From: Leptospira sp.
GTDB lineage: Bacteria > Spirochaetota > Leptospiria > Leptospirales > Leptospiraceae
Assembly: GCA_034439575.1 (NCBI GenBank)
Contig: JAWXAQ010000002.1
Location: forward strand, 128,001 to 192,000
Direction: 5' to 3'
DNA: 64,000 bases
A model generated the notes under the pieces. The model saw nothing but the letters and a program-made list of their open reading frames with translations. It was not told the DNA's origin and did no database searches. This document shows, in pieces, positions 1 to 64,000 of this stretch. A program made the position numbers and the translations under genes. Position 1 is the first letter of the stretch. Each line of letters begins with the position of its first letter.

Positions 1-501
1 AGGGAGTGCGATCATTAAATTTTTATACAACTCTGCTAATTGGCAAGAAAGTTCAAGCGAAGTCAAATTCCCTTGTGACATGAGTTGGCCCCAAGCCCAT
101 TCCACGGGACCACCCATTTCCGCTGACAGACGGCTAAAAAAACTGTAAGATTGATCAATGTCGTGAATGGCTTTTGACTCATTCGAGTCTATGGCGAGTA
201 GGTCATGCAAAAATGTAGGAATCTTTTTTGCGAGAGAATGTGAATAAACAGAAAGAGCCATGCGATGGTGACCGTAGCCCATCCGGATTGAACCTACAAT
301 CAGTCCTTTTCCAATTTGAGTTCCATCAGAAGAATTTTTTATGAGAGATAGACCTGGGTAAATCGCTGAAGGTTCAAGTCCGAGACCCACGGGACGATCT
401 GCGACGATATTATATTTTTTCTGAAGGAAGATTCGTGTGAGGTTAGCAGATTGTTTGGATATATAGCCTGCGCTGAGGCCAAAAAGAGGTTCCCGATTCA
501 T
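1..501 (-). CDS. Partial CDS (runs off window); glycosyltransferase-B-like protein with GYGHH motif
   Basis: Not in ORF track. Hand translation from ATG at 501 gives MNREPLFGLSAGYISKQ...IVGSIRMGYGHHRMALSVYS..., open to base 1. The G-x-G-H motif resembles the GT28/MGDG-synthase N-terminus. Confidence 0.6.
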   Translation of the reverse strand, partial: MNREPLFGLSAGYISKQSANLTRIFLQKKYNIVADRPVGLGLEPSAIYPGLSLIKNSSDGTQIGKGLIVGSIRMGYGHHRMALSVYSHSLAKKIPTFLHDLLAIDSNESKAIHDIDQSYSFFSRLSAEMGGPVEWAWGQLMSQGNLTSLELSCQLAELYKNLMIALP

Positions 502-590
502 TCCGAGATCATACTCTGTGAACCATTCTCTTTCAAGTTTATTTTGAATTCGTGGCTGACACTTAGGTAAATTTATGGCTTTCTGGCTTC

Positions 591-1772
591 ATGGAACAAG
601 TTTTTATTCTCGGCGGACTGAGATCCGCTTTTGGTAGTTTTGGTGGCTCATTGAAGGATATGAGCGCTGTTGATTTGGGTGTAGAAGTGACGAAGGCAGC
701 ACTTTCAAAAGTCGGTATAGACCCGAACCTTATTGAAGAATCAATTTTTGGAAATGTGATTCCAACAGGAAAAGAAGGAATTTATTTAGCACGCCATATT
801 GGTTTGAAATCTGGTATGCCAGTCGCGATTCCTGCGCTTACTTTAAATAGGTTATGCGGTTCGGGAATGGAAACTGTCATCCAAGCGGCTAAGAAAATTA
901 TGTTAGGGGAAGCACATACAGTTCTTGCTGGTGGAGTCGAATCCATGAGTAACGCTCCATATGTTGTGCGTAATGCGAGATTTGGAGTTCGTTATGGAAA
1001 TACGGAATTTGAAGATTCTTTAGCGCAAGGTCTAACCGATATTTATGTAGAACTGCCAATGGGAATGACTGCTGAAAATCTAGCTGACCAATACAAAATC
1101 TCTCGTCAAGAACAAGATGATTGGGCCGCGATTTCACAAGAAAGAGCTGAAATAGCGACAAACAATGGTATTCTTAAAGAAGAAATTCATGCGATCACCA
1201 TCGCTGGAAAAACTCCAATCGTATTTGATAAAGATGAATTTATCAAAGGTAAGGCGAGTGCCGCAAAACTTGCTGGATTAAAACCTGCATTTAAAAAAGA
1301 CGGAACTGTGACAGCAGGAAATGCATCAGGTATCAATGATGGTGCTTCTGCTCTCATCGTTGCTTCTGAAAGTCAGGCAAAAAAATTAGGTAAAGAACCC
1401 TTAGCAATCGTTAAAGGATGGGGGCAAGTAGGTTGTGATCCTGCAAAAATGGGAATTGGTCCTGCTATAGCGATTCCAATCGCATTACAGAAAGCTGGAA
1501 TCACATTGAAGGATGTAGGGCTTATTGAAGTTAACGAAGCATTTGCGGCTCAATACTTAGCAGTTCAAAAAGAACTGGGTCTTGATCCCAAAATTACCAA
1601 CGTTAATGGCGGTGCAATCGCTATCGGACATCCGCTCGGTGCATCAGGAAATCGTGTCACTTTAACACTTGCACTAGAAATGAAAAGACGCGGCGTAAAA
1701 TACGGTGTCGCCTCACTTTGCATTGGTGGTGGACAAGGAATCGCGATCGTATTAGAAAATCCCAAAGCTTAA
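591..1772 (+). CDS. Acetyl-CoA C-acetyltransferase (thiolase)
   Basis: NRLCGSG active-site Cys, [13 protein letters not shown] and CIGGGQG motifs. Confidence 0.97.
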
Positions 1773-3388
1773 TGTATTTACTCTTCCCAGGTAGGCATCA
1801 CCTTTTAACAAGGTTCCAACATGAATATATCCGCATGTTGGAAAAAAATGGCCTCTGGGAAGCTGTAGACATCAACGGAAAACCTATCGGAGTTTCGGCT
1901 CTGATAACTTGCCTTGTATTTGCAGTTACTTCTGCGAATCACCACCAAACAAGAAGAAATCCCCTTCCTCTTTATCAGAGGGCGATGATGATTCAAGATT
2001 TTTCCTCAGATTTTTCCTTTCCATCCTATCTAGTCCCTATAGATGACATTGGCCAATCAGATAATTTTGCAGAATATACTTTAAAAAAAATAGAAGCAGA
2101 TACTGAATCGAACTTCTCACTTAACAAGGATAATACTATTGTTTTGTGTTCGTCCCCAGTTATGAAATACTACCAAGAATTAGGATTTCGAATTCTTCCT
2201 GTAGAAAGGTTACCTGGGATATCGGAAAATTTTGTCACCAAACAACCTTGGCAAATCTTGGAAGAAATTGCCTTAAGCGAAACACAAGAAAAAGTAAATG
2301 ATATCTATTCTAAATATGTTCATCCAGCAACTAAAAGATTGTGGACTGAATATGGCATAGTAAATCGTATTAGGTTTCTTTTTAAAGATAATCTAATCGG
2401 AGATGATGGTGATTTGACTGAATCCAGAGACTATAACACTTATGTCCGCGAAATGGATGAAATCGCCGAACTTAAATTTAACGAAACCAAAGAATTTATT
2501 CGACCAGGTCGTATTGGTGATATCGGCTGTGCTGTCGGTTCTTGGATTAAATTAGCCACCGAAGAACCAAGTTTATTTGAAAGTGATTTTTATGGTGTAG
2601 AAATTGCACGAAAACTTTTTGATATTTGCCAACAACGTAAAGAGAATGGTGACTTCCAAAATACAAATATATTTTTTTTAAGAAAAAATGCAGTCACTGG
2701 CCTCGTGTTTCCAAAAAATTCTATGAGAACAATTCATACTTCATCGTTAACTCATGAAATAGAATCTTATGGAAGTAGAGAAAATTTACTTTCTTTTATT
2801 AAAAATAGATACGATGAATTGTTAGATGGTGGCGTTTGGATCAATAGAGATGTGCTTGGCCCTGAAAACAAAGATGAAATCGTATATCTTTGGTTAAATG
2901 ATACCGATGGTCTTAATGAAATTCTACCTTCAGATTTTGTGGATAAAAATTTAAAAAAACAATATCTGGATTCACTTTCAACATACTCCCGTTTTTTTAT
3001 ATTTCAAAATGAATTTCGTAAGAAACATAATTATAATCTTTCCTTTACTCAAATTGAAATCGAAGGAAAAAAATATTTAAAACTGAAACTTAAAGACGCA
3101 TGCGAGTTTCTTTCAAAAAAAGATTATACTGACAATTGGGATAGTGAAATGCATGAATCCTTTTGTTTTTGGTCATTCTCTGAATGGAAAGAGGCAATGC
3201 GACAAAATGGTTTTCAAATTCTTGCTGGATCTTCGGCATATGCTAATCCATGGATCATTGAAAATCGCTATGTCTCTAAAGCAGAAATTTATACAACAAT
3301 TTCAAATAACCCTACCCAAAATGCCGATCTTATACGTATACCATTCCCGGTTACGAATATGCTTTTGGTTGGGGTAAAACAGGGTTGA
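1772..3388 (+). CDS. Fusion: NadM/cytidylyltransferase-like nucleotidyltransferase-fold domain + class I SAM-dependent methyltransferase
   Basis: Start reassigned to ATG 1772 (TAATG overlap with thiolase stop). N-term LFPGRHHLLT and TSANHHQTRRNPLPLYQRAMMI resemble NMNAT GRFQPFH / SAQxSHTxxNPFTxxERxxMI. C-term has IGDIGCAVGS (motif I) and FYGVEI. Confidence 0.7.
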   Translation: MYLLFPGRHHLLTRFQHEYIRMLEKNGLWEAVDINGKPIGVSALITCLVFAVTSANHHQTRRNPLPLYQRAMMIQDFSSDFSFPSYLVPIDDIGQSDNFAEYTLKKIEADTESNFSLNKDNTIVLCSSPVMKYYQELGFRILPVERLPGISENFVTKQPWQILEEIALSETQEKVNDIYSKYVHPATKRLWTEYGIVNRIRFLFKDNLIGDDGDLTESRDYNTYVREMDEIAELKFNETKEFIRPGRIGDIGCAVGSWIKLATEEPSLFESDFYGVEIARKLFDICQQRKENGDFQNTNIFFLRKNAVTGLVFPKNSMRTIHTSSLTHEIESYGSRENLLSFIKNRYDELLDGGVWINRDVLGPENKDEIVYLWLNDTDGLNEILPSDFVDKNLKKQYLDSLSTYSRFFIFQNEFRKKHNYNLSFTQIEIEGKKYLKLKLKDACEFLSKKDYTDNWDSEMHESFCFWSFSEWKEAMRQNGFQILAGSSAYANPWIIENRYVSKAEIYTTISNNPTQNADLIRIPFPVTNMLLVGVKQG

Positions 3389-6300
3389 ACCCAGAAATTG
3401 TCAGACATGCAGAAAACATAAAAAAAGTTTTCAAAAACAATTATCTTTTCGCCGACTTACAAGCGCAAGAGTTGGAAGAGATATATCCCTTCTTAGAAAT
3501 AAAAGTTTTTCGTGCCGGCCAATCCATCATCAAAGCGGGCCAAGGTACAAAGTTCATACACTTTGTGTTAAGTGGTAAAATCGGTATCCGATCCGCCGAC
3601 AAAGACGGTTCTCAAAAATTATTAGGCCAATTGGTAAAAGGAGAATCGATCGGTGAGAGATTATCTTTAACTGGTAAAACATCAGGACAAAACTATTTTG
3701 CATTGGAACCATTAGTATTAGTCATACTTCCTGTCACATCATTTCGAAAAATTATCAATAAATTTCCTTATATTGAAGATAGAGCAAAACATAGAGAAGA
3801 AGAACAAGAAAAGTTTCATTCCGTACGAAAACTTAGTTTTTTTCAAGAATTGGATCCAGAAGAAATAAGAAGTGTTTTGAAAGTCATAGAAACAATTTCT
3901 TGTGATACAAATGAATATTTATTTCATGAGGGCGATGAAGGAAATGCTGCCTATATAATCAAAACGGGAAAGATCCATATCCGAACGGAAAATCCCAAGA
4001 AATTAATTTCGATTATGAAACCGGGAGATATCCTCGGCGAAATTGCAATATTTCGAAAACAAAAAAGACTAGCTTCAGCTCTTGCCGCAGAACCATCGAT
4101 AGTTTATAAAATTCCTGGCGAATCTATAAAAAAATTATTAGGTGAATCGAAGGGAGGTAAACTTGAAGAAATTGTACAAGCTCGCCTCTTAAGGTATTCG
4201 ACATATAAAGCAAAAGAAAAAGAAGAGGAAACCTTAAAACCATTTGAATCAAAAAGATTCACCTTAAGACAAGGAGTGAATCAAATCATAGTCGATGAAG
4301 TTACCACAGAGTCTCCTATGTTAGTTGGTTTGGCTTGTGCAGAAATTGCTCTTCGAAATTATGATAAACCTCTGCCACCTAATTGGAAAATTCGAATTAA
4401 AAACGAATTATCCAGAAATCGAATGCCAGGCATATTTGAACTCGCAATCGAACTTGAAAAAATTGGATTTTTAACAAAACAATTGAGAATCCGTCCAAGC
4501 CAACTTGAGGATGTTAATTTTCCCTTTTTTGTAACAGATGAAGAAAATATACCTACTGCAATATATGCCATTGATGAAGATGAAGGGGGTGTCCTTCTTT
4601 CTCATCCATTGAAAGGAATTATAGAAATGGATCTCAAAACATTTTTACTTTCTTGGGACGGCATAATCCTGACTTTCATTCCATCACCTCCGGCAATGAT
4701 GGCAGATACAGGGCTATTTAGTTTTGTAAAAGAGATGAGGTCATTGTTTCGTCCTCATCAATCAGAACTTAGGTGGATATTCTCGACTACTCTAATTTCG
4801 GCAATCCTCGCTTTGTCTTTTCCCTATTTTCTTAGAGAAGTAGTAGATAAGGTATTGGTTTTTTCTGATCACAATTTTTTATTCACACTCTCTGCAGGCG
4901 TTGGCATCTCAATTATTTTCCAAGGATTCTTTTCTCTATTTAGAAATCTCCTCATGATGGGGGTTATGCAAAGATTAGAATATACTTTTCTTGTTCGCTT
5001 CTTTCAGCATATCCTTCGTCTGTCCTTGCCTGAGTTTAAAAAATTTGAGCCAAGTGATTATACGCAAAGGTTAAAGGAAAATCAAAAAATTCTCGAAATG
5101 GCTTCCCGAGCTGGAGTTTCACTATTACTTGATATAGTTATATTACCGATTTTTTTGACCGTACTACTTGTTTCTGATTTTCAACTGACATTAATTGGAG
5201 TAACATTTTTAATATTATATGCATTAATCGTAGTTAGAGTGTCTGCAAAAATAAGAGCACTCTCAGAACATACGTTTGAGTCAAAACGAAAAACTGTATC
5301 ATTTTTATTATCCCTGATTAGTGGGATCAGTATCATAAAAACTTCCACTCAAGAAACAATGTATCTGCTTAAAGGTATGAACGAAATTTCGAGAACCTTG
5401 TTATCAGTGTTTCGTGTGAATAAACGAACAAATTTTTTGCAATTTATGGGAAAGTTTTTTGAACAGATAGGAACACTTGCTGTTATGGGTTTTGGCATTT
5501 CTTCCGTTTTAGAAGAAAAAATTACTTTAGGAACCTATCTCGGCTTTCAAGTACTATTCGGCTTACTAATTGAACCTATCATCAGAATTTGTCGTATTTA
5601 TGATGATATTTTAGAAATGAGAGAATCAAGAAAAAGGTTAATGGAGATTTATTCTCTACCTGGAGAAGTGAATAGTATACGACCGTTTGGTGAATTGCCT
5701 CGTTTAGCAGGAAAAATACGATTAGAGAATGTTAGTTTTAGATATCAGGATTCTGAACCTGAAGTCATATCAAATATCAACATTGAAATACTAGCTGGTG
5801 AAAAAGTATCTATTGTCGGAAGAAGTGGTAGTGGCAAATCGACATTACTTAGATTGATGATGGGTACCTTGACCCCAATTGAAGGTAAAGTTTTAATTGA
5901 TTCTTTTGACTTATCCACTTTAGACCCAGAAGAATTAAGAATACAGTTTGGTGTTGTAGAGCAAACAGCTGTTTTGTTTTCTGGAACCATTGCGGAAAAT
6001 TTGTGTAAAAAAAATCCATCACTTTCCAGAGAGGCTATGCTTGCAGGAGCAAAACTAGCAGCTGTCGATCGATTTGTAGATAGATTTCCTTTTGGATATG
6101 AAACAAAACTTGGGGAAGGTGGTATCGGGCTGTCGGGTGGTCAAAAACAAAGACTAACGATTGCTAGGGCTCTCGTGACGAATCCAGCTATTTTATTTTT
6201 AGATGAGCCTACATCTGCTTTAGATGCAGAGTCTGAATCTTTCGTACAAAGCCAATGGGAAAGTATGTTTATAGATCGAACCGTAGTACAGGTATCACAT

Positions 6301-6459
6301 CGATTGCACTCTACTGTAACAGCAGATAAAATCATTGTCATGGATCATGGTAAAATTGTAGAAGTGGGGAGTCATTCTGAGTTAATTAATGCCAAGGGTT
6401 TTTATTATCAATTATTTCCAACCAATGAGGTAAATCAAAATGAATCTGAAAAAATTTAA
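3385..6459 (+). CDS. HlyB/PCAT-type ABC transporter with two N-terminal cNMP-binding domains and C39-like domain
   Basis: Two CAP-like repeats (LFHEGDEGNAAYIIKTG...GEIAIF...RLASA), GLACAEIAL C39-like segment, TM region, GRSGSGKST, LSGGQKQR, LFLDEPT, SHRL. TTG start overlaps upstream TGA. Confidence 0.9.
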   Translation: MNPEIVRHAENIKKVFKNNYLFADLQAQELEEIYPFLEIKVFRAGQSIIKAGQGTKFIHFVLSGKIGIRSADKDGSQKLLGQLVKGESIGERLSLTGKTSGQNYFALEPLVLVILPVTSFRKIINKFPYIEDRAKHREEEQEKFHSVRKLSFFQELDPEEIRSVLKVIETISCDTNEYLFHEGDEGNAAYIIKTGKIHIRTENPKKLISIMKPGDILGEIAIFRKQKRLASALAAEPSIVYKIPGESIKKLLGESKGGKLEEIVQARLLRYSTYKAKEKEEETLKPFESKRFTLRQGVNQIIVDEVTTESPMLVGLACAEIALRNYDKPLPPNWKIRIKNELSRNRMPGIFELAIELEKIGFLTKQLRIRPSQLEDVNFPFFVTDEENIPTAIYAIDEDEGGVLLSHPLKGIIEMDLKTFLLSWDGIILTFIPSPPAMMADTGLFSFVKEMRSLFRPHQSELRWIFSTTLISAILALSFPYFLREVVDKVLVFSDHNFLFTLSAGVGISIIFQGFFSLFRNLLMMGVMQRLEYTFLVRFFQHILRLSLPEFKKFEPSDYTQRLKENQKILEMASRAGVSLLLDIVILPIFLTVLLVSDFQLTLIGVTFLILYALIVVRVSAKIRALSEHTFESKRKTVSFLLSLISGISIIKTSTQETMYLLKGMNEISRTLLSVFRVNKRTNFLQFMGKFFEQIGTLAVMGFGISSVLEEKITLGTYLGFQVLFGLLIEPIIRICRIYDDILEMRESRKRLMEIYSLPGEVNSIRPFGELPRLAGKIRLENVSFRYQDSEPEVISNINIEILAGEKVSIVGRSGSGKSTLLRLMMGTLTPIEGKVLIDSFDLSTLDPEELRIQFGVVEQTAVLFSGTIAENLCKKNPSLSREAMLAGAKLAAVDRFVDRFPFGYETKLGEGGIGLSGGQKQRLTIARALVTNPAILFLDEPTSALDAESESFVQSQWESMFIDRTVVQVSHRLHSTVTADKIIVMDHGKIVEVGSHSELINAKGFYYQLFPTNEVNQNESEKI

Positions 6460-7540
6460 ATCTTTACGTGAATCAGATTCAAATTGGGAGTCCATGCATT
6501 CATCATCATATTATGATGAACTACTAAAGCATCCAGCTCCAAATTGGAATCAGAGAGGTATATTCTTAATCACTTTCTTTTTTCTTATATTTCTAGTATA
6601 TTTAATTTTCGGAAAGGTAGATATCATTATTCCTTCCTTTGGAACCTTGCGTCCAAAAGGAAATTATTATGTGGCTGAAGCTTTAGAGACGGGAACAGTC
6701 ACGAATATTTATGCAAAACCAGGTGATTTTATCAAAAAAGGAGAACCTCTAGTAGAACTCGAATTTTCAGAACAACAAATTGAGTTATCTAAAGACTCGA
6801 ACAATTTGCAATATGAGGAAGTTCGTCTGCGAAGGTTAATTCAAAACAGAAGAGAAGCAGAAAAAATATTAAAGAACTTAGATTCTAACTTAGAAACGAA
6901 TCCTGGATCTGAATTATCAGGTATGTTATTAAATAAGTTTGTATCTTTAAAAAAAGCCTATATGGATTTCAAAAATGGCATAGGGGCAAAATTTTTATAT
7001 GATCAAAGTTTATTGGAATTCAACGAAGAATATATAAATCTAAAAGATGAAATTTTAAAAGAACAAAATACTATTTCTAGTCTTAAGGGAGATACTAAGT
7101 TAAAAAGAGAGCGCGTTGATAATGCAATATTACGTATGCCTTTTTCTGGTTATGTGGGAGCCTTACTTGTAAATAATATAGGACAAAATGTAACGAGAGG
7201 TCAAACCTTGGCTGAGTTAGTTGAAGAAAATCAACCTTTAGAAGCTTTCGTAGAAATTAAAAATAAAGATATTGGAAGTATCAGAGTGGGAATGGATGCG
7301 ATCATTAAAATTAGAGCATTCCATCAAAACGATTTCGGAGTGTTGGATGGCAAAGTGGAACAAATTGTACCAAATGTCAAAGAAAAGGATACTTTTTCAG
7401 TTGTATTATCTATCAAGGAACAATCACTCAAACAAAATAATGAAGAGTTTCATCTATTTCCAGGATTAAAAGTAGAGGCAGATATCATAACCAATCGTAG
7501 TCGTCTATTTGAAGTTTTGTTCTTCCGAGCTAAAATATAA
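6440..7540 (+). CDS. HlyD-family membrane fusion (periplasmic adaptor) protein
   Basis: Single N-term TM helix, lipoyl half-motifs (GTVTNIYAKPGDFIKKGEPLV; LRMPFSGYV), coiled coil, FPGLKVEADI C-term. Confidence 0.92.
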   Translation: MNLKKFKSLRESDSNWESMHSSSYYDELLKHPAPNWNQRGIFLITFFFLIFLVYLIFGKVDIIIPSFGTLRPKGNYYVAEALETGTVTNIYAKPGDFIKKGEPLVELEFSEQQIELSKDSNNLQYEEVRLRRLIQNRREAEKILKNLDSNLETNPGSELSGMLLNKFVSLKKAYMDFKNGIGAKFLYDQSLLEFNEEYINLKDEILKEQNTISSLKGDTKLKRERVDNAILRMPFSGYVGALLVNNIGQNVTRGQTLAELVEENQPLEAFVEIKNKDIGSIRVGMDAIIKIRAFHQNDFGVLDGKVEQIVPNVKEKDTFSVVLSIKEQSLKQNNEEFHLFPGLKVEADIITNRSRLFEVLFFRAKI

Positions 7541-7548
7541 ATATTCCT

Positions 7549-10500
7549 ATGGAAAGTATTAGCGATGCTTTAAAAAAAGAATTACTTCAAGAAGATATTA
7601 TTAATCATCTTACTTCAGAAGAATTTAAAACGTTCATAGAATTATTTAAACAAAGAACACTTACCACTAACGAAAGAATTGAAAGCAAAGGAACTTCATC
7701 AGTTCCACTACTTCTTGTTATGTCTGGTAGAATTCAAATTCATTTTCACCAAAATAATAGTGACCTATTCGTAAAATCTTTAACTGAAGGGCAATTTTAC
7801 GGAATCAGTGAGCTTGCTCTTGGATTATTAAATAGTATAACCTTTATTGCAGATGAAAACAGTAGTCTATTATTAATTCCTCAGGATCAATTGTTAGCTT
7901 TCTTTGAAGCTACTCATCATCGTAAAAAGATATGGAATGAGTTTATTGATAATGTAAAATTACGAGATGAACTGAGAATACATCCCTTTTTTAGAAAATT
8001 GGCAAAACACGAATTAGTTGAATTATCGCATTTGGTAATTAAAAGAAATATTTCAAAGGGCAAAGTTTTAATCAAGGAAGGAAGTAAATCAGATTCTTTG
8101 TTTTTTGTTTATTCTGGAAAATTTAAAATTACTAAATCGACTTGGTCGGATAATTTTTTTTCGTTTGTGGAATCAGGTTCAGTGATCGGAGAAATGGGTG
8201 TTATCGAACGCAAAGAAAGAAATGCCACAGTCACCGCAGAAGTGGAAAGTATTGTTTATGAGTTAACAGCGAAAGATGCAGAAACTTTTTTTAAAAAATC
8301 CGAAAGTCTATTTGTTACTCTAAAATCTTTAACTACTAGTAGAAAAATAAATCATGAAGAAAAAGAATCGGAAGAATCTATTACTCACGAATCAGATGAT
8401 TTTTTTGAAGATATCTTACATTTTTTACCTGAAAGTAGTTTCCCTCCGAAAATAAAAAATATTAAATCTTTTCCCATTTTTATTGAAGATTCAAGTGACC
8501 AAACTGCATTTGCTTGTCGCCAAATGTTGTTAGCTTATTGGGGTTATGATAAAAAATTGGAAACCGATGATAATAATTTTCCAAAAACGGATTGGGAAGT
8601 TTCGATGCAACATTGGAAGGATACTTTTTCTGATATAGGACAAACATTGGTCATAGATTTGCTTCGATTTCGAAAGGAACTCGAAAGACGCATATATATA
8701 GTTAGGTGGGAGACGAATAAGTTTGTTATAGTATTGCCCAAAAAAGATAATACTATAAAAATTATAGATCCTTCAACTGGATTCAAAGAAATAACAGAAA
8801 GTGAATGGAATGTAAAGACCGGAAAACATGCTGTTTTATTTATTCCAAAAATAAAACCAAAAATTAACTTAATTCCGTCCTTTGATTATTTTCCTGGTTT
8901 ATATCCGTTTTTTAAACAATATTTGCCGTTTTTATACTCAGGCATACTTGCTACATTTCTAATCAAAGCTTTAGAGATCACTCTTCCTTTAATCAATTTA
9001 TATTTAATTGATAATGTGTTAATCAGAGAAAAACAAGATTTTTTTTATCCCATACTTATTAGTGTAGCAACAATTAGTATTTCTCAAATTGTTCTTTCGT
9101 ATTTTAGAAGTAATGTGGTGAATTTTTCAACAACTAGGGTTAATCAAGCAATAATTATAAGATTCTTAGAAAAACTTTTGTCATTGCCTCTCACTTATTT
9201 TGAAAATCATCGCAAAGGGGAAATATTACAAAGATGGGACGAAATCGAAGGGGTAACGAATTTTTTTTCTGAACAAGGTACATTGAAATTTTTGGATTGG
9301 ATTTTTGGACTTATTGTATTTTTGATTTTTCTTTTTTTATCACCAATACTACTGAGTGTGATCATATTTTTTCTTATACCCGAAATTTATATTGTTTCTC
9401 GATTGAGTCCATTAATAGAAAGAGAAACCAAAAAAGAATCGTTACGATCAGCCGATACATTGAGTTATTTTATAGAGACTATCAACGGAAATGAAACCGT
9501 GAAAAACTTAGGATCTGTTTCTGTCCAACGTTGGGATTTTGAAAAACGATTAACATCTCAATTAAATGCAGAAGGCAAGAGAATGTTTTATACTAATATT
9601 CTCGATTCATCTTCACTTACATTTAAACTTCTAACAAACGTAAGCATTTTGGTATTAGGAACATTTTTAATTTTTCAAAATCAAATTACTTTAGGAACCT
9701 TATTTGGAATCATCGGTTTGATTGCTTACGTTAGATCTCCTATGATTTCGCTAGTACAAGATGGAGTACGATACCAAAAAGCAAAACTAGCCTGGAAACG
9801 ACTTATGGATTGGGAAAAATTGGATTCGGAATATACTTCCCAGTCAAAGATCAGTAAAGTTGAAATTCCAGACATACAAGGTGATTTAGTTTTAAAAGAT
9901 GTTTCATTTAGTTACAAAATTGGAAAACGAAACTTCGAAATACTTAAGTTAAACGTTAAATTTGAAACTGGCAAAAAATACGCTTTTGTTGGTCGAAGTG
10001 GTAGTGGAAAATCTAGCATTGTAAAATTAATCTTAGGTTTATACGAAAGAAGTGATGGAGATATATTGTTAGATGGTGTTTCTATGGAAGAAATTTGGTT
10101 ACCTTCATTTAGGAACCGAGTTGGAGTTTTATTCCAAGAAAATCCAATTCTCCTTGGGACGATTAGAGAAAATATTACACTGGCCCGACCAGATTCGACT
10201 TTATCCGAAGTAGTTGAAGCATCCAAGTTGGCATTGTTTCATGAAGATGTCATTGCATTACCGTTAGGTTATGATACCGAGCTTAGCGAAAAAGGAGTCA
10301 TTCTTTCAGCTGGCCAAAAACAAAAATTAGCTTTTGCTAGGTTATTTTTGCAGAAGCCATCGCTTTTGGTTTTGGATGAGCCAACTTCATCGATGGATAG
10401 TGAATCTGAAGCAAAAATATTTTCAAATTTGCATCGTGTCTTTTCGGATAAAACAATCATCACAGTGGCGCACAGGTTAGAAACCGTTAGAAGATATGAT

Positions 10501-10614
10501 CAGATTTTTGTTATGGAACATGGAAAATTGGAAGAAAGAGGAACACATAAAGAATTAATCAATACAAAAGGAATTTATCATTTGCTTCATTCTAAGCAAG
10601 AGGCGATCCGATAA
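7549..10614 (+). CDS. Second HlyB/PCAT-type ABC transporter with two cNMP-binding domains and C39-like domain
   Basis: GEMGVIERKERNATV cNMP cassette, AFACRQMLLAYWG C39-like segment, TM region, GRSGSGKSS, LSAGQKQK, LVLDEPT, AHRL. Confidence 0.9.
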   Translation: MESISDALKKELLQEDIINHLTSEEFKTFIELFKQRTLTTNERIESKGTSSVPLLLVMSGRIQIHFHQNNSDLFVKSLTEGQFYGISELALGLLNSITFIADENSSLLLIPQDQLLAFFEATHHRKKIWNEFIDNVKLRDELRIHPFFRKLAKHELVELSHLVIKRNISKGKVLIKEGSKSDSLFFVYSGKFKITKSTWSDNFFSFVESGSVIGEMGVIERKERNATVTAEVESIVYELTAKDAETFFKKSESLFVTLKSLTTSRKINHEEKESEESITHESDDFFEDILHFLPESSFPPKIKNIKSFPIFIEDSSDQTAFACRQMLLAYWGYDKKLETDDNNFPKTDWEVSMQHWKDTFSDIGQTLVIDLLRFRKELERRIYIVRWETNKFVIVLPKKDNTIKIIDPSTGFKEITESEWNVKTGKHAVLFIPKIKPKINLIPSFDYFPGLYPFFKQYLPFLYSGILATFLIKALEITLPLINLYLIDNVLIREKQDFFYPILISVATISISQIVLSYFRSNVVNFSTTRVNQAIIIRFLEKLLSLPLTYFENHRKGEILQRWDEIEGVTNFFSEQGTLKFLDWIFGLIVFLIFLFLSPILLSVIIFFLIPEIYIVSRLSPLIERETKKESLRSADTLSYFIETINGNETVKNLGSVSVQRWDFEKRLTSQLNAEGKRMFYTNILDSSSLTFKLLTNVSILVLGTFLIFQNQITLGTLFGIIGLIAYVRSPMISLVQDGVRYQKAKLAWKRLMDWEKLDSEYTSQSKISKVEIPDIQGDLVLKDVSFSYKIGKRNFEILKLNVKFETGKKYAFVGRSGSGKSSIVKLILGLYERSDGDILLDGVSMEEIWLPSFRNRVGVLFQENPILLGTIRENITLARPDSTLSEVVEASKLALFHEDVIALPLGYDTELSEKGVILSAGQKQKLAFARLFLQKPSLLVLDEPTSSMDSESEAKIFSNLHRVFSDKTIITVAHRLETVRRYDQIFVMEHGKLEERGTHKELINTKGIYHLLHSKQEAIR

Positions 10615-10625
10615 TAAAAATAGGT

Positions 10626-11975
10626 ATGCTTACCATTCTTAGAATCATCCTGATTTGCAATTTGTTTTCAATGACGCAACTCATGGCTGAGTCTGTTGAT
10701 TTCTATGATTTACCGAAAATTGTGGGAGAGAAATCCTATCAGCTTAAATTAAAAGAAATTGAGATTCAAAAAAAGAAAATTGATATGGATACCCGAAACA
10801 TTCGGTATCTCCCTACGATGGATTTTGAACATTCCCCTTTTTTTGAAAAATTACCATCTGAAGGCTTTGATAGAAAAGGTTTATATTCATCTTTAAATTT
10901 AAATTGGAATTTCCAAGAACAAGGAAATGTATTTTTAACGAATCTAATTATGGAATTAGAATATGAAAGAATACTATTGGAATACAAGGCATTATATCAA
11001 AAAGAAATATTTGACCAAGCGTTCCAATATTGTGAGACACTTAAACTTTTAGCATTTTACGATTATGACTTTTCGAATGAATCGGATGCAGAAAAACAAT
11101 ACCAAACTATACAAAAATTATACAAACAAGGCATAGAATCATATCTTGTTACCCAAAACTCTAAAGTAGATTATTTGTTTTATAAATACAATGCAATTAA
11201 ATCAAAGTTAGATCAACAGAAAAGTCAATCTCTCTTCCGTAGAAAATTTTTATTGAAAGATGTGACTCTTAAAGATATTCCAGAAAAAGAATTCTCTGTT
11301 TTGCCTGTGAATGAAACAATGTCGAATTATGAAAAAAATCTTTCAGCTATAAACTTTGATATAGTACTTTCTATTAACCAAGTCAAAATCCTCGAAGTGG
11401 AAAAGCAGGTTCGGTTTAATGAATTGTGGGTTCCTGATTTTTTTGTAAATTTGTATAACAATAATTCCAAACAAACAATCTCTGGTATCAATGGAAGTTT
11501 TTCACAGTCAGAATATCTTTATGATTATTCTAGAAATGATTTTTCTTTATATGCAAAAAATCCAGATTCTTTTTCATCAACTGGTGCAAGTTTTGGAATT
11601 CGTGTCCCTTTATTTGATAGATGGATTTCTAAAAATGAATTTGATAAATCAAAAATTGAAATTAAATTTGCAAAGTCGCAGTCTGAATTTTTAAGAGAAA
11701 ATACTGCATTATTTTTATACGAATTGCTACAACAACATAATAATCTGATCGAATTATACAATATTTCGTTAGAGAGTAAAAAGACAGCAGATGAAAATTT
11801 TCAAATAATGGAAAGGGCATATAAAACTGGCTCTGCATCTATCGTAGAATTGCAGACTGTTGATAGACGTCAAAGAGAGGTTATGCGAAGTGCAATCCAG
11901 AATCGATATGATCTGATACAGTTGCGTTTACAAATCGGTCTCCTCCTTGGAGATACGATGAAGTTTTTAAATTAA
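10626..11975 (+). CDS. TolC-family outer membrane efflux protein
   Basis: Signal peptide, two helical repeats (LYKQGIESYL; AYKTGSASIVELQTV), GIRVPLFD strand, and position after ABC/HlyD genes. Confidence 0.8.
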   Translation: MLTILRIILICNLFSMTQLMAESVDFYDLPKIVGEKSYQLKLKEIEIQKKKIDMDTRNIRYLPTMDFEHSPFFEKLPSEGFDRKGLYSSLNLNWNFQEQGNVFLTNLIMELEYERILLEYKALYQKEIFDQAFQYCETLKLLAFYDYDFSNESDAEKQYQTIQKLYKQGIESYLVTQNSKVDYLFYKYNAIKSKLDQQKSQSLFRRKFLLKDVTLKDIPEKEFSVLPVNETMSNYEKNLSAINFDIVLSINQVKILEVEKQVRFNELWVPDFFVNLYNNNSKQTISGINGSFSQSEYLYDYSRNDFSLYAKNPDSFSSTGASFGIRVPLFDRWISKNEFDKSKIEIKFAKSQSEFLRENTALFLYELLQQHNNLIELYNISLESKKTADENFQIMERAYKTGSASIVELQTVDRRQREVMRSAIQNRYDLIQLRLQIGLLLGDTMKFLN

Positions 11976-11978
11976 GTA

Positions 11979-12749
11979 TTACTTTTGATTTGTTTCTAGA
12001 TTATTATTTTTAATAATAATATTTTTGTTTTTTTCGGTATCAAAAATAATTTGGTATCCATTTTCAATTTTGTTTAATTGGAAATAATGAGCTATTGATT
12101 TTCCGCATATATCAATGATCGAAATTTCATTTAATATATCTGGAGAATTTGAAAGTAATGATATATTGTGATGAAATTTTATTTGAGCACAGTTTTTATG
12201 ATATGGAAAAATTGTTTGTAACATATCTTTAATTAGTTTTTCATTATATTCGATTCTGGGTCTACGAAATTCCTCAGGAAAAAGTCCAGTTTCAAATTTT
12301 CCGATGATAAATATTGTTCCATAGAAATCTATTAATTTTCCATTTCCATGAAATAATCCATTTTGATAATTTCCTTCATATCGTACACCGTCAGGGAAAA
12401 TTTCTATTCCAAAACCATTGGGCATTCCATTTTCAAAAATGCCTTCAAAAGATCTGCCGTCGCGTAAGGTGGAAGTACATTTTCCTTCTGCTTTCCCATC
12501 TCGCCATGTCCCAACAATTTTTTTACCTAGACTAGATGTCATTTCACCGTATCCATTTGGTATTCTATTTTTTAACATACCCTTGAATGTAGAACCATCA
12601 GAATAAGAAATAACTCCTTCTCCATTTTCACATTCACCTAAAATACAATTTGGAATATCTTGACTAAAAACATTTCCAGATATTAATATATAACATATAA
12701 TAAGTGTTATATGGCATTTTATTATTTTATGATTCAAATAATTAAACAT
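11979..12749 (-). CDS. MORN-repeat protein, secreted
   Basis: Signal peptide then repeats such as YEGNYQNGLFHGNGKL, FEGIFENGMPNGFGIE. Confidence 0.85.
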   Translation of the reverse strand: MFNYLNHKIIKCHITLIICYILISGNVFSQDIPNCILGECENGEGVISYSDGSTFKGMLKNRIPNGYGEMTSSLGKKIVGTWRDGKAEGKCTSTLRDGRSFEGIFENGMPNGFGIEIFPDGVRYEGNYQNGLFHGNGKLIDFYGTIFIIGKFETGLFPEEFRRPRIEYNEKLIKDMLQTIFPYHKNCAQIKFHHNISLLSNSPDILNEISIIDICGKSIAHYFQLNKIENGYQIIFDTEKNKNIIIKNNNLETNQK

Positions 12750-12756
12750 TCAATAT

Positions 12757-14316
12757 TTAATTTCTTTCATTTTCACAAATGGCTTTTGCCACTTTGATTC
12801 CGTCCATTGCCGCTGAAACGATTCCCCCAGCGTAACCTGCACCTTCCCCACAAGGATAAAGACCTTTGATTTGGATATGCTCACAAGATTCAGAATCGCG
12901 TGGTATTTTTATGGGCGACGATGTTCTAGTTTCTGGAGCATGTACAACAGCTTCATTGGTAAGAAAGCCTTTCATGTTTTTATCAAATTCTTTAAAACCA
13001 CGAACAAGCGATTGGTGAATGACTTGTGGAAGAATTTCAATTAGATTACTGCTGATAATTCCTGGGGAGTAAGAGGTTTTTGGAAGGTTTGAAGAAATTT
13101 TATTATTTACAAAGTCAACTAACCTTTGTGCAGGTGCCGTTTGAGTTTTACCTCCTGCGACCCAAGCCTTTATTTCAATATCTTTTTGATAATACATGGC
13201 CGCAAGGGGTCCAGAATTTGAAAACTGACCAAAGTCACTTTCACGTAATTCGACAACTATACCAGAGTTAGCTGTTGGTCTTGCTCTTTCAGAAGAAGAC
13301 CAACCATTTGTAACTATTTCACCAGGAGATGTGGCGCAAGGCGCGATGACACCGCCTGGACACATACAAAAAGAGTAAACACCTCGATCATTAATTTGTT
13401 TAACTAAACTGTACGGTGACGGTGGTAAATAGGGATTTCTCACATCACATTTGTATTGTATCGAATCAATGAGAGTTTGTGGATGTTCTACCCTAACACC
13501 TATAGCAATGGGTTTAAGTTCAATAGATATTTTTTTGTCAACTAATAGCTGAAAGATATCCCTTGCTGAATGGCCTGTAGCCAAAATGATTTTATTACTC
13601 TCAATGATTTCACCTGTTTTTACTCGCACGCCTTTAACAGAAGAATCATTAATAATTAAATCAATGACTCTTGAGTTGAAGTGAATTTCACCACCGCAAG
13701 AAATAATGTATTCTCTAATTTTTCGAATGATATCAGGAAGTTTGTTTGTACCGATATGAGGATGGGCTTCCACTAAAATCTCAGGTGTCGCACCAAATGT
13801 CACTAAGAGATTTAGAACCTCATTTACATTTCCTCGCTTTTTTGATCTTGTATATAACTTTCCATCAGAGTAAGTACCAGCGCCGCCTTCCCCAAAACAA
13901 TAGTTAGAGTCTTCATTAACAATGTGATGTACGTTAATTCCCCTTAGGTCATTAATTCTTTCTTTAACATCCTTTCCTCTTTCAAGGATAATTGGTTTTT
14001 TACCCTGATGAATTAATTCCAATGCAGAAAATAGTCCAGCGGGACCAGCCCCGATGATTAAGATAGCTTCCTTTGCACTGACAGATTTAGTAATAGGGAC
14101 TTGAATCGGAGTTGGTATATATTCTTCATCTAAATATATAACAACAGTTAAATTTATAAAAACTATTTTTTGTCTAGCATCAATAGATTTATGAATGGTT
14201 TGAATATGTTTAATTTTAGAAATATTTATTTTTTCAGATTTAGAAACGTACTTTTTTAATACCTCGTATTGCCCTGCGATTTCTGGGAGTACTCGGAGTT
14301 GAAGCTCTTTTCTCAT
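12757..14316 (-). CDS. NAD(P)/FAD-dependent oxidoreductase (uncharacterised FAD-dependent dehydrogenase family)
   Basis: IIGAGPAG, FGEGGAGTYSDGKL, SFCMCPGG, GEGAGYAGGIVSAA. Confidence 0.9.
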   Translation of the reverse strand: MRKELQLRVLPEIAGQYEVLKKYVSKSEKINISKIKHIQTIHKSIDARQKIVFINLTVVIYLDEEYIPTPIQVPITKSVSAKEAILIIGAGPAGLFSALELIHQGKKPIILERGKDVKERINDLRGINVHHIVNEDSNYCFGEGGAGTYSDGKLYTRSKKRGNVNEVLNLLVTFGATPEILVEAHPHIGTNKLPDIIRKIREYIISCGGEIHFNSRVIDLIINDSSVKGVRVKTGEIIESNKIILATGHSARDIFQLLVDKKISIELKPIAIGVRVEHPQTLIDSIQYKCDVRNPYLPPSPYSLVKQINDRGVYSFCMCPGGVIAPCATSPGEIVTNGWSSSERARPTANSGIVVELRESDFGQFSNSGPLAAMYYQKDIEIKAWVAGGKTQTAPAQRLVDFVNNKISSNLPKTSYSPGIISSNLIEILPQVIHQSLVRGFKEFDKNMKGFLTNEAVVHAPETRTSSPIKIPRDSESCEHIQIKGLYPCGEGAGYAGGIVSAAMDGIKVAKAICENERN

Positions 14317-14383
14317 ACTTATAATGTCGGTTTAAATTTAATTTTTCTCCAAATTTCAAAAGTATTTCGAGTCTAAATAGGAT

Positions 14384-15100
14384 ATGAATCCTTTGGATAG
14401 AGCTAAATTCCAAATTCCAAGCCGTTTGCAAATGACAAGAGAGATTTTTGGAATCATCGATGCAGCAAAACTTATTTTTAATATACCAAAGTTACTAGAA
14501 ATACAAAAAGGGAATGGTCAGAGAATCATTGTCCTTCCTGGTTTTGCTACCGATGATATATTCACTTATCCATTGAGGAAATATTTAGAACAAATCGGTT
14601 ATGCACCTGAGGGATGGGGCTTAGGTCACAATCATGGCGACGTACCAGTGTTACTTGAAACTTTTAATAAGATACTTCGCACCAAGTATGCAGAAAAAAG
14701 TGAAAAAATCATTTTAGTAGGTTGGAGTCTTGGTGGTTATTTAGCTAGAGAATCTGCAAGAGATAATCAGGATTTAATAGAATGTGTGATAACATTGGGC
14801 TCGCCAATCATTGGAGGACCTAAGTACACTTCTATTGCAGATTTATATTCTAATCAGCATAAAATTGATATGGATGTTTTAGAAAAAGAAATCGACGAAA
14901 GATATAAAGTTCCATTAAATATTCCGCTTTATTCGATTTACTCAAAAAATGACAATGTTGTTAGTTGGGAAGCTTGTATTGATCATTATTCTCCCAATGT
15001 GATCAACCAAGAAATTGATTCTACACACATTGGCCTGATTGTGAATGCAGAGGCTTACTCTTTTATAGGAAAATTTCTTTCAACTATAAGAAAAAATTAA
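14384..15100 (+). CDS. Alpha/beta hydrolase (esterase/lipase)
   Basis: VLPGF oxyanion loop, GWSLGG nucleophile elbow, D and H (STHIGL). Confidence 0.88.
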   Translation: MNPLDRAKFQIPSRLQMTREIFGIIDAAKLIFNIPKLLEIQKGNGQRIIVLPGFATDDIFTYPLRKYLEQIGYAPEGWGLGHNHGDVPVLLETFNKILRTKYAEKSEKIILVGWSLGGYLARESARDNQDLIECVITLGSPIIGGPKYTSIADLYSNQHKIDMDVLEKEIDERYKVPLNIPLYSIYSKNDNVVSWEACIDHYSPNVINQEIDSTHIGLIVNAEAYSFIGKFLSTIRKN

Positions 15101-15110
15101 GAATTCTTTA

Positions 15111-15704
15111 TCACATAGAAACAAATCGTGGAATAGCTTCAACACGTTTGAACCAAGCTTTAATCGCAGGAAATTTTTCTAAATCAAAGCCACCTTCGTG
15201 GGCTACATGTGTATAAGCATATAGTGAGATATCTGCAACACTAAAGGAGTCACCTACGAAAAAAATTTCTTTCGTTAGTTGGTCTTCCATTACTGAGAGT
15301 GCTTTATAACCTCCAGATTGTTTTGATAGATATTCTTCTTTTCTGCTTTCTGGAATCCCTTGGTATTTTCGAATAAATCTAGCTACTGCAATGTACGGTT
15401 CATGACTATATTGCTCAAAGAACTGCCATTGCTGAGCTTTATAATATAAGAATCTGTCTTTTGGAAGTAAGTGAGAATCATGAGCTAGATAATTAATAAT
15501 CGCATTTGATTCCGATAAAATATTTCCATTATCTAATTCAATCAATGGAATTTTACCATTTGCATTTAAGGCTAAAAATTCTTTGGTTTTCGTTTCACCT
15601 TTCAAAATGTCTATTGGGACCCATTTATAAGGAATATCCATAAGGTGGCATGTTAATTTTACTTTATAACTGTTTCCTGAATGTTCATCGCCATATATTT
15701 TCAT
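15111..15704 (-). CDS. Glutathione S-transferase family protein
   Basis: SGNSYKV, NANGKIP, LSESNAIINYLA, SVADISLYAY. Confidence 0.93.
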   Translation of the reverse strand: MKIYGDEHSGNSYKVKLTCHLMDIPYKWVPIDILKGETKTKEFLALNANGKIPLIELDNGNILSESNAIINYLAHDSHLLPKDRFLYYKAQQWQFFEQYSHEPYIAVARFIRKYQGIPESRKEEYLSKQSGGYKALSVMEDQLTKEIFFVGDSFSVADISLYAYTHVAHEGGFDLEKFPAIKAWFKRVEAIPRFVSM

Positions 15705-15710
15705 AATATT

Positions 15711-17501
15711 TTATTTATATCCTGCTGCCTGTAATTCAAATAAGTGTGCATAACGTCCGTTCAAATGAATTAAATCTTTATGACTACCGCTTTCAATAAT
15801 TTTTCCATCTGACATTACAATTATTTTATCAGCCATTCGAACCGTTGAAAATCGATGAGAAATCAAAACTACCATTTTGTTTTGTGTCAGATTGCGAAAA
15901 TGATTAAAAATATTCATTTCTGCTTCTGCATCCATTGCTGAAGTTGGTTCATCTAACACCAATATATCGGCATTACTTCTCATAAAAGCTCGTGAAAGCG
16001 CGATTTTTTGCCACTGTCCTCCAGAAAGTTCCTGACCTCCTTTAAACCATTTTCCTAATTGCGTATGAAATCCATCTTTCATTTGTTCGATAAAGGTTTT
16101 TGATAATCCTTTTTCAGCCGCCTCATTCCATAAAATCTCATCATTCATTCTGTCAACATCACCCGCACCAATGTTTTCACCCACAGTGAATTGAAATTGG
16201 ACAAAATTTTGAAATATAACTCCTATACGTTTGTGTAAAATTTCTATATTCCAGTCATTCAAATCTATACCGTCTAACAATATACGCCCGCTAGTTGGCG
16301 AATAGAGTTTTGTTAATAATTTAATCAGAGTTGTTTTTCCGGATCCATTTTCACCGACAATAGCGAGTTTTTCACCTGGCAATAATTGTAAGTTTATATT
16401 TTTTAAAACTGGATTCGGATTCCCTGGATATTGAAAAGAAACGTCTTCGAATTTAATTCCATAATCCATCGTGCCTTTACTTATAACACCAGTTTTAACT
16501 TTGATTGGTAGATTCAAAAATTCGTATAAATTTGCCAGATACAAATTATCTTCATACATTCCACCTATAGAAGATAAGGCGGATGCGAAAGTGGATTGAC
16601 CTTGGCGAAAAACGATTAGAAACATTGTCATTTCTCCAAAGGAAATCACTCCTTGTATTGTTTCCAATATCATCCACACATATGCTCCATAAAATGCAGT
16701 CGTACTAAGTAGTCCTAAGATATAACTCCAAATTCCTTTTTTAATTGTTAGGTTTTTATCTTCTTCATAAAGGCGATTGAATATTTCTTTGTAACGATTT
16801 AAAAGCATATCTCCCAATCGAAATAATTTTACTTCTTTGGCATGATCTTCTCTCGCGATTAAAGTTTCTAAATAATGTTGTTGTCTTGTTTCTGGTGATC
16901 TCCATCGAAAGAGACGAAATGCATGTTCTGAAAATCTCGTTTCTGCAATGAATGATGGAATTGTGGCAATGATTAATATGATAACAGCGATTAATGAAAA
17001 TTGTAATAGTAAACCGCCAAATGTAATAAGTGTTAAAGTGGATTGACACAAACCGAAAATTTTTGTGATAAGGGCAAGTGGTCGACTGGAAGCCTGCGTC
17101 CTTGCTTGTGTCATTTTGTCATAAAACTCTGAATCTTCGAAATGTTGAAGTTCAAGAGTCAATGCCTTTTCCAATATCAAAACATTTACTTTTTGGCCTA
17201 ATTGAACTCTTAATAATGATTGGCATACATTTGTTAATTTTTGTGAAGCACCAAACATCATCAGTACGAAAGCTTCTATGATAACATATTTAATTGTGAT
17301 TTCTGAATCTATTGGACTTTGAGTTTTAGTCGCGAGTATCACACTGTCGACTATCAATTTTCCAACGTAAGCAACTACTGCTGGAAGGAGCCCATTAGAA
17401 ATGGTGACTGCGCAAATAGTTATAGTGAGTGTTTTACTCGTACTCCACAAAAGATTGATTGCGTTCCCAGCATATCGAAAAACATAAAATGCATTTAGCA
17501 T
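15711..17501 (-). CDS. ABC transporter ATP-binding/permease (fused)
   Basis: TM domain plus GENGSGKTT, LSGGQWQKIA, LVLDEPT, SHRF. Confidence 0.93.
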   Translation of the reverse strand: MLNAFYVFRYAGNAINLLWSTSKTLTITICAVTISNGLLPAVVAYVGKLIVDSVILATKTQSPIDSEITIKYVIIEAFVLMMFGASQKLTNVCQSLLRVQLGQKVNVLILEKALTLELQHFEDSEFYDKMTQARTQASSRPLALITKIFGLCQSTLTLITFGGLLLQFSLIAVIILIIATIPSFIAETRFSEHAFRLFRWRSPETRQQHYLETLIAREDHAKEVKLFRLGDMLLNRYKEIFNRLYEEDKNLTIKKGIWSYILGLLSTTAFYGAYVWMILETIQGVISFGEMTMFLIVFRQGQSTFASALSSIGGMYEDNLYLANLYEFLNLPIKVKTGVISKGTMDYGIKFEDVSFQYPGNPNPVLKNINLQLLPGEKLAIVGENGSGKTTLIKLLTKLYSPTSGRILLDGIDLNDWNIEILHKRIGVIFQNFVQFQFTVGENIGAGDVDRMNDEILWNEAAEKGLSKTFIEQMKDGFHTQLGKWFKGGQELSGGQWQKIALSRAFMRSNADILVLDEPTSAMDAEAEMNIFNHFRNLTQNKMVVLISHRFSTVRMADKIIVMSDGKIIESGSHKDLIHLNGRYAHLFELQAAGYK

Positions 17502-17573
17502 GATTTTGATTGAATGAATCCTATCTTTTTTGTATACAGATTCTTTAATAAAAATGATAATTATAAGAATTAT

Positions 17574-19595
17574 ATGTTTCGAAAAACGCTCTCCATATTT
17601 ATCCTTCTGAATCTTTGTTTCATACAGAATATATTTTCTGAGGAAAGGTTGTTATACTGGGAAAAAATTCATGTTGAGGCCTATTTAGATGAATTGGGTG
17701 ACTTGGAAGTCATAGAAACCCAGGCAATCAGGTTTAACGGTGATTGGAATGGGGCCTATCGAAAATATGATGTAGGTTGGGGACAAAAAATTAAATTCCT
17801 ATCTTTAGAAAGACAGTTGGAAGATGGAAATTGGAAATTATTAAAATCAGGTTCCATAGATGAGGTCGACTATTATGAATATTATCCATCAGATTATGAA
17901 ATTAAATGGAGATCCAGGGGAGTGACAGATCCTCCTTTTAAGGACAAATTAATTTTATACAGAATCAAAACCAAATATCAAAACATACTTAATCATAAAT
18001 TAGATGGCAGTTATGAATTGGATCATGATTTTGCGTTTAGTGATAGAGAGAGTAACATTCGTGAGATGGAGATAAATTTTAAATTTCATGAAAATTGGAA
18101 ATTGCCTACTAAAATTCAAAGTCAAATAGATTCACTAAATTTGAAGTTTATTTCATCAAAAGAGTTATTGCCAGGCGAAAAGTTTATAATTAAAATAGAC
18201 TTACAATTTATTGGTAAAAATCCAGAAATTCTCTCTCCTTCCATTATTTGGATATATTTAGAAAGATTTTTTCATATTATTATTTTAATCTTCGTATTAT
18301 CATTGTTCAACTATTTGATTTATTTATATGCCAAACAGAAAGGAATTTTTGATGACCCTAAAGAAATAAGTTCATGGGTGGAATTTGAGCAATTATTAGG
18401 AGGCGTTGTTCCTGAGCATATTGCTCTTTTATCAGAAAATGGACTCGTAGAATCATGGTTAACTCGGCTAATTTTTGAAAAGAAAATCCAAATCATCAAA
18501 GAAAAGGATGAAAGTTATATCATTCGGCATTTAGTACCTTTAAATGAATTTACAGAAAGGGATCAAAAAATCTTAAAAGAAATTTTTGTATTAAATAAAG
18601 ATACGATCACTAATAAAGAAATCAAAGATTTTTATCGCCAAAAGGGTGATAGTTTTTCCTTGAGCGCATCTATAAGATCAATTTATGAACCTGATCTGAT
18701 TCGTATGGGAATTGTAGAAAATAAAACAAATCATATTGAAAAAATATTTGCATTCTTATTCGAAACTATTCTAAAAAATGCCTTTATATTTTTTACTTTT
18801 GTTATCATTATGATGGTTCTTTATATTGCTTTGTTAAGTGATACAATGAGTACGAATGGAATCAGTCCAGGCAGACTCATTTTTTCTACTATAGTATTTC
18901 TAATAGCAACGCTTGTCATTTCTTTAGTGGAGGACACACATTACGGCTTCCATGATTTAAATCATAATCGAAAAATATTCTTTGTAACTCGATTTTTAAG
19001 ATCACTCATTCCCGGTTGTATAGTCATTGGATTTTATTTTTGGAGCATAGAACTTACCGATACATTTTATTATTCGTTATTGGGTTTAATCGGGATCGTT
19101 AGCGCCAATCATTTGTTAAGAGAATCACCTTTAACACATTTAAAACAAATTCAATCATCGCTCTGGGCTTTATCTTTAAAAGAATATTTAGAATCAAAAT
19201 TATTGTCGGATGATGTTTGCGATATTCCAGTAACGTATGTTGCTTATTTACCAGCTTTCGGACTCACTTTTTCAGTTCAATACCGGATTGAGAATAGAAA
19301 GAAGAACGACGTATTTCATTTGTTGCCCGAGTCTATTTCTGATATCAAAAGCGACTCTATAGAAAAAAGTTCTAATCCTCAAATTGGAAATACTAGCATA
19401 AGTTCAACGGAATCTGGTTCAAGTAGTTCCTCACCAAATATTGGAGCTGGAGGTATGTTTAGTGGAGCGGGCGCCTCTGCCTCATGGTCCGATATAGGAA
19501 ATTTTTCCAGCGCCACAAGTTATTCACCACCAAGTTCGAGCAGTTCGTCATCTGGCTCGAGTAGTTCAGGTGGTGGTGGTGGCGGCGGTTGGTGA
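17574..19595 (+). CDS. DUF2207-family membrane protein
   Basis: Probable start ATG 17574 (signal peptide). N-term VEAYLDELGDLEVIET...FNGDWNGAYR, TM helices, Ser/Gly tail ending GGGGGGGW. Confidence 0.75.
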   Translation: MFRKTLSIFILLNLCFIQNIFSEERLLYWEKIHVEAYLDELGDLEVIETQAIRFNGDWNGAYRKYDVGWGQKIKFLSLERQLEDGNWKLLKSGSIDEVDYYEYYPSDYEIKWRSRGVTDPPFKDKLILYRIKTKYQNILNHKLDGSYELDHDFAFSDRESNIREMEINFKFHENWKLPTKIQSQIDSLNLKFISSKELLPGEKFIIKIDLQFIGKNPEILSPSIIWIYLERFFHIIILIFVLSLFNYLIYLYAKQKGIFDDPKEISSWVEFEQLLGGVVPEHIALLSENGLVESWLTRLIFEKKIQIIKEKDESYIIRHLVPLNEFTERDQKILKEIFVLNKDTITNKEIKDFYRQKGDSFSLSASIRSIYEPDLIRMGIVENKTNHIEKIFAFLFETILKNAFIFFTFVIIMMVLYIALLSDTMSTNGISPGRLIFSTIVFLIATLVISLVEDTHYGFHDLNHNRKIFFVTRFLRSLIPGCIVIGFYFWSIELTDTFYYSLLGLIGIVSANHLLRESPLTHLKQIQSSLWALSLKEYLESKLLSDDVCDIPVTYVAYLPAFGLTFSVQYRIENRKKNDVFHLLPESISDIKSDSIEKSSNPQIGNTSISSTESGSSSSSPNIGAGGMFSGAGASASWSDIGNFSSATSYSPPSSSSSSSGSSSSGGGGGGGW

Positions 19596-19601
19596 AAGTT
19601 A

Positions 19602-20483
19602 TTACAAATATCGTTTAAAAAAACTAACCGATCTTTTTTCCGCCTCATCTTTGTTTGTATTCCAAATCCTTTCATGTCGACTACAGACAGGAATCCAGAT
19701 TTCTTTTGGTTCTTTGGCAGCAGAAAAAAGTCGATCTGCATGTTTGGAATCTACGTAATCATCATGATCACAATGAAAAATGGAAATGGGTCTAGGTGAG
19801 ATATTTCCAATTTTTTGTTCTGGAATCACAGTCTCTATTTCCATAGAACCACGCATATTTAAAACGAATTGGACAATAGGTATAAGAGGATAATAAGGAA
19901 TTCCAAAATCTCTTTTTGCCGATTCTGACATTACATCCATAGCTGACGCATAGCCACTGCTAAATAAGCCAGCTTTGACACGTTTGTCTTTTTCCATTGT
20001 TAATATACTTGTTGCGGCACCCATAGAAAATCCAAAGAGCCCGATCGAATCCATTTTTTTCTCGTTTAACAAATAGTCGATGGCAGAGACAACATCAGAG
20101 GTTTCATAATAACCCATACTAGCGAAGGATCCAGAATTTCTTCTGAGACTCAGTGCAAGTAGATTGAATCCTGCTTTATTTAAGACGGGCGCGAATCTAA
20201 GACCTTCGTTACGCGAACCACCATGCCCATGAACAAAGATAATGACTTTTTTGGAACCTTTGGCTGGTATAAACCAACTTTCCAAAGTAAGACCACTAGG
20301 TGTATGGATCTTGACAGTTTCGTATTCCAAATTTAATTCTTTGGGAGTGTCGCAAAACACGTGGTGATCTTTATTACAGTTGACGGCAGGATAAAGCACA
20401 AGAGATGAAAAATACCACGGTATAAAGGATAAAATTAGAATAAGGACAATGAGCCCAAGGGTGATTTTGTGTGATTTTTTCAT
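19602..20483 (-). CDS. Alpha/beta hydrolase, membrane anchored
   Basis: LESWFIP, FVHGHGG, GFSMGAA, D and H near C-term. Confidence 0.88.
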   Translation of the reverse strand: MKKSHKITLGLIVLILILSFIPWYFSSLVLYPAVNCNKDHHVFCDTPKELNLEYETVKIHTPSGLTLESWFIPAKGSKKVIIFVHGHGGSRNEGLRFAPVLNKAGFNLLALSLRRNSGSFASMGYYETSDVVSAIDYLLNEKKMDSIGLFGFSMGAATSILTMEKDKRVKAGLFSSGYASAMDVMSESAKRDFGIPYYPLIPIVQFVLNMRGSMEIETVIPEQKIGNISPRPISIFHCDHDDYVDSKHADRLFSAAKEPKEIWIPVCSRHERIWNTNKDEAEKRSVSFFKRYL

Positions 20484-20608
20484 AAGGCAAATGATTGTGA
20501 TTGGCTTTCATTTTGTAAACAGACTTTTCGGTTTTGGCAAATATCTTTTCAAATTCAATTTTTTGTAGACTTAAACTCGGAATTTATGATTACTTTGTAG
20601 AACGTTTT

Positions 20609-21226
20609 ATGGACAAAATAGAAAAAGCCGCTTGGGAAATTCGAAACGAAAAAAATAAAGCTGGTGTAAGATGGTTACTCATCTTCATCATCGTACCTTA
20701 TCTTTCCTACTTATTATTTACAGGCAAATCTGTCGAGATTGGGCATGAAAATATTTTTAACTGGTATTATGTTCTATCCGTTGCCTCTTTTATCATCTCC
20801 GTAAACTTATTTGTCACCTTTTTATTGTTACGTGCTGTAAAAAAAGGTATGATTCAACCTTCTGTAAAATACTACACTATGATAGCTGATTTTTTGGCTG
20901 TCGCACTTGTCATGATTCCAACTGGTGGCAGTGAAAGTATGTTTTTTACTATCAATTATATTGTGATAGTTTCCAACAGCTTACGTTATGGATTGCGTAT
21001 CGCGATTCTTGGGACGATCGTTATGAATATTTTTTATATTGGAGTCCTCGCATTTCAGTATTATCCTGATAAAGAAATTGTAGGCGTCCAAAAAGAAATT
21101 TTAAAGGTCGGTGGTTTTTGGTTAGTCGGGATTTATACAGGTTATTTATCTATGCGTTTTGAAATTTTACGCGGCGAAATCGAACATTACCAAAAATTAT
21201 TAGCAGAAGCCCTCAAAAACAAATGA
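20609..21226 (+). CDS. Hypothetical integral membrane protein
   Basis: Probable ATG 20609; about 5-6 hydrophobic segments, TGGSESMF motif, short C-term helix. Confidence 0.7.
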   Translation: MDKIEKAAWEIRNEKNKAGVRWLLIFIIVPYLSYLLFTGKSVEIGHENIFNWYYVLSVASFIISVNLFVTFLLLRAVKKGMIQPSVKYYTMIADFLAVALVMIPTGGSESMFFTINYIVIVSNSLRYGLRIAILGTIVMNIFYIGVLAFQYYPDKEIVGVQKEILKVGGFWLVGIYTGYLSMRFEILRGEIEHYQKLLAEALKNK

Positions 21227-21591
21227 TGGAAAAAAAAGAAGAAGAACAAATTCCCGCAGGCATCGAAAGATCTCTCCGCAAAGGAAATATAAATTTTGAT
21301 TTTTTGCAACCAGAAGATGTCCCGAGTGACACAATCGAATCAGAAGTTTCCAATCGCAGATCAAATTCTCGCCAAGGAAAACGTGGGCTGTTTAATCGTG
21401 GCAGACCGCCGAGACCATTTAAAAAGTATCACCTTTATCTTGCTATATTGTTTTGCTTGGGCCAATTAGGTGCCATCATTGGAATTTCTCTTAGCCAACA
21501 ATACCTTTGGTTATTACTGATTCCCATTCTTCTTACTTTATTTTTGGGATCTTTGATTATGGTAACAATCCTTCTCGTAAGACCTCTTTGA
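21223..21591 (+). CDS. Hypothetical membrane protein
   Basis: ATGA overlap with upstream gene; charged N-term and two C-term TM helices. Confidence 0.65.
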   Translation: MMEKKEEEQIPAGIERSLRKGNINFDFLQPEDVPSDTIESEVSNRRSNSRQGKRGLFNRGRPPRPFKKYHLYLAILFCLGQLGAIIGISLSQQYLWLLLIPILLTLFLGSLIMVTILLVRPL

Positions 21592-21668
21592 TTAAAAATC
21601 AAATTAATGATAAAATCAAAAAAGATATTATTTAATATATGATTTTATCAATCGAGACATTTTTTACA

Positions 21669-22412
21669 TTATGATTGTATAGTTACAATATTTACTTTAG
21701 TTTCTTTTCCATATAATATTTCATTCGCACGAAAACACAAACGATCCAATGTTTCTTCCAGGTGTTTAGCTTGTTTGGCGAGAGATGCTTCACTCAAATC
21801 CTCACTTGGTTGGATTGGTTCTCCGATAACTAATGCGACTCTTGAAAAGGGGAGAGGGAAACTCAAATCATCCCAATTCGAACTCACAACTCGCCTTGAA
21901 AATCCGACTCCTATTGGCACCACACAGCTGTTTGCTTTGGCGGCCATATAGACCACTCCAGGTTTTGCCTCATATATGGGTCCATGCGGTCCATCTGGGG
22001 CAACTAGAGCTGGAATACCACTTTGAATTTTCTTTATAAAATTCATGATACCAGCAGACTGTTTTCCAAGAGAGGCATCTAACACATCAAAGCCTAATGC
22101 TTTCAATGTCTTTAGTCCAATTTCACGAACGAAATGAGTTTTACTATTTTCATACTCTGCAGTTCTCGGATGATCGGAATAGATACATAAATTTCGATGA
22201 TGAAGACAAAAGACAGCGGCATCCACAAAGGTATGCCAGATAGCTACTATGTGGTTTTTTTTCTTGGTGCGAAGGATACGTAGATGATCCTCCCCTTCAA
22301 TTTGAAATTCTAATGTTGATTGGTAAATACTAAGAAGTATAGCTGCAAATGTAGAAAGTAGACTGGTACTAGCACGGTAAAGAGTACGTTTGATGGGATG
22401 AGCAGGCAACAT
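21669..22412 (-). CDS. Lysophospholipid acyltransferase family protein (DUF374-like)
   Basis: AIWH, APDGPHGP, KPGVVYMA, WDDLSFPLPF. Start taken as ATG 22412. Confidence 0.8.
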   Translation of the reverse strand: MLPAHPIKRTLYRASTSLLSTFAAILLSIYQSTLEFQIEGEDHLRILRTKKKNHIVAIWHTFVDAAVFCLHHRNLCIYSDHPRTAEYENSKTHFVREIGLKTLKALGFDVLDASLGKQSAGIMNFIKKIQSGIPALVAPDGPHGPIYEAKPGVVYMAAKANSCVVPIGVGFSRRVVSSNWDDLSFPLPFSRVALVIGEPIQPSEDLSEASLAKQAKHLEETLDRLCFRANEILYGKETKVNIVTIQS

Positions 22413-22545
22413 GCGACCAATTGGACATTTTTTCAAATAGTTGACGAGACATTTTTAGCATTCAAAGGTCTTGCAAAATTCCTCTATCATCTTAATTTTG
22501 TGGGAATCTTGGAACTAATTTCAAGATTTAAGGAATATCAATTTA

Positions 22546-23736
22546 ATGGAAATTCATGGCAATTGCCATAAACAGTTTCAGAAAGTAAGAGATACCTTCG
22601 AAAATAATTTTTATGATGAGGGTGAGATTGGTGCGGCTCTTTGTGTATTTCACAAAGGTAAAAAGGTCGTTGATTTATGGGCGGGATTTAAAAATGTAGA
22701 GAGAAGCGAACCATGGTTAGATGATACGATTGTTCCTTTCTTTTCTGTCACTAAGGGATTAACTGCTCTTTGCTTTGGTATGCTTGCTGATAAAAAAAAA
22801 TTATCTTATGATAAACTCGTTTCACACTACTGGCCCGATTTTGCAAATCACGGAAAAGAAAATATTACTGTTAAACAATTATTGGAACATACTGCTGGAC
22901 TACATTCATTGGGAACCAAATTGCAAATTTCTGATTTTTGGACAAATCCTGAAAAAGTATATAAAGCCTTAATTGACCAAAGACCAGCATGGACTCCTGG
23001 CGAGAAACAAGGGTATGGTGCTCAAATTTGGGGCGCATATGCGGCTGAACTTTTTAAAAGAATCAATGCTGAGACAGCAGGTACATTTTTTCAAAGAGAA
23101 ATTGCTAAAAAATTAAAATTAAACATTTATCTTGGTTTGCCTGAAAGTTCTGTTTCAAAAGTTGCGACCGTTTATCCTATATCAAACCTCAAAAGGATTT
23201 TATTTTTATTACCCCAAATAATAAAAGGTGAGGGAAGTGAAGGCAGAGCCGGTAGAGATGTGTTATTCGGTGATAGTGAAGTGAGCAAAGCCTACCTTAA
23301 TCCACAAGTTGGACTGAAAGGATTGAATACTTTTAATGATCCAGAATTACACAAACATGAGTTACTTTGGGCAAATGGAATTGGAGATGCACGTAGTTTA
23401 GCTACAATTTATAATATACTTGCCGTTGGTGGAAAAAAGGGAACATATAAATTATTAAGTTCTAGTTTATTGAAGAAGTTATCCGCAAAACATCCGCTAT
23501 ATTATGATATGGTGATTCATAAAAACATGGGTTGGAACTATGGTTTTTTGAAAGAAGAAGAAGGTATCTTTTCTCCCAATTCTGAAACCTTCGGTCATCC
23601 GGGTATGGGTGGGAGCTTATCATTTGCGGATACTAAGGATAAAATTGCATTTGGATATGTTTGCAATAAAATGGATTACCGAGTGAGGGCACCAAAGACT
23701 CTTAAATTATGCAAAGCCGTATATGATTCTCTTTAG
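22546..23736 (+). CDS. Serine hydrolase, beta-lactamase-fold esterase
   Basis: SxxK (FSVTK), LLEHTAGL, FGHPGMGGS. Confidence 0.92.
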   Translation: MEIHGNCHKQFQKVRDTFENNFYDEGEIGAALCVFHKGKKVVDLWAGFKNVERSEPWLDDTIVPFFSVTKGLTALCFGMLADKKKLSYDKLVSHYWPDFANHGKENITVKQLLEHTAGLHSLGTKLQISDFWTNPEKVYKALIDQRPAWTPGEKQGYGAQIWGAYAAELFKRINAETAGTFFQREIAKKLKLNIYLGLPESSVSKVATVYPISNLKRILFLLPQIIKGEGSEGRAGRDVLFGDSEVSKAYLNPQVGLKGLNTFNDPELHKHELLWANGIGDARSLATIYNILAVGGKKGTYKLLSSSLLKKLSAKHPLYYDMVIHKNMGWNYGFLKEEEGIFSPNSETFGHPGMGGSLSFADTKDKIAFGYVCNKMDYRVRAPKTLKLCKAVYDSL

Positions 23737-23831
23737 TTTTGATTATTGAATGTTAGGAGACCAAAGTATTTTATTTATCTTTTAAAAAAAACTATACTTT
23801 ATTTTGAGAATTTCTTATTTTTGGAGTTAAC

Positions 23832-24248
23832 ATGAAGAAATTATATACAGCAGTTATGACAGCAAGTGGTGGGAGATCCGGTGTTGTAAAATCACCTGAT
23901 GATAAATACAACTTTGCACTTTCCATGCCGAAAGAGTTACGTGGTGATGGTGGAGATGGGGTCAATCCAGAATTATTATTTGCGGCTGGGTATTCTGCCT
24001 GTTTTCATAGTGCGATGAAAGTTGTAGCTACAAAACAAAAGTTGGATATAGAAAATTCTTCTGTGACCGCTTCAATAGATATCGGCATGATTAGTGGTGG
24101 AGGGTTTGGACTTGCGGCTACTTTATCAGTAAACATTCCTGGAATGGATAAAGAAACGGCACAAGCATTAGTTGAATCAGCACATAAAGTCTGTCCTTAT
24201 TCAAATGCGACTAGAAATAATATAGAAGTAATGCTGGTGATCCTTTGA
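23832..24248 (+). CDS. ohr: Organic hydroperoxide resistance protein
   Basis: GGRSG, NPELLFAAGYSACF, AHKVCPYSNATR; RBS GGAG upstream. Confidence 0.95.
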   Translation: MKKLYTAVMTASGGRSGVVKSPDDKYNFALSMPKELRGDGGDGVNPELLFAAGYSACFHSAMKVVATKQKLDIENSSVTASIDIGMISGGGFGLAATLSVNIPGMDKETAQALVESAHKVCPYSNATRNNIEVMLVIL

Positions 24249-25411
24249 TTGGATCATTCAAATTTAAATCATTAATTTTATTTATATTATTTTTGTTAGG
24301 TGGATGTAGAAGTTCACTACCAGAGTCATTAAGCAAAATTGAACTTCGGGATGAAATTCATTCTCAACGCATTCCACTTGTTTTTGTACCAGGGATTAAG
24401 GGTTCTGTATTAAAGGATCAAAAAAATGCCACCATGTGGCTTACCGCTTTCCAAGCATTGGGTCTTTCCACTCCTGACCTCTCTCTAAAAAAATCATCAA
24501 ATCCATTCTTTCCGGTTGGTGCCATTGAACGAGTAACGCTCATACCTTATATCGTAGATGTTGCGCTATACGGTCCATGGCTTGAGCGTATGACTTTGGA
24601 AGAAGATTTTGATTTTTATGTTTTTTCCTATGATTGGAGAAAAGATAACATTAATTCAAGAGATGCGCTCAAAATATTTTTAGAGAAAATATCTAAAGCG
24701 TACAAACATAAACCAGTCTTAGTTGGACATTCAATGGGCGGAATGTTATCTTTTTCTGTAATCAATTCTGATCCAGATTTGGTGGACAAAGTAGTGTTAG
24801 TGGGCGTGCCTTTTAGAGGTGGCATCGGTTATATGAAAGACCTTTATTCTGGAAATTCTACGGGTTTCAATTCTAAAATTCAAGCACCTTGTACGATTGT
24901 TAGATATGAGTCAGTGTATTCCTTTTTTCCCAGATTAAATACTAAGGATTCGCAAGGCTTAGTATTGGATGATAAAGGTAAACCCATTCCTATCGATTTT
25001 TTTGCAGAGTCTTCATGGCGAGATAATAAATTAGGTTTTTACGGGAATCATTGCCAAGAAGATGATACTCCGAGTCAATTAGAATTTCAGAATATATTAA
25101 ATCGTGCAAAATTGTTTAGAGAATCACTGGATTTAAAATCTACATTACTAAACAAATCACCGCAAGCCCTTGTTGTGAATGCCAATAATCGACAAACAAG
25201 GAAATTCATCCAACACAAAGATGGAATGAATTTGCCATCTTGGGAAATAGATAATACTACGAAATCCGATGGAGATGGAAGTGTTTTATTTGAACATAGC
25301 CTTCCGCCTGAGGGTTTTAAATACAAAATGATTCAAACTGAATACGAGCACTCTCTTATGTTAAATGATAAATCTGTCCAGAATCAAATTCTTAATTTTC
25401 TTAGAAATTAA
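24245..25411 (+). CDS. Lipase/acyltransferase (LCAT-like alpha/beta hydrolase), lipoprotein
   Basis: Lipobox LLGGC, VFVPGIKGS, YDWRKD, GHSMGG, GDGSV, EHSLML. Confidence 0.85.
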   Translation: MIGSFKFKSLILFILFLLGGCRSSLPESLSKIELRDEIHSQRIPLVFVPGIKGSVLKDQKNATMWLTAFQALGLSTPDLSLKKSSNPFFPVGAIERVTLIPYIVDVALYGPWLERMTLEEDFDFYVFSYDWRKDNINSRDALKIFLEKISKAYKHKPVLVGHSMGGMLSFSVINSDPDLVDKVVLVGVPFRGGIGYMKDLYSGNSTGFNSKIQAPCTIVRYESVYSFFPRLNTKDSQGLVLDDKGKPIPIDFFAESSWRDNKLGFYGNHCQEDDTPSQLEFQNILNRAKLFRESLDLKSTLLNKSPQALVVNANNRQTRKFIQHKDGMNLPSWEIDNTTKSDGDGSVLFEHSLPPEGFKYKMIQTEYEHSLMLNDKSVQNQILNFLRN

Positions 25412-25501
25412 CTTTTTCAAAGAATAAGGATAGATTTTTGATAAGGAATTTGGGAAAATTGTATTATATTTTGAAATAAATAGACTAGAGAGTCCACTTA
25501 T

Positions 25502-26482
25502 ATGAAACAACCGAGCAAAGAATGGAAAGAAACCATTTTACCAACTGAAGAACAAATCTTCCAAAAATATTCTGAACCTTTCCGCCAATTACAAAGAAAA
25601 AAAAACAGTATGTATGGCAAGGGTCGTGGCTTACATAGAAAACAATTATTGGCACTTAAAGCGACTTTCGAAGTTTTAAAAGATATTCCCGCTCACGCAA
25701 AATTTGGGTTATTCGCCAAACCTAATAAGTACGATGCGACAATACGTCTTTCCAATGGTGGAATGGATAAAAAATCAGACTCTGTTCCAGACATTAGGGG
25801 CTTTTCCATAAAAGTTAATGATGTGAAAGGAGATGGCGCATTGGGAAAAAAAACGAGTTCCCAAGATTTTCTATTAATCAATCATGCTATTTTTTCTTTA
25901 CCTGATTTTGAATCCTTTATAAACTTAGTACTCGCATTAGGCGAAGGAATGCCGAGTTTAATAAAGTATTTATTTCAAAAGTATGGTTTTCTTGGTGGTT
26001 TTAAAAAGATTGGCGAAACAGCAAAAACAATGGGTAAACCTTTCACAAGTTTTGCGACAGAAAATTTTCATTCGGCGGCTCCGATTTCTTGCGGACCATA
26101 TGCTGTCAAAGTAAGATTGAATCCATCAAAAAAACCAAATGGTAAAAAAGCTGGTAAAGACTGGGCAGAAGATTTTTCAAAACATTTAGCAGAAGGAGAA
26201 TTGAGTTTTGATTTTCAATTGCAGTTTTTTGTTGATCCATTACAAACACCGATTGAAGATCCGACTGTAGAATGGCCAGAAGCAGAAACACCTTTTGTGA
26301 CTGTTGGTCGACTAACAATACCGATTCAGAATGTAGATCTTACAAATGCTTCTACGTTTGCATTAGAAGTAGAAAATTCAAAATTTGATCCTTGGAATGC
26401 GCTGTTGGATCATAAACCACTTGGTCAAATCATGCGCGCTAGAAAACATTATTACTTCCAAAGCCAACAAGAACGAAGCTAA
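25502..26482 (+). CDS. Catalase-like heme protein (short catalase-related peroxidase)
   Basis: RGLHRK (distal His), IRLSNG, DIRGFSIK, QDFLLIN, PLGQIMRARKHYY (proximal Tyr). Confidence 0.85.
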   Translation: MKQPSKEWKETILPTEEQIFQKYSEPFRQLQRKKNSMYGKGRGLHRKQLLALKATFEVLKDIPAHAKFGLFAKPNKYDATIRLSNGGMDKKSDSVPDIRGFSIKVNDVKGDGALGKKTSSQDFLLINHAIFSLPDFESFINLVLALGEGMPSLIKYLFQKYGFLGGFKKIGETAKTMGKPFTSFATENFHSAAPISCGPYAVKVRLNPSKKPNGKKAGKDWAEDFSKHLAEGELSFDFQLQFFVDPLQTPIEDPTVEWPEAETPFVTVGRLTIPIQNVDLTNASTFALEVENSKFDPWNALLDHKPLGQIMRARKHYYFQSQQERS

Positions 26483-26494
26483 TATTGGTTTATT

Positions 26495-26524
26495 AACGAC
26501 TGCTATTTTTTAATAGCGGTCGTT
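26495..26524 (+). terminator. Stem-loop downstream of catalase-like gene
   Basis: AACGACTGCTATT-N4-AATAGCGGTCGTT, 13-bp stem with one G-U pair; weak U tail. Confidence 0.6.
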
Positions 26525-26615
26525 CCTTCACTGATTCGTCAAAACACAGCTCCCTTTTTATTAAATTATTATAGTCATTTGAATCAAATAATTCTAAAAT
26601 GATATCCGGACTATC

Positions 26616-27974
26616 ATGATACCAATTTCAGAAGTAATTGAAATTTTACGGACTGTGGATTTATTCGCAGAGATACCTCATGAGTCTATCCACGAAATTG
26701 CTTCTTCATTGAAAGAAGATCATTTCAAAACTGGGGAAAGTATCATTCAAAAAGGTGATTCTGGAACATGTATGTACATTATTTACTCTGGGCGAGTTTT
26801 CGTACATTTTGATGACCAAAAAGTCGCAGAGATTGGCCAAAGGCAAACATTCGGCGAATTTTCTCTTTTAAATTCGGAACCGAGAAATGCATCTATAAGT
26901 GCACTTGAAGATACTCATTTGTTGAGATTGGACCAAGCTGATTTTTATGCAATTATGGGAAATAGCACTGAATTTATGCGCGGTGTGATTCGAATATTAA
27001 TTGTTCGCCTAGCAGAGCAAAACAATGAATTGATTGATACTTTAAAGAGAAGAGAAGTTGAGCTAACTCGTAAAGTAGAAGAACAAACCAAAGATTTGAT
27101 CAGTGCTATTTTGGAAATACAATCTCAGAATGATAATTTAGAAAAATACAACAAAGAAGTAATTGAACAGAAAAAAGAAATCGAAAGAAAGAATCATGAT
27201 ATAACGGAAAGTATACGTTATGCGAGAACGATTCAACAATCCATACTTCCAAGTCGAGAATTGATTTCTTGGGCATTGCCAGAATCTTTTATCCTTTTTA
27301 AACCTCGCGATGTTGTGAGTGGGGATTTTTATTGGTTCACTTCAAAGTCAGTTATAATTGAAAATATAGAAGAGACTGTCGTTGTCATCGCAGCGGCTGA
27401 CTGTACAGGCCACGGAGTTCCTGGCGCCTTTATGTCTATGATCGGAAATAGTTTGCTCAATGATATTGTCAATGCACGTGGTGTATATGAACCAGATGAG
27501 ATTTTGAATTTATTGCACAGAGGTGTTAGGTATTCCTTGAACCAAGAAATGACAGAAAGTCGTGATGGAATGGATATATCTTTGTGTACAATTCACTTAG
27601 AAAAAAAGATCATCAAATATGCAGGGGCAATGAACTCACTCTATTATATGCAAAATAATGTTTTAACAGAGATAAAAGCAGATCGTAGATCAATTGGTGG
27701 GACACAAAAAGAAGGCCAGCGAATTTTCACCAAACATGAAATAGATGCAAACACCCCATCCACATTTTATCTAACAACTGATGGTTATTTAGATCAATTT
27801 AGCGGTCTCGATCATAAAAAATTTATGTCAAAAAGGTTTAAGGATCTAATCGAAGAAATTCATAGCAAACCAATGGCGGAACAAAAAATTATTTTTGATA
27901 CAAATATGAAGTCATGGATGGATGGCTGTGAACAAATAGATGATATTTTAGTGATAGGTGTAAAAATTCCTTAG
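26616..27974 (+). CDS. cNMP-binding domain + coiled coil + SpoIIE/PP2C Ser/Thr phosphatase
   Basis: FGEFSLLNSEPRNAS cassette; VSGDFYW, ADCTGHGVPGA, DGMD, TDGYLDQF, QIDDILVIG. Confidence 0.92.
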   Translation: MIPISEVIEILRTVDLFAEIPHESIHEIASSLKEDHFKTGESIIQKGDSGTCMYIIYSGRVFVHFDDQKVAEIGQRQTFGEFSLLNSEPRNASISALEDTHLLRLDQADFYAIMGNSTEFMRGVIRILIVRLAEQNNELIDTLKRREVELTRKVEEQTKDLISAILEIQSQNDNLEKYNKEVIEQKKEIERKNHDITESIRYARTIQQSILPSRELISWALPESFILFKPRDVVSGDFYWFTSKSVIIENIEETVVVIAAADCTGHGVPGAFMSMIGNSLLNDIVNARGVYEPDEILNLLHRGVRYSLNQEMTESRDGMDISLCTIHLEKKIIKYAGAMNSLYYMQNNVLTEIKADRRSIGGTQKEGQRIFTKHEIDANTPSTFYLTTDGYLDQFSGLDHKKFMSKRFKDLIEEIHSKPMAEQKIIFDTNMKSWMDGCEQIDDILVIGVKIP

Positions 27975-27985
27975 TCACATTTTTC

Positions 27986-28012
27986 TTGACAATTAATGTT
28001 TTTATCTATAAT
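27986..28012 (+). promoter_or_regulatory. Putative sigma70 promoter
   Basis: TTGACA (27986-27991), 15-nt spacer, TATAAT (28007-28012); spacer is short. Confidence 0.5.
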
Positions 28013-28019
28013 CAATAGA

Positions 28020-28448
28020 ATGAAAAACGCTTATCTTATTTTCCTTGTTTTCGTTTTAAATTTTTCCTTACTTGCAAATCCTGCTAAAAAATCGGAAGAG
28101 ATGTGTTCCTGTCTAAAAATTGCAAAAGCTTCAAATTTAGACAAAGACAAAAAGAAATGTCTTACTTTGAGAGAAAAACATGTTAAAGCATTGAAGAAGG
28201 GTTCGGCGGATTATGATACTTATCTTAAGTCATTAACAGTATGCGAGAATCAAATGAGCGATGCCAAGCCCATCGATCCAAATTTATCCTTCGAAGAAAA
28301 AGTAGCAGAAGTCTGTGATTGTTTTAAAACCAGTGCCAAAAGCCAACGTATGTTATGCTTTAAACTCCAAAGCGACTATGGCAAAACGATTGAAGATCCA
28401 GAAAAGAAAAAAGAATTTAATTTATCTACAAGTAGTTGTGATCAATAG
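28020..28448 (+). CDS. Secreted Cys-rich hypothetical protein with internal duplication
   Basis: Signal peptide from ATG 28020; EEMCSCLK...C...C repeated as AEVCDCFK...C...C. Confidence 0.75.
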   Translation: MKNAYLIFLVFVLNFSLLANPAKKSEEMCSCLKIAKASNLDKDKKKCLTLREKHVKALKKGSADYDTYLKSLTVCENQMSDAKPIDPNLSFEEKVAEVCDCFKTSAKSQRMLCFKLQSDYGKTIEDPEKKKEFNLSTSSCDQ

Positions 28449-28473
28449 TTTTTACTGTTTATAAATATCTAAC

Positions 28474-29868
28474 TTAAGCTGGGAATTCAAGTGTGACTTG
28501 AGTTCCATTCTTAAAATGAGTAGATACACTGCCATTTAATTGTTTTGAAAGTTCGTCAACTAACAAGTGTCCAAAACCATTTGTTTTTGTATTGGGATGT
28601 GAATCATTTATGATTTTTGCAATGCCATTGTCTTTAATTTGAATGGAAATAGTTTCCTTATTGAGATTGGCTGAGACTTTAATTTTGGGGTCTGGATGAT
28701 TTTTAAATGCGTGTTTAATAGTATTTGTAATCAGTTCATTGACGATAATACCTAATAATTGCATTCTTTTTGCATCGATTAAAAAGTCTTGAATGGCCTT
28801 TTCCACATGAATCATAAATGCATTTGGTAAGTTATTAAATATTTCATCGATTAATGCAGATAAATAAACCGTTGAACTTATCTCTTCAAAATTTGCAGAA
28901 TGAAAAAGTTTATCGTATAACAAAGCCATCCCTTTAATTCGCCTTGCCGAATCTTCTAAGGCTTCACAAGCGTTTGTATCTGTTATAGTTGTTGCCTGCA
29001 TACTTAGCAAACTGTACAACATACTCATATTATTTTTGATTCTATGATGAACTTCTTTAAGTATCACTTCTTTTTCTGAAAGAAGACTGGTAATTCTTTT
29101 TTCAGTATCTTTACGATCTGTTATATCTCTTATGAGTGCGATAAATCTAGGCTCTTCTTGATTAAGAATTTCCTTTTTTGCAACAGAAACTTCAAACCAC
29201 AATTTTCCTATGGGAACCTCCATTTCATATTGATTTCCGAAAGATCTACCAGAGACATTGGCTTCATGGATCGCTTTCATCGCCACATCAGATACATTAG
29301 GTGGAAGAATATCAGTAACATATTTTCCTATAAATTGTTCTTTAGGTACAAGGAGCAGATCATCACGATTTGAGTGATAGTCATGGAATTTACCATTCAA
29401 ATCCATTTCCAACATTAAATCAGGAAGTGCTTTCAGTGTTGCAGTTAATTTATTTTTCGTGTCATTTAAACTTTGAGTCGTTTCAAACAATTTGAATGCC
29501 ATTTTAAGTGATATATCAAGAGTGATTTTATCGGAAGTTTTTGTGATATATCCGTATGATGTTATCTGTTCCGTTAATGCAATGATTTCTGGTTCTATAT
29601 GACTTGAAAAAAAAACGATAGGCAGATTTTTAAATTTTAAGATTTCTTTCGCAGTGTCTGGACCATTCAGTCCTTCTCCTAAATCTATATCCATGAGAAC
29701 AAGATCAACTTTCAGTGATCCTAATATTCTGGCAATGGCAGTTTCACCATTTGGACAATGAATGTACGAATAACCCAATGATTCCAATATTTTCCCATTG
29801 CCCTTCGCAAAGATATGATCATCTTCAACAATTAAAATAACTTTATTAAGGGATATTGGTTCATGCAT
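28474..29868 (-). CDS. Hybrid sensor: receiver + PAS + HisKA_2-type histidine kinase
   Basis: ILIVEDD...LMDIDL receiver, PAS, EVHHRIKNN, NELITNTIKHAF, DNG, GFGHLLV. Start taken as ATG 29868. Confidence 0.92.
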   Translation of the reverse strand: MHEPISLNKVILIVEDDHIFAKGNGKILESLGYSYIHCPNGETAIARILGSLKVDLVLMDIDLGEGLNGPDTAKEILKFKNLPIVFFSSHIEPEIIALTEQITSYGYITKTSDKITLDISLKMAFKLFETTQSLNDTKNKLTATLKALPDLMLEMDLNGKFHDYHSNRDDLLLVPKEQFIGKYVTDILPPNVSDVAMKAIHEANVSGRSFGNQYEMEVPIGKLWFEVSVAKKEILNQEEPRFIALIRDITDRKDTEKRITSLLSEKEVILKEVHHRIKNNMSMLYSLLSMQATTITDTNACEALEDSARRIKGMALLYDKLFHSANFEEISSTVYLSALIDEIFNNLPNAFMIHVEKAIQDFLIDAKRMQLLGIIVNELITNTIKHAFKNHPDPKIKVSANLNKETISIQIKDNGIAKIINDSHPNTKTNGFGHLLVDELSKQLNGSVSTHFKNGTQVTLEFPA

Positions 29869-29980
29869 ATATGATAATAAAAACAATTCCAGTTCTAGAG
29901 TATAATAAATCCGACGGGAATATATGAGGTAAAAATACAGGAAATAAAAATTATTTGGAAATTTATTTCATTTTTTTAAT

Positions 29981-30733
29981 TTATTCTTGGAGGCTCCATC
30001 GTTCCCTAAGAGTTTCCTTAGTTAGATTTTCTTTATTTAAAATTTCTTCGAATAACAAACGTTTTGATTTATAATTGGGACTAAAGGGAATTTCTAATCT
30101 TGCTACGGTGAAATTTGTTTTTGGTTCTGAATAGATTGTCAAAAATCTTCTATCAATGCCGTATTGTGACATTAGAATTCCGACTAACGTAATCCCGAGT
30201 CCAGCACCTTCTGTCTCATCGGCGTGTTTTAAAAAAAATTGAGGTAGGCTTTCGAAGTTTTTTGCCAGTTCAAATTTTTCTCGGATTCTTTCTTCTTCTT
30301 TGGGCAGTAATGCAAAATTGTTTGAGACTCTAACGATCAACCTTTCATGGTTTGGTTCGAAAGAGATCTTTGTTTGAATGCGACGCTCTTTCATTTTCTC
30401 TCTGAAATAGGAAAACTTTTGACTAAGGATGCTGGCCTTAAACGATTTCATAAAAGCCTCAGGGGTCGGAGCTATGCCTTCTGCATCCATTTTCATTTCA
30501 TCGTAAACAATACGTTTGATTGCCGCTTTTGTAGAATTCATAACAAATTCTTTACATGCGGTATAGATAAGCTCTGTGAGATCAATTTGATTATGAAATG
30601 TTAATATGGTCCGAATGATGTATTCGAGTTTCTCTTCACCCGAATCATCCAGAAACCTAGTAAAAAATGTAATTTTTCTATCTTTGCTGACACTTGGATC
30701 AACTGAGCTTTTAAATCGTGCGCTTATTGCCAT
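29981..30733 (-). CDS. Hypothetical protein with GHKL/HATPase-like motifs
   Basis: KEFVMNSTKA (N-box-like), VRVSNN, EGAGLGITLV (G2-box-like); no HisKA domain. Confidence 0.6.
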   Translation of the reverse strand: MAISARFKSSVDPSVSKDRKITFFTRFLDDSGEEKLEYIIRTILTFHNQIDLTELIYTACKEFVMNSTKAAIKRIVYDEMKMDAEGIAPTPEAFMKSFKASILSQKFSYFREKMKERRIQTKISFEPNHERLIVRVSNNFALLPKEEERIREKFELAKNFESLPQFFLKHADETEGAGLGITLVGILMSQYGIDRRFLTIYSEPKTNFTVARLEIPFSPNYKSKRLLFEEILNKENLTKETLRERWSLQE

Positions 30734-30819
30734 CTTGTGCCGGATTGAAACAATTATTAATCTTTTAATTAGCAGACGTCAAATAGAAATCCGATTGCCT
30801 ATTTAGATTTGCATTTTCA

Positions 30820-31242
30820 ATGAGTCTAACCAATGTGCATATTTTTTTGCGATCTTACCTTACGTTGTTAGTTCTATTTGTGATCTCTGTTCCTTTATCT
30901 TCGGAAAAGATCCAATGCAATTCTAAACTTTCCGAAGAAGAAAAAATTGAAGCATTGATAAATAGAGTTTCGAAAATAGAAGGAACTTTTATTCGCAATG
31001 GCGAAGAACATAACGCCAGTGAGGCTGCTGATCATTTGCGATTAAAACTTTCAAATGCTAAAAAATCATTCTTTTCCTCTTCTAAAAATTGGACTGCCTT
31101 GCAATTTATAGACCAATTGGCAACGAAATCTTCGCTTTCAGGCATTCCATATGAAATCAAATGGAAAGATGGGAAAAAGATTCTTTCAAGCGTATGGCTT
31201 CATTCGGAATTAAAAAAAATAACCGAGTCTTGCCCTCCTTAA
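30820..31242 (+). CDS. DUF5329/YfeK-like secreted protein
   Basis: FIRNGEEHNASEAADHLRLK, FIDQLATKSSLSGIPY. Confidence 0.8.
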   Translation: MSLTNVHIFLRSYLTLLVLFVISVPLSSEKIQCNSKLSEEEKIEALINRVSKIEGTFIRNGEEHNASEAADHLRLKLSNAKKSFFSSSKNWTALQFIDQLATKSSLSGIPYEIKWKDGKKILSSVWLHSELKKITESCPP

Positions 31243-31293
31243 AATTTTTAAAGTCGACAAAATAAATTCTGACATCATGTTATTGGACTTCAG

Positions 31294-32469
31294 ATGAACA
31301 GAAATTTTTTTCCTCTAATATTTACCTTACTGACATTCCCGATTCTCTCAGAAACTGTCACGGATCGGTTATCGATAGTCACTGATTTCAAAGTTAGGCC
31401 CAGTTTTTATGCTACGGAAAGTCCCTTTTTAGTAGATCGTAATGCATTGGTTTACCTTGGAAAAACCATGAACAGTGATATCGTTGGGATTCATCTTTAT
31501 GAAATAAAATCAAAGAAAAAAATATTTTTAACTCCGCCCATTCGTGAATATTTCACTAAACATTCTGAATTATTGGTTCCAGGTGCTCTTAATTTCAAAG
31601 ATGAACCCTTATCTGTTTATATTTCTGATTTGCTGTTTTTAGATAGGACCACGGGTAAAGCGGGATTTCATATTGAGCATAGTCATTTCAAACTTTCTGA
31701 AAAAAAATATTTCTTTGCCGTTTGGGATATCAACTCAAATGAAATTGAGTTTGTAAAAGAAATATATACTCGCAATGCATCAAATGAAAATAGTTATTCA
31801 ATAGCCGGTAATATCGGATTTGACCCTCATGAAGAAGCAGGATATTTTTCATATGGCATTGATGCCAATATGAAAGAAAAAGGTGTAGATGATGTTAATA
31901 TTCGAATATTCAGATATAAAAATGGTTCTTTAGACGAACTACATTCTTATTTCACAAAATGGTTTCCTTACAATAGCATTTTCCATTTTGAAAAAGGAAA
32001 AATCCTGATTCAAAGTTATTCGGAGATTCACGAATCACCCAAACCAGAAGGAAGAATTTTTGATATTAAATCTTCCCAATTCGTTCAGGTCTCGATTCCG
32101 GTTGTAAGTTATGGAGCCGTATTTTCTAAAGATGGGGAAAAAATTTATCTCACATCCGCCCAAACGGGAGAGATACAGGTTTTAGATGCTAACACAGGCA
32201 AAATATTGAAAAAAGGAAAATTGGGAACTCATGGACACACTATGGGATTTTGGAAAGAATCCGAATTGTTGTGGGTTAGAAATTCAGGGATTCATATTTA
32301 TGATCCTGTGACTCTCAAACAGAAAAAAGTGATTCCCACTTCAAAATTTTTCAAAGGACATGTGAACGTTTCTGGATCCTTTGTGATCCCTTATGATTCA
32401 CTACTCGTGCACAATGGATTTGAAGGTCCAGATGGAGCCGCAGGTATGTTGTTTTTATCACCAGACTAA
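31294..32469 (+). CDS. Secreted hypothetical protein, probable beta-propeller (YncE/YVTN-like)
   Basis: Signal peptide; repeats like AVFSKDGEKIYLT...IQVLDANTGKILK, IHIYDPVTLKQKKVI. Confidence 0.6.
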   Translation: MNRNFFPLIFTLLTFPILSETVTDRLSIVTDFKVRPSFYATESPFLVDRNALVYLGKTMNSDIVGIHLYEIKSKKKIFLTPPIREYFTKHSELLVPGALNFKDEPLSVYISDLLFLDRTTGKAGFHIEHSHFKLSEKKYFFAVWDINSNEIEFVKEIYTRNASNENSYSIAGNIGFDPHEEAGYFSYGIDANMKEKGVDDVNIRIFRYKNGSLDELHSYFTKWFPYNSIFHFEKGKILIQSYSEIHESPKPEGRIFDIKSSQFVQVSIPVVSYGAVFSKDGEKIYLTSAQTGEIQVLDANTGKILKKGKLGTHGHTMGFWKESELLWVRNSGIHIYDPVTLKQKKVIPTSKFFKGHVNVSGSFVIPYDSLLVHNGFEGPDGAAGMLFLSPD

Positions 32470-32499
32470 ATAAATTTTTGAAATTCAAATATTAGCCTA

Positions 32500-33483
32500 A
32501 TGGCAGTTATCGATAAGTTTTTTAGTAAAGGTAGGATTTTATTTTACCTACTTGCGATTTTCATCTTTTTTCTCATCGGAATTTCCTTTTCTATTTTCAG
32601 ATGGAATATTCTAAATCCATTAAAGGAACATAAGTTAAATATTAACAATTTAGATCGCAAATTCTATTTCCATGTACCGAAACATTTAAAACACAATTCA
32701 AAGTTAATCTTTGTGCTTCATGGTTCAACTATGACTGCTACTCAAATGCAATTGGTGACTGGCCATCAATTTGATAAAATAGCAGATGAGAAAGAGGATA
32801 GCATTATTGTTTATCCGCAAGGATACAAAAAGTATTGGAATGATTGCCGCAAGTCAGCCTTGACAGAGTCAAAAAAAGCAAATTTGGATGAAGTCCTCTT
32901 TTTTCAAGAGATGATTTCTTTCTTTGAAAATAATTATCAAATTGATAGTAGTAAAGTTTTTATTACAGGTTTTTCAAATGGAGGTCATATGACTTTTAAA
33001 TTAGCGATGGAACATCCTTCCTTATTTAAAGGTTATGCGGTCATATCTGCCAATTTACCAGTTTCTATAAACAATGATTGTTCTGAATCAAAAAAACCAG
33101 TTTCAATACTTGTCGTTAATGGGACAAGTGATCCAGTAAATCCATATAGCGGTGGAAAGGTGGTCGTTGGGGATGGGATAGATCGTGGGGAAGTTTTATC
33201 CACTGAGGAAACTATGAAATATTGGCTCCATTTAACGAAATGTAAATTGGATGGGGAAGACGAATTGCCAGATATAGAAGAATCAGATCATTCCCAAGCG
33301 AAACTCATTCGGTACAATTGTCCTTCTTCTAAGGTTCAATTAAAGCAAATCAAAATTTTGAATGGAGGTCATAACATTCCAAATCCTACTTTTTTTCTAT
33401 GGCCTACAAAACTATTAGGAAACGTAAATGAAGACTTAAACGTTCCTGAAATCATTATGAATTTTTTCTATGAATTAAATTGA
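32500..33483 (+). CDS. Esterase, PHB-depolymerase/LpqC family
   Basis: FVLHGS, IVYPQG...WND, TGFSNGG, NGTSDP, GGH. Confidence 0.88.
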   Translation: MAVIDKFFSKGRILFYLLAIFIFFLIGISFSIFRWNILNPLKEHKLNINNLDRKFYFHVPKHLKHNSKLIFVLHGSTMTATQMQLVTGHQFDKIADEKEDSIIVYPQGYKKYWNDCRKSALTESKKANLDEVLFFQEMISFFENNYQIDSSKVFITGFSNGGHMTFKLAMEHPSLFKGYAVISANLPVSINNDCSESKKPVSILVVNGTSDPVNPYSGGKVVVGDGIDRGEVLSTEETMKYWLHLTKCKLDGEDELPDIEESDHSQAKLIRYNCPSSKVQLKQIKILNGGHNIPNPTFFLWPTKLLGNVNEDLNVPEIIMNFFYELN

Positions 33484-33512
33484 TCAACTGTATATTGTAG
33501 AAGAATTCAAGA

Positions 33513-34634
33513 ATGAAAATCAATAATTTATTTATCAATTTTGTAGTCGCTTTTATGATTGGAAATTGTTGTTTTCCTTCAAAATATCCTGTAAAAGGTA
33601 CATTTCATTTTCATGACATAGAAACGACAGTTGATTCAGAGATTGCAAAATACTATTTGGAAGTTTATCTAAGTGGGCATAGAACAAATCAAAAATTTGA
33701 TGAATTGATTGATTCAATCAATTTAAAATATCAAAATTCCATTCCAAACCGTGATCGTCTAAATCTAATTTCAAAATTAACTTCTGTGGATTTTGCAGCC
33801 ATCTATTTTGCGGATACCGTTTTAAAAGAACGTGAAAATGATGATTTGCAGAGAGAATTTTTATCTCATTTAGCTACAGTTAAGTTAGAAACTATACAAT
33901 TTCCGAAAAAAAATTATGTGATTCTTTTAGTTCCTGGCTTTGACTATGTTGAGAATAGTCATATAACAGGTGCAGATTTTGCGAAGCCGATCGCCCTACT
34001 TAGAAAATCTGGATTTAACGTTCGATTTGTTGCTATTGATCCGATTGGAAGTGTAGAAGAAAATGCTCACTTTATCGCCAATTTTATAAAAAATGAACCT
34101 TCCGATAAAATCCTAATTGCTGGTGCAAGTTCGGCAGGCCCAGCTATTCATTTGAGTTTAGGAAATTATCTTACAAATAAAGAAACGAATCGTGTGCGGG
34201 CATGGTTAAATTTAGGAGGAATTCTCCAAGGTGTGCCAGTTTTAGACCAATTTTCCAAAGGGTTTAAAGGTAAGTTTTTTGATTTTATCATTTGGTTGAA
34301 AAGTTGGCGTAAAGAAAGTTTTGATAGTATGCGAATGGAGGTGAGTCAAAAAAGATTTGAATCAAATATATTAGCGAAACATATATTAGTAATCAATTAT
34401 ATAGGAATGTCATTGTCTGGAAATATTTCAAAATTTGCTTCCGATAAATATTGTTTGATGCGTGATGATGGTCCAAACGACGGTTTGTCCCTTTTGCCTG
34501 ATTTGTTAGCCCCAGATTCAATGACCATTTTCGCTCCCAAGAGTGACCATTTTTTTGCGGAAGATCCAGAGATAGATCAAAAAACCGTAGCCTTACTTAA
34601 AATAATTTTAGTTAAATTAGAAAAAGGAAAATAA
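33513..34634 (+). CDS. Hypothetical lipoprotein, alpha/beta hydrolase-like
   Basis: Lipobox-like IGNC; LLVPGF, AGASSAG, NDGL, SDHFF. Confidence 0.6.
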   Translation: MKINNLFINFVVAFMIGNCCFPSKYPVKGTFHFHDIETTVDSEIAKYYLEVYLSGHRTNQKFDELIDSINLKYQNSIPNRDRLNLISKLTSVDFAAIYFADTVLKERENDDLQREFLSHLATVKLETIQFPKKNYVILLVPGFDYVENSHITGADFAKPIALLRKSGFNVRFVAIDPIGSVEENAHFIANFIKNEPSDKILIAGASSAGPAIHLSLGNYLTNKETNRVRAWLNLGGILQGVPVLDQFSKGFKGKFFDFIIWLKSWRKESFDSMRMEVSQKRFESNILAKHILVINYIGMSLSGNISKFASDKYCLMRDDGPNDGLSLLPDLLAPDSMTIFAPKSDHFFAEDPEIDQKTVALLKIILVKLEKGK

Positions 34635-34636
34635 CT

Positions 34637-35263
34637 ATGACCGAGCCCGATCAAAAATCAAATCATTGGAATCATGTATATTCTACAAAGGAATCAAATG
34701 AAGTGAGTTGGACACAAGAAATACCCTCAACTTCTTTGAATTTTTTTAAACAATCAAATTTATCAAAGGATGCTAAGATCATTGATGTAGGTGCTGGTGA
34801 TAGCAAATTTGTGGATTTTTTAATAGCAGATGGATATCAAAATATCACCTTACTTGATATTAGCGAAATGGCCCTTCAAAAAACCAAAAATCGCCTCGGT
34901 AAAAATGCAGATAAAATAAGATGGATTGTAAGTGATATCACCAAGGCAGAGTTAGATGAAAGATATGATTTTTGGCATGATAGGGCTACGTTTCATTTTT
35001 TAACAAAGATTGATGAGGTAAACACTTATCTTGAGAAAGTAAACAACTCATTGAAGGTAAATGGTGTGCTTGCCATGGGAACTTTCAGTGAAAATGGACC
35101 AACTAAATGCAGTGGGCTTGAGATAAAGCAATATAGCGAATTAGAACTTTCACGGACATTAGATAGCAATTTTAAAAAATTGAAATGTATAAATGAGGAT
35201 CATATCACCCCATTTAATACAAATCAAAATTTTCTTTTCTGCAGTTTTGAAAAAGTATCTTAA
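34637..35263 (+). CDS. Class I SAM-dependent methyltransferase (TPMT-like)
   Basis: HWNHVY, IIDVGAGDS, LDIS, WHDRATFHFL, GPTKCSGL. Confidence 0.9.
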   Translation: MTEPDQKSNHWNHVYSTKESNEVSWTQEIPSTSLNFFKQSNLSKDAKIIDVGAGDSKFVDFLIADGYQNITLLDISEMALQKTKNRLGKNADKIRWIVSDITKAELDERYDFWHDRATFHFLTKIDEVNTYLEKVNNSLKVNGVLAMGTFSENGPTKCSGLEIKQYSELELSRTLDSNFKKLKCINEDHITPFNTNQNFLFCSFEKVS

Positions 35264-35282
35264 ATTACTTAAACTTCAAAAT

Positions 35283-36137
35283 TTATTTTTTTATCCAAGA
35301 ATCTTTGTGATCTTTTGCATACTGATCAAATTTAATAGGACTTTTACTCGTTATTTTTTGCACAGAATCTGTGATAGGCGAGGCATGGCCTTCTCTGAGA
35401 GCACTGGCAATATAATTCATAAAGTCTGCATAATCATTGGAAAGACCGGCATTCACTAGAGATTTTTTAAAATCATCGGGTGTGATGTTCACATATTCAA
35501 TGTTTGTTCCAATTTCTTTGGAAATAATTTCACTAACTTGTTTATGAGTCAATGTTTCGCTTCCAGTCAATGCAAAGGCTTGGTTTTTGAATTCATCCTT
35601 CGTTAATAAATGAACTGCCACATTCGAAATATCTCTAGTGTCGATAAAACTAGTGACAGCATCACCACCAGGGAAATACAATTTTTGATCTGCGAGAATT
35701 CCTGCGATCCAATACGTATTGAAGTTTTGCATAAACCAATTGGGACGAATGATATTCCAGTTCAGCCCTGAATTTTCTAACATAAGCTCAGTTTTGCGAA
35801 AAGGTGCTTCAGCTGGTGCGTGTTCTACGCCCATAGCAGTCATCAAAACTACTTTTTTTAGTTTCACATCAATAGCTTTTTGGAACCAAGGGGAAAGAAT
35901 CACAAATTGGTCAGTTAAACCAGGAGGAGATAGGAAAAATGCCGCATCCATCTTTTCTAAGATTTCCGCACCTTGTCCTGGAACCAATGCGTCAGCTTTC
36001 ACCCATGTAACTCCCTTAATTGAATTGCCCTTATCTGGATGTCTCGTGCCAGCAAAGACCTCGTGACCTAAATTTGATAAACCTGTAACAATATTATGGC
36101 CAATACTTCCTGTGGCACCGAATACGAATATTTTCAT
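35283..36137 (-). CDS. NmrA-like / atypical SDR NAD(P)H-binding oxidoreductase
   Basis: VFGATGSIG, IIRPNWFMQN, FIDTRDI. Confidence 0.9.
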   Translation of the reverse strand: MKIFVFGATGSIGHNIVTGLSNLGHEVFAGTRHPDKGNSIKGVTWVKADALVPGQGAEILEKMDAAFFLSPPGLTDQFVILSPWFQKAIDVKLKKVVLMTAMGVEHAPAEAPFRKTELMLENSGLNWNIIRPNWFMQNFNTYWIAGILADQKLYFPGGDAVTSFIDTRDISNVAVHLLTKDEFKNQAFALTGSETLTHKQVSEIISKEIGTNIEYVNITPDDFKKSLVNAGLSNDYADFMNYIASALREGHASPITDSVQKITSKSPIKFDQYAKDHKDSWIKK

Positions 36138-36256
36138 ACTAACTCCTAATGTGAATCCTAGTATATCAGTCTTTTTTAGACTGTCTATGGCTTATAGTCT
36201 TTAAATTATATCCAAAAGTATATTTGTGTAGACGAATTATTGGCAAATTTCGAAAT

Positions 36257-37159
36257 ATGAGTATGGATATCCTATCAGAGATACTTGAAGCGGCAGATTG
36301 GAAAAATGACTTACTGGCAAGGGACAAACTTTATGAATCTTGGGGTTACCGTTTTCCCTGCGATCGAAGTGGGGGGTTTCATGTAATCACGCAAGGTTCT
36401 TGTTATGCGAGATTTTTGGGAAATGAAATTCATTTACAGAAAGGGGATTTGCTTTTTATCACAAGAGGCATTCCACATGAACTTGTTTCTGAACCAAACG
36501 CAAAAGTTATGGAGATCCAAAGATTTAACGAACATAAAAATTTTTTAGATAAAAAAGGACATGCCGTCACAACATTTGTATCAGTTCGTTATGAAGTTCC
36601 TACTCGACCGCAACATCCATTTTTCCAAGAACTACCACCATTTATCCTGATTCCTTCTAATGACATAGAAGCTCATCATTCTTTACATTCTGTCATTACT
36701 ATGATTTCAAAGGAGATGGAGCAGGACTTATGTTCTGATTTGATTTTACAAAAACTTACAGACATTATGTTGTATTATATGATACGTTATTGGATGGAAA
36801 AAAACCCTAGCTCCAAACCTGGCTGGCTTATGGCACTAAGGGATCCAATTGTGATTCGTGCATTGGAAGTTTTGCATAAAAATCCTAGTTATGAATGGAC
36901 GATTGAGAATCTTGGAAAAAATTTAGGAATTTCAAGAGCCAACCTTGCCAATCGATTTAAAGAATTATTACAAATTCCACCTATGGAATATTTGGCGAGG
37001 ATTCGTATGGAGAAAGCAAGAGAACTATTTCAAAAAGGAGAAACCACATTGGAAGAAGTTTCTCTCGCTGTTGGCTATTCCTCAGCCTTCTCATTTTCGA
37101 AAGCATATAAAAGAATTTATGGATCTTCGCCAGCTCGTGAATGGAAAAAAGTTAGTTGA
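36257..37159 (+). CDS. AraC-family transcriptional regulator with N-terminal cupin
   Basis: MDILSEIL, FHVITQGSC cupin; C-term double HTH (WTIENL...SRANLANRF; VGYSSAFSFSKAYK). Divergent from NmrA gene. Confidence 0.93.
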   Translation: MSMDILSEILEAADWKNDLLARDKLYESWGYRFPCDRSGGFHVITQGSCYARFLGNEIHLQKGDLLFITRGIPHELVSEPNAKVMEIQRFNEHKNFLDKKGHAVTTFVSVRYEVPTRPQHPFFQELPPFILIPSNDIEAHHSLHSVITMISKEMEQDLCSDLILQKLTDIMLYYMIRYWMEKNPSSKPGWLMALRDPIVIRALEVLHKNPSYEWTIENLGKNLGISRANLANRFKELLQIPPMEYLARIRMEKARELFQKGETTLEEVSLAVGYSSAFSFSKAYKRIYGSSPAREWKKVS

Positions 37160-37979
37160 GAAGTTTCCATTGGTTCGTAGCGATGCTTTCTTTGACCTTG
37201 GACAAAATATCTTTTCGTGTTTCGAAATCAATCCCCGCGCGATAAATTTCTGCTACTTTACGAATTTGATTCGATTCAAAGAGGAGAGGTTTTATTTTCC
37301 ATTCGCCATTGTCTTTTAATTTTTCAGACAAGGACAAATAGGCATTGATGCGTTTACTTTTTTGCGAATAAAAAATTCTATTTTTGCACCGACAAGGATT
37401 GGAAGGGGAACTTAATCCACAATGTTTTCCAAGAAATTCATCCATTTGTGCTCTCGCTCGTGAGAGTTTTTTCCTATAATTCGAATCTGAAATATTCATA
37501 ATCCAGGCACCTTCTTCCCCCGAAACAGAGAATACTTCCCCCAAAAGAAATGCGATACGATAAGACCTGGTCAAACATAATAGTATAGCATGTGTGCAAG
37601 CAGCTTGTACATGAAGTGCCAAGTAGCGCGTGTTATCTGAATCATCTTCATTTAAAACATTTGTCTTTTGGAGCTCTGCTTCTACCTTACGGAAGTTAAC
37701 ATGATTAGTTTCCATATGACTTTTTTTAAAATTGATAAGGTGGTTTGCGGCTATTCGATAAACCCAAGTAGATAATTTACTTTCACGTCGAAACCCACCT
37801 AAGTTAGTGATGACTTTAATTAAAATTTCTTGGGTGGCATCTTCTGCATCCTCAGGATTCCATAAAAATTTTAAGGAAAGGGCAAAAACTTTTGGCTGAA
37901 AAATTTTTACAAATTCTTCAAAAGATTTGCCATTTCCTTTCAGGCATCCATCTAACAAAAGTAGGTGGGGATCATCCAT
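37152..37979 (-). CDS. ECF RNA polymerase sigma factor with Cys-rich C-terminal extension
   Basis: DAEDATQE, LSTWVYRIAAN (sigma2), YRKKLSRAR (sigma4), tail HCGLSSPSNPCRC. Confidence 0.9.
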   Translation of the reverse strand: MDDPHLLLLDGCLKGNGKSFEEFVKIFQPKVFALSLKFLWNPEDAEDATQEILIKVITNLGGFRRESKLSTWVYRIAANHLINFKKSHMETNHVNFRKVEAELQKTNVLNEDDSDNTRYLALHVQAACTHAILLCLTRSYRIAFLLGEVFSVSGEEGAWIMNISDSNYRKKLSRARAQMDEFLGKHCGLSSPSNPCRCKNRIFYSQKSKRINAYLSLSEKLKDNGEWKIKPLLFESNQIRKVAEIYRAGIDFETRKDILSKVKESIATNQWKLLN

Positions 37980-38354
37980 TTATTTCTTATTTGCTAATAT
38001 AGTTACGATCAGAGCAATCAATGCAGGTGCCCCTTGCGTAAAAAGAATAGAAAACTTTGCTGTCGCCGAACCAAAAATAGCTGCAACGACGATACAAATC
38101 AGAAAGAAGAGTATGGTTTGGTATTTTTGGTTGGCATCATTAATAAAAAACAGTGCCCAGATGAGTCCTGCCGCTAGAAATCCATTGTAAAGACCTTGGT
38201 TTTTCGCGAGAGTTGCTGTAATGGCAGCTGTTTCAGGTGTGAGAAGAAAGGTTTTCATTCCAAACTCGGTTTGCCACAAAAACATTTCCAATACGAGTAT
38301 AAACACATGCTCAACGGCTACGATTCCGACTAAGATTAGGGAAGCTAAATTCAT
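37980..38354 (-). CDS. DUF1304-family membrane protein
   Basis: EHVFILVLEMFLW, LAKNQGLYNGFLAAGL. Confidence 0.9.
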   Translation of the reverse strand: MNLASLILVGIVAVEHVFILVLEMFLWQTEFGMKTFLLTPETAAITATLAKNQGLYNGFLAAGLIWALFFINDANQKYQTILFFLICIVVAAIFGSATAKFSILFTQGAPALIALIVTILANKK

Positions 38355-38379
38355 TTGAATCTCCTATATAACACTTTCA

Positions 38380-38405
38380 GACAACGGAGATTCTACTTTG
38401 TGACA
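38380..38405 (-). promoter_or_regulatory. Putative ECF-type promoter for DUF1304-sigma operon
   Basis: Minus strand TGTCACA-N15-TGTC, followed by AGGAG RBS and ATG. Confidence 0.55.
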
Positions 38406-38430
38406 AATTATTGCAATTTTTTTATCGCAT

Positions 38431-39861
38431 TCATTTCATTTTTCGTATCGCACTTTCGTAGACAGCTTCGTATTCGCTCACTCGTTTTTCCCATCCCCAG
38501 TCAAGTTTCATAATACGCTCTATAGTTTCTGAGAGCTTTTTGGGATTTTGGAAGAGAGTATTGGCTCGTTCCAAGGCATAACCAAGCGATGAAATATCAT
38601 TTGGTTCAAAAACGATTCCCGTATATTCGCCATCTAACGGAGATTCGGAGACTGTATCTCGCAGTCCTCCGACTCTCGAGACAATTGGAACCGCTCCATA
38701 AGCATGGCTGTACAATTGATTGAGTCCACAAGGTTCAAATAAGGAAGGCATTAGAAAAAAATCACTCGCGGCTTCTATATGTCGCGCAAACTCTTCACTA
38801 TAACCTTTATAAAAAAAGATCCGATTTTGTTCGTTATGTGATAAATGGAATAATTCGTTTTGTAACGATTCTTCACCAGCACCTAAAAAAATATAAAAAT
38901 GAGGGAGATGAATCCTTTCTTTGAAAGCTTTAATGAAATTTGCATAACCTTTTTGGTATGTGAGTCTACCTATGATTCCGATTAGCGGGCGATTGCTGTC
39001 TATCCAAGGACGATTTATTTCTTTATATAGGGCTATTTTGTTATTCAATTTCCCTTCAGTAAAATTTTTAACTGAATAAGGAAAGGGTAATCGCTTATCT
39101 CCGTCAGGGTTCCATTCCTCTCGATCAATGCCATTGATGATACCCGTATAGTCGGATTCTCTTTTCCTGAGCAAACTGGATAGACCAAAACCATTTATAT
39201 CAATCAAAGTTTCGTTACGATATCCCGGGCTAACTGTTGTAATCTGGTTTGCCGAAACAAGACCTGATTTCATATAATTTGTTTTGCCATCATGTAAATA
39301 GGCTTCAGGGTATAAAAAAAATGGTTCATCTTTCAAAAACCCAGTCATCCACAGAGGATGGTCACCTTGGTATGCTAAATTATGAATCGTGAAAACTGTA
39401 GGTTTTCCAAAAGGTGAGACTTTGTGAAGTGCGCAAGATAAAGCTGTATGCCAATCATGTGCATGAAAGACATCTACATCTAATTGGCGACTTAGCGCAA
39501 AACAAGCGTAAGAATAAATGGCAAAACGAAAATGTTCGTCACTATTGGCATAAATCGAAGTTAGGTCACGAAAAAGGGGGGAATCAAAAAAGTAGAGTTT
39601 GACCTTCCCGTATTCAGCCTCCAAAAATTGGGAGTCGGAAAGCAGGGCCATAACTGGGTTTGATTTTGCCGACGAATGAGAAAAAATGGGAATTATGTTT
39701 CCTGTAAATTTGGGATTTTCCTTTAATCCTGAGATCAGAGGCAAACAAACAGAGACATCATGCTTTTTGGCCTGTTCTTTGGAAAAAGAGGAGAGCATAT
39801 CCGACAATCCACCCATTTTGATAAAGGGAAAATATTCGGCTGTAGCGTGAAGAATCTTCAT
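38431..39861 (-). CDS. glgA: Glycogen synthase
   Basis: KMGGLSD, HAHDWH, FTIHNLAYQG, MPSLFEPCGLNQLY, VGGLRDTV. Confidence 0.95.
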   Translation of the reverse strand: MKILHATAEYFPFIKMGGLSDMLSSFSKEQAKKHDVSVCLPLISGLKENPKFTGNIIPIFSHSSAKSNPVMALLSDSQFLEAEYGKVKLYFFDSPLFRDLTSIYANSDEHFRFAIYSYACFALSRQLDVDVFHAHDWHTALSCALHKVSPFGKPTVFTIHNLAYQGDHPLWMTGFLKDEPFFLYPEAYLHDGKTNYMKSGLVSANQITTVSPGYRNETLIDINGFGLSSLLRKRESDYTGIINGIDREEWNPDGDKRLPFPYSVKNFTEGKLNNKIALYKEINRPWIDSNRPLIGIIGRLTYQKGYANFIKAFKERIHLPHFYIFLGAGEESLQNELFHLSHNEQNRIFFYKGYSEEFARHIEAASDFFLMPSLFEPCGLNQLYSHAYGAVPIVSRVGGLRDTVSESPLDGEYTGIVFEPNDISSLGYALERANTLFQNPKKLSETIERIMKLDWGWEKRVSEYEAVYESAIRKMK

Positions 39862-39930
39862 ATTCTGTTATTGACACCGACTCATAATTTAAGAAGCTAG
39901 AAAAACACTATTTGAAATCAGGAGCGATCC

Positions 39931-41523
39931 ATGCCAGTATCTGCTAATTTGCGCGGCCTTGCCGAATTAGGCTTAAAGCCTTCCGAAGTCTTCCATAACC
40001 TATCTTACGACGAAATTTACCAGCACGAAATGAACAATAAAGAAGGCGTTGTTTCGGACAACGGAACGATGATGGTTGACACTGGAATTTTTACTGGTCG
40101 CTCTCCTAAAGACAAATACTTCGTGGATGAACCTTCTTCTACAGGTAACATTTGGTGGGGACCTGTCAATGCAAAAGTCACGGAAGCAGTTTTCAACGAA
40201 CTTTATGCTGAAGTAGTGAAGTTTTTAGATAACAAAAAAGTTTATGTGTTCGATGGACATGCTGGAACAAACAACGATACGCGCATTTCTCTGCGAGTTG
40301 TAACAGAAAGAGCATGGCAACATCATTTTTGCACAAATATGTTCCTTCGGCCTACCAAGGAAGAACTCGAAAAACTTATGCCAGAGTTTACTATCATTAA
40401 TGCTTCTGGTTACAAAAACGCAAAATATAAAGAGCATGGTTTGAATTCGGAAGTATTTGTTATTTTCCACCTTGCGAAAAAAATCTGTATCATCGGCGGA
40501 ACAGAATACGGCGGAGAGATGAAAAAAGGAATCTTCTCTGTAATGAATTATTATTTACCTTTGAAAAATGTTTTAACAATGCATTGTTCAGCTAACGTAG
40601 GTGCCAAAGGTGACTCAGCTCTTTTCTTTGGTCTTTCTGGCACAGGAAAAACAACTCTTTCTACAGACCCGAATCGTCGTCTCATTGGTGATGATGAACA
40701 TGGTTGGGACGATAATGGAATTTTCAATATTGAAGGTGGTTGTTATGCGAAGACCATCAACCTTGATCCAAAAACTGAACCAGAAATTTACGCAGCGATC
40801 AAAAGAGATGCACTTCTTGAAAACGTAGTTTTTGATGCGACTACTAAGAAAGTGGATTATAGTTCTGCGGCAAAAACTGAAAACACTCGTGTTTCCTATC
40901 CTATTTACCATATCGACAACATCCAACCAGATTCAAAGGCTGGACACCCAAATGTCGTTATCTTTTTAACTTATGACGCCTATGGTGTGTTACCTGCTGT
41001 TTCAAAACTTTCTATCGAACAAGCAATGTATCACTTCCTTTCTGGTTATACGGCAAAAGTTGCAGGAACTGAGCGTGGTGTGAAAGAACCACAAGCTACT
41101 TTTTCTGCGTGTTTTGGTCAGGCGTTTATGACGCTTCATCCGACTTATTATGCGAAGTTACTTGGTGAAAAGATGAACAAACACAAAGTTCATGCTTATC
41201 TCATCAATACAGGTTTAGTTGGCGGAAAATACGGAGTGGGAAAAAGAATGAACCTTCCTGCCACTCGCCAAATCATAAATGAAATTCTAAACGGTAACAT
41301 TGAAAAGTCGGAATTTGAAAAACACCCTGTTTTCCAAGTCTCTTTCCCAAAAACTATCACGGGTGTAGATGCACATATCCTCAACCCTCGAAATGCTTGG
41401 GAAGACAAAGCAGATTATGACAAAACAGCAGCTGACTTAGCAAAACAATTCGTTGAGAATTACAAAAAATACCTTACTGGTTCCAAAGAATTTGACTTCA
41501 GTGCTCACGGTCCTGTCGCCTAA
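39931..41523 (+). CDS. pckA: Phosphoenolpyruvate carboxykinase (ATP)
   Basis: [42 protein letters not shown]. Confidence 0.98.
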
Positions 41524-41565
41524 GTAAAATTAGCTCCCAATCAAATTTGTTTGTTGCTAATCACG

Positions 41566-41597
41566 AACCGTCTATCTTAGGGTAGGCGGTTTTTTTA
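41566..41597 (+). terminator. Rho-independent terminator of pckA
   Basis: AACCGTCTATC-TTAG-GGTAGGCGGTT followed by T run. Confidence 0.85.
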
Positions 41598-41647
41598 TGC
41601 CTCAAGAGGAACGGAATCGTTATTTGAATGGAATTATTTTAAACCAT

Positions 41648-41785
41648 TTGTGCGTTCCCGATTGGTAAAATTTTCCACATTAAAATTGATACGGGCCGGA
41701 CTACTTCGGGGTGCGCTTCGCTTCCGTCCAGCGACTTGGTTTGTGAGTTTCGGCTGGACCTTTCGCCCTGCGTATTCCTAACGCG
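41648..41785 (+). ncRNA. Structured intergenic element, divergent Flavo-1-like
   Basis: GC-rich island: GCGTTCCCG...CGGGCCGGACT, GTCCAGC...GCTGGAC stem, ends ATTCCTAACGC. Same layout as 44801-44910. Confidence 0.5.
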
Positions 41786-41931
41786 AGATGACTAGAAAGT
41801 TCTGAGTTAAATTTAAGGATACAATTGTAATTAAATTAGTTTTTTTACAGTACGTTATAGGTCATAAATCGAATAAGTTTTTAAAAAAATACCAATCTTC
41901 ATTTTTTTCGAACCTCCTTTTTGAGGTCTTC

Positions 41932-42366
41932 ATGAGCGAAATTATAGATATTCTATCAGCAATAAATATCCCGATTCAGGATGCGATTTTATTAGAGAAG
42001 GCATTGGATAAAAAATATGTTGCCTTACATGGTTTTCCTCCCATAGAATGGGACAAGGCCATCATGATTCCTATGCAAATAGAACAAATCAAGTCTAGCG
42101 AACGTATTGAATCCCTTCGAGTCCAAATGGATTCACGATTTCGCGAAGTAGAAAACCGCCTTGATACCATGAATGAAAAAATGGATTCAAGATTTCGCGA
42201 GGTAGAAAATCGTCTTGATACCATGAATGAAAAAATGGACGCCAGGTTTTCTGCCTACGATTTAAAATTTGCAGCCATAGATGATAAGTTTCGCATTCTT
42301 ATGTGGATGAATGGAATTTTAATGGCGATGGCGTTTGCTATTTTTAGTAAGACCTTTTTGACATAG
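41932..42366 (+). CDS. Coiled-coil repeat protein with C-terminal TM anchor (DUF1640/Bdr-like architecture)
   Basis: 18-aa repeat MDSRFREVENRLDTMNEK x2, hydrophobic C-term helix, GAGG RBS. Confidence 0.7.
   Translation: MSEIIDILSAINIPIQDAILLEKALDKKYVALHGFPPIEWDKAIMIPMQIEQIKSSERIESLRVQMDSRFREVENRLDTMNEKMDSRFREVENRLDTMNEKMDARFSAYDLKFAAIDDKFRILMWMNGILMAMAFAIFSKTFLT
42127..42240 (+). repeat. 54-bp in-frame tandem repeat (2 copies plus start of third)
   Basis: Units begin at 42127 and 42181 (ATGGATTC...GATACCATGAATGAAAAA); differences are synonymous. Confidence 0.95.
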
Positions 42367-42397
42367 TGAATATTTTTTCGATATATGCGAAGAGCTA

Positions 42398-42435
42398 ACC
42401 TACTTTAGCTGAGAATAAATACGCTAAGAGTAGGT
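42398..42435. terminator. Imperfect inverted repeat between convergent genes
   Basis: ACCTACTTTAGC ... GCTAAGAGTAGGT. Confidence 0.4.
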
Positions 42436-42467
42436 AGATTTGTAAAAAATGATCATATCACTTCTTA

Positions 42468-43013
42468 TTATTTTTCCATAAGTGTTTTTAAATTAATTAA
42501 ACTTTCTTCCATATTTTTCTCGATAGACTTTTGGTTTCCGAGACAGACATTTACTATAAAACTAACGACTGTCATGGGAAACGTCATTGAATTGTCGTTC
42601 ATTCCCAAAATAACATTTGTTTGTTTTTCATTTAAGGAATTTGTGGTTACATAAGATCTGAATTTACCTTCGAATGGTTTTTTAAAACGTATCTCTGTAT
42701 CTAACAATTGTCCATCGACAATTTTTATAATTTCTTGCTCTGCCGTTCCAACTTCATCATTATTACTTTCCCATGCAGAAATAAATCCCACAGTTCCATC
42801 ATTGCCCTTATACATTTTTTTCATTGATGGATCAATTTTTGACCATGCATCCCACTGTTCATGATTCTTTAAAAATTTTAAGTGAGCGAAGATTTCTGAA
42901 TTCGGTTTGTTAATTATAATTTCTTTTTCTATTTTGAATTCTTTTGGTGCCATCAACGTTAAAATCCCAATTAAAACCAATAGACTTGTCATGATTCCTA
43001 AAAATATTTTCAT
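42468..43013 (-). CDS. SRPBCC-family (polyketide cyclase/START-like) protein
   Basis: IEKEIIINKP, WDAWSKIDP, GTVGFISAWES, GTAEQEI. Confidence 0.88.
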   Translation of the reverse strand: MKIFLGIMTSLLVLIGILTLMAPKEFKIEKEIIINKPNSEIFAHLKFLKNHEQWDAWSKIDPSMKKMYKGNDGTVGFISAWESNNDEVGTAEQEIIKIVDGQLLDTEIRFKKPFEGKFRSYVTTNSLNEKQTNVILGMNDNSMTFPMTVVSFIVNVCLGNQKSIEKNMEESLINLKTLMEK

Positions 43014-43143
43014 AATTTTTACTCCTTGTTAAATTATAGAATTAATATAATTGAACATTGAAAATTCAATGAAAATTTGTTCTATTATCATTTTCATATA
43101 AATGCAGTGATATATAGCTTAACAAATAGACATTGATCAATGT

Positions 43144-44730
43144 TCAATAACTTCCGCCACTTCCTCCCCCACCTGAAGAACCACCACCGAAACTTCCACC
43201 GCCACCGCCGCCACCACTAGAAGATCCACTACCGGAACTACTTCTTTGTTTTTTCGGTATTTTGAGAGTTTCTGTTTCTTTATGTTTGCAATGTTCGCAA
43301 ACACGATCCACTTTCACTTGCCCCGCCGAACTATAAGTAGCTGCACTGAGTATCTTACTCGATTTACAAACAAAAGTTTCAAATTTACATTCTGGGCAAT
43401 GGACAACCTTTTTGAAGGAAACTCCTTTCGATATATAAGTTGGATCCAAATTTTTAAAAGGAATGATTTGATTGGCATTACAATTTTCACAAACCCAAAC
43501 ATCATAATCTTTAGATTTAACAATTTCTTCCGCAATTTGACCTTTCGATAAATGTTTATCATCGTTTTCTTCGTTTAGGCGGATCATAACCGAATTGCAT
43601 TCGTTACATTTTCTAGGTATTTTTCGTATTAATGTTAATTGCTGTATCAATCGTTCGACTCGTTTTCCCCCAAAAAAGATAGTATGAAGGATGTAAGATG
43701 CAAAAATGATAAAAATACTTCCAGGTATAGCATCATCGTCAAAAAGATGATTTATAAGTAATACAATCAGAAATATTGGAAAGAATACCGTGCTGTAATA
43801 TAAGGGAAAATCAGTAATTCGTAACCAATGGTATTTGAAAGTTGGCGAAGGGATTATCCATCCAAGAAATTTTTGTAAAACAAATAATCCAATTAAAAAT
43901 GTAATATATCCAATGATTAAATTAATTTTGATTTGTTGGGATTTTTCCTTTAATTTTCTCTCTATTTCTTCATTTCTTTCGGTTAATAATTTATTTTCAT
44001 CATCTGTTAAAAAATAATTTGGTGTTATGTTGTAAGTATCAATTATTTTAGAAAATATTTTTACTTCTTCGTCTGTTAGTTGTGAATACGATTTACCTTG
44101 GAAATCATACTCATCAGTTCTTTTAAATATTTCTGGATTTTGTGCTTCGCTTTGGTTCTGTTCGTCGGAAGGAGCATTGACTAATTCAGATATATCTTTG
44201 CTCGGATTTTCTAATTTTGCGATGATAGCGAGTACAGTTTCTAAATGTCCCTTTGAAAAATTATCCTCTTTGAAAGAAGGAATTGTATATGTATCAATGA
44301 TTCGTTTTACTACGACATCGGGTAGATCACCTTCTAATCCATATCCAATTTCTATTTCTACTCGTCTTTGATCCATAACATGAAGAATTAAAATTCCATT
44401 ATCTTTTCCTTTTTTACCTATCCCCCAATGATTGAAAAGAGCGACAACAAAATCTTTTGGCACATAACTTTGAATTGATGGAAGTGTAACAATTGCAATT
44501 TCTACACCGGTTTTAGCTTCAAAATTATTTATAATTATATCTATCTCGGATGCATTTTGAAGGATATTGGCAGAATCTTGAATCCAGCTATTATTTGTTA
44601 TGCGTGGATTCGGAATTTCGGAAATTAATGTATCTATTCCTTTTTCAGTATCTGAGCAGGAAGAAACTAAGAACATTAACAATAGTATAGAATTAAGAAT
44701 TAAATATTTTTTTATAAAGATTCGTTTCAA
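43144..44730 (-). CDS. TPM-domain (YgcG-like) membrane protein with Zn-ribbon region
   Basis: LFNHWGIGKKGKDNGILIL, EIGYGLEGDLPD, TM helices, four CxxC pairs, GGSFGGGSSGGGGSGGSY tail. Confidence 0.88.
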   Translation of the reverse strand: MKRIFIKKYLILNSILLLMFLVSSCSDTEKGIDTLISEIPNPRITNNSWIQDSANILQNASEIDIIINNFEAKTGVEIAIVTLPSIQSYVPKDFVVALFNHWGIGKKGKDNGILILHVMDQRRVEIEIGYGLEGDLPDVVVKRIIDTYTIPSFKEDNFSKGHLETVLAIIAKLENPSKDISELVNAPSDEQNQSEAQNPEIFKRTDEYDFQGKSYSQLTDEEVKIFSKIIDTYNITPNYFLTDDENKLLTERNEEIERKLKEKSQQIKINLIIGYITFLIGLFVLQKFLGWIIPSPTFKYHWLRITDFPLYYSTVFFPIFLIVLLINHLFDDDAIPGSIFIIFASYILHTIFFGGKRVERLIQQLTLIRKIPRKCNECNSVMIRLNEENDDKHLSKGQIAEEIVKSKDYDVWVCENCNANQIIPFKNLDPTYISKGVSFKKVVHCPECKFETFVCKSSKILSAATYSSAGQVKVDRVCEHCKHKETETLKIPKKQRSSSGSGSSSGGGGGGGSFGGGSSGGGGSGGSY

Positions 44731-44800
44731 TTTTTCCCGCCAATATTTATTATATTAAGAAATCTTTATAGTATATAAAAACATGGAGTCAATTGAATTC

Positions 44801-44910
44801 TTGGGGGTTTCCCCGCCACTGATCCGAATGTTTTGGCGGGGTCGTGCTTTCCGTTACAATCTTTTTGGCCCCAATTGCCCAAAAAGGATTTCCAACCAAT
44901 CCCTAACCCA
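44801..44910 (+). ncRNA. Flavo-1-like RNA motif / intergenic structured repeat
   Basis: CCCCGCCA...TGGCGGGG stem, GTCGTGCTTTCCGTTACAATC, CTTTTTGG...CCAAAAAG stem, ends AATCCCTAACCC. Resembles the Flavo-1 consensus as I recall it. Confidence 0.65.
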
Positions 44911-44922
44911 TATAAATTACCT

Positions 44923-46233
44923 GTGAACCAAACTGAATCAAAACTTCACCGTACGCTTGGTCCTATCCACTTATGGGGCATCGCTGTGGGACTTGTCATT
45001 TCTGGCGATTATTTTGGTTGGAACTTTGGATGGTCGGTGGCTAGGTTTTGGGAATTTGCTATAGCTGTTGGCATTATCGCCATATTTTATATTTGTTTCG
45101 CCTTGTGTTTTACTGAACTTGCCTCGAGCATTCCGCACGCAAGTGGCCCTTCGGCTTATGCAGACGCAGCCCTCGGACGGTGGGGCGGATTTATTTCAGG
45201 TTATTTTGTTCTTTGTGAATTTGCCTTGGCTCCGCCTGCCATCGCATCCGCATTAGGTGGCTATTTCCATTTTCTAATTCCTATCATTCCAGTTTTTTGG
45301 GCTTCCTTTGGATTTTTTATCCTCTTGGTCCTAGTAAATTTGTTTGGTGTTAAACAAACAGCAAGGTTTGAATTATTTGTCACTGTTGTTGCTGTCATTG
45401 GTTTATTGATTTATTTAGGTGCCTTATTACCATACTTTTCATTTTCAAAATTTCCGAAATGGTTAGGTTTCGACTCATTATCCTTAAGTGAACTTTTTGA
45501 ATCCATTCCTTTCGCGATTTGGTTCTTTTTGGCTGTGGAAGGTGTTGCCATGGCGGCAGAAGAGGTTAAAAATCCCAAACGTGATATTCCACTTGGATAT
45601 GCATTGGGAATCGGGACTTTGATTTTTCTCGCCTGTTCTGTGTTTGTTGTGACAGCTGGCGTGGTTCCGACGATAGAAATTTCAGAACTTGAGTATCCAC
45701 TATCTTATGTGTTAACAAAATATTATGGTAGCGAATCTATTATCACAAAGATTTTCACCTTTATCGGGTTATTCGGACTAATTGCTTCATTATTTGGAAT
45801 CTTACTCGGTTATTCACGCTTGGTATATGCATTGTCAGTAACAAATTTTCTTCCCAGGTTTTTATCACAGATTGAAAGGAAACGACTCGTACCAAGAAAC
45901 GCTGTTCTCTCAGGGGGAGTGATCGGAATTATATGTTTACTTATCGGAAATACGGCAGAGCTCATTACTGCAAGTGCATTAGGGGCATGCGGTATGTATT
46001 TGATTAGTATGGTTTCCTATTTTATTTTGAAAAAGAATGAACCCCATAGGGATCGTCCGTACAAAGCCCCGTTCTATCCTGTGTTACCTGGCATTGCACT
46101 AATATTGGGTTTGGTGGCATTTTTTGCTGTTGCCTATAGCAACCCTTTTGTGGCAAGTCTCGTCGGCGGTGGCTTTCTTGCATCTGTTATATTGTACTCT
46201 TTCACTTACCACTATCGCAAAAATATTCCGTGA
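44923..46233 (+). CDS. eat: Ethanolamine permease (APC family amino-acid permease)
   Basis: LWGIAVGLVISGDYFGWNFGW, PFAIWFFLAVEGVAMAAEE. Start reassigned to GTG 44923, because the longer ORF runs through the structured RNA. Confidence 0.82.
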   Translation: MNQTESKLHRTLGPIHLWGIAVGLVISGDYFGWNFGWSVARFWEFAIAVGIIAIFYICFALCFTELASSIPHASGPSAYADAALGRWGGFISGYFVLCEFALAPPAIASALGGYFHFLIPIIPVFWASFGFFILLVLVNLFGVKQTARFELFVTVVAVIGLLIYLGALLPYFSFSKFPKWLGFDSLSLSELFESIPFAIWFFLAVEGVAMAAEEVKNPKRDIPLGYALGIGTLIFLACSVFVVTAGVVPTIEISELEYPLSYVLTKYYGSESIITKIFTFIGLFGLIASLFGILLGYSRLVYALSVTNFLPRFLSQIERKRLVPRNAVLSGGVIGIICLLIGNTAELITASALGACGMYLISMVSYFILKKNEPHRDRPYKAPFYPVLPGIALILGLVAFFAVAYSNPFVASLVGGGFLASVILYSFTYHYRKNIP

Positions 46234-46305
46234 ATTGAAATATTTCTTTACGGATAGTTATACTCCTAACAAAAATTAGCATAGATTCTCGTTATATGTG
46301 GAAAT

Positions 46306-49300
46306 ATGAATATGCTAATAAAATTACCGGCGTTTACTTATTTGTTATTATTGATTGGATTTTCTTTCCTCCAATGTAAAGAAAAAACCCCCTCGGCTAA
46401 TTCATCTTTTGTGGCAGTTCTACTTGCCATTGGTGGGGCCACTACCAGTGAAACGTCTGATACATCTAACGGAGAGAGTACGACGGCTACGGTTACTGCA
46501 TCTGGAGGGACCGTTTCCTCTTCGGATGGATCCATTAATCTGCAAATTCCTGCGGGGGCGCTGACTGATACTCGGCAAATCACAATCAGTACAAATTCAG
46601 CTCCTATAGGGAATGTCCCCGAAGGATATGAAATCGTCACAAAAATTTTAAAGTTCGAACCCTCAGGACTTGTCTTTCAAAAACCAGTTACTTTAACTTT
46701 AAATTATGATCAAAAAGATATGGAAGAAGGAGGAATCGAAGAACGGACAGTTCGATTTTTCTATATAAAGAATGACTCAACTTTAGAATCCATGCAGAGA
46801 AATTCTATAGATTTAGCAAATAACAAATTTGTAAGCGAGATCACTCATTTTTCTTTTGGTGCAGGGATTCGTACTCGTATTAAATCTGTTAGTTTAGGAA
46901 TCATAACTTCACCGACTCCTGTAAACAACGTTTCTAACCAATTGATCTCAGATTTAAACAATTTTTCAAATTACGGTTATGGAAGTGTGAGCCAATTCTT
47001 TCAGGCAAACCATTCCACTTTCATTGCATTATTAACTCAAGTAGTTGCTATCCTAGGATATGATCCAATTAGTACTGCGTTTCCGAATGAAGATTTTGAT
47101 GGAGATGGAAATGTCAATTCTGAAGATCCGATCATTCCATCTACTGGCCCACAACTATCGATCGTTTCGACTGGTTCATTGCTTATCAGCCAAAATGCAA
47201 ATGCGATTAACAATAGTCAGTTTATTTGGCAATCAAACAAAGCTGGCACTTATACAATTCGTTCTGGCGGTACAAATTGCACGACAGGAACTTCTGTGGC
47301 TACGGGTTCAACCCACATTGGCAATCAAATAACATTTGGACCATTTTCAGCAACGTCACTAAATCTCGGGACAAATACATTTCGCATCTGTGTAATAAGT
47401 TCAAATATCACGGGTTCAGCTCTACTCACTTTTACTCGTGATGATTCCCTTCCGACGGCGAGTATCAATCCATCGGCCGGGAGTTATGGAACCATCCAAA
47501 ATGTATCACTAGAATGCGGTGATACTGGCGGAGCTGGTTGTTCCAAAATAGCCTACACCATTGACGGATCAAATCCCTCCTTTAGCAATGCATGTAATAT
47601 CGGCATCGGCACTTTGTATTCAACGCCAGTCCAAACACCAGATTCTAGTATAACGACGATTAAATATCGATCCTGTGATTTGGCTGGAAATGTTTCTTCC
47701 GTTTATTCGCAATCGTATACTATAGATTCAATTCTCCCAACGATTACGATCAATTCTGTAACGCCTGGTACGGTGATCAAAGGTTCGATTTCTCCACAAT
47801 TCAATTGGGTTTCCAATAGGGATGGGAATTATACAATCAAAATTGGTACAAATTGTACCACTGGCACACAAGCTCTAGGTACAAATGTGAGTGGCACAGC
47901 AAATTCCGGTTCTGCGATCACTAGCTCTCTTTCTACTGGTTCACAATTAAGCGATGGTTCAAAAAAAATCAATATTTGCGTCACCAATTTGGTCGGTGCT
48001 TATGGTGAGTCGTCGACTACATTAACAGTTGATAGTGTGAATCCAAGTGTATCTGTCTCTCCCGTTTCAGGAATGTATGGTACCCAGCAAACGATTACCG
48101 CGACTTGTTCCGATGCACTTTCTGGTTGCCAGAAGGTAGTTTATACGACAGATGGATCTGATCCTAATGTGGACGATACAGGTACTATAACAAACGGAAC
48201 TCTGTATTCGGGGAGTCTTGCGGCACTCAATTTAGCGTCTGTTACATATAAGTTTTTGGCCCGTGATTTGGCTGGAAATACTTCTTCCATCACAAGTGTC
48301 ACTTATACTCAGCCAGACACGACACCGCCGACAGTTTCAATACAGAATGTTCGTAACAAAGGTCGGATAGAAACAGGTTTTTTGTTAGGTGGATCATCGG
48401 ATAACGAAGCAGTATCTAAAGTCGAAGTTTCATTAGATGGAGGTACCTATGCACTGGCAACAGGAACTACTTCTTGGAAATATAAATTACCTACTGGATC
48501 AAATACTTGGAGGGATGATTCCACACATACCATCAGTGTTAGAAGTGAGGATAGTTCTGGGAATGTTTCTTTGGTCACAAATATTTCCGTCCGCAAAGGA
48601 TTAAATAAAGACATCAATGGCGATGGATATTGTGATTTGGTGATTCAGGGTTATACTACTGAAGCAGGTCGGTTATTTATTTTTCATTCGAGTGGAACAA
48701 ATGGAATCACACAAACAGGCGCATCGGCGGCAAATAATATTATCTCAGGACTAGCTCCTGGAAACGGTTTATCCTTTGGCTTCTATATGAGTATTGGCGA
48801 CTTAAATGGCGATGGATATGCAGATATTGTGTCAGGTGAAAGTAATTATGCATCCAATTCTGGAAGACTTTATATTTTTTATTCTACAGGGACAAATGGG
48901 ATTACTGTTAGTTCCGCCACATCAGCCGATGCCATCATCGAAGGGGAAACGGGAAGTGAATTTGGTTTAATTCCGGCCATAGGTGATTTGAATGGGGATG
49001 GTTATGGGGATATCGTGACTGGGGCTCAGAGATATAATTCGAATTCTGGCCGAGTGTATATTTTTTATTCACCGGGAAGTGGAAATTTCTCTAATATCAA
49101 TGCAACTGCCGCCTCGCAGATTATAGACGCTAATAGCACAAATAATACCCTTGGCGCAAGCGTCGCTACGGGTGATATTAATGGAGATGGATATTCCGAT
49201 TTAGTCGTCGGGGCTCCATCCTTTTCGAGTGCTTCCGGGAGAATTTATGGTTTTATTTCTTCGGGAAGTGGAGGGATAGCAACTAACACAGTAAATAGTG

Positions 49301-49911
49301 GTACATCCTTTGTTTTGGATGGAGAAATTGCCAATAACGCATTGGGTTTTTATGTGAATACTGGAGATATGAATGGCGATGGCTATATGGATGTGATTTC
49401 AGGATCGCCTACCTATGACAATAGCAAAGGACGAGCCTATGTCTTTCATTCCAATGGAAGTTCTGGAATTAACTCCCTCGGTGCGGCATCAGCTAACTCT
49501 ATAATTACAGGCGAAGTTAATAGCGGATTATTAGCGTATAGGAATAGCGTTGGGGATATCAATGGGGATGGTTATACTGATCTAATCACTGGAGCTTATA
49601 TAGTTAACAAGGGATATGCGTTTTTATCGGCTGGAAGTAGTGGGATCACTATTACCAGTGCCGCAAACGCCTCTACTCGATTAAATTGTGATACAAATAC
49701 AACTTTTGCGAATACGACAGGCGGTTTCGATTTGAATGGGGATGGATTTTATGATATGGTTGTGAGCGAGATTGGAGCCCCAAATGGAGGCGCTGTGCAA
49801 ATTTTTTATTCTTCTGGAGCTGGGGGAGTAACAGCCACAAATAAATCTGGAGCTTCGAGAACTATTTCTGGGGATAATCTAGGAAATGGTTTTGGAAGAG
49901 TCGCAAGGTAA
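46306..49911 (+). CDS. Large surface lipoprotein: ZU5 + duplicated Ig/chitobiase-C-like modules + 7 FG-GAP (integrin-alpha-like) repeats
   Basis: Lipobox-like SFLQC; ZU5 (GGTVSS...LQIPAGAL...FQKPVTL...THFS); YTIDGSNP/YTTDGSDP and DLAGN modules; seven DxNGDGxxD motifs. Confidence 0.85.
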   Translation: MNMLIKLPAFTYLLLLIGFSFLQCKEKTPSANSSFVAVLLAIGGATTSETSDTSNGESTTATVTASGGTVSSSDGSINLQIPAGALTDTRQITISTNSAPIGNVPEGYEIVTKILKFEPSGLVFQKPVTLTLNYDQKDMEEGGIEERTVRFFYIKNDSTLESMQRNSIDLANNKFVSEITHFSFGAGIRTRIKSVSLGIITSPTPVNNVSNQLISDLNNFSNYGYGSVSQFFQANHSTFIALLTQVVAILGYDPISTAFPNEDFDGDGNVNSEDPIIPSTGPQLSIVSTGSLLISQNANAINNSQFIWQSNKAGTYTIRSGGTNCTTGTSVATGSTHIGNQITFGPFSATSLNLGTNTFRICVISSNITGSALLTFTRDDSLPTASINPSAGSYGTIQNVSLECGDTGGAGCSKIAYTIDGSNPSFSNACNIGIGTLYSTPVQTPDSSITTIKYRSCDLAGNVSSVYSQSYTIDSILPTITINSVTPGTVIKGSISPQFNWVSNRDGNYTIKIGTNCTTGTQALGTNVSGTANSGSAITSSLSTGSQLSDGSKKINICVTNLVGAYGESSTTLTVDSVNPSVSVSPVSGMYGTQQTITATCSDALSGCQKVVYTTDGSDPNVDDTGTITNGTLYSGSLAALNLASVTYKFLARDLAGNTSSITSVTYTQPDTTPPTVSIQNVRNKGRIETGFLLGGSSDNEAVSKVEVSLDGGTYALATGTTSWKYKLPTGSNTWRDDSTHTISVRSEDSSGNVSLVTNISVRKGLNKDINGDGYCDLVIQGYTTEAGRLFIFHSSGTNGITQTGASAANNIISGLAPGNGLSFGFYMSIGDLNGDGYADIVSGESNYASNSGRLYIFYSTGTNGITVSSATSADAIIEGETGSEFGLIPAIGDLNGDGYGDIVTGAQRYNSNSGRVYIFYSPGSGNFSNINATAASQIIDANSTNNTLGASVATGDINGDGYSDLVVGAPSFSSASGRIYGFISSGSGGIATNTVNSGTSFVLDGEIANNALGFYVNTGDMNGDGYMDVISGSPTYDNSKGRAYVFHSNGSSGINSLGAASANSIITGEVNSGLLAYRNSVGDINGDGYTDLITGAYIVNKGYAFLSAGSSGITITSAANASTRLNCDTNTTFANTTGGFDLNGDGFYDMVVSEIGAPNGGAVQIFYSSGAGGVTATNKSGASRTISGDNLGNGFGRVAR

Positions 49912-49979
49912 GAAATAATTGTTGCTACACGACATGTAGATCTCCTTCAAATCAACTAATGACATTGGTGCTCAATTTG

Positions 49980-50798
49980 TTATGGGTTATTAGTTGTGAA
50001 AGAAAATGAGAATGGTATCAATCCATTTCCTACTAAATCTCGAATTCCATTCCCGAATGAAATAGTGTAAGGTGTGCCTGCACTCGAGTTTAATATAGTT
50101 ATAGCTACCGAATTTGACGATGGTGTTAATTGTAAGCTGGCAACTGGACTACTCGAGATATTACTTGAAGTCAATGTGCCTTGGTCAATATTTTCACTAA
50201 AAGAGACTGAAACAAAAGTATCGTATGTTGATCCATTGAAAACCATATTATGTGGATTGGTCCCATTCGCAGGTGTCGAAGATGTGATCGTAGGTGCCAC
50301 AGTTTCTGTCTCCGCCAGAGTCACGGTCGCCCCTAGTTCATGACTAACAAGACTTGCCACTTGGAACTGGGCATCAGAACTAATCACCGATGAAACAGTG
50401 TTTGTCGAACTCACAGTGAGAGTAATGGTACCTAAACTCGTTCCGTTAGAAGAGGTTACATTAAAGATAAAAACACCAGGGCGGAGTTTTAATAAAAATC
50501 TTCCATTTGCATTTGCTCGGTAAGTGGTAGAAACTGCTTCTGCACGAAGGGATGAGGATGTAGCGAGTGTTAATGTGGGATTAGCGAGATTTGAACCATT
50601 GGTACTCTTGATTTGACCCTCTACTTGCATGGTCGCATCATTGGAAGTTGAAGGAGCTGTTGGTGACAAAGCTAATAATCCCAAAGAACTTGAACTATCC
50701 TTTGCTTCCTCTGGAACTAACAATTGATTTACGAAGGGATTGTAATAACAACCCACAAAAGGTAGGACGAAAGATAAAATTAATAATTTAAGTTTCAT
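49980..50798 (-). CDS. Lipoprotein with Ig-like (Big_5-type) domain
   Basis: Lipobox FVGC; APTITSSTPANG...VSFSENID...IRDLVGN...FSFTT. Confidence 0.8.
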   Translation of the reverse strand: MKLKLLILSFVLPFVGCYYNPFVNQLLVPEEAKDSSSSLGLLALSPTAPSTSNDATMQVEGQIKSTNGSNLANPTLTLATSSSLRAEAVSTTYRANANGRFLLKLRPGVFIFNVTSSNGTSLGTITLTVSSTNTVSSVISSDAQFQVASLVSHELGATVTLAETETVAPTITSSTPANGTNPHNMVFNGSTYDTFVSVSFSENIDQGTLTSSNISSSPVASLQLTPSSNSVAITILNSSAGTPYTISFGNGIRDLVGNGLIPFSFSFTTNNP

Positions 50799-50816
50799 AA
50801 TGTTTCCTTCCCTTAT

Positions 50817-51665
50817 TTACTTCGGTTTTCTCGATTTCTCCATCTCTTTCAATTCGCTTTCTAAAAGTTCCAATTCCACTTTTTCTTGTATACTTTCAAT
50901 TTCTTGCTGAGTTTTGATTTCGCTAACTGCGGAGTCTTTGATCTGGTTGAGTTCTTTTTCAGAAATCAAACGATACCCTTCCCCTTCACATGTTTCTATG
51001 ATAAGTGTCTTTCTTGTGATTGTGATAAGAAAACCACCGAGTAAGGTGATCGCCATATCAGTATAAGTCGATTTTTGTGAAATACGCATTGGCTTTCCGT
51101 CTTTAGGAAGGAGGCCTGTCAAATTTGGTTCTCTAAATCGTAAGGCACCAAATAACCAAAAGTATTCAGGATATTCTGAGTATGGTGTACATTTCTGAGA
51201 AAAACTAGCAAGTGTTATGGATTGACTAGGGTTTGGTGAACCTAGTATAAATGAATCGCGAAGTGTGGATTTAACAGCGACTCCCCCTGCAGAGGAAGAA
51301 CTTGGATCGCTATTATTTGTGTTTTGCGATTCTGCTTGTTTGGCTAAAAGTTCTTTCCTTTTCTCTTCCATAAGCTTTTGTTTTTCGGCTTCACGTTTTG
51401 TTTCTTCTGCTTTTCTAATTTTTTCTTCTTCGTCAAGTGCGAGGTCACGATAGATAATTTTAAGGACAGATTTTTTGGGTATTACTAGATGTTTACCGTC
51501 AAGAGTATCAACATCCACATGGTCTAGATTTTGCCCAGTCACGGTACCCTTAATGGTTCTTCCTTGTTTGAGCAAAACGGTGTGCGTCGCCATTAACATA
51601 TAACTAGGAAAAACGAAAAAAACGAAAAAAACGAAATTGGGAAGAATGGTTTTATAAGATTTCAT
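50817..51665 (-). CDS. Secreted hypothetical protein with LA_0442/LA_0875-like N-terminal domain
   Basis: Signal peptide then TVLLKQGRTIKGTVTGQN...IPKKSVLKIIY and a charged coiled coil. Confidence 0.65.
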   Translation of the reverse strand: MKSYKTILPNFVFFVFFVFPSYMLMATHTVLLKQGRTIKGTVTGQNLDHVDVDTLDGKHLVIPKKSVLKIIYRDLALDEEEKIRKAEETKREAEKQKLMEEKRKELLAKQAESQNTNNSDPSSSSAGGVAVKSTLRDSFILGSPNPSQSITLASFSQKCTPYSEYPEYFWLFGALRFREPNLTGLLPKDGKPMRISQKSTYTDMAITLLGGFLITITRKTLIIETCEGEGYRLISEKELNQIKDSAVSEIKTQQEIESIQEKVELELLESELKEMEKSRKPK

Positions 51666-51838
51666 ATCAGTTTTATCAGTTAAGGTGAATTTTAAAGCGG
51701 AAAGGGTTTTATGGAAAGAAGAAAAGTAGAATCATTCAAATTTTGTGGTAAATCCTAATCAATTTATTACCCAAAATTTGCTACAATGTTCATTCAAAAT
51801 CTATAGATTCTTAATGAACATAATTATGTCAGAAATTT

Positions 51839-53935
51839 CTAAAATTCAATATTTTTAAACTTTAACTGTCGTTCGCATTCGGTTAGAAAAATTCTGGATA
51901 CATGGTCTTGTGGAATATGGTTCAGAATTCCTTTGAATAGTTCTTCTGCTTCTTCATAATCCTGTCTTCGGTAAGCTTCGAGTGCAAAAGTATAATCTTC
52001 TTTTTTTGAAATCAATGCATCTCGTTTTTCTTCGTCGTAACCATTCAAAACTTCTACAACGTAAACTGATTCCGTTTTGCCTTTGATGGAAACTCGGTCG
52101 AGCAATCTGTATTCATATCCTAGATCTTCTGTCGCTTCAATAAAAGTATCTGCACTAATTACGATTTCAGCACCAAACATTTTAGTCACACCTTCAATGC
52201 GGGATGCTAAATTGACGGCATCGGAAATCACTGTTCCTTCCATTCTTTCGTGTTCGCCGATGATACCGAGAATTAGATTTCCAGTATGAACGCCAACACC
52301 AACTTTGATCGGTTGGTAATTTGATTTGATACGATATTCATTATAGAGTCGAATTTCGCTTTGCATCTGTACGGCGGCCCGAATAGCATCGTCTGGATGG
52401 TTCGGGAAAAGAGCCATGATCGCATCACCAATAAATTTATCTATAAAACCATTGTTATGACGAATGATTGGACCAACTCTTTGTAAATAAGCATTTAAAA
52501 AATCAAAGTTTTCTTTGGGACTTAGAGTTTCTGAAAATTCGGTAAAAGATCGAATATCTGCAAAAAGGATGGTCATTTTCTTTTGGATCTGTTCACCTAA
52601 CTTTAAATCACGCACATCTTCTTTACCTAGATATTTTAAAAATTGTTTCGGAAAAAATCTGCTATAGGATTCATTTAAACCTATTAAATTTTTTGCGAGT
52701 TCTTTAGTTTGGACTAAGTTTTGTTTGATAGCATTTCCAAAAGTGGACACTTGAAGGATTACAAAAATAACAACTGCCATAGGTCCTACGTATAATGTGT
52801 GTATGACGACCTCTGCGTGCAAAGTATCATTTATCGCCGCCACAAGTAATAACAAAGTTCCACCTAGAAGAAGTTTTGAATCAGAACGATGCTCAAGATA
52901 ACTTTTTGTGAGTGAGTAGAAAATAAAAATCCCGTTGAGTATAAATACAAAAGGATAAATAGACGCAGTTTCTGTGAAGTAAACAGAAGGTAATATTAGT
53001 GCCAATGTCAAAATGGCTGATAGAATGTAGAATAAATTTGTAAACCTCTTATCAAAATCTAGAGGAAATATCGTTTTAAAGTAGCGTGTTAATATGGGAG
53101 CAGTCCAAAACCAAGATATATATTCCAATCTTAATATCAATGGATAAGGAACAGATATAAAGTCTAAAAGGATTCGTTCGCCTGTTGTGATATTTCTTAA
53201 AAGTACGATGCTTGCAAATAAAAATATGCCCAGTGCATGGTGCGATTTTCTTTCAAAAAAATAAAATATTAAAAAACAAAAACTAACAAATGCTAGAACG
53301 GCAGTGATTAAAGACTCGTTCATTTTTTTATGAGCTAATCTTTCATGTGCTCTTGTATATGGGCTTAGTAAAATATCATTCCAAGCTCCACCTTTTCTAT
53401 GAGAAAAATTTGAGACTACGAAATCTATGGTGATTTCTTTGTCTGTTTCTCTGATAGGTAAAATGACTATGGAAGACTTAGTCTCAGGAACACTTGCAAT
53501 CGAATTTGATCCGACTTTTCCTGCACCACCCAAGTATTTTCCATTCACATATATTGCATATGAAGTATCTTGTTCGCTAATTAATACTGCGAGTTGATTT
53601 TTGATTTCCGAATTTGGTAAGATAATTTTCAAACGATAAGTAGCTACTCCTTGGCCACCAAGCGTTTGTTTGTTTTTTAATTCGAATCCATTCCAATGGG
53701 AAGGAAGTGTTATGATCTCTGGATTTGTTTTAGCTGTGATCTCATGGGGTAAGGAAAAAGGAAAAAAATGCCATTCACCTTCTAATGATAAAAAAGGATT
53801 TTCTGAAAAGGAATGTGATGATAAATCTAATGAACCATTGATGATATGTGCTCTAGTTTTTTCCACTTCTGGCAAACAACCAAGGCAGAGATACATAAGA
53901 ATAAAAGATGAAATTCTAATGAACACCGTGAGCAA
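51839..53935 (-). CDS. Adenylate/guanylate cyclase with 7TM-DISM sensor
   Basis: LEGEWHF...PSHWN extracellular domain, 7 TM helices, LFADIRSFT, DKFIGDAIMALF, DAVNLASRIE. Confidence 0.93.
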   Translation of the reverse strand: MLTVFIRISSFILMYLCLGCLPEVEKTRAHIINGSLDLSSHSFSENPFLSLEGEWHFFPFSLPHEITAKTNPEIITLPSHWNGFELKNKQTLGGQGVATYRLKIILPNSEIKNQLAVLISEQDTSYAIYVNGKYLGGAGKVGSNSIASVPETKSSIVILPIRETDKEITIDFVVSNFSHRKGGAWNDILLSPYTRAHERLAHKKMNESLITAVLAFVSFCFLIFYFFERKSHHALGIFLFASIVLLRNITTGERILLDFISVPYPLILRLEYISWFWTAPILTRYFKTIFPLDFDKRFTNLFYILSAILTLALILPSVYFTETASIYPFVFILNGIFIFYSLTKSYLEHRSDSKLLLGGTLLLLVAAINDTLHAEVVIHTLYVGPMAVVIFVILQVSTFGNAIKQNLVQTKELAKNLIGLNESYSRFFPKQFLKYLGKEDVRDLKLGEQIQKKMTILFADIRSFTEFSETLSPKENFDFLNAYLQRVGPIIRHNNGFIDKFIGDAIMALFPNHPDDAIRAAVQMQSEIRLYNEYRIKSNYQPIKVGVGVHTGNLILGIIGEHERMEGTVISDAVNLASRIEGVTKMFGAEIVISADTFIEATEDLGYEYRLLDRVSIKGKTESVYVVEVLNGYDEEKRDALISKKEDYTFALEAYRRQDYEEAEELFKGILNHIPQDHVSRIFLTECERQLKFKNIEF

Positions 53936-54001
53936 GATTGTCTGCCTATCGCAAAAATCAAAAGTTAAAATTTTGATTCTTTGATTTTACTTAAGTTTAA
54001 T

Positions 54002-55567
54002 TCACTGAGTCAATCGAATAGGCCGTTGTGGAAAATTTGTATAGTCTTCAAATTTTGTAAATTTGATAGGATCTCTTTTATATCCTAGTAAATCTTCTAG
54101 TGGTTGGTACCGATTCATACCCATGCTGATCTCTATATCTTTCCCAGTGAATTGTAATGGGTGTTCATAACCGCAAGAGTGAGCAAGCGATAAGAGTTCT
54201 TTTCTAAATCCTTGGATGTATTTAGTGGCTCGCTTTCCTTTTAACTCAGGATCAACTCCTCTTTGCAACCACCAGTTTTGTGTGGCAACACCAGCAGGGC
54301 AATGATCAGTATGGCATTTTTGCGCTTGGATACAACCTATCGATAACATAGCTTCGCGTGCGATGTGAATTAAATCACAACCCATAGCAATGGCAACAAC
54401 TGCCCTATCAGGAAATCCTAATTTGCCTGAACCGATCCAAACTATATTTTTAGAGATTCCGTATTTTTGAAAGAGAGTATAAACACGTTGAAATCCTATT
54501 TTAAAAGGTAAGGACACATGATCCGCATACGTTAAGGGAGCCGCTCCTGTGCCACCTTCACCGCCATCAATCGTGATAAAGTCTGGCCCTTTGCCTGTAT
54601 GTTTGATTCTTTTTGCCAATTCTTCCCAAAATTCAATCTCTCCAACAGCACTCTTGATTCCCACAGGTAATCCTGTTGCATCTGCAATGCGTTCAATAAA
54701 ATCAATTAATTCTGAAACAGTACTAAACTCTCTATGTGAGTTAGGTGAAATACAATCTTTACCAACTTCCACTTGGCGAATTTGTGCAATTTCGGCATTG
54801 ACCTTGGCGGCTGGCAAAATACCACCTTTACCTGGTTTGGCGCCTTGTGAAAGTTTGATTTCTATAAGTCGAATGCAGGGATTGATTTCAACTTTATGTT
54901 TTAGTTTTTCTAAATTGAAATTGCCAGTCTCATCTCTTGCCCCAAAATACCCTGTGCCAATTTGCCACATAACATCTGCACCTTGTTTGTGATAATTTGA
55001 CAAACCACCTTCACCTGTATTGTGATAGGCGCCGGCATCTCTTGCACCTCGATTCAATGCCATAATCGCATTTTTTCCCAAGGAGCCAAAGGACATAGCA
55101 GATATATTTATGATCGAATAAGGTCTGTAAGGGTATTTTCGTTTTCGCCATTCGCCAATTATTTTTAGACCTGGAATACAACTTGGATCTTTTTCATAAA
55201 TGAAGGCTTTTGATTCGGGATATGGGAAGGCTCTGTGTTTGATAATCGGGTAACCTGGTTCGTATTGCAATTCAGTCGTTCCAAATCCAAAGTTATTATT
55301 TTGGCCTTTGGCTGTTGCATAGATCCAACTTCTTTCTGTTCTATCAAAAGGACGTTCTTCTTTATCATTGGCCACCCAGTACTGTCTGAGTTCGGGTCCA
55401 ATCATTTCTAAAAAGTATCTTAAGCGACCAACGATGGGAAAGTTTCTCTGAATTGTATGTTTTTTCTGAGTGACGTCGCGTATAAAAATTATGATAAAAA
55501 ATAGCAATACGCCTATCCATACCGAAGACCAAAGATGTGATTCGATCCATGTGAGAATTTGTTCCAT
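54002..55567 (-). CDS. FMN-binding glutamate synthase family protein
   Basis: SAMSFGSL, NTGEGG, EIKLSQGAKPGKGG, DGGEGGTGAAP, CIQAQKCHTDHCPAG. Confidence 0.93.
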   Translation of the reverse strand: MEQILTWIESHLWSSVWIGVLLFFIIIFIRDVTQKKHTIQRNFPIVGRLRYFLEMIGPELRQYWVANDKEERPFDRTERSWIYATAKGQNNNFGFGTTELQYEPGYPIIKHRAFPYPESKAFIYEKDPSCIPGLKIIGEWRKRKYPYRPYSIINISAMSFGSLGKNAIMALNRGARDAGAYHNTGEGGLSNYHKQGADVMWQIGTGYFGARDETGNFNLEKLKHKVEINPCIRLIEIKLSQGAKPGKGGILPAAKVNAEIAQIRQVEVGKDCISPNSHREFSTVSELIDFIERIADATGLPVGIKSAVGEIEFWEELAKRIKHTGKGPDFITIDGGEGGTGAAPLTYADHVSLPFKIGFQRVYTLFQKYGISKNIVWIGSGKLGFPDRAVVAIAMGCDLIHIAREAMLSIGCIQAQKCHTDHCPAGVATQNWWLQRGVDPELKGKRATKYIQGFRKELLSLAHSCGYEHPLQFTGKDIEISMGMNRYQPLEDLLGYKRDPIKFTKFEDYTNFPQRPIRLTQ

Positions 55568-55614
55568 ATTACCTGCCGGAAGGAAACTCTAGTAGGGAAT
55601 TTTAAAAATTCAAG

Positions 55615-56022
55615 CTAAGATTGATCTAAGTGAGTGGCTTTTAAGAATTTTTCTTTGGTTAAAGGTTTTGCAATGTAGCCAGATAACAGATGATTTTCCG
55701 CGGCTCGTTCCAAATCTTCTTCATCAATGGAAGAACTCACCATAAAAATTTTGTTTGGTTTTGCTAATTTGTTTTTTAGCAAATGGTATTCATCCAAAAA
55801 CTGCCAACCATCTTTGAAAGGCATATTAATATCTAAGAATATATAATCAGGAAGTAATTGAAAGGAATGAAGATTTGCTTTCAAATAATTAAGAGCTTCT
55901 TCTCCGTCGGAAAAAATAATAATATCTAAAGGAATATCTACGTTTGATATTATTTTTTTACTCGTGAATTGATAAATTTTATCATCATCAACGATACAGA
56001 CTATTTTTCGCTCAGAATTCAT
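55615..56022 (-). CDS. Single-domain response regulator
   Basis: IVDDD, FLDINMP, VSSS, AKPL. Confidence 0.93.
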   Translation of the reverse strand: MNSERKIVCIVDDDKIYQFTSKKIISNVDIPLDIIIFSDGEEALNYLKANLHSFQLLPDYIFLDINMPFKDGWQFLDEYHLLKNKLAKPNKIFMVSSSIDEEDLERAAENHLLSGYIAKPLTKEKFLKATHLDQS

Positions 56023-56211
56023 TTGCTAAAAATTTTCCGAATCATAAGGAAATAAGAATTAAGACAACTCCTTTATTGTCTACTCTTTACGACGTATGAA
56101 AATCCGAATTTCATTTTAAAATTTCTTAGATTCAATTTTTTTTGATTCAAGAAATCACTGATTTCAACCTTCATTTTCAGGTGGCCGCCTAAAACATTTA
56201 GAGGTAATTGA

Positions 56212-56565
56212 ATGAAAAATCTTTCTTACATCATATTGGATGGGAATTTAACACATGATCCAGAACTTAAAAATACAAGTCTGGGAAAATCAGTCACAAA
56301 CTTTACAGTCGCTGTGAATCATTCTGCAGGTTATACGGATGATAAAGAAGCAGAAGATGTTTCTTTTTTTGAAGTAGAGGCTTGGGAAAAAATGGGAGAA
56401 AATTGTTCGGAGTATCTCAAAAAAGGAAGCAAAGTAACAGTGATGGGAAACCTCAAACAAAGTCGTTGGAAGACAAACGAAGGAGAAAACAAATCAAGAG
56501 TAAAAGTGATTGCTACTTCCGTACGTTTTGACAGTCCAAAAAGAAAAGAGGCGAAAGCAGCTTGA
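56212..56565 (+). CDS. ssb: Single-stranded DNA-binding protein (short form)
   Basis: GNLTHDPEL, FFEVEAW, YLKKGSKVTVMGNL, RW; no acidic tail. Confidence 0.9.
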   Translation: MKNLSYIILDGNLTHDPELKNTSLGKSVTNFTVAVNHSAGYTDDKEAEDVSFFEVEAWEKMGENCSEYLKKGSKVTVMGNLKQSRWKTNEGENKSRVKVIATSVRFDSPKRKEAKAA

Positions 56566-56570
56566 TCTTG

Positions 56571-56600
56571 TTATGTGCGGGCTTTTTTGCTCGCACATAA
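56571..56600. terminator. Stem-loop between convergent genes (probable bidirectional terminator)
   Basis: TTATGTGCGGGC-T6-GCTCGCACATAA. Confidence 0.75.
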
Positions 56601-56603
56601 ATT

Positions 56604-57530
56604 TTATGGTAGGTAGATCGTTTTTTTTCTCTTTTTTAGATGGTTCTCTTTTTGCGTGGGGATTTCTTTTTCATGTTTTGGTGGGGCAAATTTTTCTACT
56701 TCCGTCTCTGAATCTATAGGCAATTTCGGTATTTCAATCACTTCTGCTTTCTGTTCTTCGATTTTTTTTCCATTTTTTAAAATTGCTAGGACTTTGAAAT
56801 ATGTTGGCGAAGTAGTTAATTTCCATTCCCTATAATTGACTATTTCCGCATCACCAAGATTTGTGGAAGAAGGGATTGTGATCTTTTCACCAGGATTTCC
56901 TGAAGGAATTCTATCTTTATTGAGATTCGCTATTTTGCTTTTGACATATGATCTATTTGATTCTAGGTTATCACTTGTTTGGTTTCCTGATTTATTGCTG
57001 TATACGTTTTTCACCAAATTACAGTTTTGATTACCATTGGCACAGGCTATATCTATAAAAGGTGCAAGATAAATCATTTCAATTTGAAAGGATATGTATT
57101 CGCCGACTCCTGGCGGTATCTTTCCATTTAACTCTATTCGCTGGCTTAAAAATTCGATCGCTGTAATTGTATCTGTTTGGAGTGGATGCGTATCTAAAAT
57201 TTCTCCTTTATGATTACGTAAAATAATTTTTGGATTGATGATCTTTCCTGAATTGATATCTTCAATCAAGTTTATGCCATTTGTTTTATAATTGATTAAG
57301 ATTTCAGTTGATAATTTGTTTGAGTCGCCAAGATCAAAATTTATGGAATTTTCTTCGTTTGGTGATGGATTTTTTGTATCGTATAATGAAAGTAAGTTGG
57401 ATGAAAGGATTTTGATCCCATCCAGATTGATGACGTTATCTTTTGGTAGAGTATAAGATATACTTTGGCAACCAAATATCAAACTGATAAAAAATACAAA
57501 AAAGAAATATGGATAAAGTTTTAATTTCAT
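56604..57530 (-). CDS. Hypothetical lipoprotein
   Basis: Lipobox LIFGC; no recognised domain. Confidence 0.7.
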   Translation of the reverse strand: MKLKLYPYFFFVFFISLIFGCQSISYTLPKDNVINLDGIKILSSNLLSLYDTKNPSPNEENSINFDLGDSNKLSTEILINYKTNGINLIEDINSGKIINPKIILRNHKGEILDTHPLQTDTITAIEFLSQRIELNGKIPPGVGEYISFQIEMIYLAPFIDIACANGNQNCNLVKNVYSNKSGNQTSDNLESNRSYVKSKIANLNKDRIPSGNPGEKITIPSSTNLGDAEIVNYREWKLTTSPTYFKVLAILKNGKKIEEQKAEVIEIPKLPIDSETEVEKFAPPKHEKEIPTQKENHLKKRKKTIYLP

Positions 57531-57542
57531 AGCGATGATTTT

Positions 57543-57565
57543 CCTCCAAGGAAATTCCTTGGAGG
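57543..57565 (-). promoter_or_regulatory. Perfect inverted repeat covering the putative RBS of the 57530 gene
   Basis: CCTCCAAGGAA-N1-TTCCTTGGAGG. Confidence 0.6.
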
Positions 57566-57573
57566 TTGTTTTC

Positions 57574-58077
57574 TTAGTAAGGAGTCACCGACATAAAAGG
57601 TACTGGGCCTTCTGTTTCTTTTAGCTCTATCATTTCATTGTTTTCTGATTTAAATAATTTTCCAGGTTGGTTAGCAAAAGCATAAAAAGTGGCATTGCCA
57701 GTTTTTGAAATAGCTTCTACTTTTAATTCTTTACCGAATTTAGAATAAGTTAGGCGGACATTTTCGTTGCCATCATTGTATTCTTTGACAAGAGTTCCGT
57801 CCATATTGTATTCTGACATGGCAATAGGATTGGAATCAGTCCAAAATTCAACAAGGTTGAATAAGATTAAATCCAAAAACGTTGCGATCCAATATGCAAA
57901 GCTGAAAGGAATGTACATCAAAATGGTGCGAATCAATTTTGCAATTTTTCCACTTCCAATTGTGATTCCAGCGTTGATTCCATATACGGTTTTAGTTAGG
58001 CCAAATTTTCCAAAACAATTTGATAAAGAACCTAAAGAGACGAGCGCTATGCTCAAAATTGTAATAATGCGTTTCAT
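57574..58077 (-). CDS. DUF3332-family lipoprotein
   Basis: LSNCFGKFGLT, DLILFNLVEFWTDSNPI. Confidence 0.85.
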   Translation of the reverse strand: MKRIITILSIALVSLGSLSNCFGKFGLTKTVYGINAGITIGSGKIAKLIRTILMYIPFSFAYWIATFLDLILFNLVEFWTDSNPIAMSEYNMDGTLVKEYNDGNENVRLTYSKFGKELKVEAISKTGNATFYAFANQPGKLFKSENNEMIELKETEGPVPFMSVTPY

Positions 58078-58185
58078 TTTTACCTCTATTTTGTTTGATC
58101 TTTGATTCTCTGAATTAGTTTAGCAAGCCGAAATGATTGACGCGATACAAATTTCTGAATGTATCGTAATTGCTAAGGAAAACCA

Positions 58186-59655
58186 TTGATTTTCTCCGAT
58201 TTTGAATACTTTGTTTTTTTCCTCTTCGTTTTTTTTACTGTTTGGTATCTATTTCCTGCACTGATTTGGGATGAAAGAAAGGAAAAACGGATATTACATA
58301 TATTCCTTCTTATCGCCAGTTATTTTTTTTATATGTCTTGGGATTATCGATTTGGCGCATTGATACTCCTTTCCACTTTTATTGATTATTATGTAGGGAT
58401 GAGGTTGGCAAAAACTGAATCTAAGTCCTGGAGACTAGCATTATTATATTTTAGTTTAATTACAAATTTAGTTTTTATCTTAGGGTTTTTTAAATATTAT
58501 AATTTTTTAGCATCTACGACAAACTCTGTTGGTTTGCATCTGTTTGGTGAACCTGCTCTTCCTATTTTAAATATAATTTTACCAGCGGGAATTTCCTTTT
58601 TTACATTCCAGTCATTAAGTTATACGATCGATGTTTACAGAAAAGAAATTCCAGCGGAAAGGGATTTTATCAAATTTGCTCTTTTTGTCAGTTTTTTCCC
58701 CCAACTCGTTGCGGGTCCGATTGTAACAGCAAGAACATTTGTCCCACAATTGTATGAGATTAAAAAATTTGAAAACATTGAATTTCGCATTGCAATTCGT
58801 TTTTTTATGTTAGGTTATTTTAAAAAAGCAGTTTTATCCGACCAAATTGCACCTACCATCGATTTAATTTACAAAGATCCGACGTCTCTTCACACTTTTA
58901 CTTTATGGATAGGATCTGTATTTGGTGGGATTCAAGTATATTTAGACTTTAGCGGTTATACGGATATGGCCATTGGAAGTGCATTGCTTTTGGGATATAA
59001 ACTTCCAACTAACTTTAATTTACCTTTTATTGCCACATCGGTTTCTGGATTTTGGAGGCGTTGGCATATTACCTTAAATTCTTGGTTACGCGATTATATT
59101 TATTTTCCTATGGGTGGCAGTCGTGTATCGCCTATTCGTAGAAAATTCAATATTTGGTTTACTATGTTTGCGAGTGGAGTTTGGCATGGTGCGAATTGGA
59201 CTTATGTTTTTTGGGGATCTTTGAATGGTGTTTTTTATATGATAGAAGAGCTATATAAAGATCTATTTGGGAAAGAGGCAGTACTTGAAATCAGTTCGAT
59301 GGGGAATAGGATCTATTCTGCTTTCAAATGGTTTTTTCAAAATACGATCACAAATCTTCTTTTTTTTATGGGAGCAGTATTCTTTCGTTCGAGTACATTT
59401 GAAAATGCGATTTTGCATTTAAAGGGAATGTTTGTTTGGCAAAATGGACTGTTTCGTCCGTATATGTGGAAGGAATTTTTATGGATCAGTGTTCTTGTTG
59501 CACTGGGACATATTTTCGGCTACCTAATATTCGAAAAAAAGAAAGTAACCAACTTTCCCGTAACTTTCGAACTTGCACTTTACCCTGTTATCATACTTTT
59601 GCTTTGTCTTTTCACTCCCGAAAATTCGACTCCTTTCATATACTTCCAATTCTAA
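58186..59655 (+). CDS. MBOAT-family O-acyltransferase (AlgI/DltB-like)
   Basis: LPAGISFFTFQSLSYTIDVY, FFPQLVAGPI, DFSGYTDMAIG, FWRRWHITL, SGVWHGA. Confidence 0.95.
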   Translation: MIFSDFEYFVFFLFVFFTVWYLFPALIWDERKEKRILHIFLLIASYFFYMSWDYRFGALILLSTFIDYYVGMRLAKTESKSWRLALLYFSLITNLVFILGFFKYYNFLASTTNSVGLHLFGEPALPILNIILPAGISFFTFQSLSYTIDVYRKEIPAERDFIKFALFVSFFPQLVAGPIVTARTFVPQLYEIKKFENIEFRIAIRFFMLGYFKKAVLSDQIAPTIDLIYKDPTSLHTFTLWIGSVFGGIQVYLDFSGYTDMAIGSALLLGYKLPTNFNLPFIATSVSGFWRRWHITLNSWLRDYIYFPMGGSRVSPIRRKFNIWFTMFASGVWHGANWTYVFWGSLNGVFYMIEELYKDLFGKEAVLEISSMGNRIYSAFKWFFQNTITNLLFFMGAVFFRSSTFENAILHLKGMFVWQNGLFRPYMWKEFLWISVLVALGHIFGYLIFEKKKVTNFPVTFELALYPVIILLLCLFTPENSTPFIYFQF

Positions 59656-59703
59656 ATCCCTTTTTTCGTTTTCACAAAATCACAACCTCGGCATAATGCT
59701 TCC

Positions 59704-60048
59704 ATGGATAGCGAACGCAGACTTCCAAGGATATCACCGAGAGAATTTCGAGACTTCGAAATCCATTTGGACTTAGACGGTGTGACTCTGATTGGCAAGT
59801 TGGGTAATATCTCGGAAGAAGGGCTTTGTTTTTTAGGCGAAGATGATCTTTTATCCGATGAATTGCAAACTCTCGTTATCGGGACGATACTTTGGGCCAA
59901 TCGAACACAGAGAATGTTTTTCGAAGGAAAAATCATGTGGGTTCAAACTGCAAAAATTCGTGGTGTTGAATATCACTTGGCTGGTATTCAATTTGATGTA
60001 AAATTAAATCTCACTGATTCGATGTTAGCTAGGAGTCTTGAAATTTGA
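59704..60048 (+). CDS. PilZ-domain protein
   Basis: ERRLPR (RxxxR-like) and NISEEG (D/NxSxxG). Confidence 0.85.
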   Translation: MDSERRLPRISPREFRDFEIHLDLDGVTLIGKLGNISEEGLCFLGEDDLLSDELQTLVIGTILWANRTQRMFFEGKIMWVQTAKIRGVEYHLAGIQFDVKLNLTDSMLARSLEI

Positions 60049-60057
60049 AGGTTACTC

Positions 60058-60915
60058 TTGTCTAAGATAAAGATCACCTTATTTGCCTTATTCATTGTTC
60101 AAAATTGTAAGACCATCGAAAATCTAATCAATCCTATCTATGTCACTGCGGGCGTAGAAACCATCTCTGCACTTTTTTATTCCAGAGAACCAGAAGATTA
60201 TAATATATTTAACCAAGTACTTGATTCAAATTCTGCATCCGCCTCACCGCAACGTTACCAAACACATTCCTATAGTTCTGCCGAAAAAGCATTCTTCACG
60301 ATAGGATCCATTCCGCAAAGACCTTGGAAAGATTTTGGATTTATGAAATACTTCGCATACAAATTCAGTTTGGAATCGCCAAGGTTATTTCGTGGGACTT
60401 TGATACATTATCCTGATTCGGGAATCCAAATCAATGATCCATTCCTTAGCTATGCGATTGATAAACAAGGACCGAATGCTTTGTACAGCCAAAGAGTGGA
60501 TTTTACTTATTATGATGCGCGTGGATTTGCTATACTTTATGCTGGGTATTTTGATAATCCAAATTGGTTTTTTGGTGCGGGCATAGGTGCTGGAATTTCA
60601 AATTATAGCCTTCAATTAGTAGAAAATTTACAAGTTATCTCTGATGTTAGAAATCGGAATCGAACTATATATAATGCCTCACTGATTTACGGATATAAAA
60701 TCGGAAATTATTTTGAAGACTCAATTCTGGAAGATACGTATTTATACCTTGAGTTAACAAATGAATTTTTATTTTTTAATCCAGTGGCGGCAAGAGTTAC
60801 GACCACTAACGGGACAAATGCGGATTCGCTCTATCTAAACATGCAATATGCTAGGTTAGGAATTATTAAAGAAGTAAATTTAGTCTCAAGTAAAAGCAAG
60901 GATCAAGCGCTATGA
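60058..60915 (+). CDS. Hypothetical lipoprotein / outer-membrane beta-rich protein
   Basis: Lipobox-like VQNC; alternating strands (WFFGAGIGAG); GTG/TTG-type start uncertain. Confidence 0.6.
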   Translation: MSKIKITLFALFIVQNCKTIENLINPIYVTAGVETISALFYSREPEDYNIFNQVLDSNSASASPQRYQTHSYSSAEKAFFTIGSIPQRPWKDFGFMKYFAYKFSLESPRLFRGTLIHYPDSGIQINDPFLSYAIDKQGPNALYSQRVDFTYYDARGFAILYAGYFDNPNWFFGAGIGAGISNYSLQLVENLQVISDVRNRNRTIYNASLIYGYKIGNYFEDSILEDTYLYLELTNEFLFFNPVAARVTTTNGTNADSLYLNMQYARLGIIKEVNLVSSKSKDQAL

Positions 60916-61604
60916 AAAAAATCAATTTATTGTTACTCGGTGGCACTGGACTCATCGGAACAGAAGTTCTAAAATCTCTTTTGTTTTATCCACAAATCCA
61001 AAAAACGATAGTTTGGGCAAGGAATGGCAATGCAGATACGAATGGCAGACCCATTGAAGTACAATCCGTAACTTGGGAATCTTTTTCAAGTGGAGAGGTA
61101 AAATTTCCAAAAGAAATTGATGCCATAATTTGTTGTTTGGGTACAACGATTAAAAAAGCTGGATCACAAGAAAAATTTAAAGAAGTAGATTATGAATATC
61201 CTTTGTTAGCTGCCAAAAAAGCGATGGAAGCTGGCGTAAAAGCATTTTTAATTGTGACTGCCATGGGATCTGAAGCGAATTCATTAGTATTTTATAATCG
61301 AGTTAAGGGTGAAATTGAACGCGAATTAAGAGCATTGGGATTTCCTTTTTTGGGGATATTTCGTCCTTCTTTACTGATTGGAGATCGCAAAGAAGTCAGG
61401 ATGGGTGAAAAAATAGGGGAGTTTGTTGGAGCCTTATTACCATTTACACTCCTTGGACTCAAAAAATACAAACCAATACATGCAGATTTTGTAGCGAGGT
61501 CTATGCTTAAAAATTTGGTAAATAAATTTGAATCTTTAAACAAAGAACCAGAAATACTGATTATAGAAAATGATCAAATGTTGGAATTAGGCAAGGAAAT
61601 TTAA
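60912..61604 (+). CDS. NAD(P)-binding oxidoreductase (YraR/HTATIP2-like)
   Basis: LGGTGLIG, CCLGTTIKKAGS, FYNRVKG, FRPSLLIG. Confidence 0.9.
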   Translation: MKKINLLLLGGTGLIGTEVLKSLLFYPQIQKTIVWARNGNADTNGRPIEVQSVTWESFSSGEVKFPKEIDAIICCLGTTIKKAGSQEKFKEVDYEYPLLAAKKAMEAGVKAFLIVTAMGSEANSLVFYNRVKGEIERELRALGFPFLGIFRPSLLIGDRKEVRMGEKIGEFVGALLPFTLLGLKKYKPIHADFVARSMLKNLVNKFESLNKEPEILIIENDQMLELGKEI

Positions 61605-62332
61605 TGGCTGAGACTCCACAAAAACCATATAGCAAAACAAAATATATAATCTTGAGTTATATTGTTCATTTAATTGTTGTTGTATGGTATTTTTTTGTTA
61701 GAAAAAAAGATCTTATCATTCCCGAAGCATCAAAGAAAATTATCGATGGGGGAGGGGGATTTATCATAGCCGTCTATCATGAAACCACACTCTCATTATA
61801 TAGGCATGCAACACAATATTTACAAAAAAAGAAAAAAGCACAAATGGTGGCTCTCGTCTCACAATCTAAAGACGGAGAGATCATCCACCAGACGTTTGCT
61901 AGGTCAAACCTGCCGAGTGTTAGAGGTTCGAGTACGCGTGGGGGCACGGGAGCATTTCGTGCGATTCTCAAAGAGATGAAACAAAGGCATGTACCTATTT
62001 TTACAGTTGATGGACCGAAAGGACCTCGTCACGAAGTGAAACCTGGAGTCATTGCCACGGCTTCTATTACGGGAGCACCGATTCTATATTTGGATTCACG
62101 GTATGACAGGCATTATCAGTTTAAAAGTTGGGATAAACATTTTTTTCCAAAATTTGGTGCCAAACTCTATATCCAATATGGGGAACCATTTTTAGTCCCC
62201 AAAGGGCTCAGTGAATCTGAGATCGAAGTTTGGGCGAAAAAATTAGAAGAAAAAATGGATCTAAATCGTAAAAAGCTAGAAGCCTTTGTTCAGGAGAAAC
62301 ACCCGAACAATTCTATTGACACCATGCTATAA
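61604..62332 (+). CDS. Lysophospholipid acyltransferase family protein (DUF374-like)
   Basis: SQSKDGE, VRGSSTRGG, TVDGPKGP, SWDKHFFPK. Confidence 0.88.
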   Translation: MAETPQKPYSKTKYIILSYIVHLIVVVWYFFVRKKDLIIPEASKKIIDGGGGFIIAVYHETTLSLYRHATQYLQKKKKAQMVALVSQSKDGEIIHQTFARSNLPSVRGSSTRGGTGAFRAILKEMKQRHVPIFTVDGPKGPRHEVKPGVIATASITGAPILYLDSRYDRHYQFKSWDKHFFPKFGAKLYIQYGEPFLVPKGLSESEIEVWAKKLEEKMDLNRKKLEAFVQEKHPNNSIDTML

Positions 62333-62364
62333 TTCAAAAGTTTAGCGAAGTAAGGTAAAAAAGT

Positions 62365-63531
62365 ATGTCCTCTCAACAAAATTTCATATTTACGTCCGAA
62401 TCTGTATCAGAAGGACACCCGGACAAGGTCTGTGACCAAGTATCCGATGCCATTTTAGACGCATTCCTAGCCCAAGATCCAAAATCACGCGTAGCTTGCG
62501 AAACTCTCGTGACAACAAACCTAGTCGTCATCGCGGGCGAAATCACAAGTAAAGGAAAAGTGGATACTTCAGAAGTAGCACGTGATGTGATTCGCAAAAT
62601 CGGTTATAACGATATCAATATGTATTTTGATGCTGATTATGCGGTAGTATCTTCCCATGTTCATGCTCAGTCTCCAGACATTGCCCAAGGAGTGAATGAA
62701 GGTGAAGGTCTTCATAAAGAACAAGGAGCAGGTGACCAAGGATTGATGTTTGGTTTTGCCATCAATGACACTCCAGAACTTATGCCGGCACCTATTTTTT
62801 ATTCACATAAATTATTAGAACTTTTAGCTGAGCTTCGTCATTCAGGAAAAATTAAATGGCTTAGACCTGATTCAAAATCTCAAGTTACCATCCAGTATGA
62901 AAATGGAAAACCAAAGACAGTAGATACAGTGGTTATCTCAACACAACATACTCCTGGTGTAACTCATGCAGAAATTGAACAAGCAGTGATTGAAGAGTGT
63001 ATCAAAAAAGTAATCCCAAAAGAACTTTTAGGGAACCCTCGTTATTTTATTAATCCTACTGGAAAATTCGAAATCGGTGGTCCTCACGGCGATACTGGTC
63101 TAACGGGAAGAAAAATCATCGTAGATACTTATGGTGGGATGGGACGTCATGGTGGCGGGGCATTCTCTGGAAAGGATCCATCTAAAGTGGACCGTTCTGC
63201 GGCGTATATTGGCCGTTATATTGCAAAAAACGTAGTCGCAGCTGGTCTTGCTCACAAATGTGAAGTCCAATTAGCATATGCTATTGGTGTGGCAGAACCT
63301 GTATCCGTTTTAGTTGATACTTTTGGAACCAACACGATTCCTGAAGCGGAAATTGAAAAACGGATCAAAGCAAATTTCAAACTCACACCTAAGGGCATCG
63401 TTGAATCATTAGATTTACTCGGTAAAGGTAGAAAGTACCAAGAAACAGCCGCTTATGGGCATTTTGGTAGATCAGGATCTACATTTACTTGGGAAAAAAC
63501 TGACAAAGCAGAAGCACTTAAAAAAGGATAA
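62365..63531 (+). CDS. metK: S-adenosylmethionine synthetase
   Basis: [28 protein letters not shown]. Confidence 0.99.
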
Positions 63532-63533
63532 AT

Positions 63534-64000
63534 ATGGGAGCACCTAGCCAATCAACAACGGACAAAAAAGCAACTCGAGATTCCTACGGGGAAGCATTAG
63601 TTGAGTTAGGTGCTACAAATCCAAACATCGTTGTTTTGGATGCCGATTTATCTGGTTCTACGAAAACTGCCGATTTTAAAAAAAAGTATCCAGAAAGATT
63701 TTTTAATATAGGTGTCGCCGAACAAAACCTTGTCGGACATGCCGCGGGTCTCGCTCTATCTGGTTTTATTCCTTTTGCATCTTCTTTTGCTATGTTTCTC
63801 TCTGGACGCGCATGGGAAATCGTGAGAAACAGTGTCGTGTATCCAAAGTTAAATGTAAAGCTTGTGGCATCTCACGGTGGGATAACTGTTGGGGAAGATG
63901 GCGCTTCCCACCAATGTATTGAAGACTTTGCCATCATGCGAGTGATTCCAGAAATGACTGTTATTTGCCCTGCTGATTTCAATGAGACAAAACAAGTCAT
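63534..64000 (+). CDS. Transketolase C-terminal subunit (partial, runs off window)
   Basis: Hand translation from ATG 63534: [38 protein letters not shown]. Confidence 0.93.

Follow-up and report, generated by a model that had tools for sequence, protein, structure and literature searches.

The genes initially read in this DNA as one modify-and-export system probably (probability of about 0.68) belong to two neighbors rather than to one machine, an exporter cassette combining cyclic-nucleotide-binding (CNB) and C39-fold domains and a separate NAD-linked enzyme, designated TF below. The analysis concerned a window of 64,000 nucleotides from Leptospira sp. In this window, ABC1-HlyD-ABC2-TolC (positions 3385 to 11975) forms a conserved cassette for type I secretion; the view of the initial annotation that ABC, HlyD, and TolC together make up a full type I system was supported. 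TF is a variable passenger gene located between a thiolase gene and the exporter.

Inspection of the list of open reading frames (ORFs) revealed six plus-strand genes in a row, for thiolase, TF, ABC1, HlyD, ABC2, and TolC (Table 1). The thiolase and TF genes meet in TAATG (1770 to 1774), TF starting at the ATG at 1772, with an alternative longer frame from a TTG at 1718. The TF stop codon overlaps the TTG start codon of ABC1 within TTGA (3385 to 3388), ABC1 and HlyD overlap by 20 nt (6440 to 6459), and gaps of 8 nt (7541 to 7548) and 11 nt (10615 to 10625) precede ABC2 and TolC, respectively. Re-examination of the ORFs and junction letters showed that all the coordinates, overlaps, gaps, and strands originally reported were correct, as was the spirochaete host, Leptospira ognonensis being the nearest named relative. 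Identical gene order and tight junctions recurred in 7 of the 9 Leptospira loci fetched, indicating that the arrangement is not due to chance. The 7 cassette-bearing Leptospira loci all retained TolC 3′ of ABC2, at 72 to 83% identity (locus L009 ends at a contig edge). The thiolase gene was the constant left neighbor, directly 5′ of TF or of ABC1 in every Leptospira locus examined; although the same-strand array begins with it, it lies outside the exporter.

Table 1. Features of the thiolase-TF-exporter region (positions in the window)
Feature	Position	Strand	Evidence or remark
Thiolase, acetyl-CoA C-acyltransferase	591..1772	+	Pfam Thiolase_N/C; TIGR01930, 477 bits
TF, two-domain enzyme (538 aa), annotated merely as 'transferase'	1772..3388	+	Homologues; AF2 model
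TF N-domain (aa 1-204), archaeal-type NMN adenylyltransferase-like (cytidylyltransferase-like) fold	1772..2383	+	Fold; profile
TF C-domain (aa ~210-538), class I SAM-dependent methyltransferase fold	2399..3385	+	Foldseek; VIA
ABC1, exporter subunit A (1024 aa)	3385..6459	+	Pfam; NCBIfam; translation; alignments; fold comparison
ABC1 CNB-A (aa ~10-130), degenerate phosphate-binding cassette without Arg	3412..3774	+	Fold; alignment of 8 orthologues
ABC1 CNB-B (aa 135-275), canonical-looking, Gly-Glu...Arg cassette present	3787..4209	+	Fold; alignment
ABC1 C39-like domain (aa 301-436)	4285..4692	+	Fold vs PCAT1; alignment
ABC1 transmembrane domain (aa 465-731)	4777..5577	+	Pfam ABC_membrane
ABC1 ATPase domain (aa 796-944)	5770..6216	+	Pfam ABC_tran
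HlyD-family membrane fusion protein (366 aa)	6440..7540	+	Pfam HlyD_3, 54 bits
ABC2, exporter subunit B (1021 aa), architecture as ABC1	7549..10614	+	Pfam; NCBIfam; translation; alignments
ABC2 CNB-B (aa 166-250), canonical cassette GE...RNATVTA	8044..8298	+	Best Pfam cNMP_binding stretch; alignment
ABC2 C39-like remnant (aa 313-420)	8485..8808	+	Pfam Peptidase_C39, 20.8 bits; alignment
ABC2 ATPase domain (aa 800-947)	9946..10389	+	Pfam ABC_tran; translation
TolC-type outer membrane factor (449 aa), final cassette gene	10626..11975	+	Pfam OEP, 50 bits
MORN-repeat gene	11979..12749	-	Converges on TolC gene

Both ABC proteins consist of a CNB tandem, a C39 fold, a membrane domain, and an ATPase domain, in this order. 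The CNB domains initially assigned to both were recovered by Pfam (cNMP_binding, 116 bits in ABC1 and 83 bits in ABC2, two stretches each), together with ABC_membrane, ABC_tran, and, in ABC1, Peptidase_C39 (28 bits). The Peptidase_C39 score of ABC2 was just below the Pfam cut-off of 22 bits, and a PF03412 match of 25.2 bits was obtained in the genome scan. In the ABC1 ATPase, motifs that we take to be Walker A, the signature, Walker B-Glu, and the H-loop were readable in the translation. Fold comparison matched the ABC1 tandem to Bcy1 (Z 19.1), CNB-A to the CNB domain of PycTIR (8jsk_B; Z 17.9), and CNB-B to that of PKG II (CNB-B, 5bv6_A; Z 19.9, rmsd 1.6, 141 residues aligned). Alignments revealed that CNB-A is degenerate and CNB-B canonical in both subunits, residues G218, E219, and R228 of ABC1 CNB-B being invariant among 8 distant homologues. 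Each subunit opens with a tandem resembling that of PKA regulatory subunits. With ~25% identity, ABC1 and ABC2 are old paralogous half-transporters; to judge from the pairing of their genes, the two most likely assemble into an A/B heterodimer docking to HlyD and TolC.

The initial annotation had drawn a comparison with exporters of the peptidase type. C39-fold domains are indeed present (for ABC1, Z 16.3, rmsd 2.2, and 130 residues aligned with PCAT1 8vp3_A), but the catalytic Cys and His are missing from both ABC proteins. In the alignment with three canonical C39 relatives (P0287, P0296, and P0150; 110 to 127 bits), the column of the catalytic Cys was occupied by Val in ABC1 and by Thr (Thr/Ser) in ABC2, and His was absent from both. 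Pairwise alignment of ABC1 with ComA likewise failed to reveal the His, and both residues were missing in all 8 orthologues of ABC1 and of ABC2. Thus, canonical cutting of double-glycine leaders by the pump is precluded. The C39-like domain of HlyB binds cargo, and by analogy the dead C39 domains are most likely cargo-docking modules for a cargo that would be encoded outside the cassette.

No cargo gene was found within or beside the cassette in any Leptospira locus examined. Searches of the window's genome revealed no RTX repeat protein and no Nif11 or class II double-glycine leader family; the NHLP leader family also gave no match, and the NHLP control was equally silent. These results, the loss of the catalytic residues in both subunits, the short HlyD, and the lipid-related neighboring genes (thiolase and alpha/beta hydrolases) would fit tripartite efflux of a small molecule, lipid, or glycolipid in the manner of MacAB-TolC or DevBCA-TolC, with the C39-like domains as relics. 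We consider such efflux quite unlikely. The C39-like domain is well conserved in 8 orthologues and its fold is confidently predicted, which argues for a retained function, and a distant sister cassette (L091) has retained a peptidase that looks active, along with a SurA-like rotamase. In addition, the best family matches were HlyB-type (TIGR01846; 445.7 and 376.9 bits, cut-off 725.55) and bacteriocin-type exporters, the second-best matches being TIGR03796, TIGR03797, and TIGR03794 (392, 358, and 36 bits; cut-offs 853, 709, and 156, respectively). HlyD matched TIGR01843 with 149.7 bits (cut-off 208.65), and the ABC proteins and HlyD were below the curated NCBIfam cut-offs of every type I secretion family.

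cNMP signaling exists in the window's genome, which encodes 36 class III cyclase domains. The exporter may be controlled by cAMP or cGMP. The CNB-B domains would gate export on binding their ligand, either a cyclic nucleotide or a related one such as ppGpp. For HetC, the one homologue studied, PMC10986499 reports that the N-terminal domain, which includes the CNB domain, bound ppGpp (Kd 59 uM), GTP, and GDP, but neither cAMP nor 2-oxoglutarate. As proposed for HetC, the physiological ligand could be ppGpp or GTP rather than cAMP or cGMP, the cargo being an unprocessed protein or peptide with a non-RTX signal, encoded elsewhere and received by the dead C39 domains. The degenerate CNB-A of both subunits and the retention of the C39 fold without its catalytic residues are consistent with this proposal. 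However, the Gly-Glu...Arg cassette that characterizes true binders of cyclic nucleotides is retained in CNB-B, the structure most similar to CNB-B is a PKG domain with bound cGMP, and the 36 cyclase domains also speak for cyclic nucleotides. HetC moreover combines one CNB domain with an active peptidase and is thus not a close model for the Leptospira exporter. On balance, the HetC-like alternative appears somewhat unlikely.

The second neighbor, TF, has 1642 homologues, and its AF2 model (pLDDT 86.7) supports the initially proposed fusion of a nucleotidyltransferase fold to a methyltransferase. The N-domain superposed on 1f9a_A (Z 17.1, rmsd 2.7, 162/164 residues aligned, 20% identity) with a profile match to 1f9a (E 0.0014); an Atlas feature match to CTP_transf_like (0.85) is a lead only. 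Foldseek matched the C-domain to 3g5l and others (E 1e-9), VIA gave Z values of 17 to 19 with many methyltransferases, and a DIGCAVG stretch is invariant in the family alignment. Pfam returned methyltransferase matches only, all sub-threshold. The usual nucleotidyltransferase motif, H/TxGH, was not evident in the N-domain, where the family shows PGRH..LT..Q. TF is a separate predicted enzyme, an NMN-adenylyltransferase-like domain joined to a class I SAM methyltransferase.

The TF family is highly conserved, with 50 to 56% identity between the Leptospira and Bacteroidota proteins. Outside Leptospira, 56 of 71 TF loci were near genes of NAD salvage, i.e., vitamin B3 recycling (NrtR, NadM-like, or NadV), with NrtR at 51, NAMPT at 49, and NadM-like Nudix at 46 of these loci. 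The immediate TF neighbor came from the NAD-associated gene set at 48 of 68 loci, and a Prs gene was likewise found beside TF. To judge from this context, TF probably acts on a nucleotide from NAD or ADP-ribose metabolism, of either the pyridine or the adenine type. NAMPT and NrtR are both absent from the window's genome, indicating that the Bacteroidota NAD-salvage context does not explain TF in Leptospira.

Full-length matches to the ABC1 N terminus were found in the window's own genome and in 35 of the 40 other genomes of the genus, whose named members we take to be saprophytes. Searches of 73 genomes representing 13 further genera yielded nothing beyond partial matches to CNB domains, in 11 of the genomes; among the genomes searched, full-length ABC1 was thus restricted to the genus of the window. 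TF was present in 25 of the 40 genomes, one having a remnant only (G075). Both genes occurred in 21 genomes and were adjacent in all of them, overlapping or separated by ≤13 nt over a range of 54 to 100% ABC1 N-terminal identity, with TAG-ATG abutment in loci L081 and L082. This tightness hints at selection for co-expression, and TF is probably co-transcribed with thiolase and ABC1 in Leptospira.

The initial annotation had gone further, proposing a self-contained modify-and-export unit. On this reading, TF would act on a substrate that is nucleotide-like or a peptide, and the adjoining cNMP-gated pump would export the product. The stop-start overlap in the window, the invariable adjacency in genomes with both genes, and the failure to find a cargo gene elsewhere (RTX, Nif11, NHLP, and double-glycine searches; NHLP control silent) agree with such coupling, but the distribution of the genes makes it very improbable. 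The gene-neighborhood comparison that had been suggested as a check revealed that enzyme and exporter rarely co-occur: within the genus, 14 genomes had the pump but lacked TF and 3 (G052, G076, and G077) had an intact TF but lacked the pump, and the cassette occurred at none of the 71 TF loci outside Leptospira. On the 36-row tree of ABC1, TF presence switched 4 or more times. All 6 TF-less loci fetched had thiolase, a spacer of 53 to 327 nt, and then ABC1, and no TF remnant was found in these loci; the spacer is conserved, with a hairpin and a sequence motif. In addition, HlyB- and PCAT-type pumps with C39-fold domains carry polypeptide cargo. Thus, repeated loss of TF with retention of the exporter indicates that the exporter is independent of TF, in keeping with two neighbors.

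The TF N-domain resembles the archaeal NMN adenylyltransferase MJ0541 of M. jannaschii (PDB 1f9a) in superposition and in a common ...SA..S.T..NP... stretch, and the nrtR-nadM-nadV-prs clusters of Bacteroidota are a context like that of NadM-type enzymes. TF, a putative enzyme, differs from archaeal NMN adenylyltransferase by its low identity, the lack of an evident H/TxGH motif, and the fused methyltransferase. The exporter shares with HlyB-HlyD-TolC the tripartite organization and a catalytically dead N-terminal C39 fold. HlyB is a homodimer without CNB domains whose C39-like domain has kept the His and lost the Cys, whereas the Leptospira subunits lack both residues and the genome lacks an RTX protein. 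The three-gene transport cluster for NHLP/Nif11 bacteriocins encodes an ABC protein that has a peptidase (TIGR03796), an ABC protein that lacks one (TIGR03797), and HlyD (TIGR03794). Here, too, a paralogous ABC pair flanks or accompanies the HlyD gene, an arrangement that implies a heterodimeric pump. Unlike that cluster, the Leptospira proteins score far below the cut-offs and have additional CNB domains, and no NHLP or Nif11 leader was found in the genome (NHLP control silent).

The metagenomic cassette L091 (rotamase - MauE-like - ABC_A - HlyD - ABC_B - OEP) has the same four-gene order, with two CNB domains, a C39 fold, and ABC domains on both ABC proteins. ABC1 scored 468 bits with L091_A and 403 bits with L091_B, and ABC2 scored 445 bits with L091_B and 296 bits with L091_A; by these reciprocal best matches, each subunit is nearer to its L091 counterpart than to its paralogue. 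The C39 match is weak in L091_A (51 bits), already degenerate as in Leptospira, and canonical in L091_B (119 bits), where, unlike in Leptospira, Cys and His motifs are visible. L091 also differs by a longer HlyD (501 aa), the SurA-like rotamase and MauE-like genes upstream, and the lack of TF and thiolase. SurA-like rotamase is also found in cyanobacterial bacteriocin clusters (PMC3140520).

The likeness to cyanobacterial HetC-type exporters noted at the outset was apt (PMC3140520 and PMC10986499). These "long-type" double-glycine ABC exporters, which include HetC of Nostoc PCC 7120, have an N-terminal CAP_ED/cNMP domain, and HetC function requires its CNB domain (PMC10986499). In these accounts, they share with the Leptospira proteins a CNB domain, a C39 fold, a six-helix ABC membrane domain, an ATPase, and a length of ~1000 aa, as well as a HlyD gene in the cluster and, in some cases, a second CAP_ED-bearing ABC gene. 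The Leptospira system differs from those described in having two CNB domains per subunit, no catalytic Cys or His in either subunit (HetC needs C347 and H420), no nearby precursor peptide or SurA gene, a TolC gene inside the operon, and a spirochaete host. We conclude that the exporter represents a variation on the "long-type" CNB-C39 ABC exporters already described.

The six genes from the thiolase to tolC lie on one strand with the junctions that the initial annotation had described: TAATG at 1770-1774, TTGA at 3385-3388, an overlap of 20 nt at 6440-6459 and, for the remainder of the exporter cassette (ABC1-HlyD-ABC2-TolC), gaps of 8 and 11 nt (ORF list, sequence). Its domain calls (two cNMP-ABC proteins, HlyD and TolC) were likewise recovered with both Pfam and NCBIfam. 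Promoter-like sites between 400 and 12900 (58, versus 51.3 +/- 8.9 in shuffles) were uninformative on operon structure, and none of the terminator-like sites in this interval (13, versus 6.2 +/- 2.3 in shuffles) was tellingly placed at a gene end. None of the five Leptospira loci extending past tolC (L001, L002, L005, L008 and L021) gave a MORN match there, and the MORN-repeat gene is not conserved at this position.

Coordinates of the features discussed (positions in the window, except for the last row, which refers to the metagenomic locus L091)
Feature	Position	Strand	Basis or description
Thiolase	591-1772	+	ORF list; Pfam/NCBIfam
TF (538-aa transferase)	1772-3388	+	ORF list
ABC1	3385-6459	+	ORF list; ABC exporter by Pfam/NCBIfam
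HlyD	6440-7540	+	ORF list; HlyD family by Pfam/NCBIfam
ABC2	7549-10614	+	ORF list; ABC exporter by Pfam/NCBIfam
TolC	10626-11975	+	ORF list; OEP/TolC by Pfam/NCBIfam
MORN-repeat protein	11979-12749	-	Next gene, converging on tolC
cNMP_binding-SpoIIE protein	26616-27974	+	cNMP_binding and SpoIIE (PP2C phosphatase) domains
1201-aa protein	46306-49911	+	FG-GAP repeats, CHB_HEX_C and ZU5 domains
Adenylate/guanylate cyclase	51839-53935	-	Class III, 7TMR-DISM
Cassette of L091	8146-19287		SurA-like rotamase, MauE-like, ABC_A, HlyD, ABC_B, OEP; high-GC metagenome

The initial annotation had also taken the transferase (TF) and the exporter to form one nucleotide-regulated modify-and-export unit, a claim to be checked by gene neighbourhood. 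TF loci were examined for the best 80 of 229 relatives (9 Leptospira and 71 non-Leptospira). All nine Leptospira loci in this set have the thiolase followed by TF, and in seven of them ABC1-HlyD-ABC2-TolC comes next, at 49-84% identity; other genes follow TF in L. idonii (L003) and in Leptospira sp. 'Mane' (L004). In L. idonii, TF is followed, where the exporter would otherwise stand, by a nucleotidyltransferase/HepT-like pair of the toxin-antitoxin type and then a DJ-1/PfpI gene (L003:11678-12338). The neighbourhood search found the cassette beside TF at 0 of the 71 non-Leptospira loci among these best 80 of 229, which belong to Cytophagales, Chitinophagaceae, two non-Leptospira spirochaete MAGs and others. 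At one locus (L068), an unrelated ABC gene lies 4 kb from TF. Named carriers of TF homologues include Leptospira ognonensis (75% identity), L. idonii, L. ilyithenensis and L. biflexa, among others; these species are saprophytes.

A survey within the family, of 114 genomes from 14 genera, with the N-terminal 460 residues of ABC1 and TF as the queries, retrieved full-length ABC1 matches in the genus of the window only (35 of 40 other genomes), the matches in other genera spanning a single cyclic-nucleotide-binding (CNB) domain. In the same survey, TF was also confined to this genus (25 of 40 other genomes). Among these 40 genomes, TF and ABC1 occur together in 21, always adjacent with gaps of at most 13 nt, the cassette occurs without TF in 14, and TF occurs without the cassette in three (G052, G076 and G077). 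One genome (G075) lacks the cassette and holds a 68-residue TF remnant with an internal TAA (C58:143827-144030), and TF thus seems to have decayed there; another (G072, 67% complete) has neither. Frames of 1,584 and 1,552 residues in G069 and G059 were considered as TF-ABC1 fusions and rejected, because a TAG stop directly precedes the ABC1 ATG. On a tree of the ABC1 N terminus (36 rows, quick IQ-TREE), the presence of TF entails at least four changes. Since TF and the cassette are found apart, with this number of changes on the tree, the exporter is independent of TF and TF is independent of the exporter; the proposed union of modification and export thus fails the co-occurrence check that the initial annotation had set. 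The tight junctions in the window reflect a shared position, not a shared pathway.

All six TF-less loci that were retrieved run from the thiolase through a spacer of 53 to 327 nt to ABC1, with no TF remnant. Downstream of the thiolase stop, five of the six spacers (L083-L088) share an inverted repeat, CTTCCGAG ... CTCGGAAG, and the same five carry a conserved ATCTGCTTAGGACTCAGTCGAT-like motif ahead of ABC1; the 53-nt spacer of L086 has neither. The hairpin and the motif, which would suit a regulatory region of its own, may represent a terminator together with a regulatory site that serves the exporter specifically. The conserved motif was not found in the window.

The exporter itself is genuine and, within a known class, represents a somewhat unusual variant. 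The type I secretion gene set is complete, comprising an ABC exporter, a HlyD-family fusion protein and a TolC-family outer membrane factor. In Pfam, the two ABC proteins scored 83.6 and 93.8 bits for ABC_membrane and 110.5 and 96.2 bits for ABC_tran, HlyD scored 54 bits for HlyD_3 (cut-off, 22.2) and TolC scored 50 bits for OEP (cut-off, 22). In each of ABC1 and ABC2, Pfam detects two stretches of cNMP_binding and, weakly, Peptidase_C39; this is the N-terminal CNB region fused to a C39-ABC exporter that marks the HetC-like long-type CAP_ED-C39 class. The ATPase motifs look complete in the translations of both proteins. Narrower families were missed: the HlyD protein scored 149.7 against the TIGR01843 cut-off of 208.65, the ABC proteins scored 445.7 and 376.9 bits against that of the HlyB-type family TIGR01846 (725.55), and the NHLP cluster models gave 392.2 versus 853.3 (TIGR03796), 358.4 versus 709.4 (TIGR03797) and 36 versus 156.2 (TIGR03794). 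The PADLOC matches of the ABC proteins were confined to their generic portions, the CNB domains (Pycsar effector) and the ATPase. A literature search returned nothing specific on cyclic nucleotides and type I secretion in Leptospira and no mention of the L. biflexa locus tags LBF_0345-0348 and LEPBI_I0357/8.

The fold model covers the N-terminal 460 residues of ABC1 (pLDDT, 82.7), and the structural matches given here concern this protein alone. The CNB tandem of the predicted model resembles the regulatory subunit of PKA (Bcy1; Z, 19.1), and its CNB-B domain matches cGMP-bound PKG II (Z, 19.9; rmsd, 1.6). In an alignment of eight ABC1 and eight ABC2 orthologues, the first CNB domain is devoid of the cassette Arg and the second has the Gly-Glu...Arg signature (...GEIAIF...KRLASA... 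in ABC1 and ...GEMGV...RNATVTA... in ABC2); the Arg of this signature is R228 in ABC1. Residues 301 to 436 of ABC1 adopt the papain-like fold of the C39 peptidases in the model, as judged from matches to PCAT1 (8vp3_A; Z, 16.3; rmsd, 2.2; 130 residues aligned), LahT150 (6mpz_A; Z, 16.1) and ComA (5xe8_A; Z, 15.4). Catalytic residues were located by alignment with three relatives that match C39 strongly and show the Cys and the His in their usual contexts. The catalytic Cys column is occupied by Val in ABC1 and by Thr in ABC2, and the His is missing from both; these losses are common to 8/8 orthologues of each protein. ABC1 and its nearer relatives have Val or Ala in this column, and their conserved Cys sits in a second, non-catalytic Cys column. 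A weak pairwise alignment with ComA placed C318 of ABC1 on the catalytic Cys, yet with no His, and the family alignment was preferred. By these alignments, both C39 domains, with a fold predicted for ABC1, have lost their catalytic residues.

These features suggest a mechanism in which ABC1 and ABC2 would pair as a heterodimer, nucleotide binding at the CNB domains would gate export, and the dead C39 domains would act as cargo receptors. The HetC domain bound ppGpp, GTP and GDP and left cAMP and 2-oxoglutarate unbound (PMC10986499); the ligand of the exporter's CNB domains thus need not be cAMP or cGMP. The genome encodes 36 class III cyclase domains, one of them within the window, indicating a very rich repertoire of cyclic-nucleotide signalling. 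The cyclase of the window is the 7TMR-DISM protein listed in the table, as is a cNMP_binding-SpoIIE protein. The only C39-like domains of the genome are those of ABC1 and ABC2. Searches of the genome (99.98% complete) for candidate cargo revealed no RTX repeat protein and no member of the Nif11 or class II double-glycine leader families; the NHLP leader family gave no match either, but its control was equally silent, making this search uninformative. Cargo with a signal of some other type may still be encoded. No cargo gene was present within the cassette in the Leptospira loci examined (among the best 80 of 229 TF loci). The 1201-aa FG-GAP/ZU5 protein of the window is probably a large surface or secreted protein.

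TF belongs to a large and highly conserved family (at least 1,642 matches at an E value of ≤0.001 among the candidates scored) for which the literature search found no publication. Bacteroidota members are 50-56% identical to the TF of the window, with many invariant columns. The AlphaFold model (pLDDT, 86.7) comprises two domains. Residues 1 to 204 match the NMN adenylyltransferase of M. jannaschii (1f9a_A; Z, 17.1; rmsd, 2.7; 162/164 residues; 20% identity), which a profile search also reached (E, 0.0014). Language-model neighbours carry CTP_transf_like, providing a lead only, and PF01467 was not matched in Pfam. NMN/NaMN adenylyltransferases have H/TxGH and ISSTxxR-type ATP-binding motifs. 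Invariant residues of TF include P6 G7 R8 H9 .. T13 .. Q16 and T53 S54 N56 H57 T60 R61 R62 N63 P64, neither set mapping with confidence onto those canonical motifs. Residues ~210 to 538 have a class I SAM methyltransferase fold (7v6h_B, Z, 19.0; 1xxl_A, Z, 18.8; Foldseek E, 1e-9) with an invariant Gly-rich SAM loop (G249 D250 I251 G252 C253 A254 V255 G256); all Pfam methyltransferase matches were below the cut-offs, and PADLOC left TF unmatched.

Neighbouring genes were identified at the 80 loci (best 80 of 229) with a simple ORF caller and BLAST clustering. The 71 non-Leptospira loci in this set contain an NrtR-type Nudix regulator (51 loci), a nicotinamide phosphoribosyltransferase (49), a NadM-like Nudix protein (46), a PRPP synthetase (22), an ADP-ribosylglycohydrolase (19), Tpt1/KptA (15) and an NAD-kinase-like protein (14), and 56 of the 71 have the NrtR-type regulator, the phosphoribosyltransferase or the NadM-like protein, singly or in combination. 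An immediate neighbour of TF belongs to the NAD-associated set at 48 of the 68 loci in which the TF ORF was called. Recurrent companions in the Bacteroidota clusters of these best 80 of 229 are an SPFH/Band-7 protein followed by the NAD-kinase-like protein (14 loci each) and a 141-aa protein without a Pfam family (22 loci); example sites are L015:15186-17115 and L011:5893-6318. In Cytophaga, nrtR-prs-nadV is a described NAD-salvage regulon, and the accessible part of that description does not list the TF gene (PMC2330246). Taken together, the NAD-gene context and the fold suggest that TF is most plausibly an enzyme acting in the nucleotide metabolism of NAD or ADP-ribose. Speaking against this reading, the genome of the window contains neither NAMPT nor NrtR, and TF in Leptospira must therefore work without those partners. 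Clustering of TF with NrtR/NadV/NadM in soil Bacteroidota, the most useful by-product of this analysis, makes the family a concrete candidate for an undescribed step in NAD or ADP-ribose metabolism.

We consider it very improbable that, in TF-positive Leptospira, the TF product (a methylated NAD-derived pyridine/adenine nucleotide) is exported by the adjoining heterodimeric pump or sensed by its degenerate CNB-A pockets. If this were true, a cyclic-nucleotide-gated secretion system would carry an optional add-on, a nucleotide-based route for extracellular signalling or detoxification, and in species lacking TF the pump would handle its core cargo alone.

A word-index search with the ABC1 N terminus returned only Leptospira proteins (≥53% identity), and distant relatives were reached by an exhaustive search, which gave 11,992 matches, mostly CNB domains alone. 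More than 12 proteins of ~1,000 residues align over all 460 residues at 22-29% identity. Of 11 full-length relatives scanned, 10 contain two CNB domains, C39 and ABC, the C39 domain falling under the threshold in the eleventh. The second-best match, P0151, is a metagenomic protein of 3,779 residues that combines three adenylate-kinase domains with 12 stretches matching cNMP_binding. A metagenome scan with a three-sequence alignment of distant relatives yielded 80 loci, with a whole N-terminal match in L091 and L092 only, and the spread of the A/B cassette beyond Leptospira rests on one full locus, L091. Upstream of that cassette lies a gene for an FHA-domain sigma-54 activator. ABC_A and ABC_B, its first and second ABC proteins, each contain two CNB domains, with a weak C39 match in A (51 bits) and a canonical one in B (119 bits). 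ABC1 is nearer to ABC_A (468 versus 403 bits to ABC_B) and ABC2 to ABC_B (445 versus 296 bits to ABC_A), indicating, from this one full-length distant locus, that the ABC pair predates Leptospira. By the same single comparison, the A subunit would have been non-catalytic already before Leptospira, and Leptospira ABC2 would descend from a catalytic B subunit whose active site has since been lost.

The exporter would add the spirochaetes to the range of nucleotide-sensing ABC exporters, which have been described mainly in cyanobacteria, and its form is unusual: an A/B pair that has kept both peptidase domains in a dead state and whose subunits each combine a degenerate sensor domain with an intact one. 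L. biflexa, a tractable and non-pathogenic laboratory saprophyte that has TF as well as the cassette, makes this a convenient natural setting for studying the gating of protein secretion by a second messenger and the role of dead C39 domains. An A/B pair also fits the three-gene NHLP transport cluster, whose models were the second-best NCBIfam matches, far under their cut-offs. The picture derived from L091 agrees with the clusters of cyanobacterial long-type CAP_ED-C39 exporters: these ABC proteins accompany HlyD and a SurA-type rotamase in bacteriocin clusters, some of which include another CAP_ED ABC protein that lacks the peptidase (PMC3140520).
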